A stretch of 64,000 nt of DNA, taken from assembly GCA_964562375.1 (NCBI GenBank), contig CAZLSW010000001.1:32871-96870 (forward strand), written 5' to 3'. Both the position numbers and the translations under genes were made by a program. Position 1 is the first letter of the stretch. Each line of letters opens with the position of its first letter. The notes under the pieces are model-generated. The model did not search any database. It was not told the origin of the DNA and worked only from the letters and a program-made list of their open reading frames with translations. Origin of the DNA: an uncultured Muribaculaceae bacterium. GTDB lineage: Bacteria > Bacteroidota > Bacteroidia > Bacteroidales > Muribaculaceae. Below, piece after piece: positions 1 to 64,000 of the stretch.

Positions 1-368
1 AACCATGTCAACATCGAACGCGTGGCGTAGTCCTTGTCGGCCTCAGCCATGGCGTAGAGGTTGTTGATCATGGCGGTCACCTTCTTCTCGTGGGCGAGGG
101 TAGCCTCGAAAGCGGCTAGGATGGAGGGCCACTCGGTGTCGACGGCGGCGATGGGAGCCAAAATCACGCGGCCACCGCGCGAGTTGACATAGTTCATGAG
201 GATTTCGGCGTGGGCCTGCTCCTCCTTGAACTGCACCTTGAACCAGTTGGCGATGCCACTCAAGCCTTTCGATTCCATGTCCATACCCATGGAAAGATAG
301 AGATATGCCGACCACAACTCGGCGTTAATCTGCTCATTCAGAGCCTTTTCCAAATCTTTGCTAAGCAT
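1..368 (-). CDS. Ferritin (non-heme), 3'-truncated by the window edge
   Basis: Hand translation from the ATG at 366-368 gives MLSKDLEKALNEQINAELWSAYLYLSMGMDMESKGL...EEQAHAEILMNYVNSRGG with no in-frame stop to position 3. Not in the ORF track because it runs off the window. Confidence 0.85.
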   Translation of the reverse strand, partial: MLSKDLEKALNEQINAELWSAYLYLSMGMDMESKGLSGIANWFKVQFKEEQAHAEILMNYVNSRGGRVILAPIAAVDTEWPSILAAFEATLAHEKKVTAMINNLYAMAEADKDYATRSMLTW

Positions 369-560
369 ATTTGTTACAAGTTTTAGCGGTTACACAATAG
401 TTGAATCTCGCTGGAGAACCCACTCGAAATCGAGGGGATTAACCGAGTGCAAACTTACCACTTTTTTTCGACAAATCGGCCCTTTAGCGCGGGTTTTTAA
501 AAATATTTATTGTAGTTTGGAAAAAACTTGCTACCTTTACACTTTGAAACGCCACTTGCC

Positions 561-1199
561 ATGGAAACAACCGACGGTTACATAGCAATCACGAAGGAGG
601 AGCTTGCTCCCCTGCCCATTGTGGCCTACCCCGGACGCATCACCGTAGTTGACAATCCGAGGGAGGCCAGGAAGGCGTTGGCGTTTTTGCGCGACGCCCG
701 TCGCGTAGGCTTTGACACGGAGACTCGCCCGTCGTTCCGCAAGGGGCATGTCAACACGGTGGCCCTGATCCAAATCTCCACGGCCGACCATTGTTTCCTT
801 TTCCGGCTGAAGAAGCTGGGCTTCCACGAGGAGCTGCGCGACTTCCTGGAGGACGAGACGGTGGAGAAAATCGGGCTCTCGCTGCGCGACGATTTCCTGG
901 TGCTGCACAAGATCAGCGAATTCGAGCCCCGCGGCTTTGTCGACCTGCAGGACTTCGTGAAGGGGTTCTCGATTCACGACGCGTCGCTCCAGAAGATTTA
1001 CGCCATCCTCTTCGGGGCGCGCATCTCCAAGAGCCAGCGGCTGAGCAACTGGGAGGCCGACACGCTCACCGAGTCGCAACAACGCTACGCGTCGATCGAC
1101 GCCTGGGCGTGCCTGCGCATCTACAACCACCTGAGAAGCGGCAATTTCGAACCCAATCAATCACCATATTGGAAAACCGTGGAGCGGCAAGGGGCCTAG
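561..1199 (+). CDS. 3'-5' exonuclease domain protein (DEDDy, RNase D/WRN-like)
   Basis: VGFDTETRP (ExoI), LSLRDDFLVL (ExoII) and YASIDAWA (ExoIII Y-x3-D) motifs. Start placed at METTDGY (ATG 561); the ORF is open from 528. Confidence 0.8.
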   Translation: METTDGYIAITKEELAPLPIVAYPGRITVVDNPREARKALAFLRDARRVGFDTETRPSFRKGHVNTVALIQISTADHCFLFRLKKLGFHEELRDFLEDETVEKIGLSLRDDFLVLHKISEFEPRGFVDLQDFVKGFSIHDASLQKIYAILFGARISKSQRLSNWEADTLTESQQRYASIDAWACLRIYNHLRSGNFEPNQSPYWKTVERQGA

Positions 1200-1247
1200 G
1201 CTCCCCCACCCCACCCCACCCTCAACCTTAATGACCAACAAAGACAC

Positions 1248-1442
1248 ATGAAACGATCTACCCTAATTCCCTCGCTGCTCGTCCTCTACCTAGGAGTGAT
1301 GAGCTGGATTGGATATCCCTCCTACGCGTCGGGAGAGTACTCAGCCTTGTACTATTTCGGCATCATCGGGGCCACCCTTTGCGTAATCGCCCTGCTGGCC
1401 TACCATATGCGACGCCGCGAGCGCGACCGCTCCAAAAATTAA
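1248..1442 (+). CDS. Small hypothetical membrane protein (two hydrophobic segments, basic tail)
   Basis: 64-aa ORF with an ATG start, two hydrophobic stretches and an RRRERDRSKN tail. No recognisable family. Confidence 0.35.
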   Translation: MKRSTLIPSLLVLYLGVMSWIGYPSYASGEYSALYYFGIIGATLCVIALLAYHMRRRERDRSKN

Positions 1443-1450
1443 CCCCCTCT

Positions 1451-1485
1451 TACTCTTTACTCTTTACTCTTTACTTTTTACTCTT
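1451..1485. repeat. Heptanucleotide tandem repeat (TACTCTT)x5 upstream of nagB
   Basis: Five direct consecutive 7-nt units, one variant TACTTTT, lying 30 nt upstream of the nagB ATG. Confidence 0.9.
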
Positions 1486-1514
1486 TAAGAACAATCAATA
1501 TAAAACATAAATCT

Positions 1515-2315
1515 ATGAGACTAATCATCCAACCCGATTATGAGCGCATGTCGCGCTGGGCAGCCCGATACGTTGCCGACCGCATCAACCAAGCCAAACC
1601 CACAGCCGAGCATCCTTTCGTGCTGGGACTTCCCACCGGCGGCTCCCCGCTGGGCATGTACCGCGAGCTTATCCTCCTGCACAAGAACGGTGAATTGTCG
1701 TTCAAGAACGTCGTCACATTCAACATGGACGAATACCGCGGCATCCCACAGGGACACCCCCAGAGCTACCACTCGTTCATGTGGACCAACTTCTTCAACC
1801 AGATCGACATCCCCGTAGAGAACGTCAACATCCTCGACGGCAACGCCCCCGTGCCCGAGGACGAGTGCGCCCGCTTCGAGGCAAAGATCGCCGCCATGGG
1901 TGGTATCGACCTGTTCGTGGGAGGCGTAGGTCCCGACGGACATATCGCTTTCAACGAGCCGGGCTCGTCGCTCACGTCGCGCACGCGCATGATGCGCCTC
2001 ACCACCGACACCATTTTGGCCAATTCTCGCTTCTTTGAGGGCGATAAGGACAAGGTGCCCACCACGGCGCTCACCGTGGGCGTAGGGACAATCATGGACG
2101 CCAAGAGCGTGATGCTGCTTGTCAACGGCCAGCACAAGGCCCGTGCGCTGAAACACGGCGTGGAGCTGGGCGTAAGCCAGATGTGGACCATCTCGGCGTT
2201 GCAACTTCACCCCAACGCGCTGATCGTATGCGACGACGACGCATGCTCTGAGCTCATGCTCGGCACCTACCGCTACTTCAAAGACGTTGAGCGCGACAAC
2301 CTCGACAACTACTAA
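1515..2315 (+). CDS. nagB: Glucosamine-6-phosphate deaminase
   Basis: 266 aa with GLPTGGSP and [14 protein letters not shown] motifs and the typical NagB length. Confidence 0.95.
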
Positions 2316-2329
2316 AGCTTTTAAAGTTT

Positions 2330-2480
2330 ATAGTTCAAGTTTCGCAAGTTATCCAAGAAACCACTAATTAACACTAATATTCACTAATTCAGCGATTAAA
2401 CTTATATTAATTAAGCTTTGCTGCGCAAAGAATTAACACGAATTTCCATAATGAAACGCTATCAACATTAGTGTAAATTA
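2330..2480 (+). repeat. AT-rich 3'-flank repeat element, copy A
   Basis: The 32-nt core AAGTTTCGCAAGTTATCCAAGAAACCACTAAT (2337-2368) recurs as an exact reverse complement at 23004-23035. The AATTAACACTAAT and GAATTTCCATAA..AACGCTATC blocks recur at 18560-18715. Confidence 0.75.
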
Positions 2481-2546
2481 TAAGGGAGTTAGTTCTTTAA
2501 TATTACTAGAATCGTAGTTAACTTATTGGTGTTCAAAAGATTGTAT

Positions 2547-2583
2547 AAAACCCGCCATCGGGGGTGACCGATGGCGGGTTTTA
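2547..2583. terminator. Bidirectional rho-independent terminator between convergent nagB and the FKBP gene
   Basis: Perfect 12-bp stem ACCCGCCATCGG / CCGATGGCGGGT with a 6-nt loop, flanked by an A-run on one side and a T-run on the other. Confidence 0.8.
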
Positions 2584-2676
2584 CTGTTGCGGATCTTGGC
2601 GTTGGCCGTCCAAGAGCGGCACCCTTAAGGCTGCGCGAACGCTTTCGATGGCCGGCCTGGAGGTGCCCCTATGGGT

Positions 2677-3591
2677 TTATTTTGCGGGCTCGGGGTTGAT
2701 GTCGAGCACCTCTACGTCGAAGACGAGCGTCGAGCAGGGACCGATGCCGGCCTGGGGAATGCCGTCAACGCCGTAGGCGAGGTCGGAGGGGATGTACAGG
2801 GTAGCCTTGCCGCCCTTTCCAAGAAGCATCAAGCCCTCGGTGAAGCCCGGAACGAAGTTGGAGGCAGGGAGAGTGATTCCCTCGTCGGATGATTTGTCAA
2901 ACTCGGTGCCGTCGACCAATTTGCCGGTGTATTTGATTTTCACGCGGTCGCTCTTCTGCACCTTGTCGCCAGTGCCTTCGTTCTCTACCTTGTAGGAGAG
3001 GCCGGTCTCGGAGGTTTGGATAGCGGGATCGGCAGCCTTGGCATCTTTGATGTACTTCTCACCAACGTTCTTGTTGGCGATGGCCTCGGCGGAATTGGCT
3101 TTCTCCTCCTGGGCTTTCTGCATTTGGATCTGCTGGATGCGCATGTTCAATTGCTGGAACTCGCTGTTGGCCTTGGATGCCTGAGCCTGGTCGACGCTGT
3201 CGGCGAGGAAAGCTTTCTCAAATTCCTTGAGGAAGGTGTTGATGTCGACTTGGGCGATCGACTGGTTTTGGCGCTGGGCGAAGTTCCAAGCGTTCAAGCC
3301 CACGTTGAAGCCGATCACGAAGCTTTGGTTGGTGGTATCGGTAGTGATGGCTGCCTTGAAGCCGCGCATGAAGTCGGCTTTGTTGAACTTGGCGCGATCG
3401 GCCGAGTCCTGACGCTCAACGAATTGTTTCCACTGCTGGGCGATTTCGTAGCCCATGGATTCGCCACCGAGGATGGAGATAGAATCAGAGAGAGCCTTGT
3501 CGGCGTTAGGGTTGGCCTTCTGAGAGCCACCGCAAGAGGCCATGGAGATGACCAAAGCGGCAGAAGCAAGGCCGAGAATGATTTTTTTCAT
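2677..3591 (-). CDS. FKBP-type peptidyl-prolyl cis-trans isomerase (FkpA-like lipoprotein)
   Basis: Signal and lipobox LVISMASCGG, a helical N-domain and a C-terminal FKBP domain (GKLVDGTEFDKS, LYIPSDLAYG). Confidence 0.9.
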   Translation of the reverse strand: MKKIILGLASAALVISMASCGGSQKANPNADKALSDSISILGGESMGYEIAQQWKQFVERQDSADRAKFNKADFMRGFKAAITTDTTNQSFVIGFNVGLNAWNFAQRQNQSIAQVDINTFLKEFEKAFLADSVDQAQASKANSEFQQLNMRIQQIQMQKAQEEKANSAEAIANKNVGEKYIKDAKAADPAIQTSETGLSYKVENEGTGDKVQKSDRVKIKYTGKLVDGTEFDKSSDEGITLPASNFVPGFTEGLMLLGKGGKATLYIPSDLAYGVDGIPQAGIGPCSTLVFDVEVLDINPEPAK

Positions 3592-3693
3592 TGCTTTATT
3601 AATTATTAATAGATTGATTGGTTGAAAGTTATAGTTGAAGGGAAAACTCCTTTCATCCTTTATTCCTTTAAAAATTACAGGATTAAAGGAGGT

Positions 3694-3715
3694 GTCGGGC
3701 CGGGGGCGGCCCGAC
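3694..3715. repeat. Single REP-like palindrome (variant) between the two FKBP genes
   Basis: GTCGGGCCG-GGGG-CGGCCCGAC followed by TTCCT, same family as the clustered elements, located 22 nt after the stop of the upstream FKBP gene. Confidence 0.8.
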
Positions 3716-3736
3716 TTCCTTCCTCTTGGGGAATAT

Positions 3737-4363
3737 TTACTTGGGGTTAACCTTGAGGAGCTCCACGTCGAAGATAAGGGTGGCGTTGGGCGGGATAGCG
3801 CCGGGTGCTCCCTGAGGGCCGTAAGCGAGGTTGGAGGGGATGAACAGGCGCCACTTTGAGCCTTCGTTCATGAGTTGAAGGGCCTCAACCCACCCGGGGA
3901 TAACCTGGGTGACACCAAAGGTGGCCGGGATACCGCGGTCGACCGAGGAGTCGAATACTGTGCCGTCGATCAACTTGCCGGTGTAATGAACCTCCACCTT
4001 GTCAGTGGCTGTAGGCTTGGGGCCTTCGCCTTGGGTAATCACCTCGTACTGCAGACCGCTGGGAGTGGTCAACACGTCGACACGCTTGCCGTTCTCGGCG
4101 AGGAACTCCTCACCGGCTTTCTTGTTGACCTCGGCCATGCGAGCGGCCTCGGCTTCTTGTTCCTTTTGCATCTTCTCGAAGAAGGCTTGAATCTCTTTCT
4201 TGGCCTCGTCGTAGCTCATCTTGGGAGCCGAGCCGTAGAAAACAGCGGCCACGCCGTCGGCGAAGTCTTGGATGTTGATTTCCTTGATTCCCGAAGCACG
4301 GAAATTGTTGCCCATGGAAAGGCCCAGGGCATAAGAGATACGGTCGAGGGAATTGGTTTCCAT
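3737..4363 (-). CDS. FKBP-type peptidyl-prolyl cis-trans isomerase
   Basis: 208 aa with YTGKLIDGTVFDSS and LFIPSNLAYG motifs. Confidence 0.9.
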   Translation of the reverse strand: METNSLDRISYALGLSMGNNFRASGIKEINIQDFADGVAAVFYGSAPKMSYDEAKKEIQAFFEKMQKEQEAEAARMAEVNKKAGEEFLAENGKRVDVLTTPSGLQYEVITQGEGPKPTATDKVEVHYTGKLIDGTVFDSSVDRGIPATFGVTQVIPGWVEALQLMNEGSKWRLFIPSNLAYGPQGAPGAIPPNATLIFDVELLKVNPK

Positions 4364-4483
4364 AATCGTTGAGTTTTAAGATTAATAGATTCGCGCCGCG
4401 AAGTTAAGCAAAATGCGGGCAAAAAATTAACAATTTTCTTTAAATTATGGTTCATGGCGTGCAACCTTAGCACCGCATTAGCT

Positions 4484-4503
4484 CCCCGCGGTAACCCGCG
4501 GGG
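4484..4503. repeat. GC hairpin CCCCGCGG-TAAC-CCGCGGGG downstream of vsr (CCGCGG-type palindrome family)
   Basis: Perfect 8-bp stem 63 nt after the vsr stop. Related CCGCGG-centred palindromes lie at 30961-30997, 49997-50032 and 53405-53442. Confidence 0.7.
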
Positions 4504-4565
4504 CACGCAACCGCTATGGAGGATCCTTTCATCCTTTCCTCCTTTAAGGGGTGGATAAGAGAGGA

Positions 4566-5060
4566 TTAGAGGGGGTCCTCGGCGGCGATGGTGAGGGGGA
4601 GGTCGTCGGGAGGGAAAGAGTAGGGGGATGGGGCCACTGGCTGGGAGCGGAAAGCCTCGAGGGTGGCGGCCAGGCGCTCCAGGGTAGCATGGCGTTGTGG
4701 TTTGGCCAGCTCACATTCCCAGATGGTAATCACATTCCATCCCATTTGTCTCAACTTTTGCGCTACCTCTTGATCCCGCTGGCGATTGCGCTCTATTTTG
4801 GCAAGCCAAAAAACGGAATTGGTTTTTGGAAGTCGAAAACAACTTCCATCATGGCCGTGCCAGAAACAACCATGGATAAAAATGACTGTTTTTATGCCTG
4901 GAAAGACAATGTCGGGACGGCCTGGTAGATCTGCCCGATAAAGGCGGTAACGGAATCCTCGTGTCCACAGGAATTGACGCACGAGTCGCTCGGGGCGCGT
5001 GTCGCGGGAGCGTACAGCGCTCATGCACCGATGTCGTTGCTCGGGTGTCATCTTGTCCAT
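4566..5060 (-). CDS. vsr: Very short patch repair endonuclease
   Basis: RSRDTRPE and GRPDIVFPGIKTVIFIHGCFWHGH motifs; 164 aa. Confidence 0.9.
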   Translation of the reverse strand: MDKMTPEQRHRCMSAVRSRDTRPERLVRQFLWTRGFRYRLYRADLPGRPDIVFPGIKTVIFIHGCFWHGHDGSCFRLPKTNSVFWLAKIERNRQRDQEVAQKLRQMGWNVITIWECELAKPQRHATLERLAATLEAFRSQPVAPSPYSFPPDDLPLTIAAEDPL

Positions 5061-5139
5061 GTAATAATAACGCTTTTAGGGGAATTTATATTTTATTTTT
5101 CTTACTGTCCCGCCGACACGATGTGACTTCCTTTCTGGA

Positions 5140-5481
5140 TGTTGATAACCATGTTGATAAGTGTTGATAATTGGATGAGGGATTTTTATAGATTGTATTT
5201 GGAGGGAAAGGAAAGTTGTATATACCTGAAAGTAAATTAAGCCTCCAAAAAAGATAGCGTAATGTTATAAGCGCGGAATAGACGCAGAAAATGGAAGTTA
5301 TCAATACCAAGTGTGGGGAAAATTTATTAACTTCGCGAGTTGTAAACATGGTGTTAATAAGTAATTGATTTCATTGTGTTTCAATGCGATTGGATGTTGA
5401 TAACCTGATAATAAAGCCAATCTTGATATTTATAACTTAAAATGCAAGAAAAAGAGGAAAAAGTTATAGAGGTTATCAACA
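5140..5481. promoter_or_regulatory. Cluster of DnaA-box-like 9-mers (TGTTGATAA / TTATCAACA) in an AT-rich 480-bp intergenic region; candidate oriC or DnaA-regulated region
   Basis: Boxes at 5140-5148, 5152-5160, 5162-5170, 5395-5403 and 5473-5481, with variants at 5298-5306 and 5352-5360. Each of the five exact copies is one mismatch from TTATCCACA. The region 5061-5543 is visibly far more AT-rich than its flanks. Confidence 0.45.
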
Positions 5482-5543
5482 CCCCATATAAATCATCATA
5501 AAGAAAGTTTTTTTGAAAAAAAATTTTTTTAAAAGAAAATATA

Positions 5544-6500
5544 ATGACTGTTGACAAACACCCGGAAAGGGATGCCGAAAAACTCAAAGAAGAGATAAAG
5601 CTACTGAAAGAGGAGCGCGGCGCGGTGATCCTGGGTCATTATTACACCGAAGGCGACGTGCAGGACGTGGCCGACTTCATCGGCGACTCGCTTGCCTTGG
5701 CTCAAGTGGCCAAGACCCTGGAGGCCCCAGTGGTGGTGATGTGCGGCGTTCACTTCATGGGGGAGACGGTGAAAATACTGTGCCCCGAGAAGACGGTGCT
5801 CGTTCCCGACTTGGCAGCCGGTTGCTCCCTTGCCGACAGTTGCCCGGCCGATGAGTTTGAGGCTTTCATCAAGGAGCATCCCGGCCACACAGTAATTTCC
5901 TATGTCAACACAACAGCCGGCGTGAAGGCCTTGACCGATATTGTGGTGACGTCGTCCAACGCCAAGAAGGTGGTGGATTCGTTACCCAAGGATGAAAAGA
6001 TAATCTTCGGTCCCGACCGCAATCTGGGTGATTACATCAACCGTTGCACGGGACGAAACATGGTGATATGGAACGGTGCATGCCACGTGCATGAGCAATT
6101 CTCGGTGGAAAAACTTGTGGAGCTTAAAAAGCAGCATCCCCAAGCCAAGGTTTTGGCCCATCCCGAGTGCAAGAAACCCATCCTGTTGCTCGCCGACAAG
6201 GTAGGATCCACCGCCGCTTTGCTCAACTTTGCCAAAGAGAGCGAAGCCAAGGAATTTATAGTGGTTACCGAGAGCGGCATCCTTCACCAGATGCGCAAGG
6301 ATTGCCCCGACAAGGTGTTCATTCCGGCTCCTCCCGAGGACAGCACCTGCGCTTGCAACAATTGCTCGTATATGAAACTCAACACCCTCGAGAAGATAAG
6401 CGACTGTTTGCGCGACCTTAAGCCTCAAATCGAGGTGGATGAGGCTATTATCGACCGTGCCCGCAAGCCAATCGAACGCATGCTGGAGATTAGTAAATAG
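5544..6500 (+). CDS. nadA: Quinolinate synthase
   Basis: 318 aa with ILGHYY and VHFMGE motifs and a cysteine cluster CACNNCSYM. Confidence 0.92.
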   Translation: MTVDKHPERDAEKLKEEIKLLKEERGAVILGHYYTEGDVQDVADFIGDSLALAQVAKTLEAPVVVMCGVHFMGETVKILCPEKTVLVPDLAAGCSLADSCPADEFEAFIKEHPGHTVISYVNTTAGVKALTDIVVTSSNAKKVVDSLPKDEKIIFGPDRNLGDYINRCTGRNMVIWNGACHVHEQFSVEKLVELKKQHPQAKVLAHPECKKPILLLADKVGSTAALLNFAKESEAKEFIVVTESGILHQMRKDCPDKVFIPAPPEDSTCACNNCSYMKLNTLEKISDCLRDLKPQIEVDEAIIDRARKPIERMLEISK

Positions 6501-6520
6501 TGGTGAGTTGTAAGTACTGT

Positions 6521-6590
6521 CGTGCACTCGTTTATTTGTTTATTCGTGCATTCGACATAATCCATAAACTAGAAACTAGAAACTAGAAAC
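6521..6590 (+). repeat. Modular leader array upstream of leuS: 8-mers (CGTGCACT-type) then (AACTAGA)x3
   Basis: CGTGCACT CGTTTATT TGTTTATT CGTGCATT, then AACTAGA x3, ending 12 nt before the leuS ATG. Confidence 0.85.
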
Positions 6591-6601
6591 TTTCAACCCG
6601 A

Positions 6602-9373
6602 ATGGAATACAATCATAAAGATATTGAAAGCCGGTGGCAAAACCGGTGGAGAGAAGATTGCACCTACCAGGTGTCCATTGACAAAAATCGTCCCAAATTT
6701 TATGTGCTCGACATGTTTCCTTACCCCTCGGGAGCCGGATTGCATGTTGGTCATCCCCTGGGATATATAGCAAGCGATATCTACTCGCGTTACAAGCGCC
6801 TGCAAGGCTTCAACGTGCTTCATCCCATGGGATACGACGCTTATGGTCTTCCCGCCGAGCAATACGCCATCCAGACGGGTCAACATCCCGAGAAAACCAC
6901 CATTGATAATATCAACCGTTACCGCGAGCAGCTCGACAAGATAGGTTTCTGCTATGACTGGAGCCGCGAGATAAAGACTTGTGACCCTGAGTATTATAAA
7001 TGGACACAGTGGGCCTTCATCGAGATGTTTGGCCACTATTACGACACTGCCAAAAGCAAAGCTATGCCTATTGCCGACCTCATCGCTCATTTTGAAAAGA
7101 ATGGCACCGAGGGGTTGACAGCCGCCGGCAGCAAGGAACTGAGTTTCACTGCCGATGAGTGGAAGGCGATGAGCGAAAAACAGAAGAGCGACACGCTGAT
7201 GAACTGGCGCATCGCCTATCTGGGCAACACGATGGTCAACTGGTGTCCAAAATTAGGCACGGTATTGGCCAACGATGAGGTAAGCGAGGGAGTGTCAATC
7301 AGAGGTGGCTATCCAGTGGAGCAGAAACTGATGTACCAGTGGTGCTTGCGCGTGTCGGCTTACGCCCAAAGGCTGCTCGACGGACTGGAGAAAATCGACT
7401 GGACCGACTCGTTGAAGGAGACCCAGCGCAATTGGATTGGCCGTAGCGAGGGTGCCGAGATGCGTTTCAAAATCGACAATAGCGACGTGGAGATGGAGAT
7501 CTTCACCACCCGCGCCGACACCGTATTTGGTGTAACATTCATGGTACTGGCTCCCGAAAGCACCTACGTCGACTTGATAACAACTCCGGAGCAACGCAAG
7601 GCAGTAGATGATTATATAGCTTCAATCAAGCACAAAACCGAGCGCGAGCGCATGATTGAAAAGCGAGTGAGCGGAGTGTTCACCGGTGCTTATGCCATCA
7701 ATCCATTGACTGGAAAGAAAATACCCGTATGGGTAAGCGACTATGTGCTCGCCGGTTACGGTACGGGCGCCATTATGGCCGTACCCGCCCACGACTCCCG
7801 CGACTGGGCGTTCGCCAAGCATTTCGACCTGCCTATTATCCCATTGATCGAGGGTGCCGACGTGTCGGAGGGCTCTTTCGACGCCAAGGAGGGCAAGATG
7901 ATCAACTCCTCCAACGGTGATTTCTCCCTCAACGGCCTCGAGGTCAAGCAAGCTATCGCAGCAACCAAGAAATATATAGAGGAGAAGGGCATCGGCAAGG
8001 TAAAGGTCAACTACCGTCTGCGCGACGCCATCTTCAGCCGCCAGCGCTACTGGGGCGAGCCATTCCCGGTATATTATAAAGATGGAGTGCCTCACATGAT
8101 GTCGCTCGAGGATCTCCCTCTGCTCCTTCCCGAGGTAGACAAATATCTCCCCACCGAGACGGGCGAGCCGCCCCTGGGCCGCGCCAAAAACTGGAAAACC
8201 CGCGAAGGCTATCCCATCGAGTTGAACACCATGCCAGGATTCGCTGGATCGTCGGCCTACTATCTGCGCTACATGGACCCTCGCAACAACGACGCTTTGG
8301 TATCCCAGGAGGCTGATGAGTATTGGCGCAACGTCGACCTCTACATAGGCGGCACCGAGCACGCCACGGGTCACCTAATCTACAGCCGATTCTGGAACAA
8401 ATTCCTCTACGACTTGGGTAAAGTAGTTGAGGATGAGCCGTTTAAAAAACTCATAAACCAGGGCATGATTCAGGGACGAAGCAACTTCGTATACCGAATC
8501 AAGGACACCAACACCTTCGTGTCATGCGGGCTGAAAGACCAATACGACACCACCCCTATCCACGTCGACGTCAATATCGTGAGCAACGACGTCCTCGACT
8601 TGGAGCGTTTCAAGGGTTGGCGACCCGAATTTGCCACCGCCGAATTCATCCTTGAGGATGGCAAATACATATGCGGCTGGGCCGTGGAGAAGATGTCGAA
8701 ATCGATGTTCAACGTGGTCAACCCCGACGACATCGTGGAGCGTTACGGTGCCGACACCCTACGCCTCTACGAAATGTTCCTCGGCCCGTTGGAGCAAAGC
8801 AAGCCTTGGGACACCAACGGCATCGACGGCGTTAACCGCTTTATCAAGAAACTTTGGGCCCTCTTCTACAAGGGTGGCCAGTGGCTGGTAACCGACGACG
8901 AGCCGTCCAAGGAATCGTTGAAATCGCTCCACAAGTTGATCAAGAAAGTTACCCAGGACATCGAGACATTCAGCTACAACACCTCGATAGCTGCCTTCAT
9001 GATATGTGTCAACGAGTTGACGCAACAAAAGTGCCACTCACGCCAAGTGCTTGAGCCACTGTTGATTCTGTTGGCGCCATTCGCTCCCCACGTTACAGAG
9101 GAGTTGTGGCACGCTTTGGGCCACGATACCACCATCTGCGACGCCCAATGGCCCGTGCACGACGAGGAATACCTGAAAGAAAACGAGGTGAACCTTGGCG
9201 TGTCGTTCAACGGCAAGGCCCGCTTCACCATCACCGTTCCTGCCGACCTCGACGCCGACTCTATCCAAAAACTCGCTCTGGAGCACGAAAGCGCCCAGAA
9301 ATGGCTCGAGGGCAAGACCGTCCGCAAGGTGATTGTGGTACCCGGTAAGATAGTTAATGTGGTAGTAGGATAA
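6602..9373 (+). CDS. leuS: Leucine--tRNA ligase
   Basis: 923 aa with HVGHPLGY (HIGH) and [10 protein letters not shown] (KMSKS) motifs. Confidence 0.97.
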
Positions 9374-9427
9374 TAAATTAGGCATTTTTACGTTATACAA
9401 TTGCCTAAGAATATTTTGGAAAAAGTA

Positions 9428-10009
9428 ATGAGCCGCAAAAAGATAGTAATGGCGACCAACAACGCCCACAAGTTGCAGGAAGCGAGGGAGATCCTTGCCG
9501 ACGGCGATTGGGAAGTTGTGTCGTTGAGCGATCTTGGCTGCCACGAGGATATACCTGAAACAGGCGCGACCTTGGAGGAAAACGCGTTGCAGAAAGCGCA
9601 ATGGGTTGCCCAAAGGTATGGCGTCGACTGTTTTGCCGACGATACTGGCTTGGAGGTATATAGCCTTGGTGGAGAGCCTGGAGTGCGTTCGGCTCGTTAT
9701 GCCGGTGAAGGTCACGACTCCCAGGCCAACATGAAGAAACTTTTGGAGCGCCTTGAGGGCAGTGGCGACCGCCGCGCCAGGTTCCGCACAGTCATCGCCT
9801 TGATACGTGGTGGGCAGGTGCAACAAATGGACGGCGTGGTGGAAGGCACTATTCGCCTCGAGCCATGCGGCCAAGGCGGATTCGGCTACGATCCCATCTT
9901 CCAGCCTGAGAATAAGGAAGTTACTTTTGCCGAAATGAGTGCCGAGGACAAAAACTCGATCAGTCACCGCGGTCGCGCGATGGCCAAATTAAAAGCGATT
10001 TTGCAATAA
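9428..10009 (+). CDS. rdgB: Non-canonical purine NTP pyrophosphatase (dITP/XTP pyrophosphatase)
   Basis: ATNNAHKLQE, FGYDPIF and SHRGRA motifs. Start placed at MSRKKIVMATNN; the ORF is open from 9401. Confidence 0.9.
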   Translation: MSRKKIVMATNNAHKLQEAREILADGDWEVVSLSDLGCHEDIPETGATLEENALQKAQWVAQRYGVDCFADDTGLEVYSLGGEPGVRSARYAGEGHDSQANMKKLLERLEGSGDRRARFRTVIALIRGGQVQQMDGVVEGTIRLEPCGQGGFGYDPIFQPENKEVTFAEMSAEDKNSISHRGRAMAKLKAILQ

Positions 10010-10032
10010 CATTCAGCATATACCCAATCTCT

Positions 10033-12513
10033 ATGATAAAGAAAATCCTCCTCTTATTATGTGCGGTCGTGCCCACGCTGGCGTCGGCCCAGGTGGCCAT
10101 GGGCTCATGGAAAATTCATCAGTCCTACATCCGTCCTAAAGCCTACGATACGGGAAATATATCTTCTAATCCGTTCTATGGTTACCAAATGCAGGAAACC
10201 CCTACTAAAGTGTACACTATTACTGAGACGGGTCGCACCCTTTTCTCCTATGACAAAGAAACCCAAGAGGTGTATAGCTATACACGTGCCAACTTATTGA
10301 ATGACAATTCAATAAATGGTATTTGGTACAACCAAAAGGAGAAATATTTATTGATTGCTTATGACAATGCCAATATTGACCTTTTGTACGAGGATGGCAA
10401 GGTCTACAATCTCCCTGATATCAAAAATGCGGTCATGACAATTACTAAAGGTATAAACGATGTGGCCTTTGGTGACAAACGCATCTACTTGGCTACCACT
10501 TTCGGTATTGTGGAGATTGACGATCAAAACCACTTTGTGGTGCAGTCGGGTAATTATAGCCAGAGTGTGGCATCGATTGCGTCGGTGGGAGATTACCTTG
10601 TAGCCACCAGTAACAACGTCTTGCGTTTTATTAAAAAGAGCGATAAGATAAATTCCTGGGACAATTTTACATCTCTAGGCAGTTTCTATGGCAACAACTT
10701 TATCGGTATTAGCGACACCAAGATGTTATGTCGTAGTACCTACGGAAGTGGCAATTACACCGCAAGATTGATGGATTTCGATTTTGACAATGCTACCTTC
10801 ACTTATAAATGGGTGATTGGTGCTGTTGATATTGACTATATTTACCCCATGTTTAACGGCAATTATTGGGTTAGACAAGCCAATTTCACCACCACTAGCT
10901 ACGAAATTACCCCGGAGGGCACATACACAACAATCACGCTTCCCGACGTATCCACTCAGTCCTACACTGTTACTTTTACTGTGCAGGGTGCCAAGAGTAT
11001 ATGGTACGGGACTAATGATGGCATTACCGAATATAATTGTAGTGGTGATTCTCCCGTAATAGCTACCAATACAATTCGTCCTAGTTATCTTAATAGCGTG
11101 AAGTCTACCCGATTGAAATTCGGCAACTCCAACGCTCTTTACATTGCCGGCCTCGGAGTATCCGCCTGGTGGAACGTCGCCTATTGGAATTATCAGGCCC
11201 TGTCGCGTATCCACGAGGATGGCACTATCGAGGATCTTAACTGCTACAAAACCCAGTCGCACAATCACAGCCACTGGGATCCGGCCCAAGCTTGCGGTAA
11301 TACCACCGATATTTGGGACGTTTACGACATGACCGAGGACCCTGAGGACCCTGATATTTACTACGTCAGCAACCGTTGGGACGGCATCTACAAAATTGGC
11401 AAAAACGCCAATGGCGAGTGGGAGTCGTTGATCAACTACTCCGTTGGCAACTCCAACTTCAAAGTCGTAGGCAACTGGGGTGTGCCTGTCGATGTTGTGG
11501 CTTTTGACAAAAACAACAACCTCTGGGCCGTTTTGTGCCAAAACGGCAGCAACAATCTCCACATGCTTCCCGCCGAAAAGCGCAAGCTTTCCACTGTCAG
11601 CGCTTCCGACTGGGTGACCATAGACATCCCTGGGATGAACGTCGACAACGACGGTTGTATCCTCATGTGCAAGCACTCCAACTTCATATTTATCACCGAC
11701 AGCTCCTGGAATGGCCGCTTGCTCGCTTACGACCACAAGGGCACTACCGACACCTCCGACGACGAGTTTTACCTCTGGGGCGATTTCCTTGACCAAGATG
11801 GTAAGACATTCACCAACAACTACTTGTATTGCGTAGCCGAGGACAATGACGGCAAGATTTGGATCGGCACTTATAGCGGCGTATTTGAGATTTCCAACCC
11901 CTCAGACGCCTTGAACCCCAACGCCTCTTTCACCCGCATCAAGGTACCTCGTAACGATGGTTCAGGATATGCCGACTACCTATGTGACAGCCAGGCTGTT
12001 ACCTCTATCGCTGTCGATGGAGCCAACCGCAAGTGGGTGGGTACCGAGACTTCTGGCCTCTATCTTGTGAGCCCCTCCGGCGATGAGATTTTGGAGAACT
12101 TTACCTCCGACAACTCCGACCTCCCCGACAACCTCATTTACTCCATCGCTTGCTCGCCATACAACAACTCAGTGTGGATCTCCACCAAGTATGGTTTGGC
12201 CGAGTATAGCTCCGATTCCTCACCCGCTGCCGACAACTTTAACGACGTTTACGCATATCCCAACCCTGTGCGCCCCGGCTACACCGGCTGGATCGTCATC
12301 AAGGGCTTGATGGATGGCTCACGCGTCAAGATTGCCGACGCCGCCGGTAACGTATTCCTCGACACCACCAGCACTGGCGGCATGGTCGCCTGGGACGGCT
12401 GCAACGCCTCCGGGCAACGCGTCCGCACTGGTGTTTACTACGTCTTCGCATCGGTTTCGGGTGAAGGTGTCTCCACTGAAGGCGCTGTTACCAAAATCTT
12501 GGTAGTCAACTAA
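10033..12513 (+). CDS. Beta-propeller surface protein with T9SS C-terminal sorting domain (PorZ-like)
   Basis: Signal peptide, repeated propeller-like segments (WIGTYSGVFEI, WVGTETSGLYLV, VWISTKYGLAEY) and a C-terminal VYAYPNPV...YYVFASV...KILVVN tail typical of T9SS CTDs. Confidence 0.6.
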   Translation: MIKKILLLLCAVVPTLASAQVAMGSWKIHQSYIRPKAYDTGNISSNPFYGYQMQETPTKVYTITETGRTLFSYDKETQEVYSYTRANLLNDNSINGIWYNQKEKYLLIAYDNANIDLLYEDGKVYNLPDIKNAVMTITKGINDVAFGDKRIYLATTFGIVEIDDQNHFVVQSGNYSQSVASIASVGDYLVATSNNVLRFIKKSDKINSWDNFTSLGSFYGNNFIGISDTKMLCRSTYGSGNYTARLMDFDFDNATFTYKWVIGAVDIDYIYPMFNGNYWVRQANFTTTSYEITPEGTYTTITLPDVSTQSYTVTFTVQGAKSIWYGTNDGITEYNCSGDSPVIATNTIRPSYLNSVKSTRLKFGNSNALYIAGLGVSAWWNVAYWNYQALSRIHEDGTIEDLNCYKTQSHNHSHWDPAQACGNTTDIWDVYDMTEDPEDPDIYYVSNRWDGIYKIGKNANGEWESLINYSVGNSNFKVVGNWGVPVDVVAFDKNNNLWAVLCQNGSNNLHMLPAEKRKLSTVSASDWVTIDIPGMNVDNDGCILMCKHSNFIFITDSSWNGRLLAYDHKGTTDTSDDEFYLWGDFLDQDGKTFTNNYLYCVAEDNDGKIWIGTYSGVFEISNPSDALNPNASFTRIKVPRNDGSGYADYLCDSQAVTSIAVDGANRKWVGTETSGLYLVSPSGDEILENFTSDNSDLPDNLIYSIACSPYNNSVWISTKYGLAEYSSDSSPAADNFNDVYAYPNPVRPGYTGWIVIKGLMDGSRVKIADAAGNVFLDTTSTGGMVAWDGCNASGQRVRTGVYYVFASVSGEGVSTEGAVTKILVVN

Positions 12514-12515
12514 TC

Positions 12516-13043
12516 ATGAAGCCCGACCTGAAATACAGCGACGACACTGACAAAGCCTACGGACTCGCCGGCATGGCCATCGCAATGGTGGCCATGGACG
12601 GCGAGCGCCTGTTGGAAAGCATGTCGTTGGACGCACAACCCGGCGAATCGGTGAGATTCACCCCCGATTTCTATTTCTCGGGCAATCCTCGCTTGTCGGC
12701 CCGAATCGCCTGGTATGAGATTTTAAAGCACTTTCAGCTCTCTACCGGCATGATTATCGGCAACGTCATGTGCCGTTCCTACGTGGGTAAACGCACCTCG
12801 GTTGCCGACAACGTTAGGCAAGGGCTATACGAATGTGTGGCCCAGGAAGGACACGACTCCTGTTCCCTCGATGACGACGAAATCCAGCAACTCTTTTCCA
12901 AAAGTTATAACGAAATGCACCGCATGTTTATCCACTCTGGTGTGCAGGCGGTCGCCAGGGAATTTGCTACCACCATTGAGCGGGTGCGTGAAATGTCGCG
13001 TGGCGATGTCATCGACCAGCTCCGAATGCTATCGATGTTGTAG
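12516..13043 (+). CDS. Hypothetical protein, probably co-transcribed with the PorZ-like gene
   Basis: 175-aa ORF with host-like codon usage that starts 3 nt after the upstream stop. No family recognised. Confidence 0.5.
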   Translation: MKPDLKYSDDTDKAYGLAGMAIAMVAMDGERLLESMSLDAQPGESVRFTPDFYFSGNPRLSARIAWYEILKHFQLSTGMIIGNVMCRSYVGKRTSVADNVRQGLYECVAQEGHDSCSLDDDEIQQLFSKSYNEMHRMFIHSGVQAVAREFATTIERVREMSRGDVIDQLRMLSML

Positions 13044-13183
13044 TGGTTAATGGTTAATGGTTAGTGGTTAGTGATTAGTGATTAAGTATGATAGTAAATA
13101 AGCTGAAAAGCCATTAAAAAATCAACTAACAACTAACAACTAACAACTAACAACTAACAACTAACAACTAACAACTAACAACT
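13041..13183. repeat. Two opposed heptamer arrays between convergent genes: (GGTTAAT/GGTTAGT/GATTAGT) and (AACTAAC)x8
   Basis: 13041-13086 carries GTTAATG/GTTAGTG-type units. 13123-13183 carries about 8.5 copies of AACTAAC. The arrays are partly complementary and the right one runs into the last codons of the WbqC-like ORF. Confidence 0.85.
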
Positions 13184-13790
13184 GCGCAAGATAGATCTGT
13201 GCCTCAGGGCCAAGGTTAAAGATAAGATCCAGGATAGAGAGCCCGGGAATAAACCCGAGGCTCTCTTGTCGTATTTGGTGGTAAGGGAGAGCCTCGCGAT
13301 CGGAGGCTTCGTGATCGGGTCGATTTAAGTCGATATTATCCGAGGCTTCTGAATTAATTCTCTGAGAGATCGTATCGAGGTCGAGAATGGCTGCCACGGC
13401 GTTTGCGGCGGCTTCTGAGAGCCTCGCTACCGTCGGGTAGATGTCGGGTGTGTCCCGACTGAAAAAGGGCGTCAGACGCGAAATATAGAACTCAAAGTAG
13501 GGAGTGCGCCCGTAAGCCGATTCCAGGGCAGTCATATGTTTGTCCCACCACTCTCCATGTCGCGAGATGCGCACGTCGTCCCAAGTGGGGCAAGTGGAGA
13601 AGTCGGGCTTCTCGATGGGCACCGTCAAGGCGATTTTACCGCGTGTATCGGCTATTTCAAAGCGATGGGTACCCTTGTTTCGCTTGTCGTAGCGCAACGC
13701 TTTATCGATCGTCCAGGAGCCATGAGAGGCCGCCTGGGCAAAATAGTAAGGCCCGGGAAAGAGTAGGGGAGGCAGGGTGATGCTCGCCAT
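13161..13790 (-). CDS. WbqC family protein
   Basis: Resembles the WbqC layout (…YFAQAASH…YDKRNKGTHRFEI…LTVPIEKP…ISRHGEWWDKHMTALESAYGRTPYFEFY). Start at MASITLPP (ATG 13790), abutting the lepB stop. Confidence 0.65.
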   Translation of the reverse strand: MASITLPPLLFPGPYYFAQAASHGSWTIDKALRYDKRNKGTHRFEIADTRGKIALTVPIEKPDFSTCPTWDDVRISRHGEWWDKHMTALESAYGRTPYFEFYISRLTPFFSRDTPDIYPTVARLSEAAANAVAAILDLDTISQRINSEASDNIDLNRPDHEASDREALPYHQIRQESLGFIPGLSILDLIFNLGPEAQIYLAQLLVVSC

Positions 13791-13791
13791 T

Positions 13792-15252
13792 TTAGTTCTT
13801 GTCGGGATTGGCATCCTTGAGGATACGATTCCAGCGGATGCCGCCGTCCAGGATGCCGTGATCCTTGTCAAAGGAGATAAGGACGCGCCACGGGGTACCC
13901 ACGACGTGGTCTTCAGGAACGAATCCCCAATAGCGCGAGTCGAGCGAGTTGTCGCGGTTGTCGCCCATCATGAAATAGTAGTCCATTCGGAACTGGTAGT
14001 GGGTCTGCGGCTCGCCGTTGATATACACGGTGTTACCCTCAAGATGGGCATCAGGGTTGTTCTCGTAGACGCGTATGCAACGCTCATAGATTGGCCAGGA
14101 TACAGAATCAAGCTTCAGTTTCACCCCTTTTTTGGGTATCCACAGGCCGTTGCTGCCGCCGTAATTGGAGCGAGTCCAGTTGGCCGACTGGCTCTCGGGG
14201 AACAGGAATTCACCCACGGGCGACGGCATTTGGAACACGAGATTGATCTGATGGTCGTTTTCGAGCGATTTTACCATCTGTTGCGTCAAGGGAAGCAAGT
14301 AGATTGGATTCATCACTCCCGTGCGTCCTACGGTGAAGCCAAGGCTCTCCATGGCCTCGTAATCCGATTCTTGGGGACGGTACCAAGCTCGGGTGTAATC
14401 GTCTCTGCTCACACCAAGTTCCTCCCAATACTCCTCCGTGAGCGGCTGACCGTTGGTTTGGACAAAGTAATTGAACTGGGCACTCTCGGGCATCGCCTGG
14501 GCCTCCCCGTTGATGTGGATTACGCCGTCGACGATGGAGATACGCTCGCCGGGTAGACCCACGCAACGCTTCACATAGTTCTCGCGACGGTCGACGGGGC
14601 GGTATATCACCTCGCCGAGTTCATCGGAATGGAGGGCGAGATTCTCCCGGCCGTACATCTTCACCAGCGTGTAATAATCAGGGTTGGATACCTTGGAGAA
14701 TACGGTGTCGCCAGCGGGGAAGTTGAACACCACAATGTCGCCCGACTCCACCGAGCGCTGCCCTTTCAAGCGGTGATAACCGGTGGACGGCGAGTCGAGG
14801 TAGCTTTTGCAGTTAAGGATAGGCAACGTGTTGTGTACCAATGGGAAATGAACGATCGTCATTGGCACGCGGGGTCCGTATACCGTCTTGTTGACGAATA
14901 GGAAGTCGCCTGTGAGCAACGTTTTCTCCAGCGATGAGGAGGGTATTTGATAGTTTTGGCCCAGAAAAGCGAACACAAAATACACCAGAATCAAAGCGTA
15001 GACGATGGCGTCGACCCAGCTCATAAGAGTTTTAACGGCCTTGTTTTTCGACTTTTTCCACCATGTGAAAGGGATGTAACCCGTGATGTAAATGTCGAAA
15101 AGCAAGAACAGGCCCAGAGCGAGCCAGGGATTGCCCATCCATATCACCCACAGGATGAAAATCACGGCAACCAGGGAGAAGCGCACCCATCGGGTGGCTT
15201 TGATTCCCGACGTGCGTGCTTTGAGCGAGGCTTTGATGCGGTCAGTGTTCAT
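13792..15252 (-). CDS. lepB: Signal peptidase I
   Basis: 486 aa with an N-terminal TM region, a catalytic Ser region IPSSSLEKTL and the GDNRDNSLDSRYWGFVP box. Confidence 0.92.
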   Translation of the reverse strand: MNTDRIKASLKARTSGIKATRWVRFSLVAVIFILWVIWMGNPWLALGLFLLFDIYITGYIPFTWWKKSKNKAVKTLMSWVDAIVYALILVYFVFAFLGQNYQIPSSSLEKTLLTGDFLFVNKTVYGPRVPMTIVHFPLVHNTLPILNCKSYLDSPSTGYHRLKGQRSVESGDIVVFNFPAGDTVFSKVSNPDYYTLVKMYGRENLALHSDELGEVIYRPVDRRENYVKRCVGLPGERISIVDGVIHINGEAQAMPESAQFNYFVQTNGQPLTEEYWEELGVSRDDYTRAWYRPQESDYEAMESLGFTVGRTGVMNPIYLLPLTQQMVKSLENDHQINLVFQMPSPVGEFLFPESQSANWTRSNYGGSNGLWIPKKGVKLKLDSVSWPIYERCIRVYENNPDAHLEGNTVYINGEPQTHYQFRMDYYFMMGDNRDNSLDSRYWGFVPEDHVVGTPWRVLISFDKDHGILDGGIRWNRILKDANPDKN

Positions 15253-15267
15253 TTTATGGAGATGGGG

Positions 15268-16002
15268 CTATTTTGACAAGATTTCGGAAAGCATATCTTG
15301 GACATCGTAGAATCCCTTGCGGCCTTGGAGCCACTCGGCGGCCATCACGGCGCCCAGAGCGAAACCGTCGCGCGACTTGGCCCGGTGCTCGATGGTGATG
15401 GTGTCCACAGGGCTATCCCAGGCGATGATATGGGTCCCGGGAACCTCCCCCTCGCGCTCGTGGGCTATGCCCAGGTGAGGTGCGGTTTGATCGGGGAGTT
15501 CGTTCCAGTCCTTATAGCGTGAATTGTTGGCTAAAATGCCTTCAGCCAAGGTAATAGCCGTGCCACTGGGATGGTCGAGCTTGTGGATGTGATGTATCTC
15601 CTTCATTGAGGCGTTGTACTGGTCGAAATGGTCCATGAGCTTGGCCAACTCGGCGTTAACCTTGAAGAACAGGTTGACACCGATGCTGTAATTGGAGCTC
15701 CACATAAAGCCCACGCCCTTGTCCTTGGCCAATTCTTTAGCTTCAGGCAGGGCGTCGGCCCAACCCGTTGACCCTGAGACTGTGGGGATGCCGCGGGAAA
15801 TCGCTTTGCGGCAATTGTCGGCCGCAGTGTGCGGTGTCGAGAATTCGATGATGGCATCCGAGGAGAGTAGGGCAGGCGAGTCCCAGTCCTGGGGATTGTC
15901 AACGTCAATCACACACGCTATTTCGTGGCCGCGCTCACGAGCGATGCGCTCAATCGCGTGGCCCATTTTTCCGTAACCTACGATGGAGATTTTCATTTTC
16001 AT
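15268..16002 (-). CDS. dapB: 4-hydroxy-tetrahydrodipicolinate reductase
   Basis: IVGYGKMGH NAD(P) fold and EIHHIHKLDHPSGTA motif. Start at MKMKISIV (ATG 16002, alternative 15996); the ORF is open to 16059. Confidence 0.92.
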   Translation of the reverse strand: MKMKISIVGYGKMGHAIERIARERGHEIACVIDVDNPQDWDSPALLSSDAIIEFSTPHTAADNCRKAISRGIPTVSGSTGWADALPEAKELAKDKGVGFMWSSNYSIGVNLFFKVNAELAKLMDHFDQYNASMKEIHHIHKLDHPSGTAITLAEGILANNSRYKDWNELPDQTAPHLGIAHEREGEVPGTHIIAWDSPVDTITIEHRAKSRDGFALGAVMAAEWLQGRKGFYDVQDMLSEILSK

Positions 16003-16081
16003 CAATTTATTAGACGCGAAGGTACAAAAAAAGTTGCAATCCTTTGGTGAAAATGACATATACCACGGCTCACCTCAACGG

Positions 16082-16089
16082 TAACTTTG
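16082..16089 (+). promoter_or_regulatory. Bacteroidetes-type -7 promoter box TAACTTTG
   Basis: Exact match to TAnnTTTG 14 nt upstream of the ATG at 16103. No clear -33 TTTG at standard spacing. Confidence 0.4.
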
Positions 16090-16102
16090 CGGAAAAAACT
16101 TT

Positions 16103-16648
16103 ATGGTAATCTCAATTTCACAATCTGAAATGCTGGTTCTGTGGCGCCAACTGCGCTATAATGAGCCTATTAGAAACGACGCCGCGGTAACCCGTGTGGA
16201 TGGTGTCGACCGCGACCGTCTCCACCAAGTGGAAATGCGCAACTGGTACCTCAATCTCCTGGCTACTGGTCATTTACGCTACCTGAAAATTAGCGATATC
16301 GCCACCCAGGTCGCCGTAACCGACATGGGCGACGGCACGGGTAGAGTGCTGTTGCCTGAGAAGTGTGTACGTCCACTGTGTGTTACCTTGGACGGCTGGG
16401 ATCGCTGCGCTCGGGTGGTGGAGCCCGATTCCCTAGAGGCTGAGATGCAGCTCAATGAATTCAGCCGGGGTAGAACGGTTGAGCCGGTGGCCGTGCATTA
16501 TCCGGGTCAACTGAGGCTATACTCCCTGGTCGATGGAGTAACGCCCAAGATCACATCCCTGCGCTGCGTCATGGAGCCCTCCGACGGCGTCTACGAGCTC
16601 GACGACAGCGCCCTATTAACCATTAACCCTTTAACCATTAACCATTAA
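16103..16648 (+). CDS. Hypothetical protein, first gene of the portal-like cluster
   Basis: 181-aa ORF ending 5 nt before the portal-like gene. The last codons are encoded by a (TTAACCA)n repeat. No family recognised. Confidence 0.5.
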   Translation: MVISISQSEMLVLWRQLRYNEPIRNDAAVTRVDGVDRDRLHQVEMRNWYLNLLATGHLRYLKISDIATQVAVTDMGDGTGRVLLPEKCVRPLCVTLDGWDRCARVVEPDSLEAEMQLNEFSRGRTVEPVAVHYPGQLRLYSLVDGVTPKITSLRCVMEPSDGVYELDDSALLTINPLTINH

Positions 16649-16652
16649 ACAA

Positions 16653-18032
16653 ATGGAAACCACTGAAAAAATTATCTCCCTTGAGGTCCTCGCCGCCTCC
16701 CGACGTGCCTGGAACCGCATGGCCAACATCCGCCAAAACCGCTCCCGTTTCAAGGATTTCACCTACGGCAAACAATGGGGCGACAAAGAGAAAACACCTG
16801 AGGGTATCACCCTCACCGAAGAGCAACTCACTATCAATCAAGGTGCTCGTCCCCAAACCAACAACCTCATCCGTCAGATGGTGAAGACCATCATTGGTCG
16901 ATATCGCCAGCAACAGGCCGAGCGACAAATCCAGCACGGCCTCAAGGGCCTTTATCGCCGAAATATGCTCCCCGAACTCGATTCCCGGCTCCTCGAGGAA
17001 TTCCTAATCTCGGGTTGCGCTATCCAACGTATAAGCACCGAAACCACCATGAAAGGCCGCGGCCCATGGGTGGAGAACGTAAATCCCAACACATTCTTTG
17101 TCAACGACTTCCGCGATCCTCGCGGCTGGGACGTGGAGCTTCTTGGCATGGTGCATGATTGGAGCCTACGTGAGGTGATCATGCGCTTCGGCCACGGCGA
17201 CCCCGACCGTATAGAGCGCCTTCGCGAGGTATACAGCATTGTCCGAGGAGAGTCGTTCCTCAATGGCGATTTTCTTGGCGGTCCTACCGACCGCTGCCGG
17301 GTAATCGAGGCTTGGACCCTTGAGAGTCATGGACTTATCGAAGTCCACGACCCCGTGAGAGGCGTCTATGAGGTGTTGGACGCCGCCTGCATCGATGATG
17401 TCAACGCTCAAAACGGCCAGCGACGCCGTAAAGGTATCCCCGAGCGTCGCGTGCGCCAGTGCATATCCACATTCTGGCGTTGCCGTTACATGTCGCCCAC
17501 AGGCGAGTTATTGCACAGTTATATCGCTGAGCAGCACCCATTTGTATTCAAGTTTTACCCCCTCACCGACGGCGAGGTACATTCCTTTGTCGAGGATATT
17601 ATCCATCAGCAAAAGCACGTCAACCGCATCATCACAATGGTCGATCAAGTGATGCGCACTTCAGCCAAGGGCGCTCTCCTTTATCCCGTGCAGTGCCTCA
17701 CAAAGGGTACCTCAATCAAGGACATTTCTAAGGTGTGGAGCGCACCCGACGCCGTCATTCCCTACAACGCTTCCAGCCTCGGCGAACCCCACCAGATCAC
17801 GACCTCCTCCGGCGACATTGGAGCCTACAACCTTTTGAATCTCGAGCTCCAACTCTTGCAGGATGTCTCTGGCGTTGGCGACGCCCTGTTGGGCAAAAAT
17901 ATCTCGGCCGCCAAGGGCGAAGGGGTATACGAGGCTCAGGTGAGAAACGCCACAATCGCCATCTCCGACCTTCTCGAAACATTCCAATCTCTCGTTGAAC
18001 AACGTGATCAAAAGTTGTTAAAATTGCAATAA
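16653..18032 (+). CDS. Phage portal-like protein
   Basis: The N-terminal RQNRSRFKDFTYGKQWGD...TEEQL...QGARPQTNNLI resembles the Y-x-G-x-QW opening of portal proteins. The C-terminal LELQLLQDVSGVGDALLGKN...AQVRNATIA resembles the portal stem and helix region. Recognition is by eye only. Confidence 0.5.
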   Translation: METTEKIISLEVLAASRRAWNRMANIRQNRSRFKDFTYGKQWGDKEKTPEGITLTEEQLTINQGARPQTNNLIRQMVKTIIGRYRQQQAERQIQHGLKGLYRRNMLPELDSRLLEEFLISGCAIQRISTETTMKGRGPWVENVNPNTFFVNDFRDPRGWDVELLGMVHDWSLREVIMRFGHGDPDRIERLREVYSIVRGESFLNGDFLGGPTDRCRVIEAWTLESHGLIEVHDPVRGVYEVLDAACIDDVNAQNGQRRRKGIPERRVRQCISTFWRCRYMSPTGELLHSYIAEQHPFVFKFYPLTDGEVHSFVEDIIHQQKHVNRIITMVDQVMRTSAKGALLYPVQCLTKGTSIKDISKVWSAPDAVIPYNASSLGEPHQITTSSGDIGAYNLLNLELQLLQDVSGVGDALLGKNISAAKGEGVYEAQVRNATIAISDLLETFQSLVEQRDQKLLKLQ

Positions 18033-18081
18033 TAGCAAAAATAATTGTAAGCTGTGCAATGAAATTGCCCATGCCGACTTG

Positions 18082-18089
18082 TAAATTTG
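18082..18089 (+). promoter_or_regulatory. Bacteroidetes-type -7 promoter box TAAATTTG
   Basis: Exact TAnnTTTG 31 nt upstream of the ATG at 18120. It overlaps the TTG that opens the ORF-track ORF at 18087, arguing for the later start. Confidence 0.45.
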
Positions 18090-18119
18090 TCAAAAATTCT
18101 AAGATATACATCTAAAACT

Positions 18120-18566
18120 ATGACAACTCGAAACACACAATCAATCTTGCGTCAGCGACGCGATCGCCACTTGGTTTTGGCGATCCGTCGCGTGATTCAG
18201 GAGGCTCACCACCGCGGCGAAATGCCCCTGATGAGCGAGGTCGCCGCAAGGGCCGTTAAGCAAGCCGCCCCCGGCTATTACGTGGAATATTCCACAGCTC
18301 AGCAGATGATGTACCGCAGCGTCGACCACTCACGGCTGTCGCCCCTCCATCAGGTAATGTGGCAAGAGATACGGCAAAAAGCCCAAGGGCGTATCGACAA
18401 TGGTCAAGCACCATCCATGGCTCGCGCCGTCGAAGAGGTCCTGCTTTTGGAGCCTGCCTCCCGTTACTTCATTACCCCCCAGCACGCCCAGCGCATCTAC
18501 CAGCGCCACCGCCACCGCAGGAAGGAAGGCGGTTCGACCTCCTCCCTCCAATATTCCTCTCGTTAG
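18120..18566 (+). CDS. Hypothetical basic protein in the portal-like cluster
   Basis: 148 aa from the ATG at 18120, Arg/His-rich, with its own -7 box. No family recognised. Confidence 0.45.
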   Translation: MTTRNTQSILRQRRDRHLVLAIRRVIQEAHHRGEMPLMSEVAARAVKQAAPGYYVEYSTAQQMMYRSVDHSRLSPLHQVMWQEIRQKAQGRIDNGQAPSMARAVEEVLLLEPASRYFITPQHAQRIYQRHRHRRKEGGSTSSLQYSSR

Positions 18567-18715
18567 TTCAACTTTCTCAAGTGTTGAAACCACGAATTAA
18601 CACTAATGAACACCAACAAATTAACAGGGTTTCTAATAAATTTTAGAGAGCTAACGCTCTTTAATTAACACTAATGCAGATAGCGTTGCGTTATGGAAAT
18701 TCGTGTTGATACTTC
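18560..18715 (+). repeat. AT-rich 3'-flank repeat element, copy B
   Basis: Shares TAGTTCAA.TTT..CAAGT...GAAACCAC.AATTAACACTAAT with copy A in direct orientation. The sub-block CACTAATG..GATAGCGTT.C.TTATGGAAATTCGTGTT is inverted relative to copy A. Confidence 0.7.
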
Positions 18716-18762
18716 TCCCAGCCCGGTCACGTCCCCTCCTTAATCCTTAATCCTTTATTTAT

Positions 18763-19164
18763 ATGACAGTTATCTCTTTATCCACTGTGGAAAAAACCAT
18801 CTACGCCCTGGCTGCATTGCGCAGCCACTACTCCCGCCGTCGTTCCGAGACGGTGCCCCTGTTGACCCGCGACCACGGGCCGGCCCTCCGACTGCTGGCC
18901 GTCGACGCTGTGGCCGACATCGCCCAGCGCATCGGCATCGAAGCCACCTACGACGGCGACGACCAGGTGACACTCCAGCTCGACTCTGACGACCTCACCG
19001 TTGTCCGGCTTATCCACCATGCCGCGGCTATGCTCACCCTCTCCACGGCCAATGTGGGCTACGACCCGGAGGCCGTCGACGACTACGCCGACAAGGCTGA
19101 GGGACTCATCGCCCAGCTTCCCCAGCCTAGCCTCACCATAGAGCGCAAGCTCCCCTACATGTAA
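18763..19164 (+). CDS. Hypothetical small helical protein (size and position compatible with a head-tail connector or adaptor)
   Basis: 133-aa ORF with an ATG start, followed by a perfect 18-bp hairpin. The functional guess rests only on context and size. Confidence 0.4.
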   Translation: MTVISLSTVEKTIYALAALRSHYSRRRSETVPLLTRDHGPALRLLAVDAVADIAQRIGIEATYDGDDQVTLQLDSDDLTVVRLIHHAAAMLTLSTANVGYDPEAVDDYADKAEGLIAQLPQPSLTIERKLPYM

Positions 19165-19166
19165 GA

Positions 19167-19208
19167 AAATCGTAATAACGTTATCACTCAATAACGTTAT
19201 TACGATTT
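19167..19208 (+). terminator. Perfect 18-bp stem-loop closing the portal-like cluster
   Basis: AAATCGTAATAACGTTAT / ATAACGTTATTACGATTT with a 6-nt loop, starting 3 nt after the stop at 19164. Confidence 0.6.
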
Positions 19209-19465
19209 CGTAATCAAATGATTACAATGGTTATTCACAAGGCGAGGGCAGTTATTATGCCAGCCAGAAGCGCCAGGCGCGCCAAGCGGGATATCCACCG
19301 AATGTGGCGGTCGCGGCGAGCGAAGCTGTCTTTGATATCGGTTACAATCGGTAGCATAGTTGTGTAAGCAAAGAAAGGGTTAATAAACTAAGTGAACATC
19401 ATTTTCCTTTATAACAATCAACTATGCCTTTTTGGCTCGCCAAAACCGCAAAAAAAGCGTTAAAG

Positions 19466-19566
19466 CAGGAGGTCCCGCCGTGTCGGCGGGACAGTTAGAC
19501 AAGAAGTCCCGCCGTGTCGGTGGGACAATAATTCTCTCGGGCCGACACGGCCCGACATCCTACTTG
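19466..19566. repeat. REP-like palindrome cluster (3 copies) downstream of asnS
   Basis: GTCCCGCCGTGTCGGCGGGAC, GTCCCGCCGTGTCGGTGGGAC and the inverted GGGCCGACACGGCCCGAC, with AGGA(A/G)GT / ACAG flanks. Confidence 0.9.
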
Positions 19567-19568
19567 CT

Positions 19569-20957
19569 TTAGAATTCGGCGTTCTTCGGCGTACGCGGGA
19601 ATGGGATCACGTCGCGGATATTGGTCATGCCCGTCACGAAAAGCACCAGACGCTCGAAACCAAGACCGAAACCGGCGTGAGGCACCGTGCCGAAACGGCG
19701 AGTATCGAGATACCACCACATGTCCTTCATCGGGATGTTCAGCTCCTCGATGCGGGCCATGAGCTTGTCGTAATTCTCCTCGCGTTCCGAGCCACCGATG
19801 ATCTCCCCGATGTTGGGGAACAGCACGTCCATGGCGCGCACGGTCTTGCCGTCCTCGTTCTGCTTCATGTAGAAAGCCTTGATCTCCTTGGGATAATCGG
19901 TGAGGATCACCGGGGTCTTGAAATGCTCCTCCACCAGGTAGCGCTCGTGCTCGCTCTGCAGGTCGGCGCCCCAGTAGACGGGGAACTCAAATTTCTTTCC
20001 CGATTTCTCCAAGATTTCCACGCCCTCGGTGTAGGTAAGGCGCTTGAATGGCTTGGCCAGTACCCCCTCCAAGCGCGCGATCAGCTCGGGGTCGTACATT
20101 TTCTGCAGGAACTCGATGTCGTCGCGGCAGTTGTCAAGGGCGTAACGGATGCAGTATTTCACGAACTCCTCGGCCAGGTCCATGTTGTCGGTGATGTCGT
20201 AGAAGGCCATCTCAGGCTCAATCATCCAGAACTCGGCCAAGTGGCGCGGGGTATTGGAATTCTCGGCGCGGAAGGTGGGGCCGAAGGTGTAAATCTCGCC
20301 GATCGCGGTGGCTCCAAGCTCGCCCTCCAGTTGGCCCGACACGGTCAATGCCGTGGGCTTGCCGAAGAAGTCCTGCGAGTAATCCACGGCACCCTCCTCG
20401 GTTTTGGGCAACTCATTAAGGGGTAAGGTGGTAACCTGGAACATCGCGCCGGCGCCCTCGCAGTCGCTTGCCGTGATCAACGGCGTGTTGAGGTAGTAGA
20501 AACCTTTATCCTGGAAGAACTTGTGGATGGCGTAGGCCAAAGCCGAGCGCACGCGCAGGACGGCCCCGAACGTGTTGGTGCGGGGACGCAAGTGGGCAAT
20601 CTCGCGCAGGAACTCCAGGGAGTGTCCTTTCTTCTGCAGCGGATAAGCCTCGGGATCGGCTGTGCCGTACACCTCAAGCTCGGTAGCTTGGATCTCGGTG
20701 GCCTGGCCCTTGCCCATCGATTCCACGAGGTCGCCCACGACGTGGATCGAGGCCCCGGTGGTGATAGGCTTAAGCTGCTCCTCGGTGAAGCGGTCGAGGG
20801 GGAACACGATCTGGATATTGTTGATCGTGGAGCCGTCGTTCAGTGCCACAAACTGCACGTTTTTGTTGCCGCGGCGGGTGCGCACCCACCCTTTGACGCT
20901 CACTTTCTCGCCCACTTTATCCTTGGTGAGAATATCCTTGATTTTGCTTCTTTTCAT
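19569..20957 (-). CDS. asnS: Asparagine--tRNA ligase
   Basis: Class II motifs [21 protein letters not shown] and GFGLGFERL. Start at [10 protein letters not shown] (ATG 20957). Confidence 0.95.
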
Positions 20958-20974
20958 TGTGATTGATTTATTAA

Positions 20975-21062
20975 TGCACTCGTGCACTCATGCATTCGTT
21001 TACTCGTTTACTCGAAAGCTCGAAGGCTCGAATGCACGAATGAACGAATACACGAATGCACG
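20975..21062. repeat. Array of eleven 8-nt units (TGCACTCG / TTTACTCG / AATGCACG types) in the asnS leader
   Basis: Strict 8-nt periodicity. The left and right halves contain mutually complementary words (TGCATTCG vs CGAATGCA), giving an imperfect long palindrome. Confidence 0.85.
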
Positions 21063-21088
21063 AGGGATCGAAATTACGATTTTTGAGA

Positions 21089-22627
21089 TTATTCGAAGGA
21101 GCCCATTTTGAGGAAGTTAACCTCTTCCTGGGTGAGGTAACGCCAGCGGCCGCGGGGGAGGTTTTTCTTGGTCAGGCCCGCGAAGTACACGCGGTCGAGC
21201 TTGGTCACGTGGTAACCCAGCGACTCGAAGATACGGCGAACGACGCGATTGCGGCCCGAGTGGATCTCGATGCCCGCCTGGTTGCGGTCGGTCTCGGTGG
21301 CGTAGGAGATGGCGTCGGCGTGGATGGGGCCGTCGTCAAGCTCGATGCCGTCGGCGATACGCTGCATATCCTCCTCGGCGATGTCCTTGTCACACCATAC
21401 GTGGTAGATTTTCTTCTTCACGTATTTGGGGTGGGTGAGCTTGGAGGCCAGGTCACCGTCGTTGGTCAACAGCAGCACGCCGGTGGTGTTGCGGTCCAAG
21501 CGACCCACGGGGTAGATACGCTCGTTGCATGCGCCCTTCACCAGGTCCATAACCGTGGTGCGGCCGTTGGGGTCGTCGCTCGTGGTGACGCAATCCTTCG
21601 GTTTGTTAAGCAGGATGTAGCATTTGCTCTCCAGAGCCACCACCTTCTCATCGTATTCAACGACATCCGAGTGGGAGATCTTGGTACCCAGCTCGGTAAC
21701 AACGTTGCCGTTGACCTTCACCAAGCCCTGCTGGATGAACTCGTCGGCCTCGCGGCGCGAGCAGATACCGGCGTTGGCCATGAACTTGTTCAGACGAATC
21801 TGCTCATTGGGATCGGGTATCGGCATTTCGTACTCGATACGCTTGGGGCGCGGAGTGAAGCTCTTGCCGCGTGAGGGCATGAACCCTTGCTGACCCTGCT
21901 GGCGACGGTTGTTGTACCCGCCTTGCTGACGGTTGTTGTAGCCGCCCTGGCGGTTATTGTAACCACCCTGGCGGTTGTTGTTGTAGCCACCCTGACGGTT
22001 GTTGTTGTAGCCACCCTGGCGGTTGTTGTTGTAGCCGCCCTGACGGTTGTATCCGCCCTGTTGGCGATTCTGGCCTTGGTGACCGGGGTTGTTGTAACCG
22101 CCTTGGCGATTGTTGTATCCGCCCTGGCGATTGTTGTTGTAACCGCCTTGGCGGTTGTTATTGTATCCACCCTGCTGGCGAGGCTGGTAGCCGCCGGCGT
22201 TGGGACGCGGCTGGTAGCCTGTGTTGGGGCGGGGCTGGTAGCCTTGGGTTGGGGTAGCGCCGGCTGCGCCCTCGGCGGTCTCGCCTTCCTTGGCCTCGCC
22301 CTGGGGGGCGGCGGAGGGGGTACCGTAGGTGTTGGGACGCGGCTGATAGCCACCACCTTGGTAGTTATTGTTATAGCGATTGTAGCCCCCCTGCTGGCGA
22401 TTTTGGTAGCCTCCAGCGTTGTTGTAGCGGTTTTGGTAACCACCCTGTTGGCGTGGCTGATAGGGGCGCGGCTGGTAGGGGCGGTCGCCCGTGGGGGCGG
22501 CGTCGCTGTTGTGATCGTTCATTGAGCTGTAGCTCGACTTTTCATAGCGTGAGCCTTCGTGATCGTCGGCCACCGCACGGCTCTCGCCGATTCTGGGTCG
22601 TTTCCCTTTTTTGTCGTTACTTTCCAT
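21089..22627 (-). CDS. Pseudouridine synthase (RluB/RsuA family) with a roughly 250-aa N-terminal Gly/Tyr/Asn/Gln/Arg repeat region
   Basis: C-terminal half has an S4 domain (IRLNKFMANAGICSRREADEFI) and the catalytic VGRLDRNTTGVLLLTNDG. The N-terminal half is NRQGGYNN-type repeats. Confidence 0.88.
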   Translation of the reverse strand: MESNDKKGKRPRIGESRAVADDHEGSRYEKSSYSSMNDHNSDAAPTGDRPYQPRPYQPRQQGGYQNRYNNAGGYQNRQQGGYNRYNNNYQGGGYQPRPNTYGTPSAAPQGEAKEGETAEGAAGATPTQGYQPRPNTGYQPRPNAGGYQPRQQGGYNNNRQGGYNNNRQGGYNNRQGGYNNPGHQGQNRQQGGYNRQGGYNNNRQGGYNNNRQGGYNNNRQGGYNNRQGGYNNRQQGGYNNRRQQGQQGFMPSRGKSFTPRPKRIEYEMPIPDPNEQIRLNKFMANAGICSRREADEFIQQGLVKVNGNVVTELGTKISHSDVVEYDEKVVALESKCYILLNKPKDCVTTSDDPNGRTTVMDLVKGACNERIYPVGRLDRNTTGVLLLTNDGDLASKLTHPKYVKKKIYHVWCDKDIAEEDMQRIADGIELDDGPIHADAISYATETDRNQAGIEIHSGRNRVVRRIFESLGYHVTKLDRVYFAGLTKKNLPRGRWRYLTQEEVNFLKMGSFE

Positions 22628-23003
22628 GATTTTTCCTTAGAGGATTTTAAAGTTGATTTTGTTGTGGACATTTTGCGGCATGTGCCTCTCGGCTTTGGTT
22701 TCTGGCCGCTCTGAGGGATTTGTTTGCTCCCTTAAATGTTGTTGATGGTTTTGATTAGTTGATTATGTTTTTACCTTATTAAATAAATGTTTTGTTGAAA
22801 TGCTTTGTTCAGAAAAATACCGGTTTTAGCGGATAAAAATGATTGGTTATCTCGAAAACTAATGTGTAAACTGGCTTTTGTCGATAACTTGCGAAGGGCT
22901 TGCGGCGGGCCCACAAGCCCTTCTGCGGGGCAAAGTTATAAAATTTTCCTCAATTACGAAAAAATTAAGGAAACTTTGTAGTAGTTAGTAGTTTTTAGTA
23001 ATC

Positions 23004-23035
23004 CATTAGTGGTTTCTTGGATAACTTGCGAAACT
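23004..23035 (-). repeat. AT-rich 3'-flank repeat element, copy C (core only)
   Basis: Exact reverse complement of 2337-2368, lying just 3' of the glucosaminidase-domain gene in the same relative orientation as copy A to nagB. Confidence 0.85.
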
Positions 23036-23102
23036 TCAATATCATGATTGTGAAAACTCGCCTTCAGCGTTTCCTGAGGAGATGAGCACTCAAGGGGGAG
23101 GA

Positions 23103-23690
23103 TTAGCGGGAGGATTTGATTCGGGCGTGGAGGTCGAGGATCTGCTTGCCGTACTGGGGGTTTTGGGCCCAGCGGCCCGAGAGGTCCTTCCATTTCGGGG
23201 CCGAGCCGCGCTTTACCAGGGAGAAGCGTGGGTCGACCAGCTTCTCCTTGCGCGGCAGGTCCTTGTTGCAGCAGTAGGCGTAGAGGTGCTGGATGTGGGC
23301 ACGCACGCCGTCCTCCACGGTGTCGAAACCGGCGCCTGTTTGGCCGTTTTTCACTACTCCGAGGCCACAATAATTGTGATGCTCGGGCTTCACGGCCGAG
23401 CCTTGGTAACGAAACCATCCCGTCTCGATAATGGCTTGACAGAGCGCTATATCGCCGCGCAGGCCGTATTTCTTGCCGATTTTAATGTAGGCCTCGGCGA
23501 TCGCCGGGTCGAAGTCGGGGTTGCGCTGCTGGATATACGCCGTAAGTTCCGAGGCTTTAAGCTCCGATTTCCCCTCGATCTTTTGGGCCAGGCATAGGGT
23601 AGGGGAGAGCAGCATTATCACCAGTATCAAGCTCCTCAGGAGGATGGAAGCCGGGGCGACCCGGCCCCGACAAAATAAGGTTTCTCTCAT
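23103..23690 (-). CDS. Glucosaminidase-domain (mannosyl-glycoprotein endo-beta-N-acetylglucosaminidase-like) protein with signal peptide
   Basis: LCQAIIETGWF...NYCGLG motifs. Start at MRETLF (ATG 23690), giving an ATGA overlap with the AraC stop; the ORF is open to 23840. Confidence 0.75.
   Translation of the reverse strand: MRETLFCRGRVAPASILLRSLILVIMLLSPTLCLAQKIEGKSELKASELTAYIQQRNPDFDPAIAEAYIKIGKKYGLRGDIALCQAIIETGWFRYQGSAVKPEHHNYCGLGVVKNGQTGAGFDTVEDGVRAHIQHLYAYCCNKDLPRKEKLVDPRFSLVKRGSAPKWKDLSGRWAQNPQYGKQILDLHARIKSSR
23644..23673. repeat. Second palindromic element family (ATGGAAGCCGG..CGACCCGGCCCCGACAA), copy inside the 5' end of a CDS
   Basis: Near-identical copy at 33599-33630. Here it encodes residues CRGRVAPAS of the predicted signal-peptide n-region. 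Confidence 0.75.
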
Positions 23691-24598
23691 GACTGCTGGT
23701 ACTGGGTGGGCGACATGCCCGTGAGGTGCTTGAAGTATTTCCCGAACGACGATTGGTTGGTGAAATTCAGCTCGTAGGCGATCTGCTGCACGTTTTTGCC
23801 TGAGAATTTCAGCAGATTCTTGGCCTCGAGAATGACGCACTGGTCGATCCAGGCAGTAGCGCTTTTACCGGTTACCTCCTTGATAATGAGCGAGAGATAT
23901 TTGGGGGAGATGAATAGCTTGTCGGCGTAGAAGCCTACCGATCGCTCCTCGCGGAAATGGTTTTTCACCAGGGCCATAAACTGGTTGACATAGCTCAGGC
24001 GACGCGTGGCGGGGCGCTCGTTTTCGGTGTCCTCCTCGCGGCGGTGGCTGAATTCCAGAATCTGGTAGAAGAGGGCCGACATGAGGTTGCGGGCGATGCT
24101 GCGGATATAGATATCCTCGTGGTTCTCGACGGTGTTGGAGTGCATCAACTCCATTATTTTGTTGAGGATGTTGAATTCCCCGTCGGTCAATTGTATCGAG
24201 AGCCTTTCCGGCGATTTGAATTGGGTGTTGGAGGCGGCCCAGGTGTTGAGGTCGATAGGAATAGTGTGCATGAAATCGTGATTGAGGGCGAGCAGTTGCA
24301 CGTCGATTTCCGCGTCCTCGCAGTCCTCGATGTTGACAATCGACATCGGGGGGATGAACATGATCATGTTTTTGCTCAACACATGGCGGTTGAGATTGAC
24401 GTCGATCACCATTTTGCCGCTGTGGCACAGGAGGAAAGTGAGTCCTTCGAATCGCAGGGATCGCATGGGGAATGAGGGACGTTCGCCGTTGACCAGGGGT
24501 GAGATATGGGCGTACACGTAGTCGCTGTCGTGCCGCGAGAAAGCGCTGGCCACGCGTTCCAGTTCAAATAATTGCTCTATATGCAGATGCTTTTCCAT
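23687..24598 (-). CDS. AraC family transcriptional regulator
   Basis: 303 aa with an N-terminal cupin-like domain and a C-terminal double HTH (ISPKYLSLIIKEVTGKSATAWI...FTNQSSFGKYFKHLTGMSP). Confidence 0.9.
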   Translation of the reverse strand: MEKHLHIEQLFELERVASAFSRHDSDYVYAHISPLVNGERPSFPMRSLRFEGLTFLLCHSGKMVIDVNLNRHVLSKNMIMFIPPMSIVNIEDCEDAEIDVQLLALNHDFMHTIPIDLNTWAASNTQFKSPERLSIQLTDGEFNILNKIMELMHSNTVENHEDIYIRSIARNLMSALFYQILEFSHRREEDTENERPATRRLSYVNQFMALVKNHFREERSVGFYADKLFISPKYLSLIIKEVTGKSATAWIDQCVILEAKNLLKFSGKNVQQIAYELNFTNQSSFGKYFKHLTGMSPTQYQQS

Positions 24599-24717
24599 TG
24601 TCGACCTGATACTTGTATTACGCCGCGAAAATAGGCAAAATATTCCAACATTTCACCTATTCACCCGTATAATAAGCCATTTGGGACAATAAATTGGACA
24701 TGCACGCCACTTGGTGC

Positions 24718-25383
24718 TTATAGCTCGAAAGTGCGTTGGTCGACCAGGTTGCTGTTGGCTACATGCACTGTGACACCCTCGCAGGTATCAAAGGAGAAGA
24801 TTTCGGAGGCGTCAAACGCGGCGTAGTATTGGCGGTCGTAGGTGGCTGTGTGGCCTATCGGTAGCTCGTGGACCAGGTATAGGTCGGGGTAGGGGGATGA
24901 TAGGGTGGACTCGTCGGCGAGCATGAAGAATCGGCGAGGGTTGTCGTCGTACGGCAGGCGGCAACGTACGATGATTTTGTCGCCCGCGCGCCATATCGCC
25001 ATCAGGTACACCTCGTCCTTGTCCCATGTGAGATACTTTCCGATTTGGTCGACCTGTACCTGTGAGTTGTTGATTTGGGAGTAGGTTATGGTCTTAACTT
25101 GTTGAGGATTACCCTCTTGAAGCACTTGATAACCAAGGAAGAAGCAGTCGCCAGCGACAATGACCGTGGCATCGAATTTTGTAGCGGTGGTCATGTACAC
25201 TGGCTCGGAGTCACCGTGTTTCAGCACCATTGAGGAGCCGGTGTCGCTCGAGGCCTCCAGCTCCACGATATTGTATAGGGTAGGGGTCTGCTCCCCGGGA
25301 TCACCCTCCTGGCAACCCGTCAAGAAGCCAAGCAGCAGCCCGCTTGCCACCAATCTTCTCATCAGCTTTATTACCTTCTCCAT
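24718..25383 (-). CDS. Hypothetical lipoprotein
   Basis: Signal and lipobox LLLGFLTGCQE; 221 aa, beta-rich. Family uncertain, possibly NigD-like. Confidence 0.55.
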   Translation of the reverse strand: MEKVIKLMRRLVASGLLLGFLTGCQEGDPGEQTPTLYNIVELEASSDTGSSMVLKHGDSEPVYMTTATKFDATVIVAGDCFFLGYQVLQEGNPQQVKTITYSQINNSQVQVDQIGKYLTWDKDEVYLMAIWRAGDKIIVRCRLPYDDNPRRFFMLADESTLSSPYPDLYLVHELPIGHTATYDRQYYAAFDASEIFSFDTCEGVTVHVANSNLVDQRTFEL

Positions 25384-25391
25384 CCGTCGTA

Positions 25392-25504
25392 CTTCTTCAC
25401 TTAATCCTTTACTCCTTTCCTCCTTTAAAGATTTAACGCCTTAAAGATTTAAAACTAGAAACTAGAAACTAGAAACTAGAAACTAGAAACTAGAAACTAG
25501 AAAC
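25392..25504. repeat. CCTTT-word block followed by (AACTAGA)x7
   Basis: TAATCCTTTACTCCTTTCCTCCTTTAAAG, then AACTAGA x7 (25453-25504), ending 2 nt before the stop of the ABC ATPase gene. Confidence 0.9.
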
Positions 25505-25506
25505 TC

Positions 25507-26163
25507 TTAACCCCCCTCCATCCTTCCATCCCGCAGCCTGATAATCAGGTCGCTATCCTCGGCGAGCGACATGTCGTGGGTGACGATGACAAACGTTTGT
25601 CCCAGGTCGCGCCGCAAGTCGAAGAACAGCCGGTGAAGCTCCTCGCGGTTGTGTGAGTCAAGGCTACCTGAAGGCTCGTCAGCCAGCACGACTCGTGGCG
25701 AATTGACCAGGGCGCGGGCCACTGCCGCGCGTTGGCATTCACCCCCGGACAGTTGCGCGGGTCGATGTTCCATGCGATCTCCAAGTCCAAGATAATCAAT
25801 CAGTTCCTTGGCGTGTTTTTCGGCTTTAGAACGCGGCTCGCCGCCGATCAAGGCTGGCATCATCACGTTCTCAAGGAGAGTGAATTCCGGCAACAGTTGG
25901 TGAAACTGGAAGACAAAACCCACGTTGCGGTTGCGCCATCGGGCCAGGGCATTACCCTTGAGCCGCAGCACATCCTCGCCGTCAAATTGGACGGTGCCCG
26001 AGTCGGGTCGATCCAACGTGCCAAGTATCTGAAGCATAGTGGTTTTGCCGGCCCCACTGGGGCCGACGATAGAGCATACCATGCCCCGGGGGATGTCGAT
26101 GGTGACGCCATCCAACACCCTCAGGGCACCGTAACTCTTCTGAATATTCTGAGCCTTAATCAC
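25507..26163 (-). CDS. ABC transporter ATP-binding protein (LolD/MacB-ATPase-like)
   Basis: Walker [10 protein letters not shown], signature LSGGECQR and Walker [10 protein letters not shown]. There is no ATG between the slyD overlap and Walker A. A GTG at 26163 gives (M)[11 protein letters not shown] and overlaps the slyD stop (GTGATTAA). Confidence 0.85.
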
Positions 26164-26779
26164 CGCAGCAGTCGGCTCCAAGGTGACCGTGGCTGTGGCC
26201 GCAACCGCAGGCGTCGTCGCCGCAGTGGTGGTGCTCGTCGCAGTCGCAACCGTCGGCGCAATCCTCGTGGTGACAACCGCAGCCGCAACCATGCACGGGC
26301 TGCAATTCCTCGGGAGTGGCGTCGCGCACGGCGAGGATTTCACCCTTGAAGCGTACGTCTTTGTCGGCCAACGGGTGGTTGAAGTCCATCTTTACGGTGT
26401 CGGGACCTACCTCCACGACCACGCCGTTGATACGGAATCCGTCGGAGGTCATCATGGGCACGATGGCACCCGGGGTGATGTTCTCCTCGTCAAATTTTCC
26501 GTCGATCTTGAAGATATCCTTCTCGAGGACGGCCACTTGCTCGGGGTCGTGGGTACCGAAGGCTTCCTTGGCCTCGACTTTCACATCGAATTTGCCGCCC
26601 TTTTCGAGGCCCAAGATGGCTTCTTCCAAGGGACGGATCATGCCTTGGGTGACGCCGTAGATGATTTTCTCGGGATCCTCAATGTCGGTTTGGTGGACGA
26701 GGATCTCGGTGCCGTCGGGCTTTACTTCGTAGAGGTCGTATCCGAGCTCCACGTATTTTCCAGGTTCAATCTTTTCCAT
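26156..26779 (-). CDS. slyD: FKBP-type peptidyl-prolyl isomerase SlyD with Cys/His-rich metal-binding tail
   Basis: FKBP plus insert-in-flap layout and a C-terminal [37 protein letters not shown] tail. Confidence 0.85.
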
Positions 26780-26787
26780 TTTTTATA

Positions 26788-26925
26788 TAGTTTTTAGTTT
26801 TTAGTTTTTAGTTTTTAGTTTCTAGTTTCTAGTTTTAAAGCATTAAAGCATTAAAGCTTTAAAGGAGTAAAGGAGGAAAGGATCCATTTATAAGCCCCCG
26901 CTTCGGGGGTTTGGGGGCCGCTTTA
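26788..26925. repeat. Composite repeat: (TAGTTTT)x4-(TAGTTTC)x2, (AAAGCATT)x2, (AAAGGAGN)x3, then GC hairpin AAGCCCCCG-CTTC-GGGGG
   Basis: Read directly from the sequence. The AAAGGAGG...GGAT...TTATAAGCCCCCG.TTCGGGGG..TGGGGGCCG part recurs at 55030-55105. Confidence 0.9.
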
Positions 26926-26940
26926 ATAACGGCAAAGCCG

Positions 26941-29562
26941 TTATGACTGTTTTCCTGTTATGATAGTTTTGATTTCGTTAAGCTTATTAAGGGCGGCGAT
27001 GGGTGAGAGGGCGTTGATGTCGAGGCCGAGAATCTCGTCGCGCACCTGCTCGAGCACGGGGTCGTCCAATTGGAAGAACGACATCTGCACGCCCTCCTCG
27101 GTTTGTGGCGCCAAGGTCGACGGCACCGGGCGATCGCCTCCCGGGGCCGATTCCTCAAGTTGCTTCAACACCTTGGTGGCGCGGTCCACTATCCACCGTG
27201 GCATGCCCGCCAGCTTGGCCACATGGATACCAAACGAGTGCTCCGAGCCTCCCGGGGCAAGTTTACGCAGGAACACGACCTTGCCGTCAATCTCTTTAAC
27301 CGACACGTTGAAATTTTTCACGCGCGTGAGGGAGCGTTCCATCTCGTTCAATTCGTGGTAGTGGGTCGCGAAAAGGGTTTTGGGATGGTCTTGACAGGAG
27401 TTGTGGAGGTACTCGACGATGGCCCAGGCGATGGAGATGCCGTCGTAGGTGGAGGTGCCGCGGCCAAGTTCGTCGAAGATAATCAACGAGCGGGCGCTCA
27501 TGTTGTTGAGTATCGAGGCCGCCTCGGTCATTTCCACCATAAAGGTCGACTCGCCCAGCGAGATATTGTCGGTGGCCCCCACGCGGGTGAACACCTTGTC
27601 GACCACGCCGATATGGGCGCTCGCTGCGGCCACAAAACAGCCCATTTGGGCCATTATAACGTTGAGGGCCGTCTGGCGCAGCAATGCTGATTTACCCGAC
27701 ATGTTTGGGCCGGTAATCATCATAATCTGCGTGGAGTTGTTGTCCAAGGTGACGGAATTGGAGATGTAAGGCTCGCCCGGGGGTAGCTGTTTTTCGATTA
27801 CGGGGTGACGCGCGTCGACCAGCTCCAGCTTGAGAGAATCGTCGACCACGGGGCGGTTGTAGCGGTTCTCCAAAGCTGCAACGGTGAACGACGTCAGGCA
27901 GTCCAATTGGGCCAGGAGGTGGGCGTCGCGCAGGATTTTTGCCACCCAGTCGCCAAGGTCGGTGACGAGCTGGTTGAACAGCCTCGACTCGATTTGCTCG
28001 ATGCGCTCTTGGGCGCCGAGGATTTTCTCCTCGTATTCCTTCAATTCTTGGGTGATGTAGCGCTCGGCGTTGACCAGGGTTTGCTTTCTTATCCAGTCGG
28101 CAGGCACCTTGCTCTTGTGGGTGTTGGTCACCTCTATATAATAACCGAAGACGTTGTTGAAACCGATCTTCAAGCTTGGGATACCCGTTGCGGCCACCTC
28201 GCGCGCCTGGATGTTTAATAGGTAGTCCTTGCCTTGCGAGGAGATCAGTCGCAGTTCGTCCAATTCCGAGTCGACGCCGTCGGCGATCACACGGCCTTTG
28301 CCCCAGATACTGGGTGCGTCGGGCACGATCTCGCGGTCGATACGCTCGCTCATTGCCTTGCACGGGTCGAGTTGCTCGCCCATGGCTCGCAGGGAGGTTT
28401 GCGCGGTGGCCATGCATCGCGTCTTTATCGGCTCGATCGACTGTAGGGCCACTTTCAATTGCACCACGTCGCGGGGCGACACGCGTCCCACGGCCACCTT
28501 GGAGATCAGTCGTTCCAAGTCGCCCATACGCTCCAGTTGCTCGCGGATGTCGTCGCGGGCGTCGGGGTCCTTCATGAAGTGCTCCACGACGTCCAAGCGG
28601 GCGTTGATTTCCTTGGGGTCGCGCAGGGGGAATTGCATCCAACGGCGCAACAGGCGGGCACCCATCGGGCTCACGGTTTTGTCGATCACTTGGAGCAGCG
28701 ATCGCCCTTCGTCGGTCATCGGCCGGAGCAATTCAAGGTTGCGTACGGTGAATTTGTCGAGCCTTACGTATTGCTCCTCCTCGATGCGCGAGAGGGTGGT
28801 GATATGGCTCGTGCGGGTGTGCTTGGTGAGGTCAAGATAGTAGAGGATGGCGCCCGAGGCCACGATCGCCGCCGGCATTCCGCTCACGCCGAATCCTTTC
28901 AGGGTTGTCGTCTCAAATTGCTTGAGCAGGCGCTCCATGCCGTTGGTGCCGGTGAACACCCAATCCTCCAGCGGCGTCACGCTCTTAGGGGCCGAAGGCA
29001 GATTTTGAATGGCGAAAGCGCGCTTTTCGTTCTCGACGAGAAGCTCCTTGGGGGCGAAGCTGCCAAGCAATTTGTCCACTTTCTCCAGAGTGCCCTCGGC
29101 GCACAGGAATTCGCCTGTGGAGATGTCGAGCAGGGCCAGTCCGACGGCTTGTTTGTCGATGTGGACAGCGGCCACGAAGTTGTTCTCGCGGTGGTCGAGG
29201 ATATTGTCGTTGATCGAAACGCCAGGAGTGACCAGCTCGGTGATTCCTCGCTTGACCAATTTTTTGGCCAATTTCGGGTCCTCCAACTGCTCGCAGATAG
29301 CCACGCGCTTTCCGGCTCTCACGAGCTTGGGCAGATACGTGTCGAGGGCGTGGTGGGGGAATCCGGCCAGCTCCACAAATTGCGCGGCTCCGTTGGCGCG
29401 GCGGGTAAGGGTGATACCCAAAATCTCGGAGGCTGTGATCGCGTCCTCCGAGAACGTTTCGTAAAAGTCGCCCACACGAAACAGAAGCACCGCGTCGGGG
29501 TGCTTGCGCTTCATCTCCACATATTGCCGCATCAGCGGGGTTTCTACTATCTTGTTTGCCAT
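26941..29562 (-). CDS. mutS: DNA mismatch repair protein MutS
   Basis: 873 aa with GPNMSGKSA Walker A and [13 protein letters not shown]. Confidence 0.97.
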
Positions 29563-29591
29563 GGCAACTGCAAATTTACAACAAATTTCCG

Positions 29592-29599
29592 TATCTTTG
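29592..29599 (+). promoter_or_regulatory. -7 promoter box TATCTTTG
   Basis: Exact TAnnTTTG 49 nt upstream of the ATG at 29648. Confidence 0.45.
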
Positions 29600-29647
29600 C
29601 GAAAATTATCACCACTGGCCGCTTTTGCGGCTTATCACACGTAAGCA

Positions 29648-30880
29648 ATGGTTCTGAATTATATATGGGTGGCGTTTTTCCTGGTGGCCGCGCTGGTGGC
29701 TATCGGAAAGACCATCTTTTGCGGCGACTATCAGGTGTGGAGCGACATCATGAGCGCATCGTTCACCTCGGCGGGCAACGCTTTTGAAATAGCTCTCGGC
29801 CTTACCGGCATCCTCTCCCTTTGGCTCGGACTGATGAAAATCGGCGAGCGGGGTGGGGTAGTGGAGTTCCTCGGCCGCGCCATCTCGCCCTTGTTCTCAC
29901 GGTTGTTTCCGGGAGTGCCCAAGGGTCACCCCGCTATGGGCTCGATTTTCATGAATGTCTCGGCCAACATGCTCGGCCTCGACAACGCCGCCACGCCGAT
30001 GGGTCTTAAGGCTATGCAGGAGTTGCAAAGCCTCAACAAAGAAAAGGACACCGCTACCGACGCGATGATCATGTTCCTTATCTTGAACGCCTCGGGCCTG
30101 TGCTTCATACCCATTTCTATAATGATGTATCGTGCGCAGGCGGGAGCCGCCAATCCCACCGACGTGTTCCTCCCCATCTTGCTCGCCACGTTCATCGCCA
30201 CGTTCGTGGGAATCATCACCCTTTGCATCAAGCAGCGCATCCGGTTGATGGATCCCGTGCTGCTGTCGTGGCTAGGCGGGATGGCGCTGATCATCCTCGG
30301 TATCGTGTGGTTTTTCTCGGCATTGCCCCAGGAGGCCGTGCAGGTCTACTCGGGTTTTATCGCCAATTTCCTCCTATTGGGCGTGATTGTCGCTTTCCTT
30401 GTTGCCGGGTTGTTCAAGAAGATTAATATGTACAACACCTTTATCGAGGGGGCCAAGGAGGGATTCAAGACGGCCGTGATGATTATCCCTTACTTGGTGG
30501 CAATCTTGGTGGCCATCGGCATGTTCCGCGCCTCGGGGGCTATGGACGTTATCACCGACGGCTTGGAGGCGTTCGTCACATGGCTGGGAATCGACGCGCA
30601 ATGGGTAGCCGCGTTGCCCACGGCATTAATGAAGCCGTTGAGCGGCTCAGGGTCACGCGGCATGATGGTGGACTTGATGAACACCTACGGCGCCGACGCG
30701 TTCGTGTCGCGCGTCTCTGCGGCCATCCAGGGATCGACCGACACGATGTTCTATGTGCTCGCTGTCTATTTTGGATCGGTGGGCGTTACCAAGACGCGCT
30801 ACGCTGTCCCCTACGCGTTGCTGGCCGATGTCACCGGCTCCATCGCCGGCATCATCGCCGCCTACATTTTCTTCGGATAA
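29648..30880 (+). CDS. Nucleoside-recognition (Gate) domain membrane protein, fused SpmA/SpmB-like
   Basis: 410-aa polytopic membrane protein with two Gate-like halves. Family assigned by resemblance. Confidence 0.6.
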   Translation: MVLNYIWVAFFLVAALVAIGKTIFCGDYQVWSDIMSASFTSAGNAFEIALGLTGILSLWLGLMKIGERGGVVEFLGRAISPLFSRLFPGVPKGHPAMGSIFMNVSANMLGLDNAATPMGLKAMQELQSLNKEKDTATDAMIMFLILNASGLCFIPISIMMYRAQAGAANPTDVFLPILLATFIATFVGIITLCIKQRIRLMDPVLLSWLGGMALIILGIVWFFSALPQEAVQVYSGFIANFLLLGVIVAFLVAGLFKKINMYNTFIEGAKEGFKTAVMIIPYLVAILVAIGMFRASGAMDVITDGLEAFVTWLGIDAQWVAALPTALMKPLSGSGSRGMMVDLMNTYGADAFVSRVSAAIQGSTDTMFYVLAVYFGSVGVTKTRYAVPYALLADVTGSIAGIIAAYIFFG

Positions 30881-30960
30881 AAAATCCCTTAAGATTTTAA
30901 AATTAGATTTGTATCATTCGTAGTCAATCTTGGATAGGGTAGGGGAGAGGCTCCCTGCGA

Positions 30961-30997
30961 CAAGCCACGGTGCCCCGCGGCCGAGCCGCGGTGGTTC
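30961..30997. repeat. CCGCGG-type palindromic element (CAAGCCAC.GTGCCCCGCGG...CCGCGGTGGT)
   Basis: Same element as 49997-50032 and 53405-53442. Stem CCACGGTGCCCCGCGG / CCGCGGTGG. Confidence 0.8.
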
Positions 30998-31171
30998 CTA
31001 ATACCCCAAAATCCTCGCGAAAATCACGACCTCCTTCCCGTAAAAATTGAAATTTTAAAATCTCGCAAGCCATTAACGAACATTAAAGCGTTGTAAATTA
31101 ATTCATTAAGTTAAAAATCCTCGCTTACCGAAATCCCTCAAAAAAATCGCTGACGGCTCAAAAATCCTCAA

Positions 31172-31203
31172 TTTGCATTTTTCAAGCCGTTTTATTAACT
31201 TTG
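31172..31203 (+). promoter_or_regulatory. Bacteroidetes sigma-A-type promoter (-33 TTTG, -7 TAACTTTG) for ybeY-mnmG
   Basis: TTTG at 31172-31175 and TAACTTTG at 31196-31203 with 20-nt spacing, 20 nt upstream of the ybeY ATG. Confidence 0.6.
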
Positions 31204-31222
31204 TGGGTTATTTTGCATAATT

Positions 31223-31675
31223 ATGGCTCGATTTCAATGGCTCGCCGACGGGGTCAAGCTCCCGGAGCTCGACTACCCTCTGTTAGAAAAATGGATTGAC
31301 ACAGTGGTTGCGTCATTTCAACGCATCACTGGCCCCGTCACATATATTTTCTGCGACGACCCGAAAATCCTCCGAGTAAATCTCGAGTTCCTCCAGCACG
31401 ATTACTTCACCGACATTATCACCTTCGACTATTGCCGGGGCGCGCTCGTGCGTGGCGACATCTTCATCTCCCTCGACACCGTTGCCAGCAACGCCAAGCA
31501 GGTTGGCGCCCCTTACGACCAGGAATTGCGCCGCGTGATAATCCACGGTATACTCCACCTTTGCGGGATAGATGATAAAGGTCCTGGTGAACGCGAGATT
31601 ATGGAAGCCCACGAGAATCGTGCCTTGGCAATGCTTGATAATCTCGAAAAAACTACGGAAAGCGATGAAATTTAA
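31223..31675 (+). CDS. ybeY: rRNA maturation RNase YbeY
   Basis: HGILHLCGIDD metal-binding motif; 150 aa. Confidence 0.9.
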   Translation: MARFQWLADGVKLPELDYPLLEKWIDTVVASFQRITGPVTYIFCDDPKILRVNLEFLQHDYFTDIITFDYCRGALVRGDIFISLDTVASNAKQVGAPYDQELRRVIIHGILHLCGIDDKGPGEREIMEAHENRALAMLDNLEKTTESDEI

Positions 31676-33542
31676 TTACGATGTGATAGTGGTAGGCGCC
31701 GGGCATGCCGGTTGCGAGGCGGCAATGGCGGCTTCGCGGCTCGGCGCGTCAACGCTGTTGATCACTATCGACATGAACAAAATCGCCCAGATGAGCTGCA
31801 ACCCAGCCGTCGGGGGCATCGCCAAAGGCCAGATCGTGCGGGAAATCGACGCCATGGGTGGCCATATGGGAATCATCACCGACCGATCGGCGATACAGTT
31901 CCGTATGCTCAACCGCTCGAAAGGTCCGGCAATGTGGAGTCCGCGTTCGCAGTGCGACCGTATGAAATTCTCACTCCTTTGGCGACACACGCTCGAAAAC
32001 GCCCCTAACTTGTACATGTGGCAGGACAACGTCACCTCGCTGCTCATCGAGGATGGCAAGCTCGCGGGAGTAAAAACCGCCCTCGGTGTTGAGTTTCGCT
32101 CAAAGGCAGTTGTGCTTACCGCCGGCACTTTCCTCAACGGATTGATGCACGTGGGGCGCGCCCAGGTGAAAGGTGGCCGCGTGGCCGAGCCAGCTTCGCA
32201 CGGCATCACCGAACAGTTGCGCGACCTGGGTTTCGCCACCGACCGAATGAAGACCGGCACGCCTGTGCGCATCGACGCACGCTCGGTCGACTGGTCGCTC
32301 ACTACCGAGCAACTCGGCGACAACGATTTCCATAAATTCTCCTACCTCCCCGAGGTGCGACGTGAGTTGCGACAACTCCCATGCGCTATCGTATACACCA
32401 ACGAGCGCACCCACGATGTGCTGCGCGCAGGATTGCCCGACTCTCCTCTTTACAACGGCCAAATCCAGAGCATCGGTCCGCGCTACTGTCCCAGTATCGA
32501 AACAAAGATCGTCACCTTCGCCGACAAAACCGAGCATCAGCTCTTCCTCGAGCCGGAAGGCGAGGATACCCAAGAATACTACCTCAACGGCTTCTCATCG
32601 TCGCTTCCCCTGAAAGTGCAGATTGAAGCCTTGCAGACAATCCCCGCGCTGCGCGACGTACACATTTACCGTCCGGGTTACGCCATCGAATACGACTTCT
32701 TCGACCCGACCCAACTCTACCACACACTCGAAACCAAACTCCTCCCGGGACTCTTTTTCGCCGGTCAGGTCAACGGTACCACGGGATACGAAGAAGCCGC
32801 GGGCCAAGGCCTGGTGGCAGGTGCCAACGCCGCTTTGAAGGTGCAGGGTAGGGGGGAGTTCACCCTCTCCCGCGACGAAAGCTACATTGGAGTGCTTATC
32901 GACGACCTCGTCACCAAGGGGGTCGACGAGCCTTACCGAATGTTCACCTCACGCGCTGAGTACCGCATACTCCTACGCCAGGACGACGCCGCCATGCGCC
33001 TCACCCCAAAAGCCTACGCCGTCGGTCTGGTTGACGAGCGTCGCTACCAACTTACCGAACGCAAGCGCGCCCTGCGCGACTCCCTAATAGAATTTGCTCG
33101 CCGCTACTCAATCAAGGCGGCGCTGATCAACCCCGCGCTTGAGCAACTTGGCACCGCGCCCCTCACCCAAGGCACGCGCCTCTACGATCTGCTCCTGCGT
33201 CCTCAGTTATCCATCCCCGCGCTTGTCCCCCTTATCGACGCCCTCCGCCGCCGCGTGGAGGAGATTCCCAATGACCTGCGCGACGAAGTGGTGGAGTGCG
33301 CCGAAATCCTCATCAAGTACCAAGGTTACATCGACCGCGAGGCTCAAATCGCCCAAAAGCTGCGACGCCTCGAGGAGGTGAAACTCGGCGACCGTTTCGA
33401 CTACTCCACCATCCACCAGCTCTCCACCGAGGCCCGACAAAAGCTCGCGAAAATCCAGCCCGCGACCGTCGGACAAGCCTCCCGAATCCCCGGCATTTCC
33501 CCCAGCGACATAAACATCCTTCTGTTGCTGTTGGGACGCTAA
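31665..33542 (+). CDS. mnmG: tRNA uridine 5-carboxymethylaminomethyl modification enzyme MnmG (GidA)
   Basis: MKFNYDVIVVGAGHAGCEAA FAD fold; 625 aa. The ATG at 31665 overlaps the ybeY end; the ORF is open from 31572. Confidence 0.96.
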   Translation: MKFNYDVIVVGAGHAGCEAAMAASRLGASTLLITIDMNKIAQMSCNPAVGGIAKGQIVREIDAMGGHMGIITDRSAIQFRMLNRSKGPAMWSPRSQCDRMKFSLLWRHTLENAPNLYMWQDNVTSLLIEDGKLAGVKTALGVEFRSKAVVLTAGTFLNGLMHVGRAQVKGGRVAEPASHGITEQLRDLGFATDRMKTGTPVRIDARSVDWSLTTEQLGDNDFHKFSYLPEVRRELRQLPCAIVYTNERTHDVLRAGLPDSPLYNGQIQSIGPRYCPSIETKIVTFADKTEHQLFLEPEGEDTQEYYLNGFSSSLPLKVQIEALQTIPALRDVHIYRPGYAIEYDFFDPTQLYHTLETKLLPGLFFAGQVNGTTGYEEAAGQGLVAGANAALKVQGRGEFTLSRDESYIGVLIDDLVTKGVDEPYRMFTSRAEYRILLRQDDAAMRLTPKAYAVGLVDERRYQLTERKRALRDSLIEFARRYSIKAALINPALEQLGTAPLTQGTRLYDLLLRPQLSIPALVPLIDALRRRVEEIPNDLRDEVVECAEILIKYQGYIDREAQIAQKLRRLEEVKLGDRFDYSTIHQLSTEARQKLAKIQPATVGQASRIPGISPSDINILLLLLGR

Positions 33543-33632
33543 ATAGGAAGTCCCGCCAGCACGGCAGGACAGTAAAACAGGTCTCCTACAATAGGAGAAT
33601 GGAAGCCGGCTCGACCCGGCCCCGACAATAAA
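33543..33632. repeat. REP-like variant (GTCCCGCCAGCACGGCAGGAC) plus a second-family element directly after the mnmG stop
   Basis: The TAA stop of mnmG is followed by ATAGGAAGTCCCGCC.... ATGGAAGCCGGCTCGACCCGGCCCCGACAA matches 23644-23673. Confidence 0.8.
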
Positions 33633-33634
33633 AT

Positions 33635-33650
33635 TGTTTCACGTGAAACA
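33635..33650. promoter_or_regulatory. parS: parS centromere-like site
   Basis: TGTTTCACGTGAAACA is a perfect 16-bp palindrome identical to the canonical ParB-binding parS consensus. parAB is 22 kb away in this window. Confidence 0.8.
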
Positions 33651-33706
33651 TTCATAACTCCAAGAAAATCAATTAACAAATATTTACCCCCCCTCTCCTC
33701 GACTGT

Positions 33707-33827
33707 CGTTTACTCGTTCATTCGTTTACTCGTTCATTCGTTAATTCGTATACTCGTGTACTCGTGTACTCGTTCACTCGAAAACCAAAAACCAAAAACC
33801 AAAAACTAGAAACTAGAAACTAGAAAC
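33707..33827 (+). repeat. Modular leader array upstream of apt: nine 8-mers (CGTTTACT/CGTTCATT/CGTGTACT), (AAAACCA)x3, (AACTAGA)x3
   Basis: Read directly. Same 8-mer-then-7-mer order as upstream of leuS and the acyl-CoA synthetase gene. Ends 16 nt before the apt ATG. Confidence 0.9.
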
Positions 33828-33842
33828 TTTAAAACTAAAATA

Positions 33843-34361
33843 ATGGAATACATTAAGAAAAAAATCCGCGACGTCCTCGATTTCCCCCAGAAGGGAATCG
33901 TCTTCAAGGACCTTACCACGGCGTTCAAGGATCCCCGCGCACTCCACATCATCGGCTGGGATCTCTCCCAACTCTACCGCGACAAAGGCGTAACCAAGGT
34001 TGTAGGAATCGAAAGCCGCGGCTTTATCGGCGGCTCCATCCTCGCCTTCGAATTAGGCGCCGGTTTCGTCCCCTGCCGCAAACCCGGCAAACTCCCCGCC
34101 GATACCATCTCGGCCTCCTATGACAAAGAATACGGCAAGGACGTAATTGAGATTCACCGCGACGCTATCACCGAGGACGACATCGTAGTCCTCCACGACG
34201 ACGTGCTCGCAACCGGTGGCACTATGGCAGCCGCCTACGACCTCGTATCGCAGCTCCATCCCAAGAAAATCTACATCAATTTCATCATCGAATTGACCGC
34301 CCTCAACGGCCGCTCAGTGCTCCCCCCCGACGCCGAAGTTACCTCCCTTATCCAGTATTAA
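33843..34361 (+). CDS. apt: Adenine phosphoribosyltransferase
   Basis: 172 aa with PRPP-binding VLHDDVLATGGT. Confidence 0.93.
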   Translation: MEYIKKKIRDVLDFPQKGIVFKDLTTAFKDPRALHIIGWDLSQLYRDKGVTKVVGIESRGFIGGSILAFELGAGFVPCRKPGKLPADTISASYDKEYGKDVIEIHRDAITEDDIVVLHDDVLATGGTMAAAYDLVSQLHPKKIYINFIIELTALNGRSVLPPDAEVTSLIQY

Positions 34362-34364
34362 CAA

Positions 34365-34389
34365 AGAGGGCGCCGCACGGCGTCCTCTT
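34365..34389 (+). terminator. Stem-loop after apt
   Basis: AGAGGGCGCC-GCAC-GGCGTCCTCT (one mismatch) followed by TTT, 4 nt after the stop. Confidence 0.55.
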
Positions 34390-34482
34390 TAGGCGGACCG
34401 TCGTTCGACGGTCATATAAATTTATCACGCGGATTCATATCGATAACAAATCGATTAAAATCCGCGTGATAAGTTTTTATAG

Positions 34483-34586
34483 CTGTCGGGCCGACACGGC
34501 CCGACCTCCTTCCTAAGCTAAGTAGGAGGTCCCGCCGTGTCGGCGGGACTGTTTTTCTGTCGGGCCGACACGGCCCGACTTCCTGT
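34483..34586. repeat. REP-like palindrome cluster (3 copies, alternating orientation)
   Basis: CTGTCGGGCCGACACGGCCCGACCTCCT, AGGAGGTCCCGCCGTGTCGGCGGGACTG and CTGTCGGGCCGACACGGCCCGACTTCCT. Confidence 0.92.
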
Positions 34587-34597
34587 CTAACCCTAGG

Positions 34598-36157
34598 CTA
34601 TTTCTTCAGCTTCTTCACGCTGCCGTCGGTGTAGCGAACGATGTTTACACCCGGCTGCACACCGTCGCGCAAGCGTCCCTGCAAGTCGTAAACAGCCTCT
34701 ATCTCGGCTTCGTCAAGCGACACATTCTCCACGCCCGTCGGGGTGGGGTGGCTAAACTCCATCGGCACGGTATAAAGCGTCAAAGGAAGCCCTAAAAAAT
34801 CGGCTGAGGCATTAAACAGCTCGTTGGAGAGCGAAGCATAGAGTGTGACCTTCTTGTCGCCATCGGTGTCGTAGACGTTGAAAATCTGATCGGAGATATT
34901 GAATTTCTTGTCAAGATCGGTTTGCTCAAACGCCCCGTAGGTGGCCTCATAGGCCGTGCTGTTGGCCTCCTTATAGTCCTTGAACGAAATGTAGAAACCC
35001 GAGTCGAGCTTCACGCCCTCGCGTGCCGTGTCGGTGCCAAACGGCGAGGGTGCATACCACGGCCCATAAGGATAATCCTCCACAGTGCCCAGGGTTGTAG
35101 AGTCATACACATAGAAACCGTTAAGCGTAGTCGGATAAGTTGTCCCGCTGAACGTTACAGGCTGCATATACTCGCTCAAATCCACGTAGAGTTCGTTGTA
35201 CGGCACCGTGATCTTGCGTTGCATGCAAGTGATGAAATAAAATGGGTAGATGCCATTAGTAGCCAAGACGGTTGGGCGCGTTTCCGACCATTTGATTGTG
35301 TGGAAAGCCAATTGATTTCCTTCAACAATGTAAAATGTGACATCCACATTGTTAGACAGGTCGATCGATTTAAGCTCAGCAAATTCGGCCATAAATTGTT
35401 GCAACCCCGTGGCTCCGCTCAAGTCCACTTTCTCAATCAATGTTTCCGAGATGTTAATGTCGTGCATCTTGGTGCAATTGGCCACGTCCAGTTCCTTGAT
35501 ATCATTTTGGCTCACTATAAGTTGCGTGAGCTCGGTGAGCATGCTCACGTCAAGTCTGGTCAGTTTGTTCTCGTTGCAAATCAATGAATAGATTTGGGGG
35601 CATTTGCTCACGTCGAGCGACTCTAAAAGATTGTTGCCGACATCAATCTGTCGCAGTTTTGTGCACTGGGAGAGGTCCAATTCTTTCAGCTTATTATATT
35701 GCAGAAAAAGGCTGACCAACTCAGTGTTCTTAGTCAGGTCAAGCGTCTCGATAGCTTGCTGGAATTTCAGGGTTAACGAGGTAAGCGCCGGGTCGCCTGT
35801 AACGTCAATAGCGGTGATTGGGTTGCTGTCGGGGAGAGTCTCGCCTCCCGACTCAACATCACATTTCTTGGTGAATGAGGTCACGCCCACTCCGTCCTCG
35901 GCGGTAATTACCCACGTCTCGTCGGCCGTCTCCGGGGTAATTGTGACTTCGGTGGCCGTGCCGGAACCGATGGTTACTGTGGTGCCCGAGTCGGCACCCT
36001 GCTTCTTTACCGTGACTTCGCCCGTGCCGTTAAGGGCGATTTTAGTAGACGATGTGGTGGAGAGTGTGAATGAAATCAAGGTGTTTTCTTCGCCGTGGGC
36101 CATAAGGCTGGCGGCCGCTAAAATACCCGAAAAAGCCATGATCTTCAACGCTTTCAT
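34598..36157 (-). CDS. Leucine-rich-repeat surface protein (BspA-like) with probable T9SS C-terminal domain
   Basis: Signal peptide, about 8 LRR units (L..LD(L/V)S.C..L..L) and a C-terminal ...VYDLQGRL...VNIVRYTDGSVKKLKK beta-sandwich-like tail. Confidence 0.7.
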   Translation of the reverse strand: MKALKIMAFSGILAAASLMAHGEENTLISFTLSTTSSTKIALNGTGEVTVKKQGADSGTTVTIGSGTATEVTITPETADETWVITAEDGVGVTSFTKKCDVESGGETLPDSNPITAIDVTGDPALTSLTLKFQQAIETLDLTKNTELVSLFLQYNKLKELDLSQCTKLRQIDVGNNLLESLDVSKCPQIYSLICNENKLTRLDVSMLTELTQLIVSQNDIKELDVANCTKMHDINISETLIEKVDLSGATGLQQFMAEFAELKSIDLSNNVDVTFYIVEGNQLAFHTIKWSETRPTVLATNGIYPFYFITCMQRKITVPYNELYVDLSEYMQPVTFSGTTYPTTLNGFYVYDSTTLGTVEDYPYGPWYAPSPFGTDTAREGVKLDSGFYISFKDYKEANSTAYEATYGAFEQTDLDKKFNISDQIFNVYDTDGDKKVTLYASLSNELFNASADFLGLPLTLYTVPMEFSHPTPTGVENVSLDEAEIEAVYDLQGRLRDGVQPGVNIVRYTDGSVKKLKK

Positions 36158-36357
36158 AGAATGAATCGTTTTAGTAGGATGAATTATGTGTGTCTAAAAA
36201 TTTACTTCCTTGTTTGTCCCGCAAAAATATATATTAATTTACCCCCCCATTTAAATTTAACACTCATTAACTCTTCCCTCCATCAAGGAGCGTGGGCTTC
36301 CCCCCGATAGCGCACTCCCTTGCTCCTTATTATCTGAATGCAATTCACCGAATTTGC

Positions 36358-36396
36358 AAAAAAATAATCGCTCGCAGGCTATTGCCTGCAAGCGAT
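36358..36396 (-). terminator. Rho-independent terminator downstream of tRNA-Pro
   Basis: Minus-strand stem ATCGCTTGCAGGC-AATA-GCCTGCGAGCGAT followed by TTATTTTTTT. Confidence 0.8.
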
Positions 36397-36412
36397 CACT
36401 GCTTCATTTAAG

Positions 36413-36488
36413 TCGGGGTGACTAGATTCGAACTAGCGACCACACGCCCCCCAGACGCGTACTCTAAACCTGGCTGAGCTACACCCCG
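36413..36488 (-). tRNA. tRNA-Pro (anticodon GGG)
   Basis: Hand-folded cloverleaf of 76 nt: acceptor CGGGGTG/CACCCCG, D-arm GCTC..GAGT, anticodon stem CGCGT/GCGTG with loop CTGGGGG, T-arm GCTAG-TTCGAAT-CTAGT. No encoded CCA. Confidence 0.85.
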
Positions 36489-36717
36489 ATTCGGTTTTAA
36501 AGCGGTGCAAAGGTAAGGCTATTTTCGTTCACAGCCAAGAAAACCACCCCCAATTAACCTTATTTAACGTCAAACCACTTTTTGGCAACCACTCACCGTT
36601 TAGGGATTTTAACCACGAAAGGACACAAACGGGACACAAACAGTGTTTTGTGTTTTTTGTGTTCTTTTGTGGTCGATACCCTTTTGTGGTCGATACCCTT
36701 TTGTGGTTACTAAGCCT

Positions 36718-37836
36718 TTAGTGGTAGGCGTTGAGGATGCTGGCGATGGCGCGGGCGTCGTCGGGGGTGGTGCAGCGGGTGATGGGCAGGGAGAGGCATT
36801 GGTCGGCTATTTGCTCGGCGAGGGGAAGGGAAAGACCGTTGTAACGGGCGTAGCAGGGCTGCAGGTGGGGAGGGGTGGGGTAGTTGATGTCGGTACCCAC
36901 GCCATGGGCGGTGAGGTATTGGCGCAGGCGGTCGCGCTCGTGGGTGAGGATGACGTATTGGTGCCACACCATCTCGTCGGTGTCGACGAAGAGGGGCTTG
37001 CGCACGGCCGTGTGGCGGATCTCTTGGTCGTATATGCGGGCAATCTCGCGGCGATAACCATTCTCGGCGGCAGTGTGGGGGAGCTTGACGTTGATGCATG
37101 CTGCCTGTATGGGGTCGAGGCGGCAGTTGAAGCCCTCGTATTCGTTGTGGTAGCGTTGAAAGGAGCCATAGTTGGCCAGAGCGCGAACGGTGCGGGCGAT
37201 GGCTGTGTCGTTGGTCGTGACGCAGCCGGCGTCGCCCAGGGCCCCGATGTTTTTGGTGGGATAGAAGGAGAACCCGGCGGCGTGGCCCAGGCTTCCAGCG
37301 ACTGTGGTGCCGTTGATTCCGGGGATGGGTGACACGGCGCCAATGGCCTGGGCGACATCCTCGACGACGACCAAGCGGTCGGCGAGGGCGTTGTAACGCT
37401 CGTCCCACGCGACGCGGCCGTAAAGGTGGACAACCAGGAGGCTGCGCACCGCGGGGTCGGCGGCGGCCTCCAAAACGCGCTCAGGATCGATGTTGAGCGT
37501 GTCGAGGCGGGGCTCGACAAAAACTGGTTCCAGTCCAGCGTCGGTGACAGCCAAAACCGACGCGATGTAGGTATTGGCCGGAACAAGCACCTTGTCGCCG
37601 GGCTTGAGGCGCCCATGTTCGATGAGGGAGCGGAAAATCAATCGCAGCGCGTCAAGACCATTGCTTACGCCAACGCAGTGGCGCGTCTGGGCCATCTGTG
37701 CCATATTATCCTCAAGTCGCTGACACACAGGGCCTCCAACGTACCATCCCGAGGTGACAACACGCTGGGTGGCGCGCTGTAGCTCTTCCATATAAGGGGC
37801 ATTAACGGTGGCGAGATTGAGGAAAGGATACCGCAT
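36718..37836 (-). CDS. DegT/DnrJ/EryC1 family sugar aminotransferase (FdtB/WecE-like)
   Basis: 372 aa with the PLP-lysine region FSFYPTKNIGALGDAG. Confidence 0.88.
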   Translation of the reverse strand: MRYPFLNLATVNAPYMEELQRATQRVVTSGWYVGGPVCQRLEDNMAQMAQTRHCVGVSNGLDALRLIFRSLIEHGRLKPGDKVLVPANTYIASVLAVTDAGLEPVFVEPRLDTLNIDPERVLEAAADPAVRSLLVVHLYGRVAWDERYNALADRLVVVEDVAQAIGAVSPIPGINGTTVAGSLGHAAGFSFYPTKNIGALGDAGCVTTNDTAIARTVRALANYGSFQRYHNEYEGFNCRLDPIQAACINVKLPHTAAENGYRREIARIYDQEIRHTAVRKPLFVDTDEMVWHQYVILTHERDRLRQYLTAHGVGTDINYPTPPHLQPCYARYNGLSLPLAEQIADQCLSLPITRCTTPDDARAIASILNAYH

Positions 37837-37839
37837 AGG

Positions 37840-38283
37840 TCAATCGTTTCGTTTGGACGATGTAAGTTGCTGAAAATCGGAAAATTGACGCACGTAATCG
37901 CTTTCACGGTACTCGCTGGATGTGAGCACCAGGCATACGCTGCCCGAGGAGAAGTCGTCGATTTCGCGCCAGATTCCCGGCGGGATGTACAGGCCCTCAT
38001 AGGGCCGCGAGAGGAGGAATCGGCGAGAGTCGACGCCGTCGGTGAGGGTGACGGAGAAGCACCCCGCGACGGCAATGATCATCTGATGGTCCTCATGGTG
38101 GGAATGACCTCCTCGCTGAGAGCCGACGGGCACGTCGTATAGGTAGAACACGCGACGAATAGCGAACGGGAGGTCGTCGCCGTTCTCGGCAACGGTGAGC
38201 GAGCCCAGGGCGTGTCGATGCCGCGGAAGAGTGATCATTCGGCACTGGTCAAGGCTGGATGTGGCGTGGCTATTGGTGTCCAT
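37840..38283 (-). CDS. WxcM/FdtA-like sugar 3,4-ketoisomerase cupin, second copy
   Basis: LPFAIRRVFYLYDVPVGSQRGGHSHH...GLYIPPGIWREIDDFS. Start uncertain, with candidates at 38238, 38283 and 38307. Confidence 0.7.
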   Translation of the reverse strand: MDTNSHATSSLDQCRMITLPRHRHALGSLTVAENGDDLPFAIRRVFYLYDVPVGSQRGGHSHHEDHQMIIAVAGCFSVTLTDGVDSRRFLLSRPYEGLYIPPGIWREIDDFSSGSVCLVLTSSEYRESDYVRQFSDFQQLTSSKRND

Positions 38284-38293
38284 GGCGGTGTGG

Positions 38294-38695
38294 CTATTCG
38301 GCTCCATTGAAGTGGTCAAAGAGTTGGAAATCACGTATATAGTCATCCTCGTCGTAGAGGGTGGAGGCGAGAACCATGGCAACCGAGTTGGTGGCGAAGT
38401 CGTCGATCACGCGCCAGTGCAAAGGTGGCACGTGCAGGGCTTGCCAAGGGTGACTGAGGCGGAACTGCTTGGTCTCGCCGCCGGCTGTCACCTCTACTGT
38501 GAAACTGCCGCTGAGAGCCACAATCAGCTCATGTGTCGTGTAATAGGCATGTCCCACACGGCTCTCGCCGGCAGGGACGTCGTACACCCAATAGCACCTG
38601 GCGATCTCGAACGGACATGCCTGGGGATACTGGATGAACGAGAGGTTGCCGCGGGGATCGCTAACCTTCGGAATTTCAATTAGTTTGGCTTCCAT
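38294..38695 (-). CDS. WxcM/FdtA-like sugar 3,4-ketoisomerase cupin, first copy
   Basis: KVSDPRGNLSFIQ...PFEIARCYWVYDVPAGESRVGHAY...ALHVPPLHWRVIDDFS. Its ATG overlaps the upstream stop (TAATG). Confidence 0.8.
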   Translation of the reverse strand: MEAKLIEIPKVSDPRGNLSFIQYPQACPFEIARCYWVYDVPAGESRVGHAYYTTHELIVALSGSFTVEVTAGGETKQFRLSHPWQALHVPPLHWRVIDDFATNSVAMVLASTLYDEDDYIRDFQLFDHFNGAE

Positions 38696-40362
38696 TAGGC
38701 GTTGTAAAGGTACCGCTTGATCGATTTCTTGGGGGTCTTCTCAAATTCCTGGGCGATGAGCTGAATCTTCTGGATCTGCTCGTAAGGGGCGACAAGTTTG
38801 TTGAGATCCTTGCGCACTTGCTCCATCAGTTCGGGGAGGGCTTGGGGCGAGAGGCCTTCGGCGTCGACCGCCTCGAAGTCGGGGTAAACCAGCGCCGTCA
38901 AGCCCTTGCCGCGCTCTACCACGAGGCTCTCGGCCACGTAGGGCATGTTGTTGAGCTTGGCCTCGATCTCCTCGGGATAGATGTTTTGTCCGCTTGCCGA
39001 GAGGATCATGGTCTTGTAACGTCCGCGGATATAGATAGTGCCGTCGTCGTCGACGGTGCCCATGTCGCCCGTGTGGAGCCAGCCGTCTTCGTCGAGCACG
39101 GCCTCGGTGGCGGCGGGGTTTTTGTAGTAGCCCTTCATCACATTCTGCCCCTTGACGCAAATCTCGCCAGGGATGGTTTTGGGATTGCTGCTCAACACTT
39201 TAACCTCCATAATGGGGAGGATTCGACCGGCCGAACCGCAGATGAACTGTCGCCAAGGGGTATAGCTGATCAGTGGACCACACTCGGTCATGCCGTAACC
39301 CACGGTGAACGGGAATTTGATGGTGTGCAGGAAGTCCTCCACCTCGCGGTTGAGCGGCGCGCCGCCTACGATCACCTCCTCAAACTCACCGCCGAACGCC
39401 GCAACAAGTTTGCGGCGTATCTGGGCGTAAATCGCTGAGTCCAAGAATGGTATGGCGAGCGCCCAGCGCATTGGCCGCTTGATGAGCATTGGCACAATCT
39501 GCTTGCGGTAAACCTTTTCAAGAATCAGCGGCACGCAAATCACCAGGTTCGGCTTCACCTGGGCCAAGGCCCCCAGCAAAAGTTTGGGACTGGGAACTCT
39601 CCCGAAGAGGGTGACATGGGTGCCGACCGCCAAGGGCACCAGCATGTCGAAAGCGCAACCGTAGGCGTGAGCCAGCGGGAGGAACGACAAGCAGTGGGAG
39701 CCTTGATAATGGAGTCGGGAACGAATGCCGAAGACAACGTTACCGGTGAGGTTGCCGTAGGTGAGCATAACGCCCTTTGAGAAACCGGTGGTGCCGGATG
39801 TGTAGTTGAGCACCGCGGTTTGGTCGGCCGGCGCCGGGGGATAGTTGACGTCCTGGCGACGGAAATCGTGCGGATAACGGCGACGGAATTGCCGGGTGAG
39901 GTTTTTGACAACCTTGGAAATAGACACCTCGTTGTCGTCGCGCTCGGCCAGCACGCGACGCGTTTCGAGAGAAACGGCGGCCTTGATCTGGGGCATGCGC
40001 TCAAACTCCAACGTTTCGAAAATCGACTCGGAGACGAACAACATAACGGCGTCCGAGTGGTTGACGATATGCTGCGTGTCGGTGGGGTTGAAGTCCTGGA
40101 GTATCGGCACGATCACGGCCCCGTAGGTGATGGCCGAGATGAACACCGACACCCAGGTGATGTTGTTCTTGCCCACGAGGGCGATTTTGTCGCCGGGGTG
40201 TATTCCACTTTGCTCGTAGAAAAGGTGTAGGCGTGCCACACGACGCGCGAATTCGCCGTAGGTCAAGGATTCGTTGTTGCCATATTCCGAGAGGGCGGGG
40301 AGGGTCCAGTTGTCGCGGAAACTCTCGGCGTAGATATGGTTAAGGTCGTCGTTGTAATTCAT
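38695..40362 (-). CDS. AMP-dependent synthetase/ligase (long-chain acyl-CoA synthetase-like)
   Basis: YTSGTTGFSKGV, GYGMTE and GWLHTGDMG motifs. Start at MNYNDDL (ATG 40362). Confidence 0.88.
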   Translation of the reverse strand: MNYNDDLNHIYAESFRDNWTLPALSEYGNNESLTYGEFARRVARLHLFYEQSGIHPGDKIALVGKNNITWVSVFISAITYGAVIVPILQDFNPTDTQHIVNHSDAVMLFVSESIFETLEFERMPQIKAAVSLETRRVLAERDDNEVSISKVVKNLTRQFRRRYPHDFRRQDVNYPPAPADQTAVLNYTSGTTGFSKGVMLTYGNLTGNVVFGIRSRLHYQGSHCLSFLPLAHAYGCAFDMLVPLAVGTHVTLFGRVPSPKLLLGALAQVKPNLVICVPLILEKVYRKQIVPMLIKRPMRWALAIPFLDSAIYAQIRRKLVAAFGGEFEEVIVGGAPLNREVEDFLHTIKFPFTVGYGMTECGPLISYTPWRQFICGSAGRILPIMEVKVLSSNPKTIPGEICVKGQNVMKGYYKNPAATEAVLDEDGWLHTGDMGTVDDDGTIYIRGRYKTMILSASGQNIYPEEIEAKLNNMPYVAESLVVERGKGLTALVYPDFEAVDAEGLSPQALPELMEQVRKDLNKLVAPYEQIQKIQLIAQEFEKTPKKSIKRYLYNA

Positions 40363-40452
40363 AAATGGTTGCGTTAAGGGCCACACGAGCCGTAAATTAC
40401 CGCAAAATAACTAAAATTTTGGAGAAGAAGCAAGAAATACCCCCCGGAAAAT

Positions 40453-40640
40453 TAAGTAGGACGTCAAGTAGGAAGTCGGGCCGTGTCGGCCCGACAGATC
40501 AGAAAGGAAGTCGGGCCGTGCCGCCCCGACAGATTAGAAAGGAAGTCGGGCCGTGTCGGCCCGACAAATTAGAAAGGAGGTCGGGCCGACACGGCCCGAC
40601 AACCAATTCCGTCCCGCCGACACGGCGGGACATCCTATTT
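40453..40640. repeat. REP-like palindrome cluster (5 copies, about 35-nt period)
   Basis: Three forward copies of AGGAAGTCGGGCCGTG(T/C)CGGCCCGACA spaced by ATCAGAA/ATTAGAA, then two inverted copies (…GCCGACACGGC…). Confidence 0.95.
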
Positions 40641-40727
40641 AGCGGGGGCCAATCTCCTATTTACCATTGTCATTTTTCCACAAAAATCATTTTATTTCAA
40701 GAAAAATGTAAAATTATTTTGGTAATT

Positions 40728-40758
40728 TAAAGCAAAGTGCTATCTTTGCGCCGTGTTT
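40728..40758 (+). promoter_or_regulatory. Bacteroidetes promoter (-33 TTTG, -7 TATCTTTG) for the ammonium transporter
   Basis: TTTG at 40728-40731 and TATCTTTG at 40751-40758 with 19-nt spacing, 47 nt upstream of the ATG at 40805. Confidence 0.6.
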
Positions 40759-40804
40759 CAATGACTCAATTACACGTAGTACTTATTTTTAATTTATAGC
40801 CCCT

Positions 40805-42247
40805 ATGGTTACAATTGCAGGTAAAAGGTTCAAAAAGCGCTGGATTATATTGTTTCTGGCGGCACTGGGCATCAGTGTTTTAGGTTTGTGCGTGAGTCCC
40901 GACGAGGGAAAATGGGACATGGCCAACGATAATCTGTACGCCAACATCGCCTGGATGATCACGGCCACGATTTTCGTGTTGATGATGACCCCGGGATTGT
41001 CGTTCTTCTACGGCGGAATGGTAAGGGCCAAGAACGTGATTTCCACCATGTTGCAGAGCTTTATCGTGATGGGTGTGGTGAGTGTGATTTGGATTGTTTT
41101 TGGCTTTGGACTGTCGTTTGGCGATGATATTTGGCACGTCATCGGCAATCCATGCGATTTCTTCATGTTTGAGAAAGTGGGAGTGGCGAATGTGACGGCT
41201 GCCGAGAGCGAGCGTGTGGCAACGTTGAGCCAGATCGACTTGGCGACGACCACGATTCCCTTGGCGTTGTTCGCTCTGTTCCAGATGAAATTCGCCATTA
41301 TTACGCCAAGCTTGATCACCGGCTCGTTTGCCGAGCGCGTGCGTTTCTCGGGCTATCTGGTGTTTATGATATTGTGGGTGGTGATTGTATATTGTCCTTT
41401 GGCCCATTGCACATGGCATCCCGAGGGGTTGTTTGCCAAGATGCACGTTCACGACTTCGCCGGTGGCATTGTGGTGCACGCGGCCTCGGGTATAGCGGCG
41501 TTGGCGGGTGCTATCTTCTTGGGACGGCGCGCCGACGTGAGCGACTCCAAACCGGCCAACGTGCCGTTCGTGCTTTTGGGCGCCGCTCTGCTGTGGCTGG
41601 GATGGTTCGGTTTCAACGGTGGTAGCTCCCTCGCTGCCGACGGAATCGCAATCTCGGCTTTCTTGAACACCAATACTGCGGCTGCCACGGCAATGGTCAC
41701 CTGGGTGGTATTTGATGCCCTACGTGGCCACAAACCCTCGGCGATGGGAGCCGCTATCGGCGCTGTTGTAGGCTTGGTGGCAATCACTCCCTGCGCCGGC
41801 TGGGTAACGGTGGGGCAGAGCGTGTTTATCGCTTTTGTGATCACGATATGCTGCAACTTGGCTGTGACGTGGAAGAACGCCCGCCACACGTTTGACGACG
41901 CTCTCGACGTGTTCCCCACACACGGCTTGGGAGGCATCCTCGGCACCGTGCTCACCGGTATTTTCGCCTACGATTTCTTTGCTCGCGAGGATCCCGAGAT
42001 GATCTCACGCACGGAATTTTTCTGGGCCCACATATTGGTACTGGTAATAGTGTTTGTGTACACGTTCGGCGTTAGCTACGGGCTTTATTGGCTCACCAAC
42101 AAGATGATACCGATGCGCGTGTCGCGTCGCAGCGAGATGATTGGCTTGGACAAGAGCCAGCACGACGAGGAATACGGCACCGAGGTGACGACCGAGTTGG
42201 CCGAGGACACCATCTCGGATAGCGACTGGTATCAATCAATGGAATAG
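40805..42247 (+). CDS. amt: Ammonium transporter
   Basis: 480-aa polytopic protein with DFAGGIVVHAASGIAALAGAI and WFGFNGGS motifs. Confidence 0.92.
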   Translation: MVTIAGKRFKKRWIILFLAALGISVLGLCVSPDEGKWDMANDNLYANIAWMITATIFVLMMTPGLSFFYGGMVRAKNVISTMLQSFIVMGVVSVIWIVFGFGLSFGDDIWHVIGNPCDFFMFEKVGVANVTAAESERVATLSQIDLATTTIPLALFALFQMKFAIITPSLITGSFAERVRFSGYLVFMILWVVIVYCPLAHCTWHPEGLFAKMHVHDFAGGIVVHAASGIAALAGAIFLGRRADVSDSKPANVPFVLLGAALLWLGWFGFNGGSSLAADGIAISAFLNTNTAAATAMVTWVVFDALRGHKPSAMGAAIGAVVGLVAITPCAGWVTVGQSVFIAFVITICCNLAVTWKNARHTFDDALDVFPTHGLGGILGTVLTGIFAYDFFAREDPEMISRTEFFWAHILVLVIVFVYTFGVSYGLYWLTNKMIPMRVSRRSEMIGLDKSQHDEEYGTEVTTELAEDTISDSDWYQSME

Positions 42248-43330
42248 TTAACAACTCTTTGGCTCACCCCTATACTGGTAGTGGTTGCGTAGTGATTCGA
42301 AGGCTTGCGGCCGGGCTTTTAGCTCGGCCGTATCCTTTCGGGGGTCGTAGCTGGCCAAAAGCGCCTCCACGCTCACAGTATCGGCCACAGGTGGTAGTTT
42401 AGGCAGGAAGTCGGGCCGTGTCGGCCCGACAGAAAGAAAGTCCCGCCGTGTCGGCCCGACAGAAAGGAAGTCCCGCCGTGTCGGCCCGACAGAAAGGAAG
42501 TGCTCCCTCACGGCGGCGACGGCTATCAGGGTAGCCCGTTGCTTGCCTTCCAGGGAGTAACCGGCTATATGCGGCGTGGCGATCTCGGCAAGCGACAATA
42601 ACCCGGGACTGATGTTAGGCTCTCCCTCCCAGCAGTCAATCGCGGCGCCAGTAATTTGGCCGCTCCGCAACGCCTCAACCAGTGCAGGCGTATCGACCAC
42701 TGGGCCGCGAGCCGCATTGAAAATCAGCGGTTTTTGCTCGCACTTGCCGAAGAAATCGGCATCGGCCATATGGAATGTTCGATCCTCGCCTTCGCGGGTG
42801 AGAGGCGTGTGGAAAGTTATCACGTTGGCTTCGCGAGCGATCTCGTCGAGCGTCACGAAACCCTCAGCGCCCTCCTCGCGAGCTCTTGGCGGGTCGCAGA
42901 GTAGCACCTTGATTCCCAATCCCTTGGCCCATCTTTGGACAATCTTGCCCACATGGCCCACGCCAACTATTCCCAAAACTGTGCCCTCGAGTGGGCGCAT
43001 GGCCATCAGCGACGTGAGCACCCACTGGGCCACGCCCGGAGCGTTGCAGCCAGGGGCGTTCCTCACCTCAATTCCACGCGACGCGCAATAGGGGAGGTCG
43101 ATATGGTCGGTGCCGATAGTCGCGGTCGCAATCATCTGGCAACGAGAGTGTTCCAGCAAGTTGGCGTTGCATTTCGTGCGTGTGCGGGTAACCAGCGCAT
43201 CGACGTCGCGCATCGCCTCCGGCGTGATTTCCTCGGCGGGGAGATACCTCACCTGGCCAAGGTCCTCAAGCATTCCTTGGATGAACGGGATGTTGGCCTC
43301 GACCACGATGTTTAAGCCGTGAGATTCCAT
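42248..43330 (-). CDS. pdxB: D-isomer-specific 2-hydroxyacid dehydrogenase, erythronate-4-phosphate dehydrogenase (PdxB)-like, carrying three in-frame repeat insertions
   Basis: GIVGVGHVGK NAD fold and ATPHIAGYS. Start at MESHGLNIVV (ATG 43330). FLSVGPTRRD x3 is encoded by REP-like copies. Confidence 0.75.
   Translation of the reverse strand: MESHGLNIVVEANIPFIQGMLEDLGQVRYLPAEEITPEAMRDVDALVTRTRTKCNANLLEHSRCQMIATATIGTDHIDLPYCASRGIEVRNAPGCNAPGVAQWVLTSLMAMRPLEGTVLGIVGVGHVGKIVQRWAKGLGIKVLLCDPPRAREEGAEGFVTLDEIAREANVITFHTPLTREGEDRTFHMADADFFGKCEQKPLIFNAARGPVVDTPALVEALRSGQITGAAIDCWEGEPNISPGLLSLAEIATPHIAGYSLEGKQRATLIAVAAVREHFLSVGPTRRDFLSVGPTRRDFLSVGPTRPDFLPKLPPVADTVSVEALLASYDPRKDTAELKARPQAFESLRNHYQYRGEPKSC
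42401..42500. repeat. Three tandem REP-like copies (30-nt period) inside the pdxB-like CDS
   Basis: Cores at 42410-42430, 42440-42460 and 42470-42490. The 30-nt period equals 10 codons and reads through as (F)LSVGPTR(R/P)D. Confidence 0.95.
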
Positions 43331-44292
43331 AGGTAAAGTGCTGAGTAAACGATGATTATCGTGAGTATGGGAATTGCCGAAGCACGGGTGCGGTGGGTGG
43401 CGAACAGGTGCCCGGCTTGGTAGGCCACTGCGCAATTGAGAAGCGGCACGTAAATGTAGGCCTGATAGAAGTCAAACACTGCCAGCAGGGCGGCTCCAAT
43501 CATCAGCACGGTCATGAATCCGTTGCAGGCGCGCGTGCGGGAATTATAGGAAAGGAAGCGGATGAAATTGCCCATCAAGCAAGTGATACCCAGCAGGATA
43601 GTCACGCCGATTGTGGCCACCAGTGGCACGATTTCGCCTGTGTTTAATTGGCTGAAGAAGTTGGTGAACGTGGGCAACGTGAAGTTACGGTAATCAATTA
43701 GACCGAATCCAATCAGAATCCACGCCGGGGTAATCATGCCCAGTAGCGCTGCCACGAAGGTGCGCCACGATAGCACGCGCATCTGCGCGCATCCAATCAA
43801 CGCGAGCGGTATTAAACCGATTGCCGCGTATTGCGTCATCGCCGTCAGGGCGATCAGGAAAAACGCCAAGAACACGCTGCGTGACTGTCCAGGCTGCCCA
43901 TAAACGTCGAACAGTATCGCCGCCACCACAATGGCCAGCAGAGCCAACAGAGTGCCTCCGTAGAAGCCCTCCATGAGGTCGGGAGTGGCCGCCTGGAGAA
44001 TCAGGAACAAGCCGGGGCCGAGCATCGACATGCCTCGCAACAGGTTGTAGGCGCGGTTGAGGTAAACCATCAGCAGAGCTATGGCCACGTTTACGGCGAA
44101 ATTAACCCCCAGCGAGATCCACCCCGCCGGAAGCCATTGGTTAGGCGACATCAACCCAAGGCCACGATTGACGTGCACGGCTTGCGCGGGATAGTTCTCG
44201 GCGGCGAACCATACGGCGGCCAAGGCCACCAGCATCAACACCGCGGCCCCAGCCCTATCGTGAAAAAACCTCGTCAGCGCCCCCTTCATCAT
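43312..44292 (-). CDS. Polytopic membrane protein of unknown function
   Basis: 326 aa with about 9 hydrophobic segments. Overlaps the pdxB-like start and the toxin stop. Confidence 0.6.
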   Translation of the reverse strand: MMKGALTRFFHDRAGAAVLMLVALAAVWFAAENYPAQAVHVNRGLGLMSPNQWLPAGWISLGVNFAVNVAIALLMVYLNRAYNLLRGMSMLGPGLFLILQAATPDLMEGFYGGTLLALLAIVVAAILFDVYGQPGQSRSVFLAFFLIALTAMTQYAAIGLIPLALIGCAQMRVLSWRTFVAALLGMITPAWILIGFGLIDYRNFTLPTFTNFFSQLNTGEIVPLVATIGVTILLGITCLMGNFIRFLSYNSRTRACNGFMTVLMIGAALLAVFDFYQAYIYVPLLNCAVAYQAGHLFATHRTRASAIPILTIIIVYSALYLWNLTA

Positions 44293-44564
44293 TTATCTTC
44301 GTAATGGCCGTAAACCGTAATCACCAACACCTGTACCGTTTCGTCGTATACACGGTACACCAAGCGATGTTTTCTCGAAAGTCGACGCGACCAAGTAGGT
44401 TCGTTAAAATTGCGCAATTGCTCTATTTGACCGGTTCCAGTATAAGGATGTTCCCTTAATTCCAACAGCAATGCGTTAAGTTTCTTGGCGACAGTCGGTT
44501 CATTCCGTTGCAATAGGCGTTGCCCTTGCATAGCTCGTTTTGAGAGTACAATTTTATAACTCAT
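44289..44564 (-). CDS. yoeB: Type II toxin, YoeB/Txe family
   Basis: 91 aa with WSRRLSRKHRLVYRV...VLVITVYGHYEDK, typical of YoeB. Overlaps the upstream antitoxin by 11 nt. Confidence 0.8.
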   Translation of the reverse strand: MSYKIVLSKRAMQGQRLLQRNEPTVAKKLNALLLELREHPYTGTGQIEQLRNFNEPTWSRRLSRKHRLVYRVYDETVQVLVITVYGHYEDK

Positions 44565-44826
44565 CCTCAGCTACTCGATTAAAGAAATCTTCCGGGGACT
44601 CATCTTCTCTCATCTCATACACCTCACCACGATTAGCTTCCTCAATTGCAGAATTAACCATGGCGTAGAATTGCTCCTCGGTCATCAACGAGTCGTCCTC
44701 GGAAACCGGGGTGATTTTGAAGGAACCCTCGGAGCGCGTTTTGAGAACAACATCCTGGCCCTCTTTCACCATTCTTAGATATTTGCCTTGGTTGGCGCGA
44801 AATTCGCGCGTACTGATGATAATCAT
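44554..44826 (-). CDS. Type II antitoxin (Phd/YefM-like)
   Basis: 90 aa with an N-terminal MIIISTREFRANQGKYLRMVKEGQDVVL, typical of Phd/YefM antitoxins, and an acidic C-terminus. Confidence 0.7.
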   Translation of the reverse strand: MIIISTREFRANQGKYLRMVKEGQDVVLKTRSEGSFKITPVSEDDSLMTEEQFYAMVNSAIEEANRGEVYEMREDESPEDFFNRVAEDEL

Positions 44827-44862
44827 GACTTTCCTATTTTTGGCGTAAAGATAACGAAAATA

Positions 44863-44903
44863 TTTTTGGTATCCAAATTGGAAACCATTTTGGATACCAA
44901 AAA
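44863..44903. promoter_or_regulatory. 15-bp inverted repeat TTTTTGGTATCCAAA / TTTGGATACCAAAAA: purD terminator and/or toxin-antitoxin operator
   Basis: Perfect arms separated by 11 nt, located between the purD stop (44908) and the antitoxin start (44826). Confidence 0.55.
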
Positions 44904-44907
44904 GTTC

Positions 44908-46179
44908 TTATTTCATCAGATCTTGGCCAATATCGCGACGGTAGTAGGCGCCGTCGAAGGCGATGCGGGAGATGGAATCGTAGCTCTTGCGCAAGGCCGA
45001 GGGGATGTCGTCGCCAAGCGACGATACGGCCAACACGCGACCACCCGAGGTCAACAGTCGGTCGCCGTCACGCTTAGTGCCGGCGTGGAACACGGTGGAA
45101 TCCTCAGTCTCCTCCAAGCCTGTGATTTCCAGTCCCTTGGGATAGGAGCCAGGATAACCTTTTGAGGTCATGATCACGGTAACAGCAGTCGCGGGGTTCT
45201 CCTCGAGCATCAGTTGGCTCAGGGTGCCCTCCGCGGCGCCTTTCATCAGCTCAACCAGGTCGGAAGCCACTCGCAGCATCACCACCTCGGTCTCAGGGTC
45301 GCCCATGCGCACGTTGTACTCAATCACCATCGGCTCGCCGGCGACGTTGATCAGCCCCAGGAAGATGAATCCGCGATAGGTGATTCCCTCGTCGATAAGC
45401 CCCTTGACGGTGGGACGGATAATGCGCTCGTCGACCTTGGCCATAAACTCGCCATCGGCGAATGGCACGGGGCTTACGGCTCCCATACCGCCCGTGTTGG
45501 GGCCGGTATCGCCCTCGCCCACGCGCTTGTAATCCTTGGCCACGGGGAGCACGCGGTAGCCGCCGTTGCCGTCGGTGAGCACGAACACCGAGCACTCGAT
45601 GCCGCTCAGGAACTCCTCGATCACCACCGTTGCCGACGACTTGCCGAACATGCCGTCGAGCATCTCACGGAGCGACTTCTTGGCCTCGTCCAAGTCGTTG
45701 ATAATCAGCACGCCCTTACCTGCAGCCAGTCCGTCGGCTTTAAGCACGTAGGGTGCTTGCAATGACTCGAGGAACCGGTAGCCGTCATCGATGGTTTCAG
45801 CCGTGAACGATCGGTAGCGAGCCGTGGGGATGCCGTGGCTCTCCATGAACCGCTTGGCGAAATCCTTGGAGCCCTCGAGCTGGGCACCCTCCTTTGAAGG
45901 GCCAACAACCAGCACCTCCGGGCGATTGTCGCGCATCCAGTCCCAGATGCCTGCCACCAGCGGATCCTCGTTGCCCACGACCACCATGTCGATTTCTTTG
46001 TCGTCGACCACCTGGGTCACTGCCTCGAAATCGAGAGGCGACACGGCAACGTTGGTGCCGTATTGACCTGTGCCGCCGTTGCCGGGGGCGATATAAAGAT
46101 TGTCGGTGAGGGGGGATTGGGCGATTTTCCATGCGAGGGCCGATTCGCGGCCTCCCGAGCCAAGCAGTAGTATATTCAT
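44908..46179 (-). CDS. purD: Phosphoribosylamine--glycine ligase
   Basis: MNILLLGSGGRESALAWK with an ATP-grasp core. Start at ATG 46179; the ORF is open to 46239. Confidence 0.95.
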   Translation of the reverse strand: MNILLLGSGGRESALAWKIAQSPLTDNLYIAPGNGGTGQYGTNVAVSPLDFEAVTQVVDDKEIDMVVVGNEDPLVAGIWDWMRDNRPEVLVVGPSKEGAQLEGSKDFAKRFMESHGIPTARYRSFTAETIDDGYRFLESLQAPYVLKADGLAAGKGVLIINDLDEAKKSLREMLDGMFGKSSATVVIEEFLSGIECSVFVLTDGNGGYRVLPVAKDYKRVGEGDTGPNTGGMGAVSPVPFADGEFMAKVDERIIRPTVKGLIDEGITYRGFIFLGLINVAGEPMVIEYNVRMGDPETEVVMLRVASDLVELMKGAAEGTLSQLMLEENPATAVTVIMTSKGYPGSYPKGLEITGLEETEDSTVFHAGTKRDGDRLLTSGGRVLAVSSLGDDIPSALRKSYDSISRIAFDGAYYRRDIGQDLMK

Positions 46180-46240
46180 AACGCGATAATTTTCCCGCAA
46201 AGTTACAACATTTTCTCTAAATAGCGAGTTTACCCTCAAT

Positions 46241-46405
46241 CAAGTAGGAAGTCGGGCCGTGCCGGCCCGACAGATAGAAAGGACGTCGGGCCGTGTCGGC
46301 CCGACAGATCAGAAAGGAAGTCGGGCCGTGCCGGCCCGACAGAAAACGTGTCCCGCCGGCACGGCGGGACATCCTACTTATAAAAGGGGACATCCTACTT
46401 ATAAA
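46241..46405. repeat. REP-like palindrome cluster (4 copies) plus a duplicated flank (GGACATCCTACTTATAAAAG x2)
   Basis: Three forward GTCGGGCCGTG(C/T)CGGCCCGAC copies and one GTCCCGCCGGCACGGCGGGAC. Confidence 0.95.
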
Positions 46406-46466
46406 AGCGAGAGGAATCCCCCGCATGCGGGAAATTCCTCTCGTAAATGGGTGGTAAAGTGGAAGG

Positions 46467-47465
46467 TTACTCAGCCTTGCCAGCCGAACCAAGCACGTTC
46501 TCGATTTTGTGCTTGTAGAGCTTCTCCATCTCGTCGCGAGCCGGGCCCAGATACTTGCGGGGGTCAAACTCACCGGGCTTCTCGTCGAACACCTTGCGAA
46601 CGGCGGCGGTCATGGCCAGACGCGAGTCGCTGTCGATGTTGATCTTGCATACGGCGCTCTTGGCGGCCTTGCGGAGCTCCTCCTCGGGGATACCGATGGC
46701 ATCAGGCAACTTGCCACCGTGCTTGTTGATCATGTCAACATACTCCTGGGGAACCGAGCTGGAGCCGTGGAGAACGATGGGGAAACCGGGGAGCTTCTCC
46801 ATTACGGCGTCGAGCACGTCGAATGCCAATGGCGGGGGAACCAGCTTGCCCTCGGCGTTGCGAGTGCACTGCTCGGGGGTGAACTTGTAGGCGCCGTGGC
46901 TGGTGCCGATGGAGATGGCCAACGAGTCGCAACCAGTGCGGGTAGCGAAGTCGATTACCTCCTCAGGGTCGGTGTAGGTGTGGTGGTCGGCCGATACCTC
47001 GTCCTCTACGCCGGCGAGCACGCCCAGCTCACCCTCAACCGTTACGTCAAACTGGTGGGCGTAGTCAACCACTTTCTTGGTCAGGGCCACGTTCTCCTCG
47101 TAGGGCAGGTGGCTACCGTCGATCATCACCGACGAGAAACCGTTGTCGATGCACGATTTGCACAGCTCGAAGGAATCGCCGTGGTCCAAGTGAAGCACAA
47201 TTTGGGGATGCTCCCAGCCGAGCTCCTTGGCGTAGGCAACAGCGCCCTGAGCCATATAGCGCAGAAGGGTGGCGTTGGCATAGTTGCGTGCGCCCTTCGA
47301 TACCTGGAGGATTACAGGCGATTTCTCCTCGGCTGATGCCTTGATGATGGCCTGTAGCTGCTCCATGTTGTTGAAGTTGAAGGCGGGGATGGCATATCCT
47401 CCCTTGATGGCTTTGGCGAACATCTCACGGGTGTTGACCAAACCTAAGTCTTTGTAGCTTACCAT
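46467..47465 (-). CDS. fba: Class II fructose-bisphosphate aldolase
   Basis: AIPAFNFNN, LHLDHG and MIDGSH motifs. Start at MVSYKDLGL (ATG 47465). Confidence 0.95.
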   Translation of the reverse strand: MVSYKDLGLVNTREMFAKAIKGGYAIPAFNFNNMEQLQAIIKASAEEKSPVILQVSKGARNYANATLLRYMAQGAVAYAKELGWEHPQIVLHLDHGDSFELCKSCIDNGFSSVMIDGSHLPYEENVALTKKVVDYAHQFDVTVEGELGVLAGVEDEVSADHHTYTDPEEVIDFATRTGCDSLAISIGTSHGAYKFTPEQCTRNAEGKLVPPPLAFDVLDAVMEKLPGFPIVLHGSSSVPQEYVDMINKHGGKLPDAIGIPEEELRKAAKSAVCKINIDSDSRLAMTAAVRKVFDEKPGEFDPRKYLGPARDEMEKLYKHKIENVLGSAGKAE

Positions 47466-47512
47466 TTGAAACTTATTTATTGGTGAATTTCTGAAATTGC
47501 TATTTCCGAGCG

Positions 47513-47520
47513 CAAATTTA
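47513..47520 (-). promoter_or_regulatory. -7 promoter box TAAATTTG for fba
   Basis: Exact TAnnTTTG on the minus strand 48 nt upstream of the fba ATG. Confidence 0.45.
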
Positions 47521-47592
47521 CTGATTTTTTCTCTCGCGGTGAAATTTTTGGCATAAAAACCGTATCTTCGCGTTATAAAAACCAATCATATT

Positions 47593-48150
47593 ATGGATGA
47601 TCATTTGCAGCAGGTAGCATCGCGCCTGCGTGGCCTGCGCGACGCTTTGGAACTTTCTATCGACGACGTGGCCCGCGCCGCCAACGTCGAGCCGTCTACT
47701 GTCGAGGAATACGAAAGCGGCTCCCGAGACATCCCCGTGAGCTTCCTCCACCGCCTCGCTGCCGCCTACGGCGTGGAGTTGACCGCTTTGCTCTTTGGAG
47801 AGGAGCCCAAAATGGCCTCTTATTTCGTCACCCGAGCCGGAAAAGGCGTCAAGGCCGAGCGCACCAAGGTGTACTCCTACCAGGACATCGCCGCCGGTTT
47901 CGCCCATCGCAAGCTTGCCCCATTCATTGTCACCGTCGAGCCGAAAAAGGGCCAAGGCGACGTCCATCTGAACACTCACCAGGGTCACGAGTTCAACTAC
48001 GTCCTCGAGGGCGAGATGGAAATCACCATCGGCTCCAAGAAGATCAAGCTCTCCCCGGGCGACTCTATCATGTTTGACGCCTCGCGTCCCCACGGTATGC
48101 TTACCCTGGGCGACCAGCCCGTGCGTTTCCTCGCCATCATCACCAATTAA
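47593..48150 (+). CDS. XRE-family HTH regulator with C-terminal cupin domain
   Basis: N-terminal HTH (LRGLRDALELSIDDVARAANVEPSTVEEYESG) and C-terminal cupin (HQGHEFNYVLEGEMEI...GDSIMFDASRPH). Confidence 0.85.
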   Translation: MDDHLQQVASRLRGLRDALELSIDDVARAANVEPSTVEEYESGSRDIPVSFLHRLAAAYGVELTALLFGEEPKMASYFVTRAGKGVKAERTKVYSYQDIAAGFAHRKLAPFIVTVEPKKGQGDVHLNTHQGHEFNYVLEGEMEITIGSKKIKLSPGDSIMFDASRPHGMLTLGDQPVRFLAIITN

Positions 48151-48174
48151 TCCTCACCTCGTTTCCTCGATAGT

Positions 48175-48252
48175 CGTGCACTCGTGTATTCGTGCATTCG
48201 TGCATTCGAAAAATCACCCCTCTTTCTGAAAACTGAAAACTGAAAACTGAAA
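48175..48252 (+). repeat. Modular leader array: 8-mers (CGTGCACT CGTGTATT CGTGCATT CGTGCATT) then (CTGAAAA)x4
   Basis: Read directly. Ends 11 nt before the ATG at 48263. Confidence 0.9.
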
Positions 48253-48262
48253 GCTCCCTTAT

Positions 48263-49927
48263 ATGCTCGAAAGATTCCTCGATAAAACCCAATTCTCCTC
48301 CTACGACGACTTCATGGAGAATTTCCATGTCAACGTCCCGGAAAATTTCAATTTCGGCTACGACGTGGTCGACGCCTGGGCCGCTGAAGACCCCACGCGC
48401 CCGGCCCTGTTGTGGACCAACGAGGCTGGCGAGGAGCGCCGATTCACCTTCGCCGACCTCAAGCGCGACTCCGACGCCACCGCATCGTTCTTTCAGGAGC
48501 TGGGCATAGGCCGCGGCGACCGCGTGATGCTCATTCTCAAGCGCCACTACCCATTCTGGTGGGCCATCACCGCCCTCCACAAGTTAGGTGCGGTCGTCAT
48601 CCCCGCCACCCACCTGTTGACCGAAAAAGATATCATCTACCGCTGCGAGCGAGCCGATATCAAGGCGATTGTGGCCTCCGGCGACCCCATCGTCACCGGC
48701 CATATCGACAAGGCCCTTCCACAATGCCCTTCGGTAAAGTACAGGATTTCAACCGGTCCGCTGGTCCCCGAGGGCTGGCTCGACTTCAACACTGGCGTGG
48801 AATTGGCCCCCGAGTTCAAGCGTCCCGAGCATCCCAACACCAACGACGACATCTCGCTGCTCTACTTCACCTCCGGCACCACCGGCGAGCCCAAAATGGT
48901 GGCCCACGATTTCACCTACCCCTTGGGCCACATAATCACAGCCTCCTACTGGCACAACCTCCATCCCGGATCGCTGCATCTCACCCTGGCCGACACCGGT
49001 TGGGGTAAGGCCGTATGGGGGAAACTTTATGGCCAATGGATCGCTGGCGCCGAGGTCTTTGTCTACGACTTCGAGAAATTCGAGCCAGTGGATGTCCTGG
49101 AGATGATCCACAAGTACAAAATCACCTCCTTCTGCGCCCCTCCCACGGTGTTCCGCTTCCTCATTCGCGAGGACCTCACGAAATACGACATATCATCCCT
49201 GAAATATTGCACCATCGCCGGCGAGGCCCTCAACCCCTCGGTCTACGAGCAGTGGCTTAAATTGACGGGAATCAAACTTATGGAGGGCTTTGGCCAGACC
49301 GAGACCACCCTCACCATCGCCACTTATCCCTGGCTCGAGCCAAAGCCCGGCTCCATGGGCAAGAAAGGACCGGAATACGACATCGACCTCCTCACCCCCG
49401 ACGGCCGCTGGGCCGAGGACGGCGAGCAGGGAGAAATCGTGGTTAAGCTCCCCAAGGACGGCCACAAGCCCCTGGGATTGTTCAAGGAGTACCTGCGCGA
49501 CCCGCAGCTCACCGCTGAGGCCATCAACAATGGCGTCTATCACACGGGCGACGTGGCTTGGAGAGACGAGGATGGGTACTACTGGTTCGTTGGGCGCACC
49601 GACGACGTTATCAAGTCGTCAGGCTATCGTATTGGCCCGTTCGAGGTCGAGTCGGCCCTCATGACCCATCCCGCCGTGGTGGAGTGCGCCATCACCGGCG
49701 TCCCCGACGACATCCGCGGCCAGGTGGTGAAAGCCACTATCGTCCTCGCCAAGGACTACGTGGAACGCGCCAAGACCGAGGGTGAAAAGCTCATCAAGGA
49801 GATACAGAACCACGTAAAGCGCGTCACGGCCCCCTATAAATATCCCCGAATCATCGAATTCGTCAAAGAGCTCCCCAAAACCATCAGCGGCAAAATACGC
49901 CGTGTGGAAATCCGCGACAAAAAATAG
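48263..49927 (+). CDS. AMP-binding acyl-CoA synthetase (medium-chain/acetyl-CoA-synthetase-like)
   Basis: YFTSGTTGEPKMV, GFGQTE, YHTGDVAWRDEDGYYWFVGRTDDVIK and a terminal SGKIRR. Confidence 0.9.
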   Translation: MLERFLDKTQFSSYDDFMENFHVNVPENFNFGYDVVDAWAAEDPTRPALLWTNEAGEERRFTFADLKRDSDATASFFQELGIGRGDRVMLILKRHYPFWWAITALHKLGAVVIPATHLLTEKDIIYRCERADIKAIVASGDPIVTGHIDKALPQCPSVKYRISTGPLVPEGWLDFNTGVELAPEFKRPEHPNTNDDISLLYFTSGTTGEPKMVAHDFTYPLGHIITASYWHNLHPGSLHLTLADTGWGKAVWGKLYGQWIAGAEVFVYDFEKFEPVDVLEMIHKYKITSFCAPPTVFRFLIREDLTKYDISSLKYCTIAGEALNPSVYEQWLKLTGIKLMEGFGQTETTLTIATYPWLEPKPGSMGKKGPEYDIDLLTPDGRWAEDGEQGEIVVKLPKDGHKPLGLFKEYLRDPQLTAEAINNGVYHTGDVAWRDEDGYYWFVGRTDDVIKSSGYRIGPFEVESALMTHPAVVECAITGVPDDIRGQVVKATIVLAKDYVERAKTEGEKLIKEIQNHVKRVTAPYKYPRIIEFVKELPKTISGKIRRVEIRDKK

Positions 49928-49934
49928 CAGTACG

Positions 49935-50035
49935 ATCAAGCCACCGTGCCCCGCGGTCAGAAAGGAAGCCGGGCCGTGTCGGCCCGGCAGTATAAACAAG
50001 CCACCGTGCCCCGCGGTTTGCCGCGGTGGTCTTCC
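49935..50035. repeat. Nested composite: CCGCGG-type element interrupted by a REP-like copy, then a complete CCGCGG-type element
   Basis: CAAGCCACCGTGCCCCGCGG | TCAGAAAGGAAGCCGGGCCGTGTCGGCCCGGCAGTATAAA | CAAGCCACCGTGCCCCGCGGTTTGCCGCGGTGGTC. Confidence 0.85.
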
Positions 50036-50083
50036 CCCCAGTTCGATTTCCCTCGATTTCCCCCGATTTCAGTCGAAAAAATT

Positions 50084-51199
50084 ATGAAATATTCCCGCCT
50101 AGCCGTCAAAATCGGCTCCAACGTCCTCTCCCGCCCCGACGGCACCCTCGACATCACCCGAATGAGCGCCCTGGTCGACCAAGTGGCCGAGCTGCGTCGC
50201 ATGGGTCTCGACATCGTCATGATCTCATCGGGAGCAGTCGCCGCCGGCCGCTCCGAGCTCAGAAAGGATGTCGGGCCGTGTCGGCCCGACAGAGACACGC
50301 CAAAACCCCTCGACTCCGTCTCCCAGCGACAGCTCTTCTCAGCCGTCGGCCAAGCCAAATTAATCAACCGCTACTACGAGCTCTTCCGCGACCACGGCCT
50401 ATCCTGCGGCCAGGTCCTCACCACCAAAGAAAACTTCTCCACCCGCCGCCATTACCTCAACCAAAAGCACTGCATGGAGGTAATGCTCGCCGCTGGCGTC
50501 ATTCCTATCGTCAACGAAAACGACACCGTGTCGCTCACCGAACTGATGTTCACCGACAACGACGAGCTCTCGGGCCTGATCGCCGCCATGATGGGCATGG
50601 ACGTTTTGGTGATCCTAAGCAATATAGATGGTGTATACGACGGCGATCCCGCCGACCCGGAGTCGCGTCTTATCACCGACGTGGCTCCGGTTGACGACCC
50701 CACGCGCTACGTGCAAGCGGCCAAATCCTCGCTCGGCCGCGGGGGGATGGGCACCAAGATGCGCATCGCCCGCAAGGTGGCCTCCGAGGGCCTCGATGTG
50801 ATTATCGCCAACGGCAAACGCCCCAACATCCTCATCGACCTTATCTCGCGTGACGACACCCCCTGCACCGTCTTCCACGCCGCTGCCGTCGAGCCCTCGA
50901 GCGTTAAGAAATGGATTGCCCACAGCGAGGGATTCGCCAAGGGTGAGGTGCATGTCAACCAAGGCGCTGCCGACGCGCTCCTCTCAGGCACCGGCGCCAG
51001 CCTTTTGGCTGTAGGAGTTACCCGCATTGTGGGCGATTGGGAAAAGGACGACGTCGTGAAAGTAATCGCCCCCGATGGCCGCCAGATCGCCCTCGGCCGA
51101 GTCAGCTACTCCTCGTCCACTACTGCCAAGGTAATGGGCCGCACAGGCCAGCGCCCAGTAATCCACAGCGATTACCTCTACCTCGAAGGCTGCCCTTAA
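50084..51199 (+). CDS. proB: Glutamate 5-kinase (with PUA domain), carrying one in-frame repeat insertion
   Basis: VKIGSNVL, SSGAVAAG, AVGQAKL and a C-terminal PUA domain. Start at MKYSRLAV (ATG 50084). Confidence 0.92.
   Translation: MKYSRLAVKIGSNVLSRPDGTLDITRMSALVDQVAELRRMGLDIVMISSGAVAAGRSELRKDVGPCRPDRDTPKPLDSVSQRQLFSAVGQAKLINRYYELFRDHGLSCGQVLTTKENFSTRRHYLNQKHCMEVMLAAGVIPIVNENDTVSLTELMFTDNDELSGLIAAMMGMDVLVILSNIDGVYDGDPADPESRLITDVAPVDDPTRYVQAAKSSLGRGGMGTKMRIARKVASEGLDVIIANGKRPNILIDLISRDDTPCTVFHAAAVEPSSVKKWIAHSEGFAKGEVHVNQGAADALLSGTGASLLAVGVTRIVGDWEKDDVVKVIAPDGRQIALGRVSYSSSTTAKVMGRTGQRPVIHSDYLYLEGCP
50261..50295. repeat. REP-like copy inside the proB CDS
   Basis: AGAAAGGATGTCGGGCCGTGTCGGCCCGACAGAG, read through as RKDVGPCRPDR between SSGAVAAGRSEL and the AVGQ region. 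Confidence 0.95.
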
Positions 51200-51227
51200 T
51201 GCTTTAAAGGTTTAATGATTTAAATCC

Positions 51228-52412
51228 TTATAGCTTTAAGGCTTTAAGGCTGAGGCGATCCACCAGCGTCGCCAGCGCGCAATCCCCCGTGACGTTACAC
51301 GCCGTCCCGAAATTATCCATCGCGATATACAACGCGATCATCAACGCATTCATCTCCTCGGTAAAGCCAAGGATTGACGACAAGATGCCCAATGAAGCCA
51401 TAATCGCGCCGCCTGGGATACCCGGCGCGGCCACAATCGCTATACCCAGCATCGCGGCCAGTTGCAGGAACATCCCCGCGTCGTAGGGCACGCCCTGGTA
51501 AATCATCAACGCCAGCGCGCACGCCACGATTTTCAGTGCCGAGCCGCTCATGTGGATTGTCGCGCATAGGGGGATAACAAAACCCGCCACGCTCTCGTTG
51601 ACACCCGTCTTGATTGTCTGCTTCAGCGTCACTGGTATCGTGGCGGCTGAGCTCTGCGTGCCCAGCGCGGTCATATACGCCGGAAGCATCGTGCGCAGCA
51701 TCTTCAGCGGATTCCGCTTGGCGGCCGCTCCCGCGATGCTGTATTGCAGCAACAAGATGCCGATATGAAGCACGAAAATCACCGCGATCACCTTCACGAA
51801 CGTCTGCAGGATCGCTCCCACCTGCCCCTCCATGGTCATCGTAAGGAAGATTCCGAAGATGTACACCGGCAGCAACGGGATTATCACGCCGCGGATGGTC
51901 AAGTCGATGATGTCGCGAAATTGTCGGGCCGCTTTGCTCAGACCGTCAGCGTGGGTGTAAGCTATGCCGATGCCCACGGTGAACGACAGCACAAGCGCGG
52001 TCATCACCCCCATCGGCGCCGGTATCTCCACCGTGAACCACGGCTTAGAAAGGATGTCGGGCCGTGTCGGTCCGACAGTATAGGCCCCCTCAGGTGAAAT
52101 GATATCCGGGAAAATCGCCGCGCCGGTAAAATATGAAATCGCGCCCGCGAGGAACGTCGCCGAATAGGCAAGCACCACGGTTGTTAGCAGCATCTTGCCG
52201 GCACCGCGCCCGATGTCGCCGATTGCCGGCGTGACAAAGCCGATGATAATCAGCGGAATAAGGAACCCCAGGAACTGGCCGAAAATACCGTTGAATGTGG
52301 CGCACAGAGCCGCCAACCACCCCGGCGCCACCATTCCCGCGCCTATTCCCAGCGCGATAGCTATTATAATGCGGGGAAGCAACCCCATCTTGGTTAACGC
52401 TTTGAAACTCAT
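51228..52412 (-). CDS. Sodium:dicarboxylate/amino-acid symporter family transporter (SstT-like), carrying one in-frame repeat insertion
   Basis: Polytopic protein with PLCATIHMSGSAL and AAPGIPGGAIMA motifs. Start at MSFKALTK (ATG 52412); the longer ORF to 52493 only translates repeat DNA. Confidence 0.85.
   Translation of the reverse strand: MSFKALTKMGLLPRIIIAIALGIGAGMVAPGWLAALCATFNGIFGQFLGFLIPLIIIGFVTPAIGDIGRGAGKMLLTTVVLAYSATFLAGAISYFTGAAIFPDIISPEGAYTVGPTRPDILSKPWFTVEIPAPMGVMTALVLSFTVGIGIAYTHADGLSKAARQFRDIIDLTIRGVIIPLLPVYIFGIFLTMTMEGQVGAILQTFVKVIAVIFVLHIGILLLQYSIAGAAAKRNPLKMLRTMLPAYMTALGTQSSAATIPVTLKQTIKTGVNESVAGFVIPLCATIHMSGSALKIVACALALMIYQGVPYDAGMFLQLAAMLGIAIVAAPGIPGGAIMASLGILSSILGFTEEMNALMIALYIAMDNFGTACNVTGDCALATLVDRLSLKALKL
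52047..52080. repeat. REP-like copy inside the transporter CDS
   Basis: AGAAAGGATGTCGGGCCGTGTCGGTCCGACAGTA, read through on the minus strand as TVGPTRPDILS. Confidence 0.95.
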
Positions 52413-52450
52413 ATTCCTAAAACGCAGAAATCCCCCGCTTATTGCCTTAG

Positions 52451-52562
52451 CTAAGTAAGTAGGAAGTCCCGCCGTGCCGGCGGGACAGCTCAAGTAGGAA
52501 GTCCCGCCGTGCCGGCGGGACAGTTTTCTCTGGCGGGCCGTGCCGGCCCGCCTTCCTTTCTA
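52451..52562. repeat. REP-like palindrome cluster (3 copies) upstream of the transporter
   Basis: Two AAGTAGGAAGTCCCGCCGTGCCGGCGGGACAG copies and one GGCGGGCCGTGCCGGCCCGCC variant. Confidence 0.92.
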
Positions 52563-52690
52563 AATGAGGGATACCCCTTGTAACAATCCTGTAACAAAAA
52601 ATCTCAAAATTTAATCATCAGTTATTCAATTATTTATCCTTAAAAATCCCTATCTCTTAAAATTTTTAACAAAAAATATTTGTAAAATTA

Positions 52691-52719
52691 TTTGCACAGA
52701 AAAATATTTTGTATATTTG
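52691..52719 (+). promoter_or_regulatory. Candidate promoter (-33 TTTG, -7 TATATTTG) for the ECF sigma factor
   Basis: TATATTTG at 52712-52719 and TTTG at 52691-52694. The 17-nt spacing is slightly short. 78 nt upstream of the ATG. Confidence 0.45.
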
Positions 52720-52796
52720 AGACGTGAAACGGAAAAATCGACTATTTACCCTATCGCGCTATTTACTAATTTCTATTCATCTAAAACTTCACTACT

Positions 52797-53300
52797 ATGG
52801 GCTCCTCTAAATTCCAATCCAATCTCATGAAGCTGCAAAGCAATATGCTCAACTTCGCTTATATGCTTACCGCCAACCGCGACGACGCTTACGACCTCCT
52901 CCAGGACACCACCCTCAAAGCTCTCGACAACGAAGAGAAGTACATCGACAACACCAACTTCAAAGGCTGGGTGTTCACCATCATGCGCAACATCTTCATC
53001 AACAATTACCGCCGCGTGGCCCGCGCAGCCACTGTTGTCGACTCCACCGAAAACCTCTACCACCTGAATCTCTCCCAGGATTCAGGCTTGGAAACTCCCG
53101 AAGGCGCCTTTGGCGCCAAGGAGATCACTCAATACCTGAGCGAGTTTCCCGACGAATATCGCGTTCCTTTCTCGATGCACGTCGCCGGCTACAAGTACAA
53201 CGAGATCGCCGAGAAGATGAACCTCCCCCTTGGCACCGTCAAGAGCCGCATCTTCTTCGCCCGCCAGCGCCTCCAGAAGCGTTTCGCCGATTACCGCTAA
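52797..53300 (+). CDS. RNA polymerase sigma-70 factor, ECF subfamily
   Basis: Region 2 (DLLQDTTLKAL...GWVFTIMRNIFINNYRR) and region 4 (YNEIAEKMNLPLGTVKSRIFFARQRL). No adjacent anti-sigma gene. Confidence 0.9.
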   Translation: MGSSKFQSNLMKLQSNMLNFAYMLTANRDDAYDLLQDTTLKALDNEEKYIDNTNFKGWVFTIMRNIFINNYRRVARAATVVDSTENLYHLNLSQDSGLETPEGAFGAKEITQYLSEFPDEYRVPFSMHVAGYKYNEIAEKMNLPLGTVKSRIFFARQRLQKRFADYR

Positions 53301-53445
53301 GTAGGAGGTCCCGCCGTGCCGGCGCCCCAGCTTAAGTAGGAAGTCCCGCCGTGCCGGCGCCCCAGCTTAAGTAGGAAGCTGGGCCGTGTCGGCCCAGCAG
53401 TATCAACAAGCCACTGTGCCCCGCGGTTTGCCGCGGTGGTCTCCT
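53298..53445. repeat. REP-like cluster (3 copies) plus a CCGCGG-type element, starting on the sigma-factor stop codon
   Basis: TAAGTAGGAGGTCCCGCCGTGCCGGCGCCCCAGC x2, then AGGAAGCTGGGCCGTGTCGGCCCAGCAG and CAAGCCACTGTGCCCCGCGGTTTGCCGCGGTGGTC. Confidence 0.92.
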
Positions 53446-53482
53446 GAAAAAGCCCCCATAGTTACTTAAATACGCAATTGAA

Positions 53483-53510
53483 AGGGCCGTCCCCGGCTGG
53501 GGACGGCCCT
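53483..53510 (-). terminator. Stem-loop downstream of the capsid-like gene
   Basis: AGGGCCGTCCCC-GGCT-GGGGACGGCCCT, a perfect 12-bp stem, followed on the minus strand by TTTCAATT. Confidence 0.6.
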
Positions 53511-53553
53511 CAATCATGCGTCAGCCCTGGGAGGGGACGGCCTTAATCACCTG

Positions 53554-54975
53554 CTACTGCTCTTCCTCGGCGGCTGCCAGGGCTGCTTCCTCTTCCTTGG
53601 TGAGCCACTTCACGCGCACGTGGGTCTCAGGGTAGCGGAGAACCATGCAAGAGGCCTCGGTGATGACGATCGCGTCGGTGTTGCGCTGGCCCGAGGTGCG
53701 CAGGTCCAGTTTCTCCGTCTGGAAGGGAATGTGGCAGTACTTGGTCACATACTCAGGGTCGAGAATCAATCCGTCGCGCTCGTGGCCGCACTGGTCGAAC
53801 GTCTCGCAAGGCAACACGTAGAGGGAGCCGAATTTGCTCACGATCTCGTTGAAGTCGATGCCCCACTTGGTCACGCGTTCCTGGGAATTCACCAGGCGAT
53901 TGAACGTTAGGCAGTTGATCTCCTCCACAAGTTTCGACCCCGCAATCAAGATCTTGCGCGTCGATCCGTTGTTCTTGGTGAACGCCTTGTAGCACAGCGC
54001 CACCAGGTCCTTCTCTTTGAAGGTCGACGGCATATTGTGGTCGCGGCCGGCCTGGTTCCAGATTCCGCCGGTGAGGTAAATCTCCCCCTTGGTGGGGTCG
54101 TTGACCTTGGCCTTGGTGCCGAACAGGAAGTTCTTCTCCATGCCCAGGCGCATGTCGTAGATGGCTACCTCCTCCTGGTCGCTGAGGGTCCAGCCTACCT
54201 CTTTGTTGGCCAGTTTCATAAGCGTCGACTGCTCGATCTGGGCCTTGAAGATTTGGCAGTAGTTGTCGGCCTTGGTGGGTACCGCCTCGAAGGAGGTCGT
54301 CTGCACGTCAAGCTCGCCGGCAGCGCGGCCCATGCGGATGAGTTTGGTCCCCTTGTCCATTGCGGGAACCACGGCCACGCCTGAGGTGTCGAAGTTGTTT
54401 ACCGAGATCACGTTGACCGTCTTGGTTTGAGTGCGCGAAACCACATAGAGCACGAGGGGCTGTTGGCTCGAGGCCGTAATGGAGGGCACGAGAATCGTCT
54501 CCGAGGCCTCAAACATGTTCTCCTTGGCTACCGTCAGGGTGAGAGGAGAGTTGGTCGAGCTCCCTTCGGTGGACTTCGCTAGCTCGGTTTCAGTCTCCTT
54601 GGTGTCCACCGAGTAGTACTGCACAGTCATTGAGTCGGCGGCGCGGCTGCCGGTGCAGCGAGTAATCTGGTCAACCGGGGTGGCCATGGGACGGATCTTG
54701 GTGATGCGGTTGTCGATCTCGCTACGCAAGAGGCCCGGGGCTACCTCCTCGGTGACCGAGGTGGTGAGGGGGCCGTCGGTGACGTGGGTCCCTCCCGCGG
54801 TACCCGCTACAACAGCCGCCGAAGCGTAGATCATGTCTCCGTCGCCGCCCAAGGCGAGCCAAAGGGCCACTGTGGCAATCGCCACGAGAAGGGTTACTAC
54901 GCCGTTGTCGCTTTTCACCCACTGGATCATCTGGTCAATCATGCCAGAAAGATTCTTCACATTGAAATTTTTCAT
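53554..54975 (-). CDS. HK97-fold major-capsid-like protein (SU10/DUF5309-type resemblance)
   Basis: 473 aa. ...EIDNRITKIRPMATPVDQI... resembles the N-terminal isP.dTPf signature. Also LSDQEEVAIYDMRLGMEKNFLFG and a C-terminal NTDAIVITEASCMVLRYPE. Recognition is by eye only. Confidence 0.55.
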   Translation of the reverse strand: MKNFNVKNLSGMIDQMIQWVKSDNGVVTLLVAIATVALWLALGGDGDMIYASAAVVAGTAGGTHVTDGPLTTSVTEEVAPGLLRSEIDNRITKIRPMATPVDQITRCTGSRAADSMTVQYYSVDTKETETELAKSTEGSSTNSPLTLTVAKENMFEASETILVPSITASSQQPLVLYVVSRTQTKTVNVISVNNFDTSGVAVVPAMDKGTKLIRMGRAAGELDVQTTSFEAVPTKADNYCQIFKAQIEQSTLMKLANKEVGWTLSDQEEVAIYDMRLGMEKNFLFGTKAKVNDPTKGEIYLTGGIWNQAGRDHNMPSTFKEKDLVALCYKAFTKNNGSTRKILIAGSKLVEEINCLTFNRLVNSQERVTKWGIDFNEIVSKFGSLYVLPCETFDQCGHERDGLILDPEYVTKYCHIPFQTEKLDLRTSGQRNTDAIVITEASCMVLRYPETHVRVKWLTKEEEAALAAAEEEQ

Positions 54976-55112
54976 AAAAGTTGAATGTTGAAAGTTGAAT
55001 GTTGAAAGGTTTCTAGTTCCTAGTTTTTAGTTAATGGGGTAATTTTAAAGGAGGAAAGGATAAAAGGGGCTATTATAAGCCCCCGTTTCGGGGGGGTGGG
55101 GGCCGATTCGGC

Positions 55113-55442
55113 TTAGTCCCAGATGGAGCGTCGGATGTGATTGAGGATCAGGGCCTTGGCCGACTGCGTGGGAGCTTCCAGCTCGCGAGGCCGCGACATC
55201 AGCTCCTCAATGCGTTCATTACGGCCCTTAAGATAACCGCGGCGCTCAGCCGCAGCAAGAACCTCTTCAAGATCCACTCGAGTGACCTCCGGCCTGGGCC
55301 CTTGCGACGCCACTGGCTCGGCTGAGGTGGCACCCTCTTCATTGTGCCCCGTGCACTCTTCACTGAGCCCTGTGCGCTCTTCGTTGTGCCCTGTGCACTC
55401 TTCATTGTGCACTTCCTGGTTGATGGTTTCATTTTCTTCCAT
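55113..55442 (-). CDS. Small acidic/helical protein upstream of the capsid-like gene (scaffold-like position)
   Basis: 109 aa. N-terminus built from 4 x 21-nt repeats (HNEECTG/HNEERTG/LSEECTG/HNEEGAT) and a helical charged C-half (LEEVLAAAERRGYLKGRNERIEELM). Confidence 0.45.
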   Translation of the reverse strand: MEENETINQEVHNEECTGHNEERTGLSEECTGHNEEGATSAEPVASQGPRPEVTRVDLEEVLAAAERRGYLKGRNERIEELMSRPRELEAPTQSAKALILNHIRRSIWD

Positions 55443-55653
55443 AGCATTATTGGTTTTTGGTGGTTAAGAATTACGGTACAAAATTACCCCCGGCTATGGG
55501 CCGAGGGTATGTCATTTTCACCAAAAGCATATTTTTTTTCATGTTATCGACAATTTTGGGCAGTTATCAACACGGGAGGCGGTTTTTGCTTTTTAGTTTT
55601 TGGTATTTGACGGAAATGATGTTACTTTGCATTGTGCAAAATTATAATTGCTT

Positions 55654-56427
55654 ATGGGTAAAATAATTGCAATAGCCAATCAGAAAGGCGGAGTAGGAAA
55701 AACCACCACCACCATCAACTTGGGAGCCTCCCTCGCGGCCGCCGGCCAAAAAGTGCTTATTATCGACGCCGACCCCCAGGCCAACGCCACATCGGGATAC
55801 GGTATCGACCCAAAATCGATGACCTCATCCATTTACGAGTGCCTGGTGGACAACTACCCCCTGCAAGGCTCCCAAGTGAAGACGTGTGTCGAGGGCCTCG
55901 ACCTTATCGGCTCCCGTATCGACCTCGCTGGCGCCGAGCTTGAACTGATCAACAAATCCGACCGCGAGCGCGTGCTTCAACACCTACTGGAGCCTATCGC
56001 TCCACAATACGACTATATCCTCATCGACTGCTCCCCGTCGCTGGGCTTGATAACTGTGAACGCGTTGACAGCCGCGCAGTCGGTAATAATCCCGGTCCAG
56101 GCCGAGTATTTCGCCCTCGAGGGAATCTCCAAGTTGTTGAACACTATACGCATCATCAAGTCGCGACTCAACCCCCATCTCGAGATTGAGGGATTCCTCT
56201 TGACAATGTACGACGCGCGCCTGCGCTTGGCCAACCAGATTTACGAGGAGCTGAAGGGACATTTCGGGCAGATGGTGTTTGACACCGTCATCCCGCGCAA
56301 CATCCGCCTAAGCGAGGCCCCGAGCCACGGCCTGCCGGCGCTCCTCTACGACCCCGAGAGCCGCGGAGCCACATCCCACGTGATGCTCGCCAAAGAAATC
56401 ATCTCCAAGAACTCCAAGAATAAATAA
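55654..56427 (+). CDS. parA: Chromosome partitioning ATPase ParA (Soj)
   Basis: Deviant Walker [15 protein letters not shown] at 55654; the ORF-track start at 55648 is a TTG. Confidence 0.95.
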
Positions 56428-56428
56428 T

Positions 56429-57307
56429 ATGGCATTGAAACGCAACGCATTAGGGCGAGGCCTTGACTCGCTAATACCAATGGACGACGTGCCCGCCGCC
56501 GGCACGACGGCTATAAACACCGTGCCACTAAGCCAAATCTCGCCCAATCCCGATCAACCTCGCCAGACATTCGCCCAGGATGCTCTGGACGACTTGACGC
56601 GCTCGATCACAACGTATGGCGTGCTTCAGCCCATTTCCCTGAGGCAAGTTGGCCCCTCAAGCTACCAGATAATCGCTGGTGAGCGTCGCTATCGTGCCGC
56701 TTTGGCCGCAGGTCTGCGCGAGATCCCCGCATATATACGCGACGCCAACGAGCAAGAGCTCACCGAGATGGCTCTAATCGAGAACATCCAGCGCGAGGAT
56801 CTCAACCCCATCGAAATCGCCCTTACCTACAACAAGCTCATCGACCAATATCACCTCACCCAGGAGCAGCTTTCGGAACGCATCGGCAAAAGTCGAGCTG
56901 TGATCGCCAACGCGTTGCGCATGCTTCGCCTGCACGCTGATGTGCAATTGGCCCTGAGCGAGAGGCGATTGACCGAGGGACATGCCCGCGCTATTCTAAG
57001 GTTGGACGACCACCAGATGCAGAATAAACTGTTCCATCGTATCCTGGCCGAGGACCTGAGCGTGCGCCGCGCCGAAGAGCTTGCCAAAGAGATGCTCGAG
57101 GGGGTGGAAATAACCCCCAAGAAACCCACGCTAAAACGCGAAAAAAACCGCCTTTTCGACGAATTGAAGCAAAACCTCTCCGCCCGCTTTTCCGCTCCCG
57201 TCCAGCTCCATTGCGACGCCAACGGAAAAGGCCGCATTACCTTCTCCTTCCGCGACCAAGAGCAGCTCACCCGCCTGATCGCCCTCTTCGACCAAATCCA
57301 AGGCTAA
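56429..57307 (+). CDS. parB: Chromosome partitioning protein ParB (Spo0J)
   Basis: GERRYRAA box and an HTH region; 292 aa. Starts 2 nt after parA. Confidence 0.95.
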   Translation: MALKRNALGRGLDSLIPMDDVPAAGTTAINTVPLSQISPNPDQPRQTFAQDALDDLTRSITTYGVLQPISLRQVGPSSYQIIAGERRYRAALAAGLREIPAYIRDANEQELTEMALIENIQREDLNPIEIALTYNKLIDQYHLTQEQLSERIGKSRAVIANALRMLRLHADVQLALSERRLTEGHARAILRLDDHQMQNKLFHRILAEDLSVRRAEELAKEMLEGVEITPKKPTLKREKNRLFDELKQNLSARFSAPVQLHCDANGKGRITFSFRDQEQLTRLIALFDQIQG

Positions 57308-57358
57308 GTAGGAAGTCCCGCCGTTAAGTAGGAAGTCCCGCCGTGCCGGCGGGACAGC
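57305..57358. repeat. REP-like copies (one truncated, one full) starting on the parB stop codon
   Basis: TAAGTAGGAAGTCCCGCCGT | TAAGTAGGAAGTCCCGCCGTGCCGGCGGGACAG. Confidence 0.92.
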
Positions 57359-57370
57359 TCCTCCCCTCGG

Positions 57371-57500
57371 GCTCGACTTCCCTCGATTTAAGTCGATTTA
57401 AATCGATTTAAGTCGAAAGAAATCGAGAGAAATCGAGAGAAATCGAAAGAAATCGAGAGAAGTCGAAAGAAATCGAAAAAAATCGATATAAATCCGCGTG
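57371..57500. repeat. Thirteen-unit 10-nt tandem array (AAATCGAGAG / AAATCGAAAG / AAGTCGATTT types)
   Basis: Strict 10-nt period with a phased A-tract and TCGA in each unit, between convergent parB and the beta-helix lipoprotein gene. Confidence 0.92.
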
Positions 57501-57511
57501 GAAAAAGCCCA

Positions 57512-58900
57512 CTATTCATAGGCCCCTATCGCCCCGGCGCGTGCCGTCCCGTAGCGGTCGTAGGCCGCCGCCGGTAGCGTCAACGACGCGTCGGCCGCTC
57601 CCCGCGCCGGTGAATCCTCCTTCAACCGATAGTCGAAGTAATAATCCTCCCGCACGGTATAGTACAGCGGGTCGGTGTCCCACAGGCAGTTGATGAAATT
57701 ATCGTCATCCGCCCCGGCTGATTTCAGCACGCAGCGCCGCATCAACACCGTCGAGCCCTCCAGGTCGCCGTGCGACAGGTCCGTCCCGTTGCCGTAAACG
57801 ATGGTGTTGTCGATGTTGGCCTTCAGGTAGGGGAGTCCCGAGGAGTCGTCATCCTCGCTCGTCACGTGGGCAAGCTGTAACGAAGGCCCCCCAAGTGCGG
57901 TGAACAGGTAGTAATTGGCTATGGTACAATGATTTAATGTCAACTCGCCGCCACGTACATACATTACGCCCAGCGAAGCGTCCGAGAACTCGCACCCGAT
58001 TGCGGTGACACCCGTGTGGGCCGCTTGAAACACATAGCTCCCCGAGTTGTGAAGCTGGCAATTGAGCATATACAGCTCAGGGGCGTTCATCGAGCCCCCC
58101 AGCGAGTCGGCCACCACGCCGTAGCTTGTGTTGCGTATCGACGTGTGGCTCAGCTTGTTCCCTTTCGACGAAGGAGTGAAGAACAATCCCTCCCACTGCG
58201 ACGCCAACAACTCAAACGGTATCGTCGTCACAACGTTCCCCAAGCGGTCGCCCACCATCTCCACCGGCTGCTCGGCCGTGCCGTTCACCTCCAGGGTGCC
58301 GCGCACGATAAATTCAGCCTTGTCGTGGAAATACAGCGTGACGCCGGGATCGACGATCAATTTCGCGCCCTCCTCTACCACGATCGAGTCCCACACCTGG
58401 TAGGGGTACTCGGCCGTCATTCGGGAGTCTTGGGTGATCACCAGCGAGCGTATCGGCTCCACGTCAAAGCCATCGGCGTGCAACACCACCGACCGTGTCA
58501 CTCCCAGGGTAGTGAAATCCAAATGGTCCTCGACGGCGAGGAGCCCCGGCTTGCCGTTCACCGGCGCCGTGGCCTCCACAAACACGTAGATTGAGTCGTT
58601 GGGGCGTATCTCCACGTTGGAGAACGTGCGTCCCGACTGACCGTCCACGTTCAGACGAAACACTCCCGAGGCGTCGTTCCTCAGGGATATCGTATTGATA
58701 TTAATGATTTTGTCGTGACGGTTGTACACCACGAAACGGTGAGTGGGGGTGCCTTGGCCAGTGAAGACGTTACCGAGCTTGAGCGTATCGACCGAGAATG
58801 TCGGCTGGTCGCTCGATGAGGTCGACACGCCGTCCTCGATGCACGAGACAACGCAGATGGGCAGCAGGGCGAGTATAATGATTCTTATAAAATTCTTCAT
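57512..58900 (-). CDS. Lipoprotein with right-handed parallel beta-helix repeats
   Basis: Lipobox LLPICVVSC. The central region has repetitive G/N/S-rich beta-helix-like turns. Start at MKNFIRI (ATG 58900, alternative 58909); the ORF-track start at 58918 is a TTG. Confidence 0.6.
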   Translation of the reverse strand: MKNFIRIIILALLPICVVSCIEDGVSTSSSDQPTFSVDTLKLGNVFTGQGTPTHRFVVYNRHDKIININTISLRNDASGVFRLNVDGQSGRTFSNVEIRPNDSIYVFVEATAPVNGKPGLLAVEDHLDFTTLGVTRSVVLHADGFDVEPIRSLVITQDSRMTAEYPYQVWDSIVVEEGAKLIVDPGVTLYFHDKAEFIVRGTLEVNGTAEQPVEMVGDRLGNVVTTIPFELLASQWEGLFFTPSSKGNKLSHTSIRNTSYGVVADSLGGSMNAPELYMLNCQLHNSGSYVFQAAHTGVTAIGCEFSDASLGVMYVRGGELTLNHCTIANYYLFTALGGPSLQLAHVTSEDDDSSGLPYLKANIDNTIVYGNGTDLSHGDLEGSTVLMRRCVLKSAGADDDNFINCLWDTDPLYYTVREDYYFDYRLKEDSPARGAADASLTLPAAAYDRYGTARAGAIGAYE

Positions 58901-59052
58901 AACAATCATATAACGCAATCCCCCGCCGTTTATTGCCTCCTCATTTGTCTTGAATGGTCAATGCAATCTGGCCAAGAATCGGCCCATATTTTGCTCGGGA
59001 AATAAGGTGGGCATACATGGCGTCCTCCCCTTCTCCTACGATGATGCGTTGG

Positions 59053-59340
59053 TTAAGATAAGCATCCAACCTTTACATCATTAACGTTATCGCAATAGAA
59101 ACATAGCACCGCAAGATCATTATCTCGTAAAAAGGCAGCTAAAGTTTCTGAAATTTTCGATAGGAGGGTGTATTCGATATATTCCGAGCCAGACTCCCTC
59201 ATAAGAGTGACATCATAAAACTCTAATGACAAAGCGGTGGGGTCGGATGTGAAGGATGATAACACTGTTTCGTGGTAACGAGAAAGGGCGACTCGTAATT
59301 GGTCGCCCTTATCGTTTTTTATAATGAACGAAATTTCCAT
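59053..59340 (-). CDS. Hypothetical protein in an AT-rich islet
   Basis: 95-aa ORF, clearly more AT-rich than its neighbours. No family recognised. Confidence 0.4.
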   Translation of the reverse strand: MEISFIIKNDKGDQLRVALSRYHETVLSSFTSDPTALSLEFYDVTLMRESGSEYIEYTLLSKISETLAAFLRDNDLAVLCFYCDNVNDVKVGCLS

Positions 59341-59474
59341 TATACCTTAATCTCGAAAGTACATGTGTCCTTGGCAGCCAATTTCTTTGGCTGCTCATGC
59401 TTGCGTTTTTCCCAATTCTTAAAGAATTGAACTGCTTCAGCACTGGGGTGAGATATAATAATATCTTGCGTCAT
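59340..59474 (-). CDS. Hypothetical 44-aa ORF overlapping the start of the 95-aa ORF (TAATG)
   Basis: Hand translation gives MTQDIIISHPSAEAVQFFKNWEKRKHEQPKKLAAKDTCTFEIKV. It is below the ORF-track length cut-off. Confidence 0.3.
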   Translation of the reverse strand: MTQDIIISHPSAEAVQFFKNWEKRKHEQPKKLAAKDTCTFEIKV

Positions 59475-59561
59475 AATCGGGTATTCTTAGCCTTGCAAAA
59501 TTAAATATAAAACAAGAGAATATCAAACTCGAGTCGCCAAAAAGAGGTAATTTAACCATTT

Positions 59562-61229
59562 TTAATAGTGGAAGGAGGAGCCGCCCAGGAATTCACGCAG
59601 GAGCGACGTGGGAGGTATCATTTTGTCGGGAATCTGCTGGAAGTACCCCAGGAAGGTGATCAGGCGCGAGGCCTCTCCGTACTCGGGGATGTCCCTCGGC
59701 ACGTGCTTGAGAATCTCCTCCCCGTACTCCTTCATGACGCCCAGCTCGAAAAGCAGCGAGGAGTTGAACGTTGCGTTGGCGTTCTCTTGATACGGGAAAA
59801 TCCACCGCTCCTCGCCGCGGCGCACCGACGGCCAGCGCTTGATGGTGTCCTCGGCGGTCACGCCGCGGTACTTGTAGTCGCGGATTATGCGGCGTAGCAG
59901 GCGGTTGTCGGTCGTCGGCACCCAGTTGTGGTCGTCAATCGACAACGTCGTGAGAGCCGACACGTAGATTCGGTACTTCATGCGCTCCTCGATGTGGGAC
60001 GTGAGCTCGGGATTCAACCCGTGGATACCCTCGATCAACAGCACCGAGCCCTCCTCCAATTTCACCTTCTCGCCGCGGAACTCGCGTTTCCCCAGCTCGA
60101 AATTATAATAAGGGAGCTCCACCTCCTGTCCTTGCAACAGCGCGTTGAGGTCGTTGTTGAAACGGTCGAGATCCAGAGCGTAGAGGCTCTCGAAGTCGTA
60201 GTCGCCGTTCTCCTCGCGGGGTGTGTGCTCCCGGTCGAGGAAATAGTTGTCGAGCGAAATCATCTGGGGACGCAACAGGTTGCACACCAGCTGCACGGCC
60301 AGACGCTTGGTGGTGGTGGTTTTGCCCGACGACGACGGACCGGCGATCAACACGAAGCGAGCCCCGCCCTCGCGGTATCGCGCCGCGATATCGTCGGCGA
60401 TCGAGCCGATTTTCTTGTCGTGCATCGCCTCGGCCACGTTAATCAGAAGGTTGGCGCGACGATCGATGACGGCCTCGTTCAACTCCCCCACGTTTTTCAC
60501 CCCCACAACCTCGTTGAACAGCAGGTGCTCGGTGAACGCGTGGTACATCTTCTCCTGCGTTATCGGCTGTTGTGGCACATCGGGATTCGTCGGGTCCTGG
60601 CCCATCAGCAGCATTCCCTCCTTGTAGGGGATAAGGTCGAAGACCCGCAGCAATCCGGTGGATGGAGCCAACACGCCGTAATAGCTGTCGCAAAGGCCGT
60701 CGAGACGGTAGTATATCGTGTAGAGCTCGCGGGTGGTTTGGAGCAGTTTCACTTTGTCCATCAACCCTTGGCGCTCAAAAATCGGAATCACGTCCTTGGT
60801 CAAGCGCTCCTTGCGCTCAAAGGGGATGTCGCGCTCCACCAGGCGTATCATCTCGTCGCGCAGCGAGGCTACCACCTCGGGGGTCACCTCTTGTCCGTGG
60901 AGGCAAGCGTAGTAGCCGCGGGATATGGAATGCTCAATGCGCAGTGTAGCCTGTGGGTAGAGCGTGTTTACGGCCTTGTAGAGCATCATGCACAGCGAGC
61001 GGATGTAGGCGCGGCTCCCCGAGGCCGAGGTGGTGGTGAGAAATTCCACCTGCTTGGGGGCGAACACGGGATATTGCAAGTCCTCTGTCTTGTTGTTGAC
61101 GCGTGCGCATATTGGGCGGAAAGGGATATAGCCCCCCAGGCGCTCCAGGATCTCACTCAGGGTCTCGCCCCCGGTAATCGGCACATATTGCTCGATATTC
61201 TTGCAGTAGATTTTCAGTTGGTTGCTCAT
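59562..61229 (-). CDS. Uridine kinase-family nucleoside kinase with N-terminal TGS-like extension
   Basis: 555 aa with the P-loop IAGPSSSGKTTT in the C-terminal half. Confidence 0.75.
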   Translation of the reverse strand: MSNQLKIYCKNIEQYVPITGGETLSEILERLGGYIPFRPICARVNNKTEDLQYPVFAPKQVEFLTTTSASGSRAYIRSLCMMLYKAVNTLYPQATLRIEHSISRGYYACLHGQEVTPEVVASLRDEMIRLVERDIPFERKERLTKDVIPIFERQGLMDKVKLLQTTRELYTIYYRLDGLCDSYYGVLAPSTGLLRVFDLIPYKEGMLLMGQDPTNPDVPQQPITQEKMYHAFTEHLLFNEVVGVKNVGELNEAVIDRRANLLINVAEAMHDKKIGSIADDIAARYREGGARFVLIAGPSSSGKTTTTKRLAVQLVCNLLRPQMISLDNYFLDREHTPREENGDYDFESLYALDLDRFNNDLNALLQGQEVELPYYNFELGKREFRGEKVKLEEGSVLLIEGIHGLNPELTSHIEERMKYRIYVSALTTLSIDDHNWVPTTDNRLLRRIIRDYKYRGVTAEDTIKRWPSVRRGEERWIFPYQENANATFNSSLLFELGVMKEYGEEILKHVPRDIPEYGEASRLITFLGYFQQIPDKMIPPTSLLREFLGGSSFHY

Positions 61230-61453
61230 AGTTGTAAGTTGAAAACGCTAGCTCTCAGGCTCGAAATGGCCCTTGGACGCCCGTTGTAAGTTGAAACGAT
61301 ATCCCTCAAGAGGGCTACGCCGCTTCAAAATTAATGATTTTTTGGGAAAATTTGTTCACTTGCACCCAAAAATACCAGCATTGACAGCCTGCGGCAGCAA
61401 AATAACCGCCGCAGGCTCAACGAGGGGCTTGCGGCGGAATCTCTTGGTAATTG

Positions 61454-61495
61454 GCTAAACGCTAAACGCTAAATGCTAAATGCTAAACGCTAAAC
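61454..61495. repeat. Heptanucleotide tandem repeat (GCTAAAY)x6
   Basis: Six consecutive units ending 6 nt before the stop of the ferritin-like gene. Confidence 0.92.
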
Positions 61496-61500
61496 GCTTC

Positions 61501-62013
61501 CTACTTTCCTTGGAAATACTTGCGGGCCGTGTCGATGTCGTCGATAAAGTCCTGCATATCCTGTTCGTGGTCGGCCTCCTCGGCCAGAATCTTCTTGGCC
61601 AGGTCGCAGGTCACGAAATCCTTGCCCTCAGTGAGCTCGGCAATCTCCTGGTAACGGCGCATGGCGCACTCCTCGGCCGCGCGAATCACCTTGACGAAAT
61701 ACTCCGAGGTGAACTCCGTGGGGGTGTCGTACACGCAGCGAGCGTGTGTGAGCCAATCCTGAGGGGTCAACACTGGCACGCCCTCCAGCTCGATGATACG
61801 GTCGATTACCCACCCGGCGTGCTTGAGCTCTGCGTCGGCGTGTTTCTCAAACTCTTTCTCGATTGATTCCCTCTGGGCGCCTTTCACCATCTTGGCGGCG
61901 GTCCAGTATTGATAATATGCCAGCCACTCCTCGCTCAGGGCGGCGTTCAATTGGTCCAGAACCAACGACACATCGATTTTGCCTTTCAACAAGGCCACAC
62001 TTTCTTTTGCCAT
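61501..62013 (-). CDS. Ferritin-like (Dps-like/DPSL) protein
   Basis: 170-aa four-helix-bundle pattern with di-iron ligand-like EEWLAYYQY, EKHADAELKH and EEADHEQD. Confidence 0.75.
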   Translation of the reverse strand: MAKESVALLKGKIDVSLVLDQLNAALSEEWLAYYQYWTAAKMVKGAQRESIEKEFEKHADAELKHAGWVIDRIIELEGVPVLTPQDWLTHARCVYDTPTEFTSEYFVKVIRAAEECAMRRYQEIAELTEGKDFVTCDLAKKILAEEADHEQDMQDFIDDIDTARKYFQGK

Positions 62014-62069
62014 AGTAGTATTTGTTTTTTAGACTATTCAGTAATTATAGAACACCGAGAGGGGGGATT

Positions 62070-62196
62070 AAGTTTATAGTTTCTTGTTTATAGTTTCTAG
62101 TTTCTAGTTTCTAGTTTCGCTAAATTGAATATTCACCGCTTTTCACCCCTTGAGCTATTAACTAGAAACTAGAAACTAGAAACTAGAAACTATAAA
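62070..62196. repeat. Inverted heptamer arrays (TAGTTTC)n ... (AACTAGA)n in a divergent promoter region
   Basis: The left array 62091-62118 (TAGTTTC x4) is the reverse complement of the right array 62160-62190. A 41-nt spacer separates them. Confidence 0.9.
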
Positions 62197-62324
62197 CCCC
62201 AAAACTTGGCCGCATCGCGAAAAACGCGTATCTTTGGGCCGTGAAAGGGCTAAGGCCGCATGATTGTGTTGAATATAACTCAATTCTACCCTTAAATATA
62301 CCAACATTAAACACGATAACCCGC

Positions 62325-64000
62325 ATGAAACAACATTTACTGCTGGTCCTGGCGCTGGCCGGGAGTACTGCCGCCGCAGCTTCCACCGTGCATGAGCTGC
62401 GTGGCGTTAAATACGATGTCGACACCGTCGCCTATTACAAGGCCGGTCCAGGCATGATGCACACCCGTCTACGCTATCAAAGTCAAGAGACAACTTCCAA
62501 GCACTTCACTGCCAACGTGCTAACCATCGACTTGAACAACTCGCCCAACCTCGAGCTGCGCATGCACCTTGGGTGTGACTCGGTGCACACCTCCGAGAAA
62601 ATGACCCGCGTGGCCAGCCGTCACCAGGACGACAACAACCAATACGTGGCCTGGATCAACGGCGACTTCTTCATCACCTGGGGCTCAACCCCACTGATGC
62701 TCGGCTACCCCAACATGACGGCTTGCCACCAAGGCCAAATGGCCATCTCTGACAACGTCGACCACGACAACCACATCGACGCCTGGATTATGGACTGGAA
62801 CCGCGGTATGTGGTGCGACCAAACTGTCCTCAACAACACCGCTACCCTCCCCTCGGGCCAGGTGTTGTCGCTGTATGGTGTAAACTTCGCCCGACGCGAC
62901 GATGCCCGACGCGACGCCGAGGACGACTCGTCGGACATCGTCCTTTTCAACCAATATCGCGGTCACTATACCCACTCGGCCGCTGGATGGACCGAGGTTG
63001 CCCTCGAGCTGGCCGACGGCGCTGAGTGGAAAATCAACTCACCTGTTACCCTCAAGGTGGTTTCCGCGCCTTCAACGGGTGGCAACATGGCAATCGCTAC
63101 GGGTGGAGCCGTGCTGGCCGCCGGTCCCTCGGTAGGTTCCACCCTCGCCGCCTTGCAACCCGGTGACGAGGTCACCGTCAACATCGGCCTCACCTTGCCC
63201 ACCTTCGACAACCTTGCCCCCGACGTGAAGGAGGTGGTGGGCGGCGACGTCACCCTCCTGCGCAATGGCGAGGCCGTGATGACAGCCAACCGCTTCATCA
63301 ACTCCCGCGACTCGGAATATCCCCGCACGATGATAGGTTACGACCAGAATCGCACCCGCTTCGTGATGTGCACCGTCGATGGCAAAACGGCTCTAAATAC
63401 GGGAGTTAGCTATCCTCAGGGAGCCGAGCTGATGCGTTGCCTGGGATGCTGGGACGCTCTCGACCTCGACGGTGGCGGCTCAACCATGATGTGGCTCCAA
63501 CAGGAAGGCTTCGTCAACACCCCAAGCGACGGCTCGGAGCGCGCCGTTGGCTCGGGCCTATTCGCCGTAATCACCTCGCCCAACGACAACGAGGTGACCG
63601 AAATCAGTTTCTACGACCAGTCGAAGACCATCCCCCAATACGGCTACTACACCCCTAAAGTGTTGGCTTACAACCAGTATGGCCAGTTGATAGATATGGA
63701 GTTTACCGACTATACCCTGTCGGCTCCCGCTGGCACGGTTACAATAAGCGACGACGGTCGCTCGATCATGGCCCCGCAGCCCTGCTCATTTGCCCTCACC
63801 GCCACCTACGGCGACGCCACGGCCACCATCCCCGTCTACGTGGCTCAGGCGAGCGAGATCGCGCTGGGTTACAGCTCGTTGCTCATCGACAACATTCACC
63901 CCGTCACCATCCCCGCCAACGCGGTGGTCGACGGTGACCTGATGCCCCTCGACGCCGCCGCGCTGGCCTGGAACACCACCGACGCCGCTGTGGCCGCTAT
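62325..64000 (+). CDS. Phosphodiester glycosidase family protein (NAGPA/DUF2233-like), secreted, 3'-truncated by the window edge
   Basis: Hand translation from the ATG at 62325 gives signal peptide MKQHLLLVLALAGSTAAAAS and the DALDLDGGGSTMMW motif. Open to the window end, so absent from the ORF track. Confidence 0.75.
   Translation, partial: MKQHLLLVLALAGSTAAAASTVHELRGVKYDVDTVAYYKAGPGMMHTRLRYQSQETTSKHFTANVLTIDLNNSPNLELRMHLGCDSVHTSEKMTRVASRHQDDNNQYVAWINGDFFITWGSTPLMLGYPNMTACHQGQMAISDNVDHDNHIDAWIMDWNRGMWCDQTVLNNTATLPSGQVLSLYGVNFARRDDARRDAEDDSSDIVLFNQYRGHYTHSAAGWTEVALELADGAEWKINSPVTLKVVSAPSTGGNMAIATGGAVLAAGPSVGSTLAALQPGDEVTVNIGLTLPTFDNLAPDVKEVVGGDVTLLRNGEAVMTANRFINSRDSEYPRTMIGYDQNRTRFVMCTVDGKTALNTGVSYPQGAELMRCLGCWDALDLDGGGSTMMWLQQEGFVNTPSDGSERAVGSGLFAVITSPNDNEVTEISFYDQSKTIPQYGYYTPKVLAYNQYGQLIDMEFTDYTLSAPAGTVTISDDGRSIMAPQPCSFALTATYGDATATIPVYVAQASEIALGYSSLLIDNIHPVTIPANAVVDGDLMPLDAAALAWNTTDAAVAA

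Follow-up and report, generated by a model that had tools for sequence, protein, structure and literature searches.

Capsid-forming phage-inducible chromosomal islands (cf-PICIs) move as one contiguous block, which includes an integrase, regulators and a replication module. The genes of RcGTA, the gene transfer agent (GTA) of Rhodobacter capsulatus, are spread over several loci (bioRxiv 10.64898/2026.07.08.737213), and the podovirus-like FpGTA candidate of Faecalibacterium is encoded by a short operon, made up of the genes for TerS, TerL, portal, scaffold and major capsid protein (MCP) (PMC12946183). Muribaculaceae and related Bacteroidales are dominant gut bacteria with intense horizontal gene transfer, for which conjugative elements and phages are the known routes. 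We analyzed a 64-kb stretch of DNA from an uncultured Muribaculaceae bacterium (the window), in which a capsid gene and its scaffold-like partner appear, from their sequences, to be one half of a phage-derived head and packaging set kept as scattered, selected chromosomal genes. This scattered set may be a new GTA-like system. The closest real phages are the temperate Bacteroides podophages BF1-TP2, BS-TP4 and BKO1-TP3 (PQ571263, PQ571277 and PQ571269, respectively), together with related IMG/VR contigs. No description of the module was found in the literature on DUF5309, on GTAs of Bacteroidales or Muribaculaceae, or on domesticated capsid genes.

A preliminary description of this DNA had reported a capsid-like gene and a scaffold-like partner between an ECF sigma factor and parAB. 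Both ORFs were recovered as described, and Pfam confirmed the flanking genes, giving the following features for this part of the window:

52797-53300 (+), ECF-type sigma factor (Pfam)
53554-54975 (-), MCP of the SU10/DUF5309 family with a predicted HK97 fold, 473 aa (PF17236, PHROG, AF2 and Foldseek)
55113-55442 (-), scaffold-like gene orf109, 109 aa; N-terminal part acidic and with repeats, C-terminal core conserved
55479-55525 (-), promoter region of the capsid half: 18-mer TTTGGTGAAAATGACATA (55508-55525), 21-nt spacer and −7-type box TAATTTTG (55479-55486)
55648-56427 (+), parA (Pfam)
56429-57307 (+), parB (Pfam)

All four peptide blocks quoted earlier in favor of a SU10/DUF5309-type capsid were found in the 473-aa translation, and the family assignment was borne out by a match to Pfam PF17236 SU10_MCP (E = 4.6e-51, 174.5 bits against a cut-off of 24.1), which spans residues 85-457 of the protein and positions 12-290 of the 292 in the profile. 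In PHROG, the protein matched phrog_26635 (E = 3.5e-80) and phrog_1328, a "major head protein" (E = 7.4e-14), while an NCBIfam search with the MCP and the 109-aa ORF gave no match. The structure prediction and Foldseek search that had been proposed as a check returned an HK97-like fold: the 50 best PDB matches of the AlphaFold2 model were all HK97-fold capsids, encapsulins or encapsulin-derived engineered cages, headed by phage VP1 (E = 2.5e-15, probability 1.0). The model is of moderate confidence only (pLDDT 65.6, pTM 0.60), and its TM-scores against the PDB matches are low (0.24-0.33) because arms and loops are poorly placed. The resemblance of this product to capsid proteins is far beyond chance. 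Its sequence and model identify it as a SU10/DUF5309-type HK97-fold MCP, predicted to assemble into a shell.

The hydrophobic N-terminal stretch, regarded earlier as unusual for a capsid subunit, is real, and the position and character of this helix (residues ~26-44) are kept in 37 of 42 homologues. However, it is not peculiar to the chromosomal copy, as the MCP of the real phage BF1-TP2 also has a hydrophobic N-terminus; judged by sequence, the helix is a family trait common to real phages.

The scaffold-like character proposed for the 109-aa ORF held up as well. The gene always stands directly upstream of the MCP gene, as a conserved partner in at least 20 other loci. It had no match in Pfam, PHROG or NCBIfam, but an alignment pairs its conserved core (AEERGYLRGRNE...) and the ...SIWD motif at its C-terminus with the C-terminal region of BF1-TP2 gp57, a 283-aa protein whose gene directly precedes the MCP gene of that phage. 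By this alignment, orf109 is a shortened homologue of the phage gene preceding the MCP.

The capsid pair does not stand as an isolated two-gene unit. Its partners lie ~36 kb away in the same window, at 16103-19164 (+), where the genes for an adaptor and a portal are followed by two more of the module, and relatives also carry a large terminase (TerL). The features of this portal half are:

16043-16089 (+), promoter region of the portal half: 18-mer identical to that of the capsid half (16043-16060), 21-nt spacer and −7-type box TAACTTTG (16082-16089)
16103-16648 (+), head-to-tail adaptor homologue, 181 aa (family profile, AF2 and PDB/BFVD matches)
16653-18032 (+), short P22-type portal protein, 459 aa (PF16510, E = 1.6e-15; phrog_156 portal, E = 2.1e-30)
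18087-18566 (+), small basic protein s159, homologue of the first gene in the phage packaging operon (small-terminase position)
18763-19164 (+), sixth conserved module gene, s133, a small helical protein (family alignment and HMM)

When the 181-aa adaptor alone was used in a word-index homologue search, 3 close relatives were found; the family alignment reached further, and its profile extended to phage proteins of 210-225 aa, some of which score above the PF24175 SU10_adaptor cut-off. Searching the sequences of solved structures with the adaptor alone or with its profile gave nothing significant. The AF2 model (pLDDT 84, pTM 0.76) had podophage neck and tail assemblies as its nine best PDB matches (phicrAss001 7qoj_D, E = 1.3e-3, SU10 7z47 and Carin-1), and in BFVD it matched, among others, "Head to tail adaptor" and "Tail tubular protein A". 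The portal, which matched the sequences of solved structures only weakly (E = 0.019), covers residues 6-502 of the 622-aa BF1-TP2 portal in an alignment and is thus ~120 residues short at the C-terminus, and the adaptor is without the C-terminal helix of ~25-30 aa found in phage versions. These truncations, read from the alignments, could mean an altered function.

The real start of s159 is probably at 18120, which gives a protein of 148 aa with an internal duplication and a basic C-terminal tail. Its HMM matches the gp58-position gene of the gp58-gp59-TerL-portal operon in 74 phage-type viral contigs, as well as gp58 of BF1-TP2 itself, and s159 matches phrog_27246 (E = 1.8e-5); the profile found nothing significant among the sequences of solved structures. 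From gene position only, s159 would have a TerS function. In contiguous islands, the s159 homologue is followed by a gene of 157-177 aa whose product can be aligned with s133, and the s133 HMM has matches in 16 genome loci and in the TerL loci.

In other Bacteroidales, the genes for the MCP, the scaffold-like protein, the adaptor, the portal, s159 and s133 are contiguous, sometimes together with TerL and a protein of ~810 aa (X). The module is contiguous in many genomes and rearranged in others, and many genomes have it in two or three loci. The carriers, nearly all MAGs, are mostly Muribaculaceae among gut Bacteroidales, and IMG/VR lists some module copies as viral contigs. TerL and X were not found in the 64-kb window. 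In the TerL of the relatives, the Walker A, catalytic Glu and nuclease Asp residues are invariant in 76 sequences. X had no match in Pfam, PHROG or PDB, its profile gave nothing significant against solved structures, and the island version had no match in annotated phages; the phage version carries only the annotation "hypothetical" and sits at different positions in different phages.

No integrase, replication, tail-fibre or lysis homologues were found within ±10 kb of any chromosomal locus examined, nor any integrase or replication genes in the Pfam-annotated flanks of either window locus (~4-6 kb each side), and tail, fibre and lysis homologues of the related phage were missing near every module copy examined. 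As no tail, receptor-binding or lysis genes were identified, the delivery step expected of a GTA is unaccounted for. A prophage, whether intact or remnant, fits poorly, since integration, lysis and tail modules are not adjacent and the six genes are intact and under selection.

All six module genes of the window are intact, and for five of them ω lies between 0.07 and 0.25 at dS 0.5-0.8: 0.084-0.087 for the MCP, 0.083 for the adaptor, 0.069 for the portal, 0.23 for s159 and 0.25 for s133. The value for orf109, in the same dS range, is 0.51 (against the relative L212). The dS of the module genes equals that of flanking genes and, between lineages, module proteins are conserved to the same degree as a flanking host gene. 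Around the window loci, the housekeeping genes are dapB, a signal peptidase, an aaRS, parAB and proB; module copies elsewhere are also embedded among housekeeping genes, with conserved host-gene synteny. The context of the module is constant across many samples, and a DUF1573 neighbor is common to two lineages. In a midpoint-rooted neighbor-joining approximation of the MCP tree, the island-type MCPs group in a single clade to which phages with portals of 627-758 aa do not belong, and the architecture of this clade is derived: portal, adaptor and scaffold are short, and adaptor and portal are adjacent. The module is vertically inherited under purifying selection.

The 18-mer TTTGGTGAAAATGACATA occurs at exactly two sites in the window even when three mismatches are allowed, where 0.03 would be expected. 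The capsid-half copy is kept in L212, in which the adjacent upstream sequence has diverged, and the portal-half copy is kept in the relative L046, in which the spacer has diverged. It is absent from the other 213 loci; since other lineages share only the generic −7 box, the motif is lineage-specific. Boxes of the Bacteroidetes −7 type (TAnnTTTG) stand upstream of all scaffold-like genes, while a scan for sigma-70-type promoters and terminators returned no more sites than in shuffled sequence. From its placement and conservation, the 18-mer would be an operator or a promoter element. With a host-type promoter and the same 18-nt motif before each half, one host factor could switch on the scattered genes jointly.

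A link between the ECF sigma factor and the capsid gene, suggested by their proximity in the preliminary description, finds little support. The sigma gene and parAB are not conserved neighbors outside the closest relatives, and the sigma gene, adjacent to the module only in these, is absent near the other copies examined; the 18-mer is missing upstream of it. Both module promoters in the window carry housekeeping-type TAnnTTTG boxes; for promoters of this sigma factor, no consensus is known. In the distant relative L021, an 84%-identical sigma orthologue lies 3.4 kb from the module, so that some connection with the sigma factor might still exist.

We favor, with a probability of about one half, a domesticated, multi-locus, GTA-like head-and-packaging system. 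It would stem from podophages akin to the BF1-TP2-type phages of Bacteroides, and Muribaculaceae and related Bacteroidales would pass it on like any other chromosomal genes. The full set would comprise the ~810-aa X, the large terminase, the scaffold-like protein, the MCP, the adaptor, the short portal, the small-terminase-position homologue and one more small protein. Here, it appears to have been broken up, with scaffold and MCP at 53.5-55.4 kb and the adaptor, the portal and the two small genes at 16.1-19.2 kb; X and TerL, if present in the genome, would lie outside the window. The scaffold-like protein and the MCP would assemble around the portal, the terminase, with its intact catalytic motifs, would fill the head with DNA, and the adaptor would close or extend the portal vertex, yielding a GTA-like, host-controlled particle that carries cellular DNA.

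Part of the same evidence might fit a helper-dependent, capsid-forming satellite-like system in which the cell builds its own small heads, packages DNA and, as with cf-PICIs, relies for completion and delivery on the tails of a phage, in this case an infecting or resident one of the BF1-TP2 type. All of the genes belong to head, neck or packaging and none to tail fibres, the adaptor, the part that docks a tail, has been kept, and the related podophages infect Bacteroides. We nevertheless consider this unlikely: no integrase, att site, tRNA target or replication gene adjoins any copy (the sole tRNA found, at 36412-36488, is far from both loci), and the set is split over loci at least 36 kb apart in this and many other genomes, so that it cannot move as a unit. 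In addition, the chromosomal position is fixed, with dS matching that of the neighbors, and the loss of the C-terminal helix sets the adaptor apart from the phage versions. Chromosomal capsid, portal, adaptor and terminase could also act in anti-phage interference, co-assembling with the parts of a BF1-TP2-like phage or titrating them and so poisoning its assembly. Homology to proteins of phages that infect the same order (36-41% identity for the MCP) would allow this, truncation of the adaptor, the portal and the scaffold-like protein could create dominant-negatives, and both purifying selection and host promoters would be expected of a defence gene. Still, a PADLOC scan of all module proteins gave no match, interference would need neither a whole TerL with its catalytic residues intact nor so full and coherent a set of head genes, yet both are retained, and the stable location lies outside variable defence islands, making this role quite improbable.

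Decaying prophage remnants that have no present function and recur through frequent integration of related phages would be a further explanation. The genes are phage-derived, the sets are incomplete, scattered and rearranged among genomes, and the presence of some copies among the IMG/VR viral contigs would agree with decay. However, this explanation is very hard to reconcile with six intact genes whose ω values at this dS include only one, that of the scaffold-like gene, above 0.25, with TerL motifs invariant in 76 copies, with a single clade of island-type MCPs that has its own derived architecture, and with conserved host-gene synteny and promoter motifs. An encapsulin-like nanocompartment, or a membrane-associated shell without DNA, seems more improbable still. 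The HK97 fold, the encapsulins among the structural matches, the conserved N-terminal hydrophobic helix and the fact that the capsid pair stands by itself at its locus in the window would all suit such a shell; yet a real phage has an MCP with such a hydrophobic N-terminus too, conserved neighbors of the cargo type were not found, and the companions of the MCP are a portal, an adaptor, a TerS-position gene and TerL. The further module genes in the window and the large terminase in relatives argue against this reading.

If the GTA-like reading is true, a conserved, host-controlled capsid and packaging system would be a new candidate route of DNA exchange, or a new domesticated viral machine, in the phylum. 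Its genes would also provide defined candidates with which to probe the unexplained bacterial DNA of gut virus-like-particle preparations. The module is also a clear case of an operon that was split with its promoter motif retained at both halves, useful for studying the host regulation of domesticated viral genes. Module loci are likely to be mistaken for prophages or viral contigs, or to keep no label beyond "DUF5309", and recognizing them would improve the annotation of viromes and MAGs.

Muribaculaceae DNA, notably that of Duncaniella, is abundant in virus-like-particle fractions of the mouse gut, with uniform coverage and no assigned mechanism (bioRxiv 10.64898/2026.07.08.737213); this observation gives circumstantial support to the GTA-like reading. 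A more far-reaching and rather doubtful proposal would make the module the first GTA-like system of Bacteroidota: a minimal particle related to podophage heads, encoded by ~8 domesticated genes in two or three loci that are co-switched via the shared upstream motif, widespread in Muribaculaceae and related gut Bacteroidales, and the source of the unexplained Muribaculaceae DNA in these fractions.

With the GTAs (RcGTA and relatives), the module shares structural and packaging genes of phage origin that reside in the chromosome unaccompanied by genes for integration or replication, vertical inheritance, purifying selection and host-type control; the dispersal over several loci is also that of RcGTA, and the FpGTA candidate has a similarly short head and packaging gene set. 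It differs from them in that no tail, fibre or lysis genes were identified and the head genes themselves are split between loci; it also differs in phylum, Bacteroidota, and in phage ancestry, with a SU10/DUF5309-type MCP and a P22-type portal, and its DNA packaging and transfer are putative. Like cf-PICIs, the module encodes an HK97-fold capsid, a portal, an adaptor or connector and packaging proteins but no tail; the integrase, att sites and replication genes that cf-PICIs carry on one contiguous island were found near none of the copies, and the genes are dispersed and positionally fixed.

The MCPs of BF1-TP2, BS-TP4 and BKO1-TP3 are 37-39% identical to that of the module, and the scaffold-position gene, the adaptor-type gp54, the portal, TerL, gp58 and the X-like gp33 of these podophages are homologous to module genes. 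In contrast to the module, these phages have genomes of 64-68 kb with replication, lysis and tail modules, a portal of 622 aa (~450 aa in the islands), an adaptor of ~222 aa with the C-terminal helix, a scaffold-position gene of 283 aa, and a different gene order, in which TerL and portal are divergent from the scaffold-MCP operon. The relation to phage SU10 (PF17236, PF24175; PDB 7z45-7z4b) is more distant: the MCP is likewise a PF17236 member, and the adaptor, by way of its family profile, can be connected to PF24175 and has the tail structure of SU10 among its matches, but identity is only 13-14% in structural alignments, and SU10 is a complete lytic phage of E. coli. Finally, encapsulins are also HK97-fold shell proteins encoded in cellular chromosomes; they are paired with cargo enzymes and have no portal, adaptor or terminase, whereas this MCP is paired with packaging machinery.

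The preliminary description had proposed an SU10/DUF5309-type capsid gene with an HK97 fold and a scaffold-like partner, wedged between an ECF sigma factor and parAB. Both ORFs and their flanks are present as claimed, and all the quoted peptides were found in the translation:

52797-53300, plus strand: ECF-type sigma factor
53554-54975, minus strand: major capsid protein (MCP), 473 aa (PF17236 SU10_MCP, PHROG matches, AlphaFold2 model)
55113-55442, minus strand: orf109, scaffold-like, 109 aa (conserved core aligns with a 283-aa gene of the temperate Bacteroides podophage BF1-TP2)
55648-57307, plus strand: parA/parB

The MCP scored 174.5 bits against Pfam PF17236 SU10_MCP (E 4.6e-51, cut-off 24.1 bits) and also matched phrog_26635 (E 3.5e-80) and a 'major head protein' PHROG (E 7.4e-14). 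An AlphaFold2 model from 42 homologues was of moderate quality (pLDDT 65.6, pTM 0.60), and its 50 best PDB matches were all HK97-fold capsid proteins, encapsulins or encapsulin-derived engineered cages, the matches including phage VP1 (E 2.5e-15), phicrAss001, P1 and SU10. A fold unlike HK97 had been named beforehand as a refutation, and the model does not bear it out; the 473-aa ORF is a capsid-family gene. The hydrophobic N-terminal segment is real, its position and hydrophobicity, if not its sequence, being kept in 37 of the 42 homologues, and the N-terminal extension is wholly absent in four lineages. It is not the peculiarity it was taken for, since the MCP of BF1-TP2, a real phage, likewise starts with one, making it a capsid-family trait rather than a mark of domestication. 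The segment could be a membrane anchor for assembly or a removable assembly domain; no protease gene was found among the genes of the head and packaging set (the module).

Proteins of the orf109 family have an acidic, variable N-terminal region followed by a conserved core, 'AEERGYLRGRNE..I..M', and the ending '..R.S(I/V)WD'. This core can be aligned to the C-terminal portion of a 283-aa gene, the one ahead of the MCP in BF1-TP2, so that position and alignment both favor the scaffold-like assignment, and orf109 is probably a shortened scaffolding protein. Its N-terminal part contains a 21-nt tandem repeat (3.6 copies, 55335-55410) encoding a reiterated heptapeptide, HNEE(C/R)TG; the counterpart at the related locus L212 is longer (121 aa), and the repeat number thus differs among strains. 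The orf109-MCP spacer (54977-55084) holds a terminator-like hairpin, GGGGGCTTATAATAGCCCCT followed by a T-run (55065-55084), and, directly ahead of the MCP start codon, 2.3 copies of a 14-nt tandem repeat, AAAGTTGAATGTTG on the plus strand (54977-55008). The two elements may set the ratio in which scaffold and capsid are expressed; the number of hairpins is not above chance.

MCP homologues are very numerous in Bacteroidales/Muribaculaceae assemblies (2795 matches among 8000 candidates scored), the named ones being 'DUF5309' proteins. Nearly all comparison sequences were MAG or metagenome contigs, with ORF- and tblastn-based gene calls. In other genomes, a compact cluster recurs among housekeeping genes (e.g. 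ribosomal protein S20, PEPCK, riboflavin kinase), in which a small acidic ORF and the MCP are joined by an ORF of ~180 aa, a P22-type portal of ~450 aa and a pair of small ORFs. Searching the window for these partners located them, with HMM confirmation, ~36 kb from the capsid pair, between dapB/signal peptidase and an aminoacyl-tRNA synthetase:

16103-16648, plus strand: adaptor homologue, 181 aa (family profile, AF2 model)
16653-18032, plus strand: portal (PF16510 E 1.6e-15; phrog_156 E 2.1e-30)
18087-18566, plus strand: s159, homologue in the small terminase (TerS) position, 159 aa (family HMM)
18763-19164, plus strand: s133, 133 aa, member of the sixth conserved family of the module

This split layout is the same at both loci in close relatives (L046; L212-L214). 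The adaptor profile retrieves 210-225-aa phage proteins, some of which exceed the PF24175 SU10_adaptor threshold. Its model is good (pLDDT 84, pTM 0.76), and the nine best PDB matches, with modest scores (E 1e-3 to 1e-1, TM 0.33-0.46), come without exception from podophage neck or tail structures (the phicrAss001 tail barrel, the SU10 tail and the Carin-1 connector); hits in BFVD carry, among others, the names 'Head to tail adaptor' and 'Tail tubular protein A'. Adaptors of the chromosomal (island-type) modules lack the C-terminal ~25-30 residues of phage versions. Likewise, the window portal aligns to residues 6-502 of a 622-aa phage portal and thus misses the C-terminal ~120 residues. Proteins of the s159 family have an internal duplication and a basic tail. 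The family HMM picks up gp58 of BF1-TP2 and, in 74 phage-type viral contigs, the gene that opens the packaging operon (gp58-gp59-TerL-portal); this is where a small terminase usually sits, and s159 may act as one.

Neither the large terminase (TerL) nor its ~810-aa partner X was found in the 64-kb window, and both were traced in relatives. At L047-L049, the scaffold-like gene follows immediately on a 642-aa gene that shares 35-42% identity with the large terminase of BF1-TP2 and hits phrog_2 'terminase large subunit' (E 4e-17); at L017 the terminase lies 4 kb off, past four polysaccharide-synthesis genes. A metagenome scan with the island TerL gave 80 loci, the largest contig among them measuring 1.9 Mb. 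L132, L134 and L138 are fully contiguous (X, TerL, scaffold-like, MCP, adaptor, portal, small ORFs), L137, L198 and L211 are rearranged, and both small ORFs follow TerL at L157; most TerL loci with full 10-kb flanks have no MCP or portal nearby. The catalytic residues (Walker A-like K.RQ.G.ST, catalytic Glu, nuclease Asp residues) are invariant in 76 island-type TerL sequences. X, an ORF of ~800-830 aa with 48 HMM matches in the TerL loci, usually stands just before TerL, abutting or overlapping its start. It had no Pfam, PHROG or PDB match and is phage-derived, as ~870-980-aa homologues occur in real phages, where their position is inconsistent: the homologue follows the adaptor in L068 and closes an early operon in BF1-TP2.

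All scaffold-like genes examined are preceded by a −7 box of the Bacteroidetes housekeeping type, TAnnTTTG (TAACTTTG in most cases). Upstream of both halves of the window module stands an identical 18-mer, TTTGGTGAAAATGACATA, then a 21-nt spacer and the box (TAATTTTG in the capsid half, TAACTTTG in the portal half). With three mismatches allowed, these are its only two sites in 64 kb (0.03 expected by chance). The 18-mer is lineage-specific, and relatives keep it at both promoters, the adjoining sequence having diverged. We infer that the promoter region was duplicated or kept as the operon split, and the 18-mer is a putative binding site that would keep the halves co-regulated. As to the suggested role of the ECF sigma factor, the sigma gene and parAB adjoin the capsid pair in close relatives only, and the 18-mer is absent upstream of the sigma gene; one distant relative carries an 84%-identical orthologue 3.4 kb from its module. 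The latter looks like residual synteny, leaving a functional link as a small possibility.

Tandem, hairpin-forming intergenic units of ~30-35 nt with the core ...GGAAGTCCCGCCGTGCCGGCGGGAC... recur between window genes (40470-40601, 42405-42501, 46246-46343, 52457-52523, 53298-53393, 57305-57344), also directly 3' of the MCP/ECF pair and after parB, and resemble REP-type elements or terminators. In many public contigs a break falls within ~2 kb of the window-type MCP, possibly owing to such repeats. The rearrangement by which the module was split could have come about through them as well. Several intergenic regions (6566-6591, 13123-13183, 25452-25505, 26788-26836, 33781-33840, 61454-61498, 62071-62197) contain 4-9 tandem copies of a heptamer (AAACTAG, CAACTAA, TAGTTTT and the like), repeated perfectly or almost so; this is an unusual, recurrent A-rich class, and the regions are possibly leader or translation-initiation regions. 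A 24-nt tandem repeat array (~11 copies, 21906-22254) in the 5' part of a pseudouridine synthase-like gene (21089-22627, minus strand) gives its product an N-terminal extension of repetitive, low-complexity sequence. That the host belongs to the Bacteroidota is confirmed by a PorZ-type type IX secretion component (10033-12513; PF21544 E 1.2e-32). The 468-aa lipoprotein-like ORF adjoining parB (57512-58918) is 96% identical in L212 and had no Pfam or PADLOC match.

Only three INPHARED phages match the MCP (37-39% identity). In IMG/VR, copies with island-type gene order are 49-58% identical and lie on short contigs; identity is 36-41% for phage contigs of full length and 46-49% for a phage-like group in between. 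Among intermediate MCPs at 46-49% identity (L028, L029, L033, L051-L056), the scaffold-position gene is long (~250 aa) and the adaptor retains its C-terminal helix; L054-L056 are phage-like with TerL divergent upstream, and L028, L029 and L033 have host-like genes after the adaptor and no portal within 9 kb. These MCPs may have been domesticated independently, as a second case, or may stand at a transitional stage. In a midpoint-rooted neighbor-joining approximation, island-type MCPs form one clade separate from phage MCPs (contigs with 627-758-aa portals); the window MCP is nested among contiguous islands, which makes its split state a derived one. L018-L027 form a second subclade, of 'lone MCP' genes amid ordinary metabolic genes. 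In a prevalent Muribaculaceae lineage (L129-L131), many contigs from short reads stop at one and the same point, the end of the adaptor gene, and insertions of ~200-300 bp separate L014 from L016 and L031 from L035 in MCP-adaptor or adaptor-portal spacers, which suggests a repeat or a variable/invertible segment within the module. An HRDC protein and reverse transcriptase (RVT_1) ~7 kb downstream of the contiguous module in L042 (20514-21407) and, in L127 (15496-21210), an RHS/YD-repeat toxin of ~1900 aa that lies beside the portal and has small ORFs downstream are probably unrelated neighbors.

The evidence best supports reading the reported pair as the capsid half of a domesticated head-and-packaging system spread over several loci. 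Comparison with close relatives gives an ω of 0.069 for the portal, 0.083 for the adaptor and 0.084-0.087 for the MCP, rising to 0.23-0.25 in the two small genes and to 0.51 in the scaffold-like gene; such selection speaks against simple decay. Module dS (0.50-0.83) falls within the range of flanking housekeeping genes (0.38-0.85). One MCP variant occurs on >100 contigs with always identical neighbors; its left neighbor, DUF1573, is common to a different lineage, and between the two lineages MCP (71%), portal (62%), adaptor (51%) and a flanking host gene (53%) are identical to these extents. The window and the ±10-kb surroundings of the chromosomal copies examined hold no homologue of the related phage's tail, fibre, lysis or replication genes, and no tail, receptor-binding or lysis gene came to light there. 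A rival satellite-like mode, with borrowed tails, is made less likely by the split, fixed, integrase-free arrangement. No integrase appears in the annotated contexts of module loci, and the window's only tRNA is far from both halves. A rival role in anti-phage interference is made less likely by the full, intact packaging set retained, and an encapsulin-like reading is unlikely given a portal and a terminase in the system.

By homology, the MCP and the scaffold-like protein of the proposed system would assemble, nucleated at the portal; TerL with the gp58-like protein would then package DNA, and the adaptor would bind after packaging. We found no published description of such a system in the literature. 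A 2026 preprint reports abundant Muribaculaceae/Duncaniella DNA with uniform coverage in mouse-gut VLP fractions, giving no mechanism (bioRxiv 10.64898/2026.07.08.737213); this is compatible with, and not evidence for, a gene transfer agent-like reading. Among known systems, the gene transfer agent is the nearest concept.
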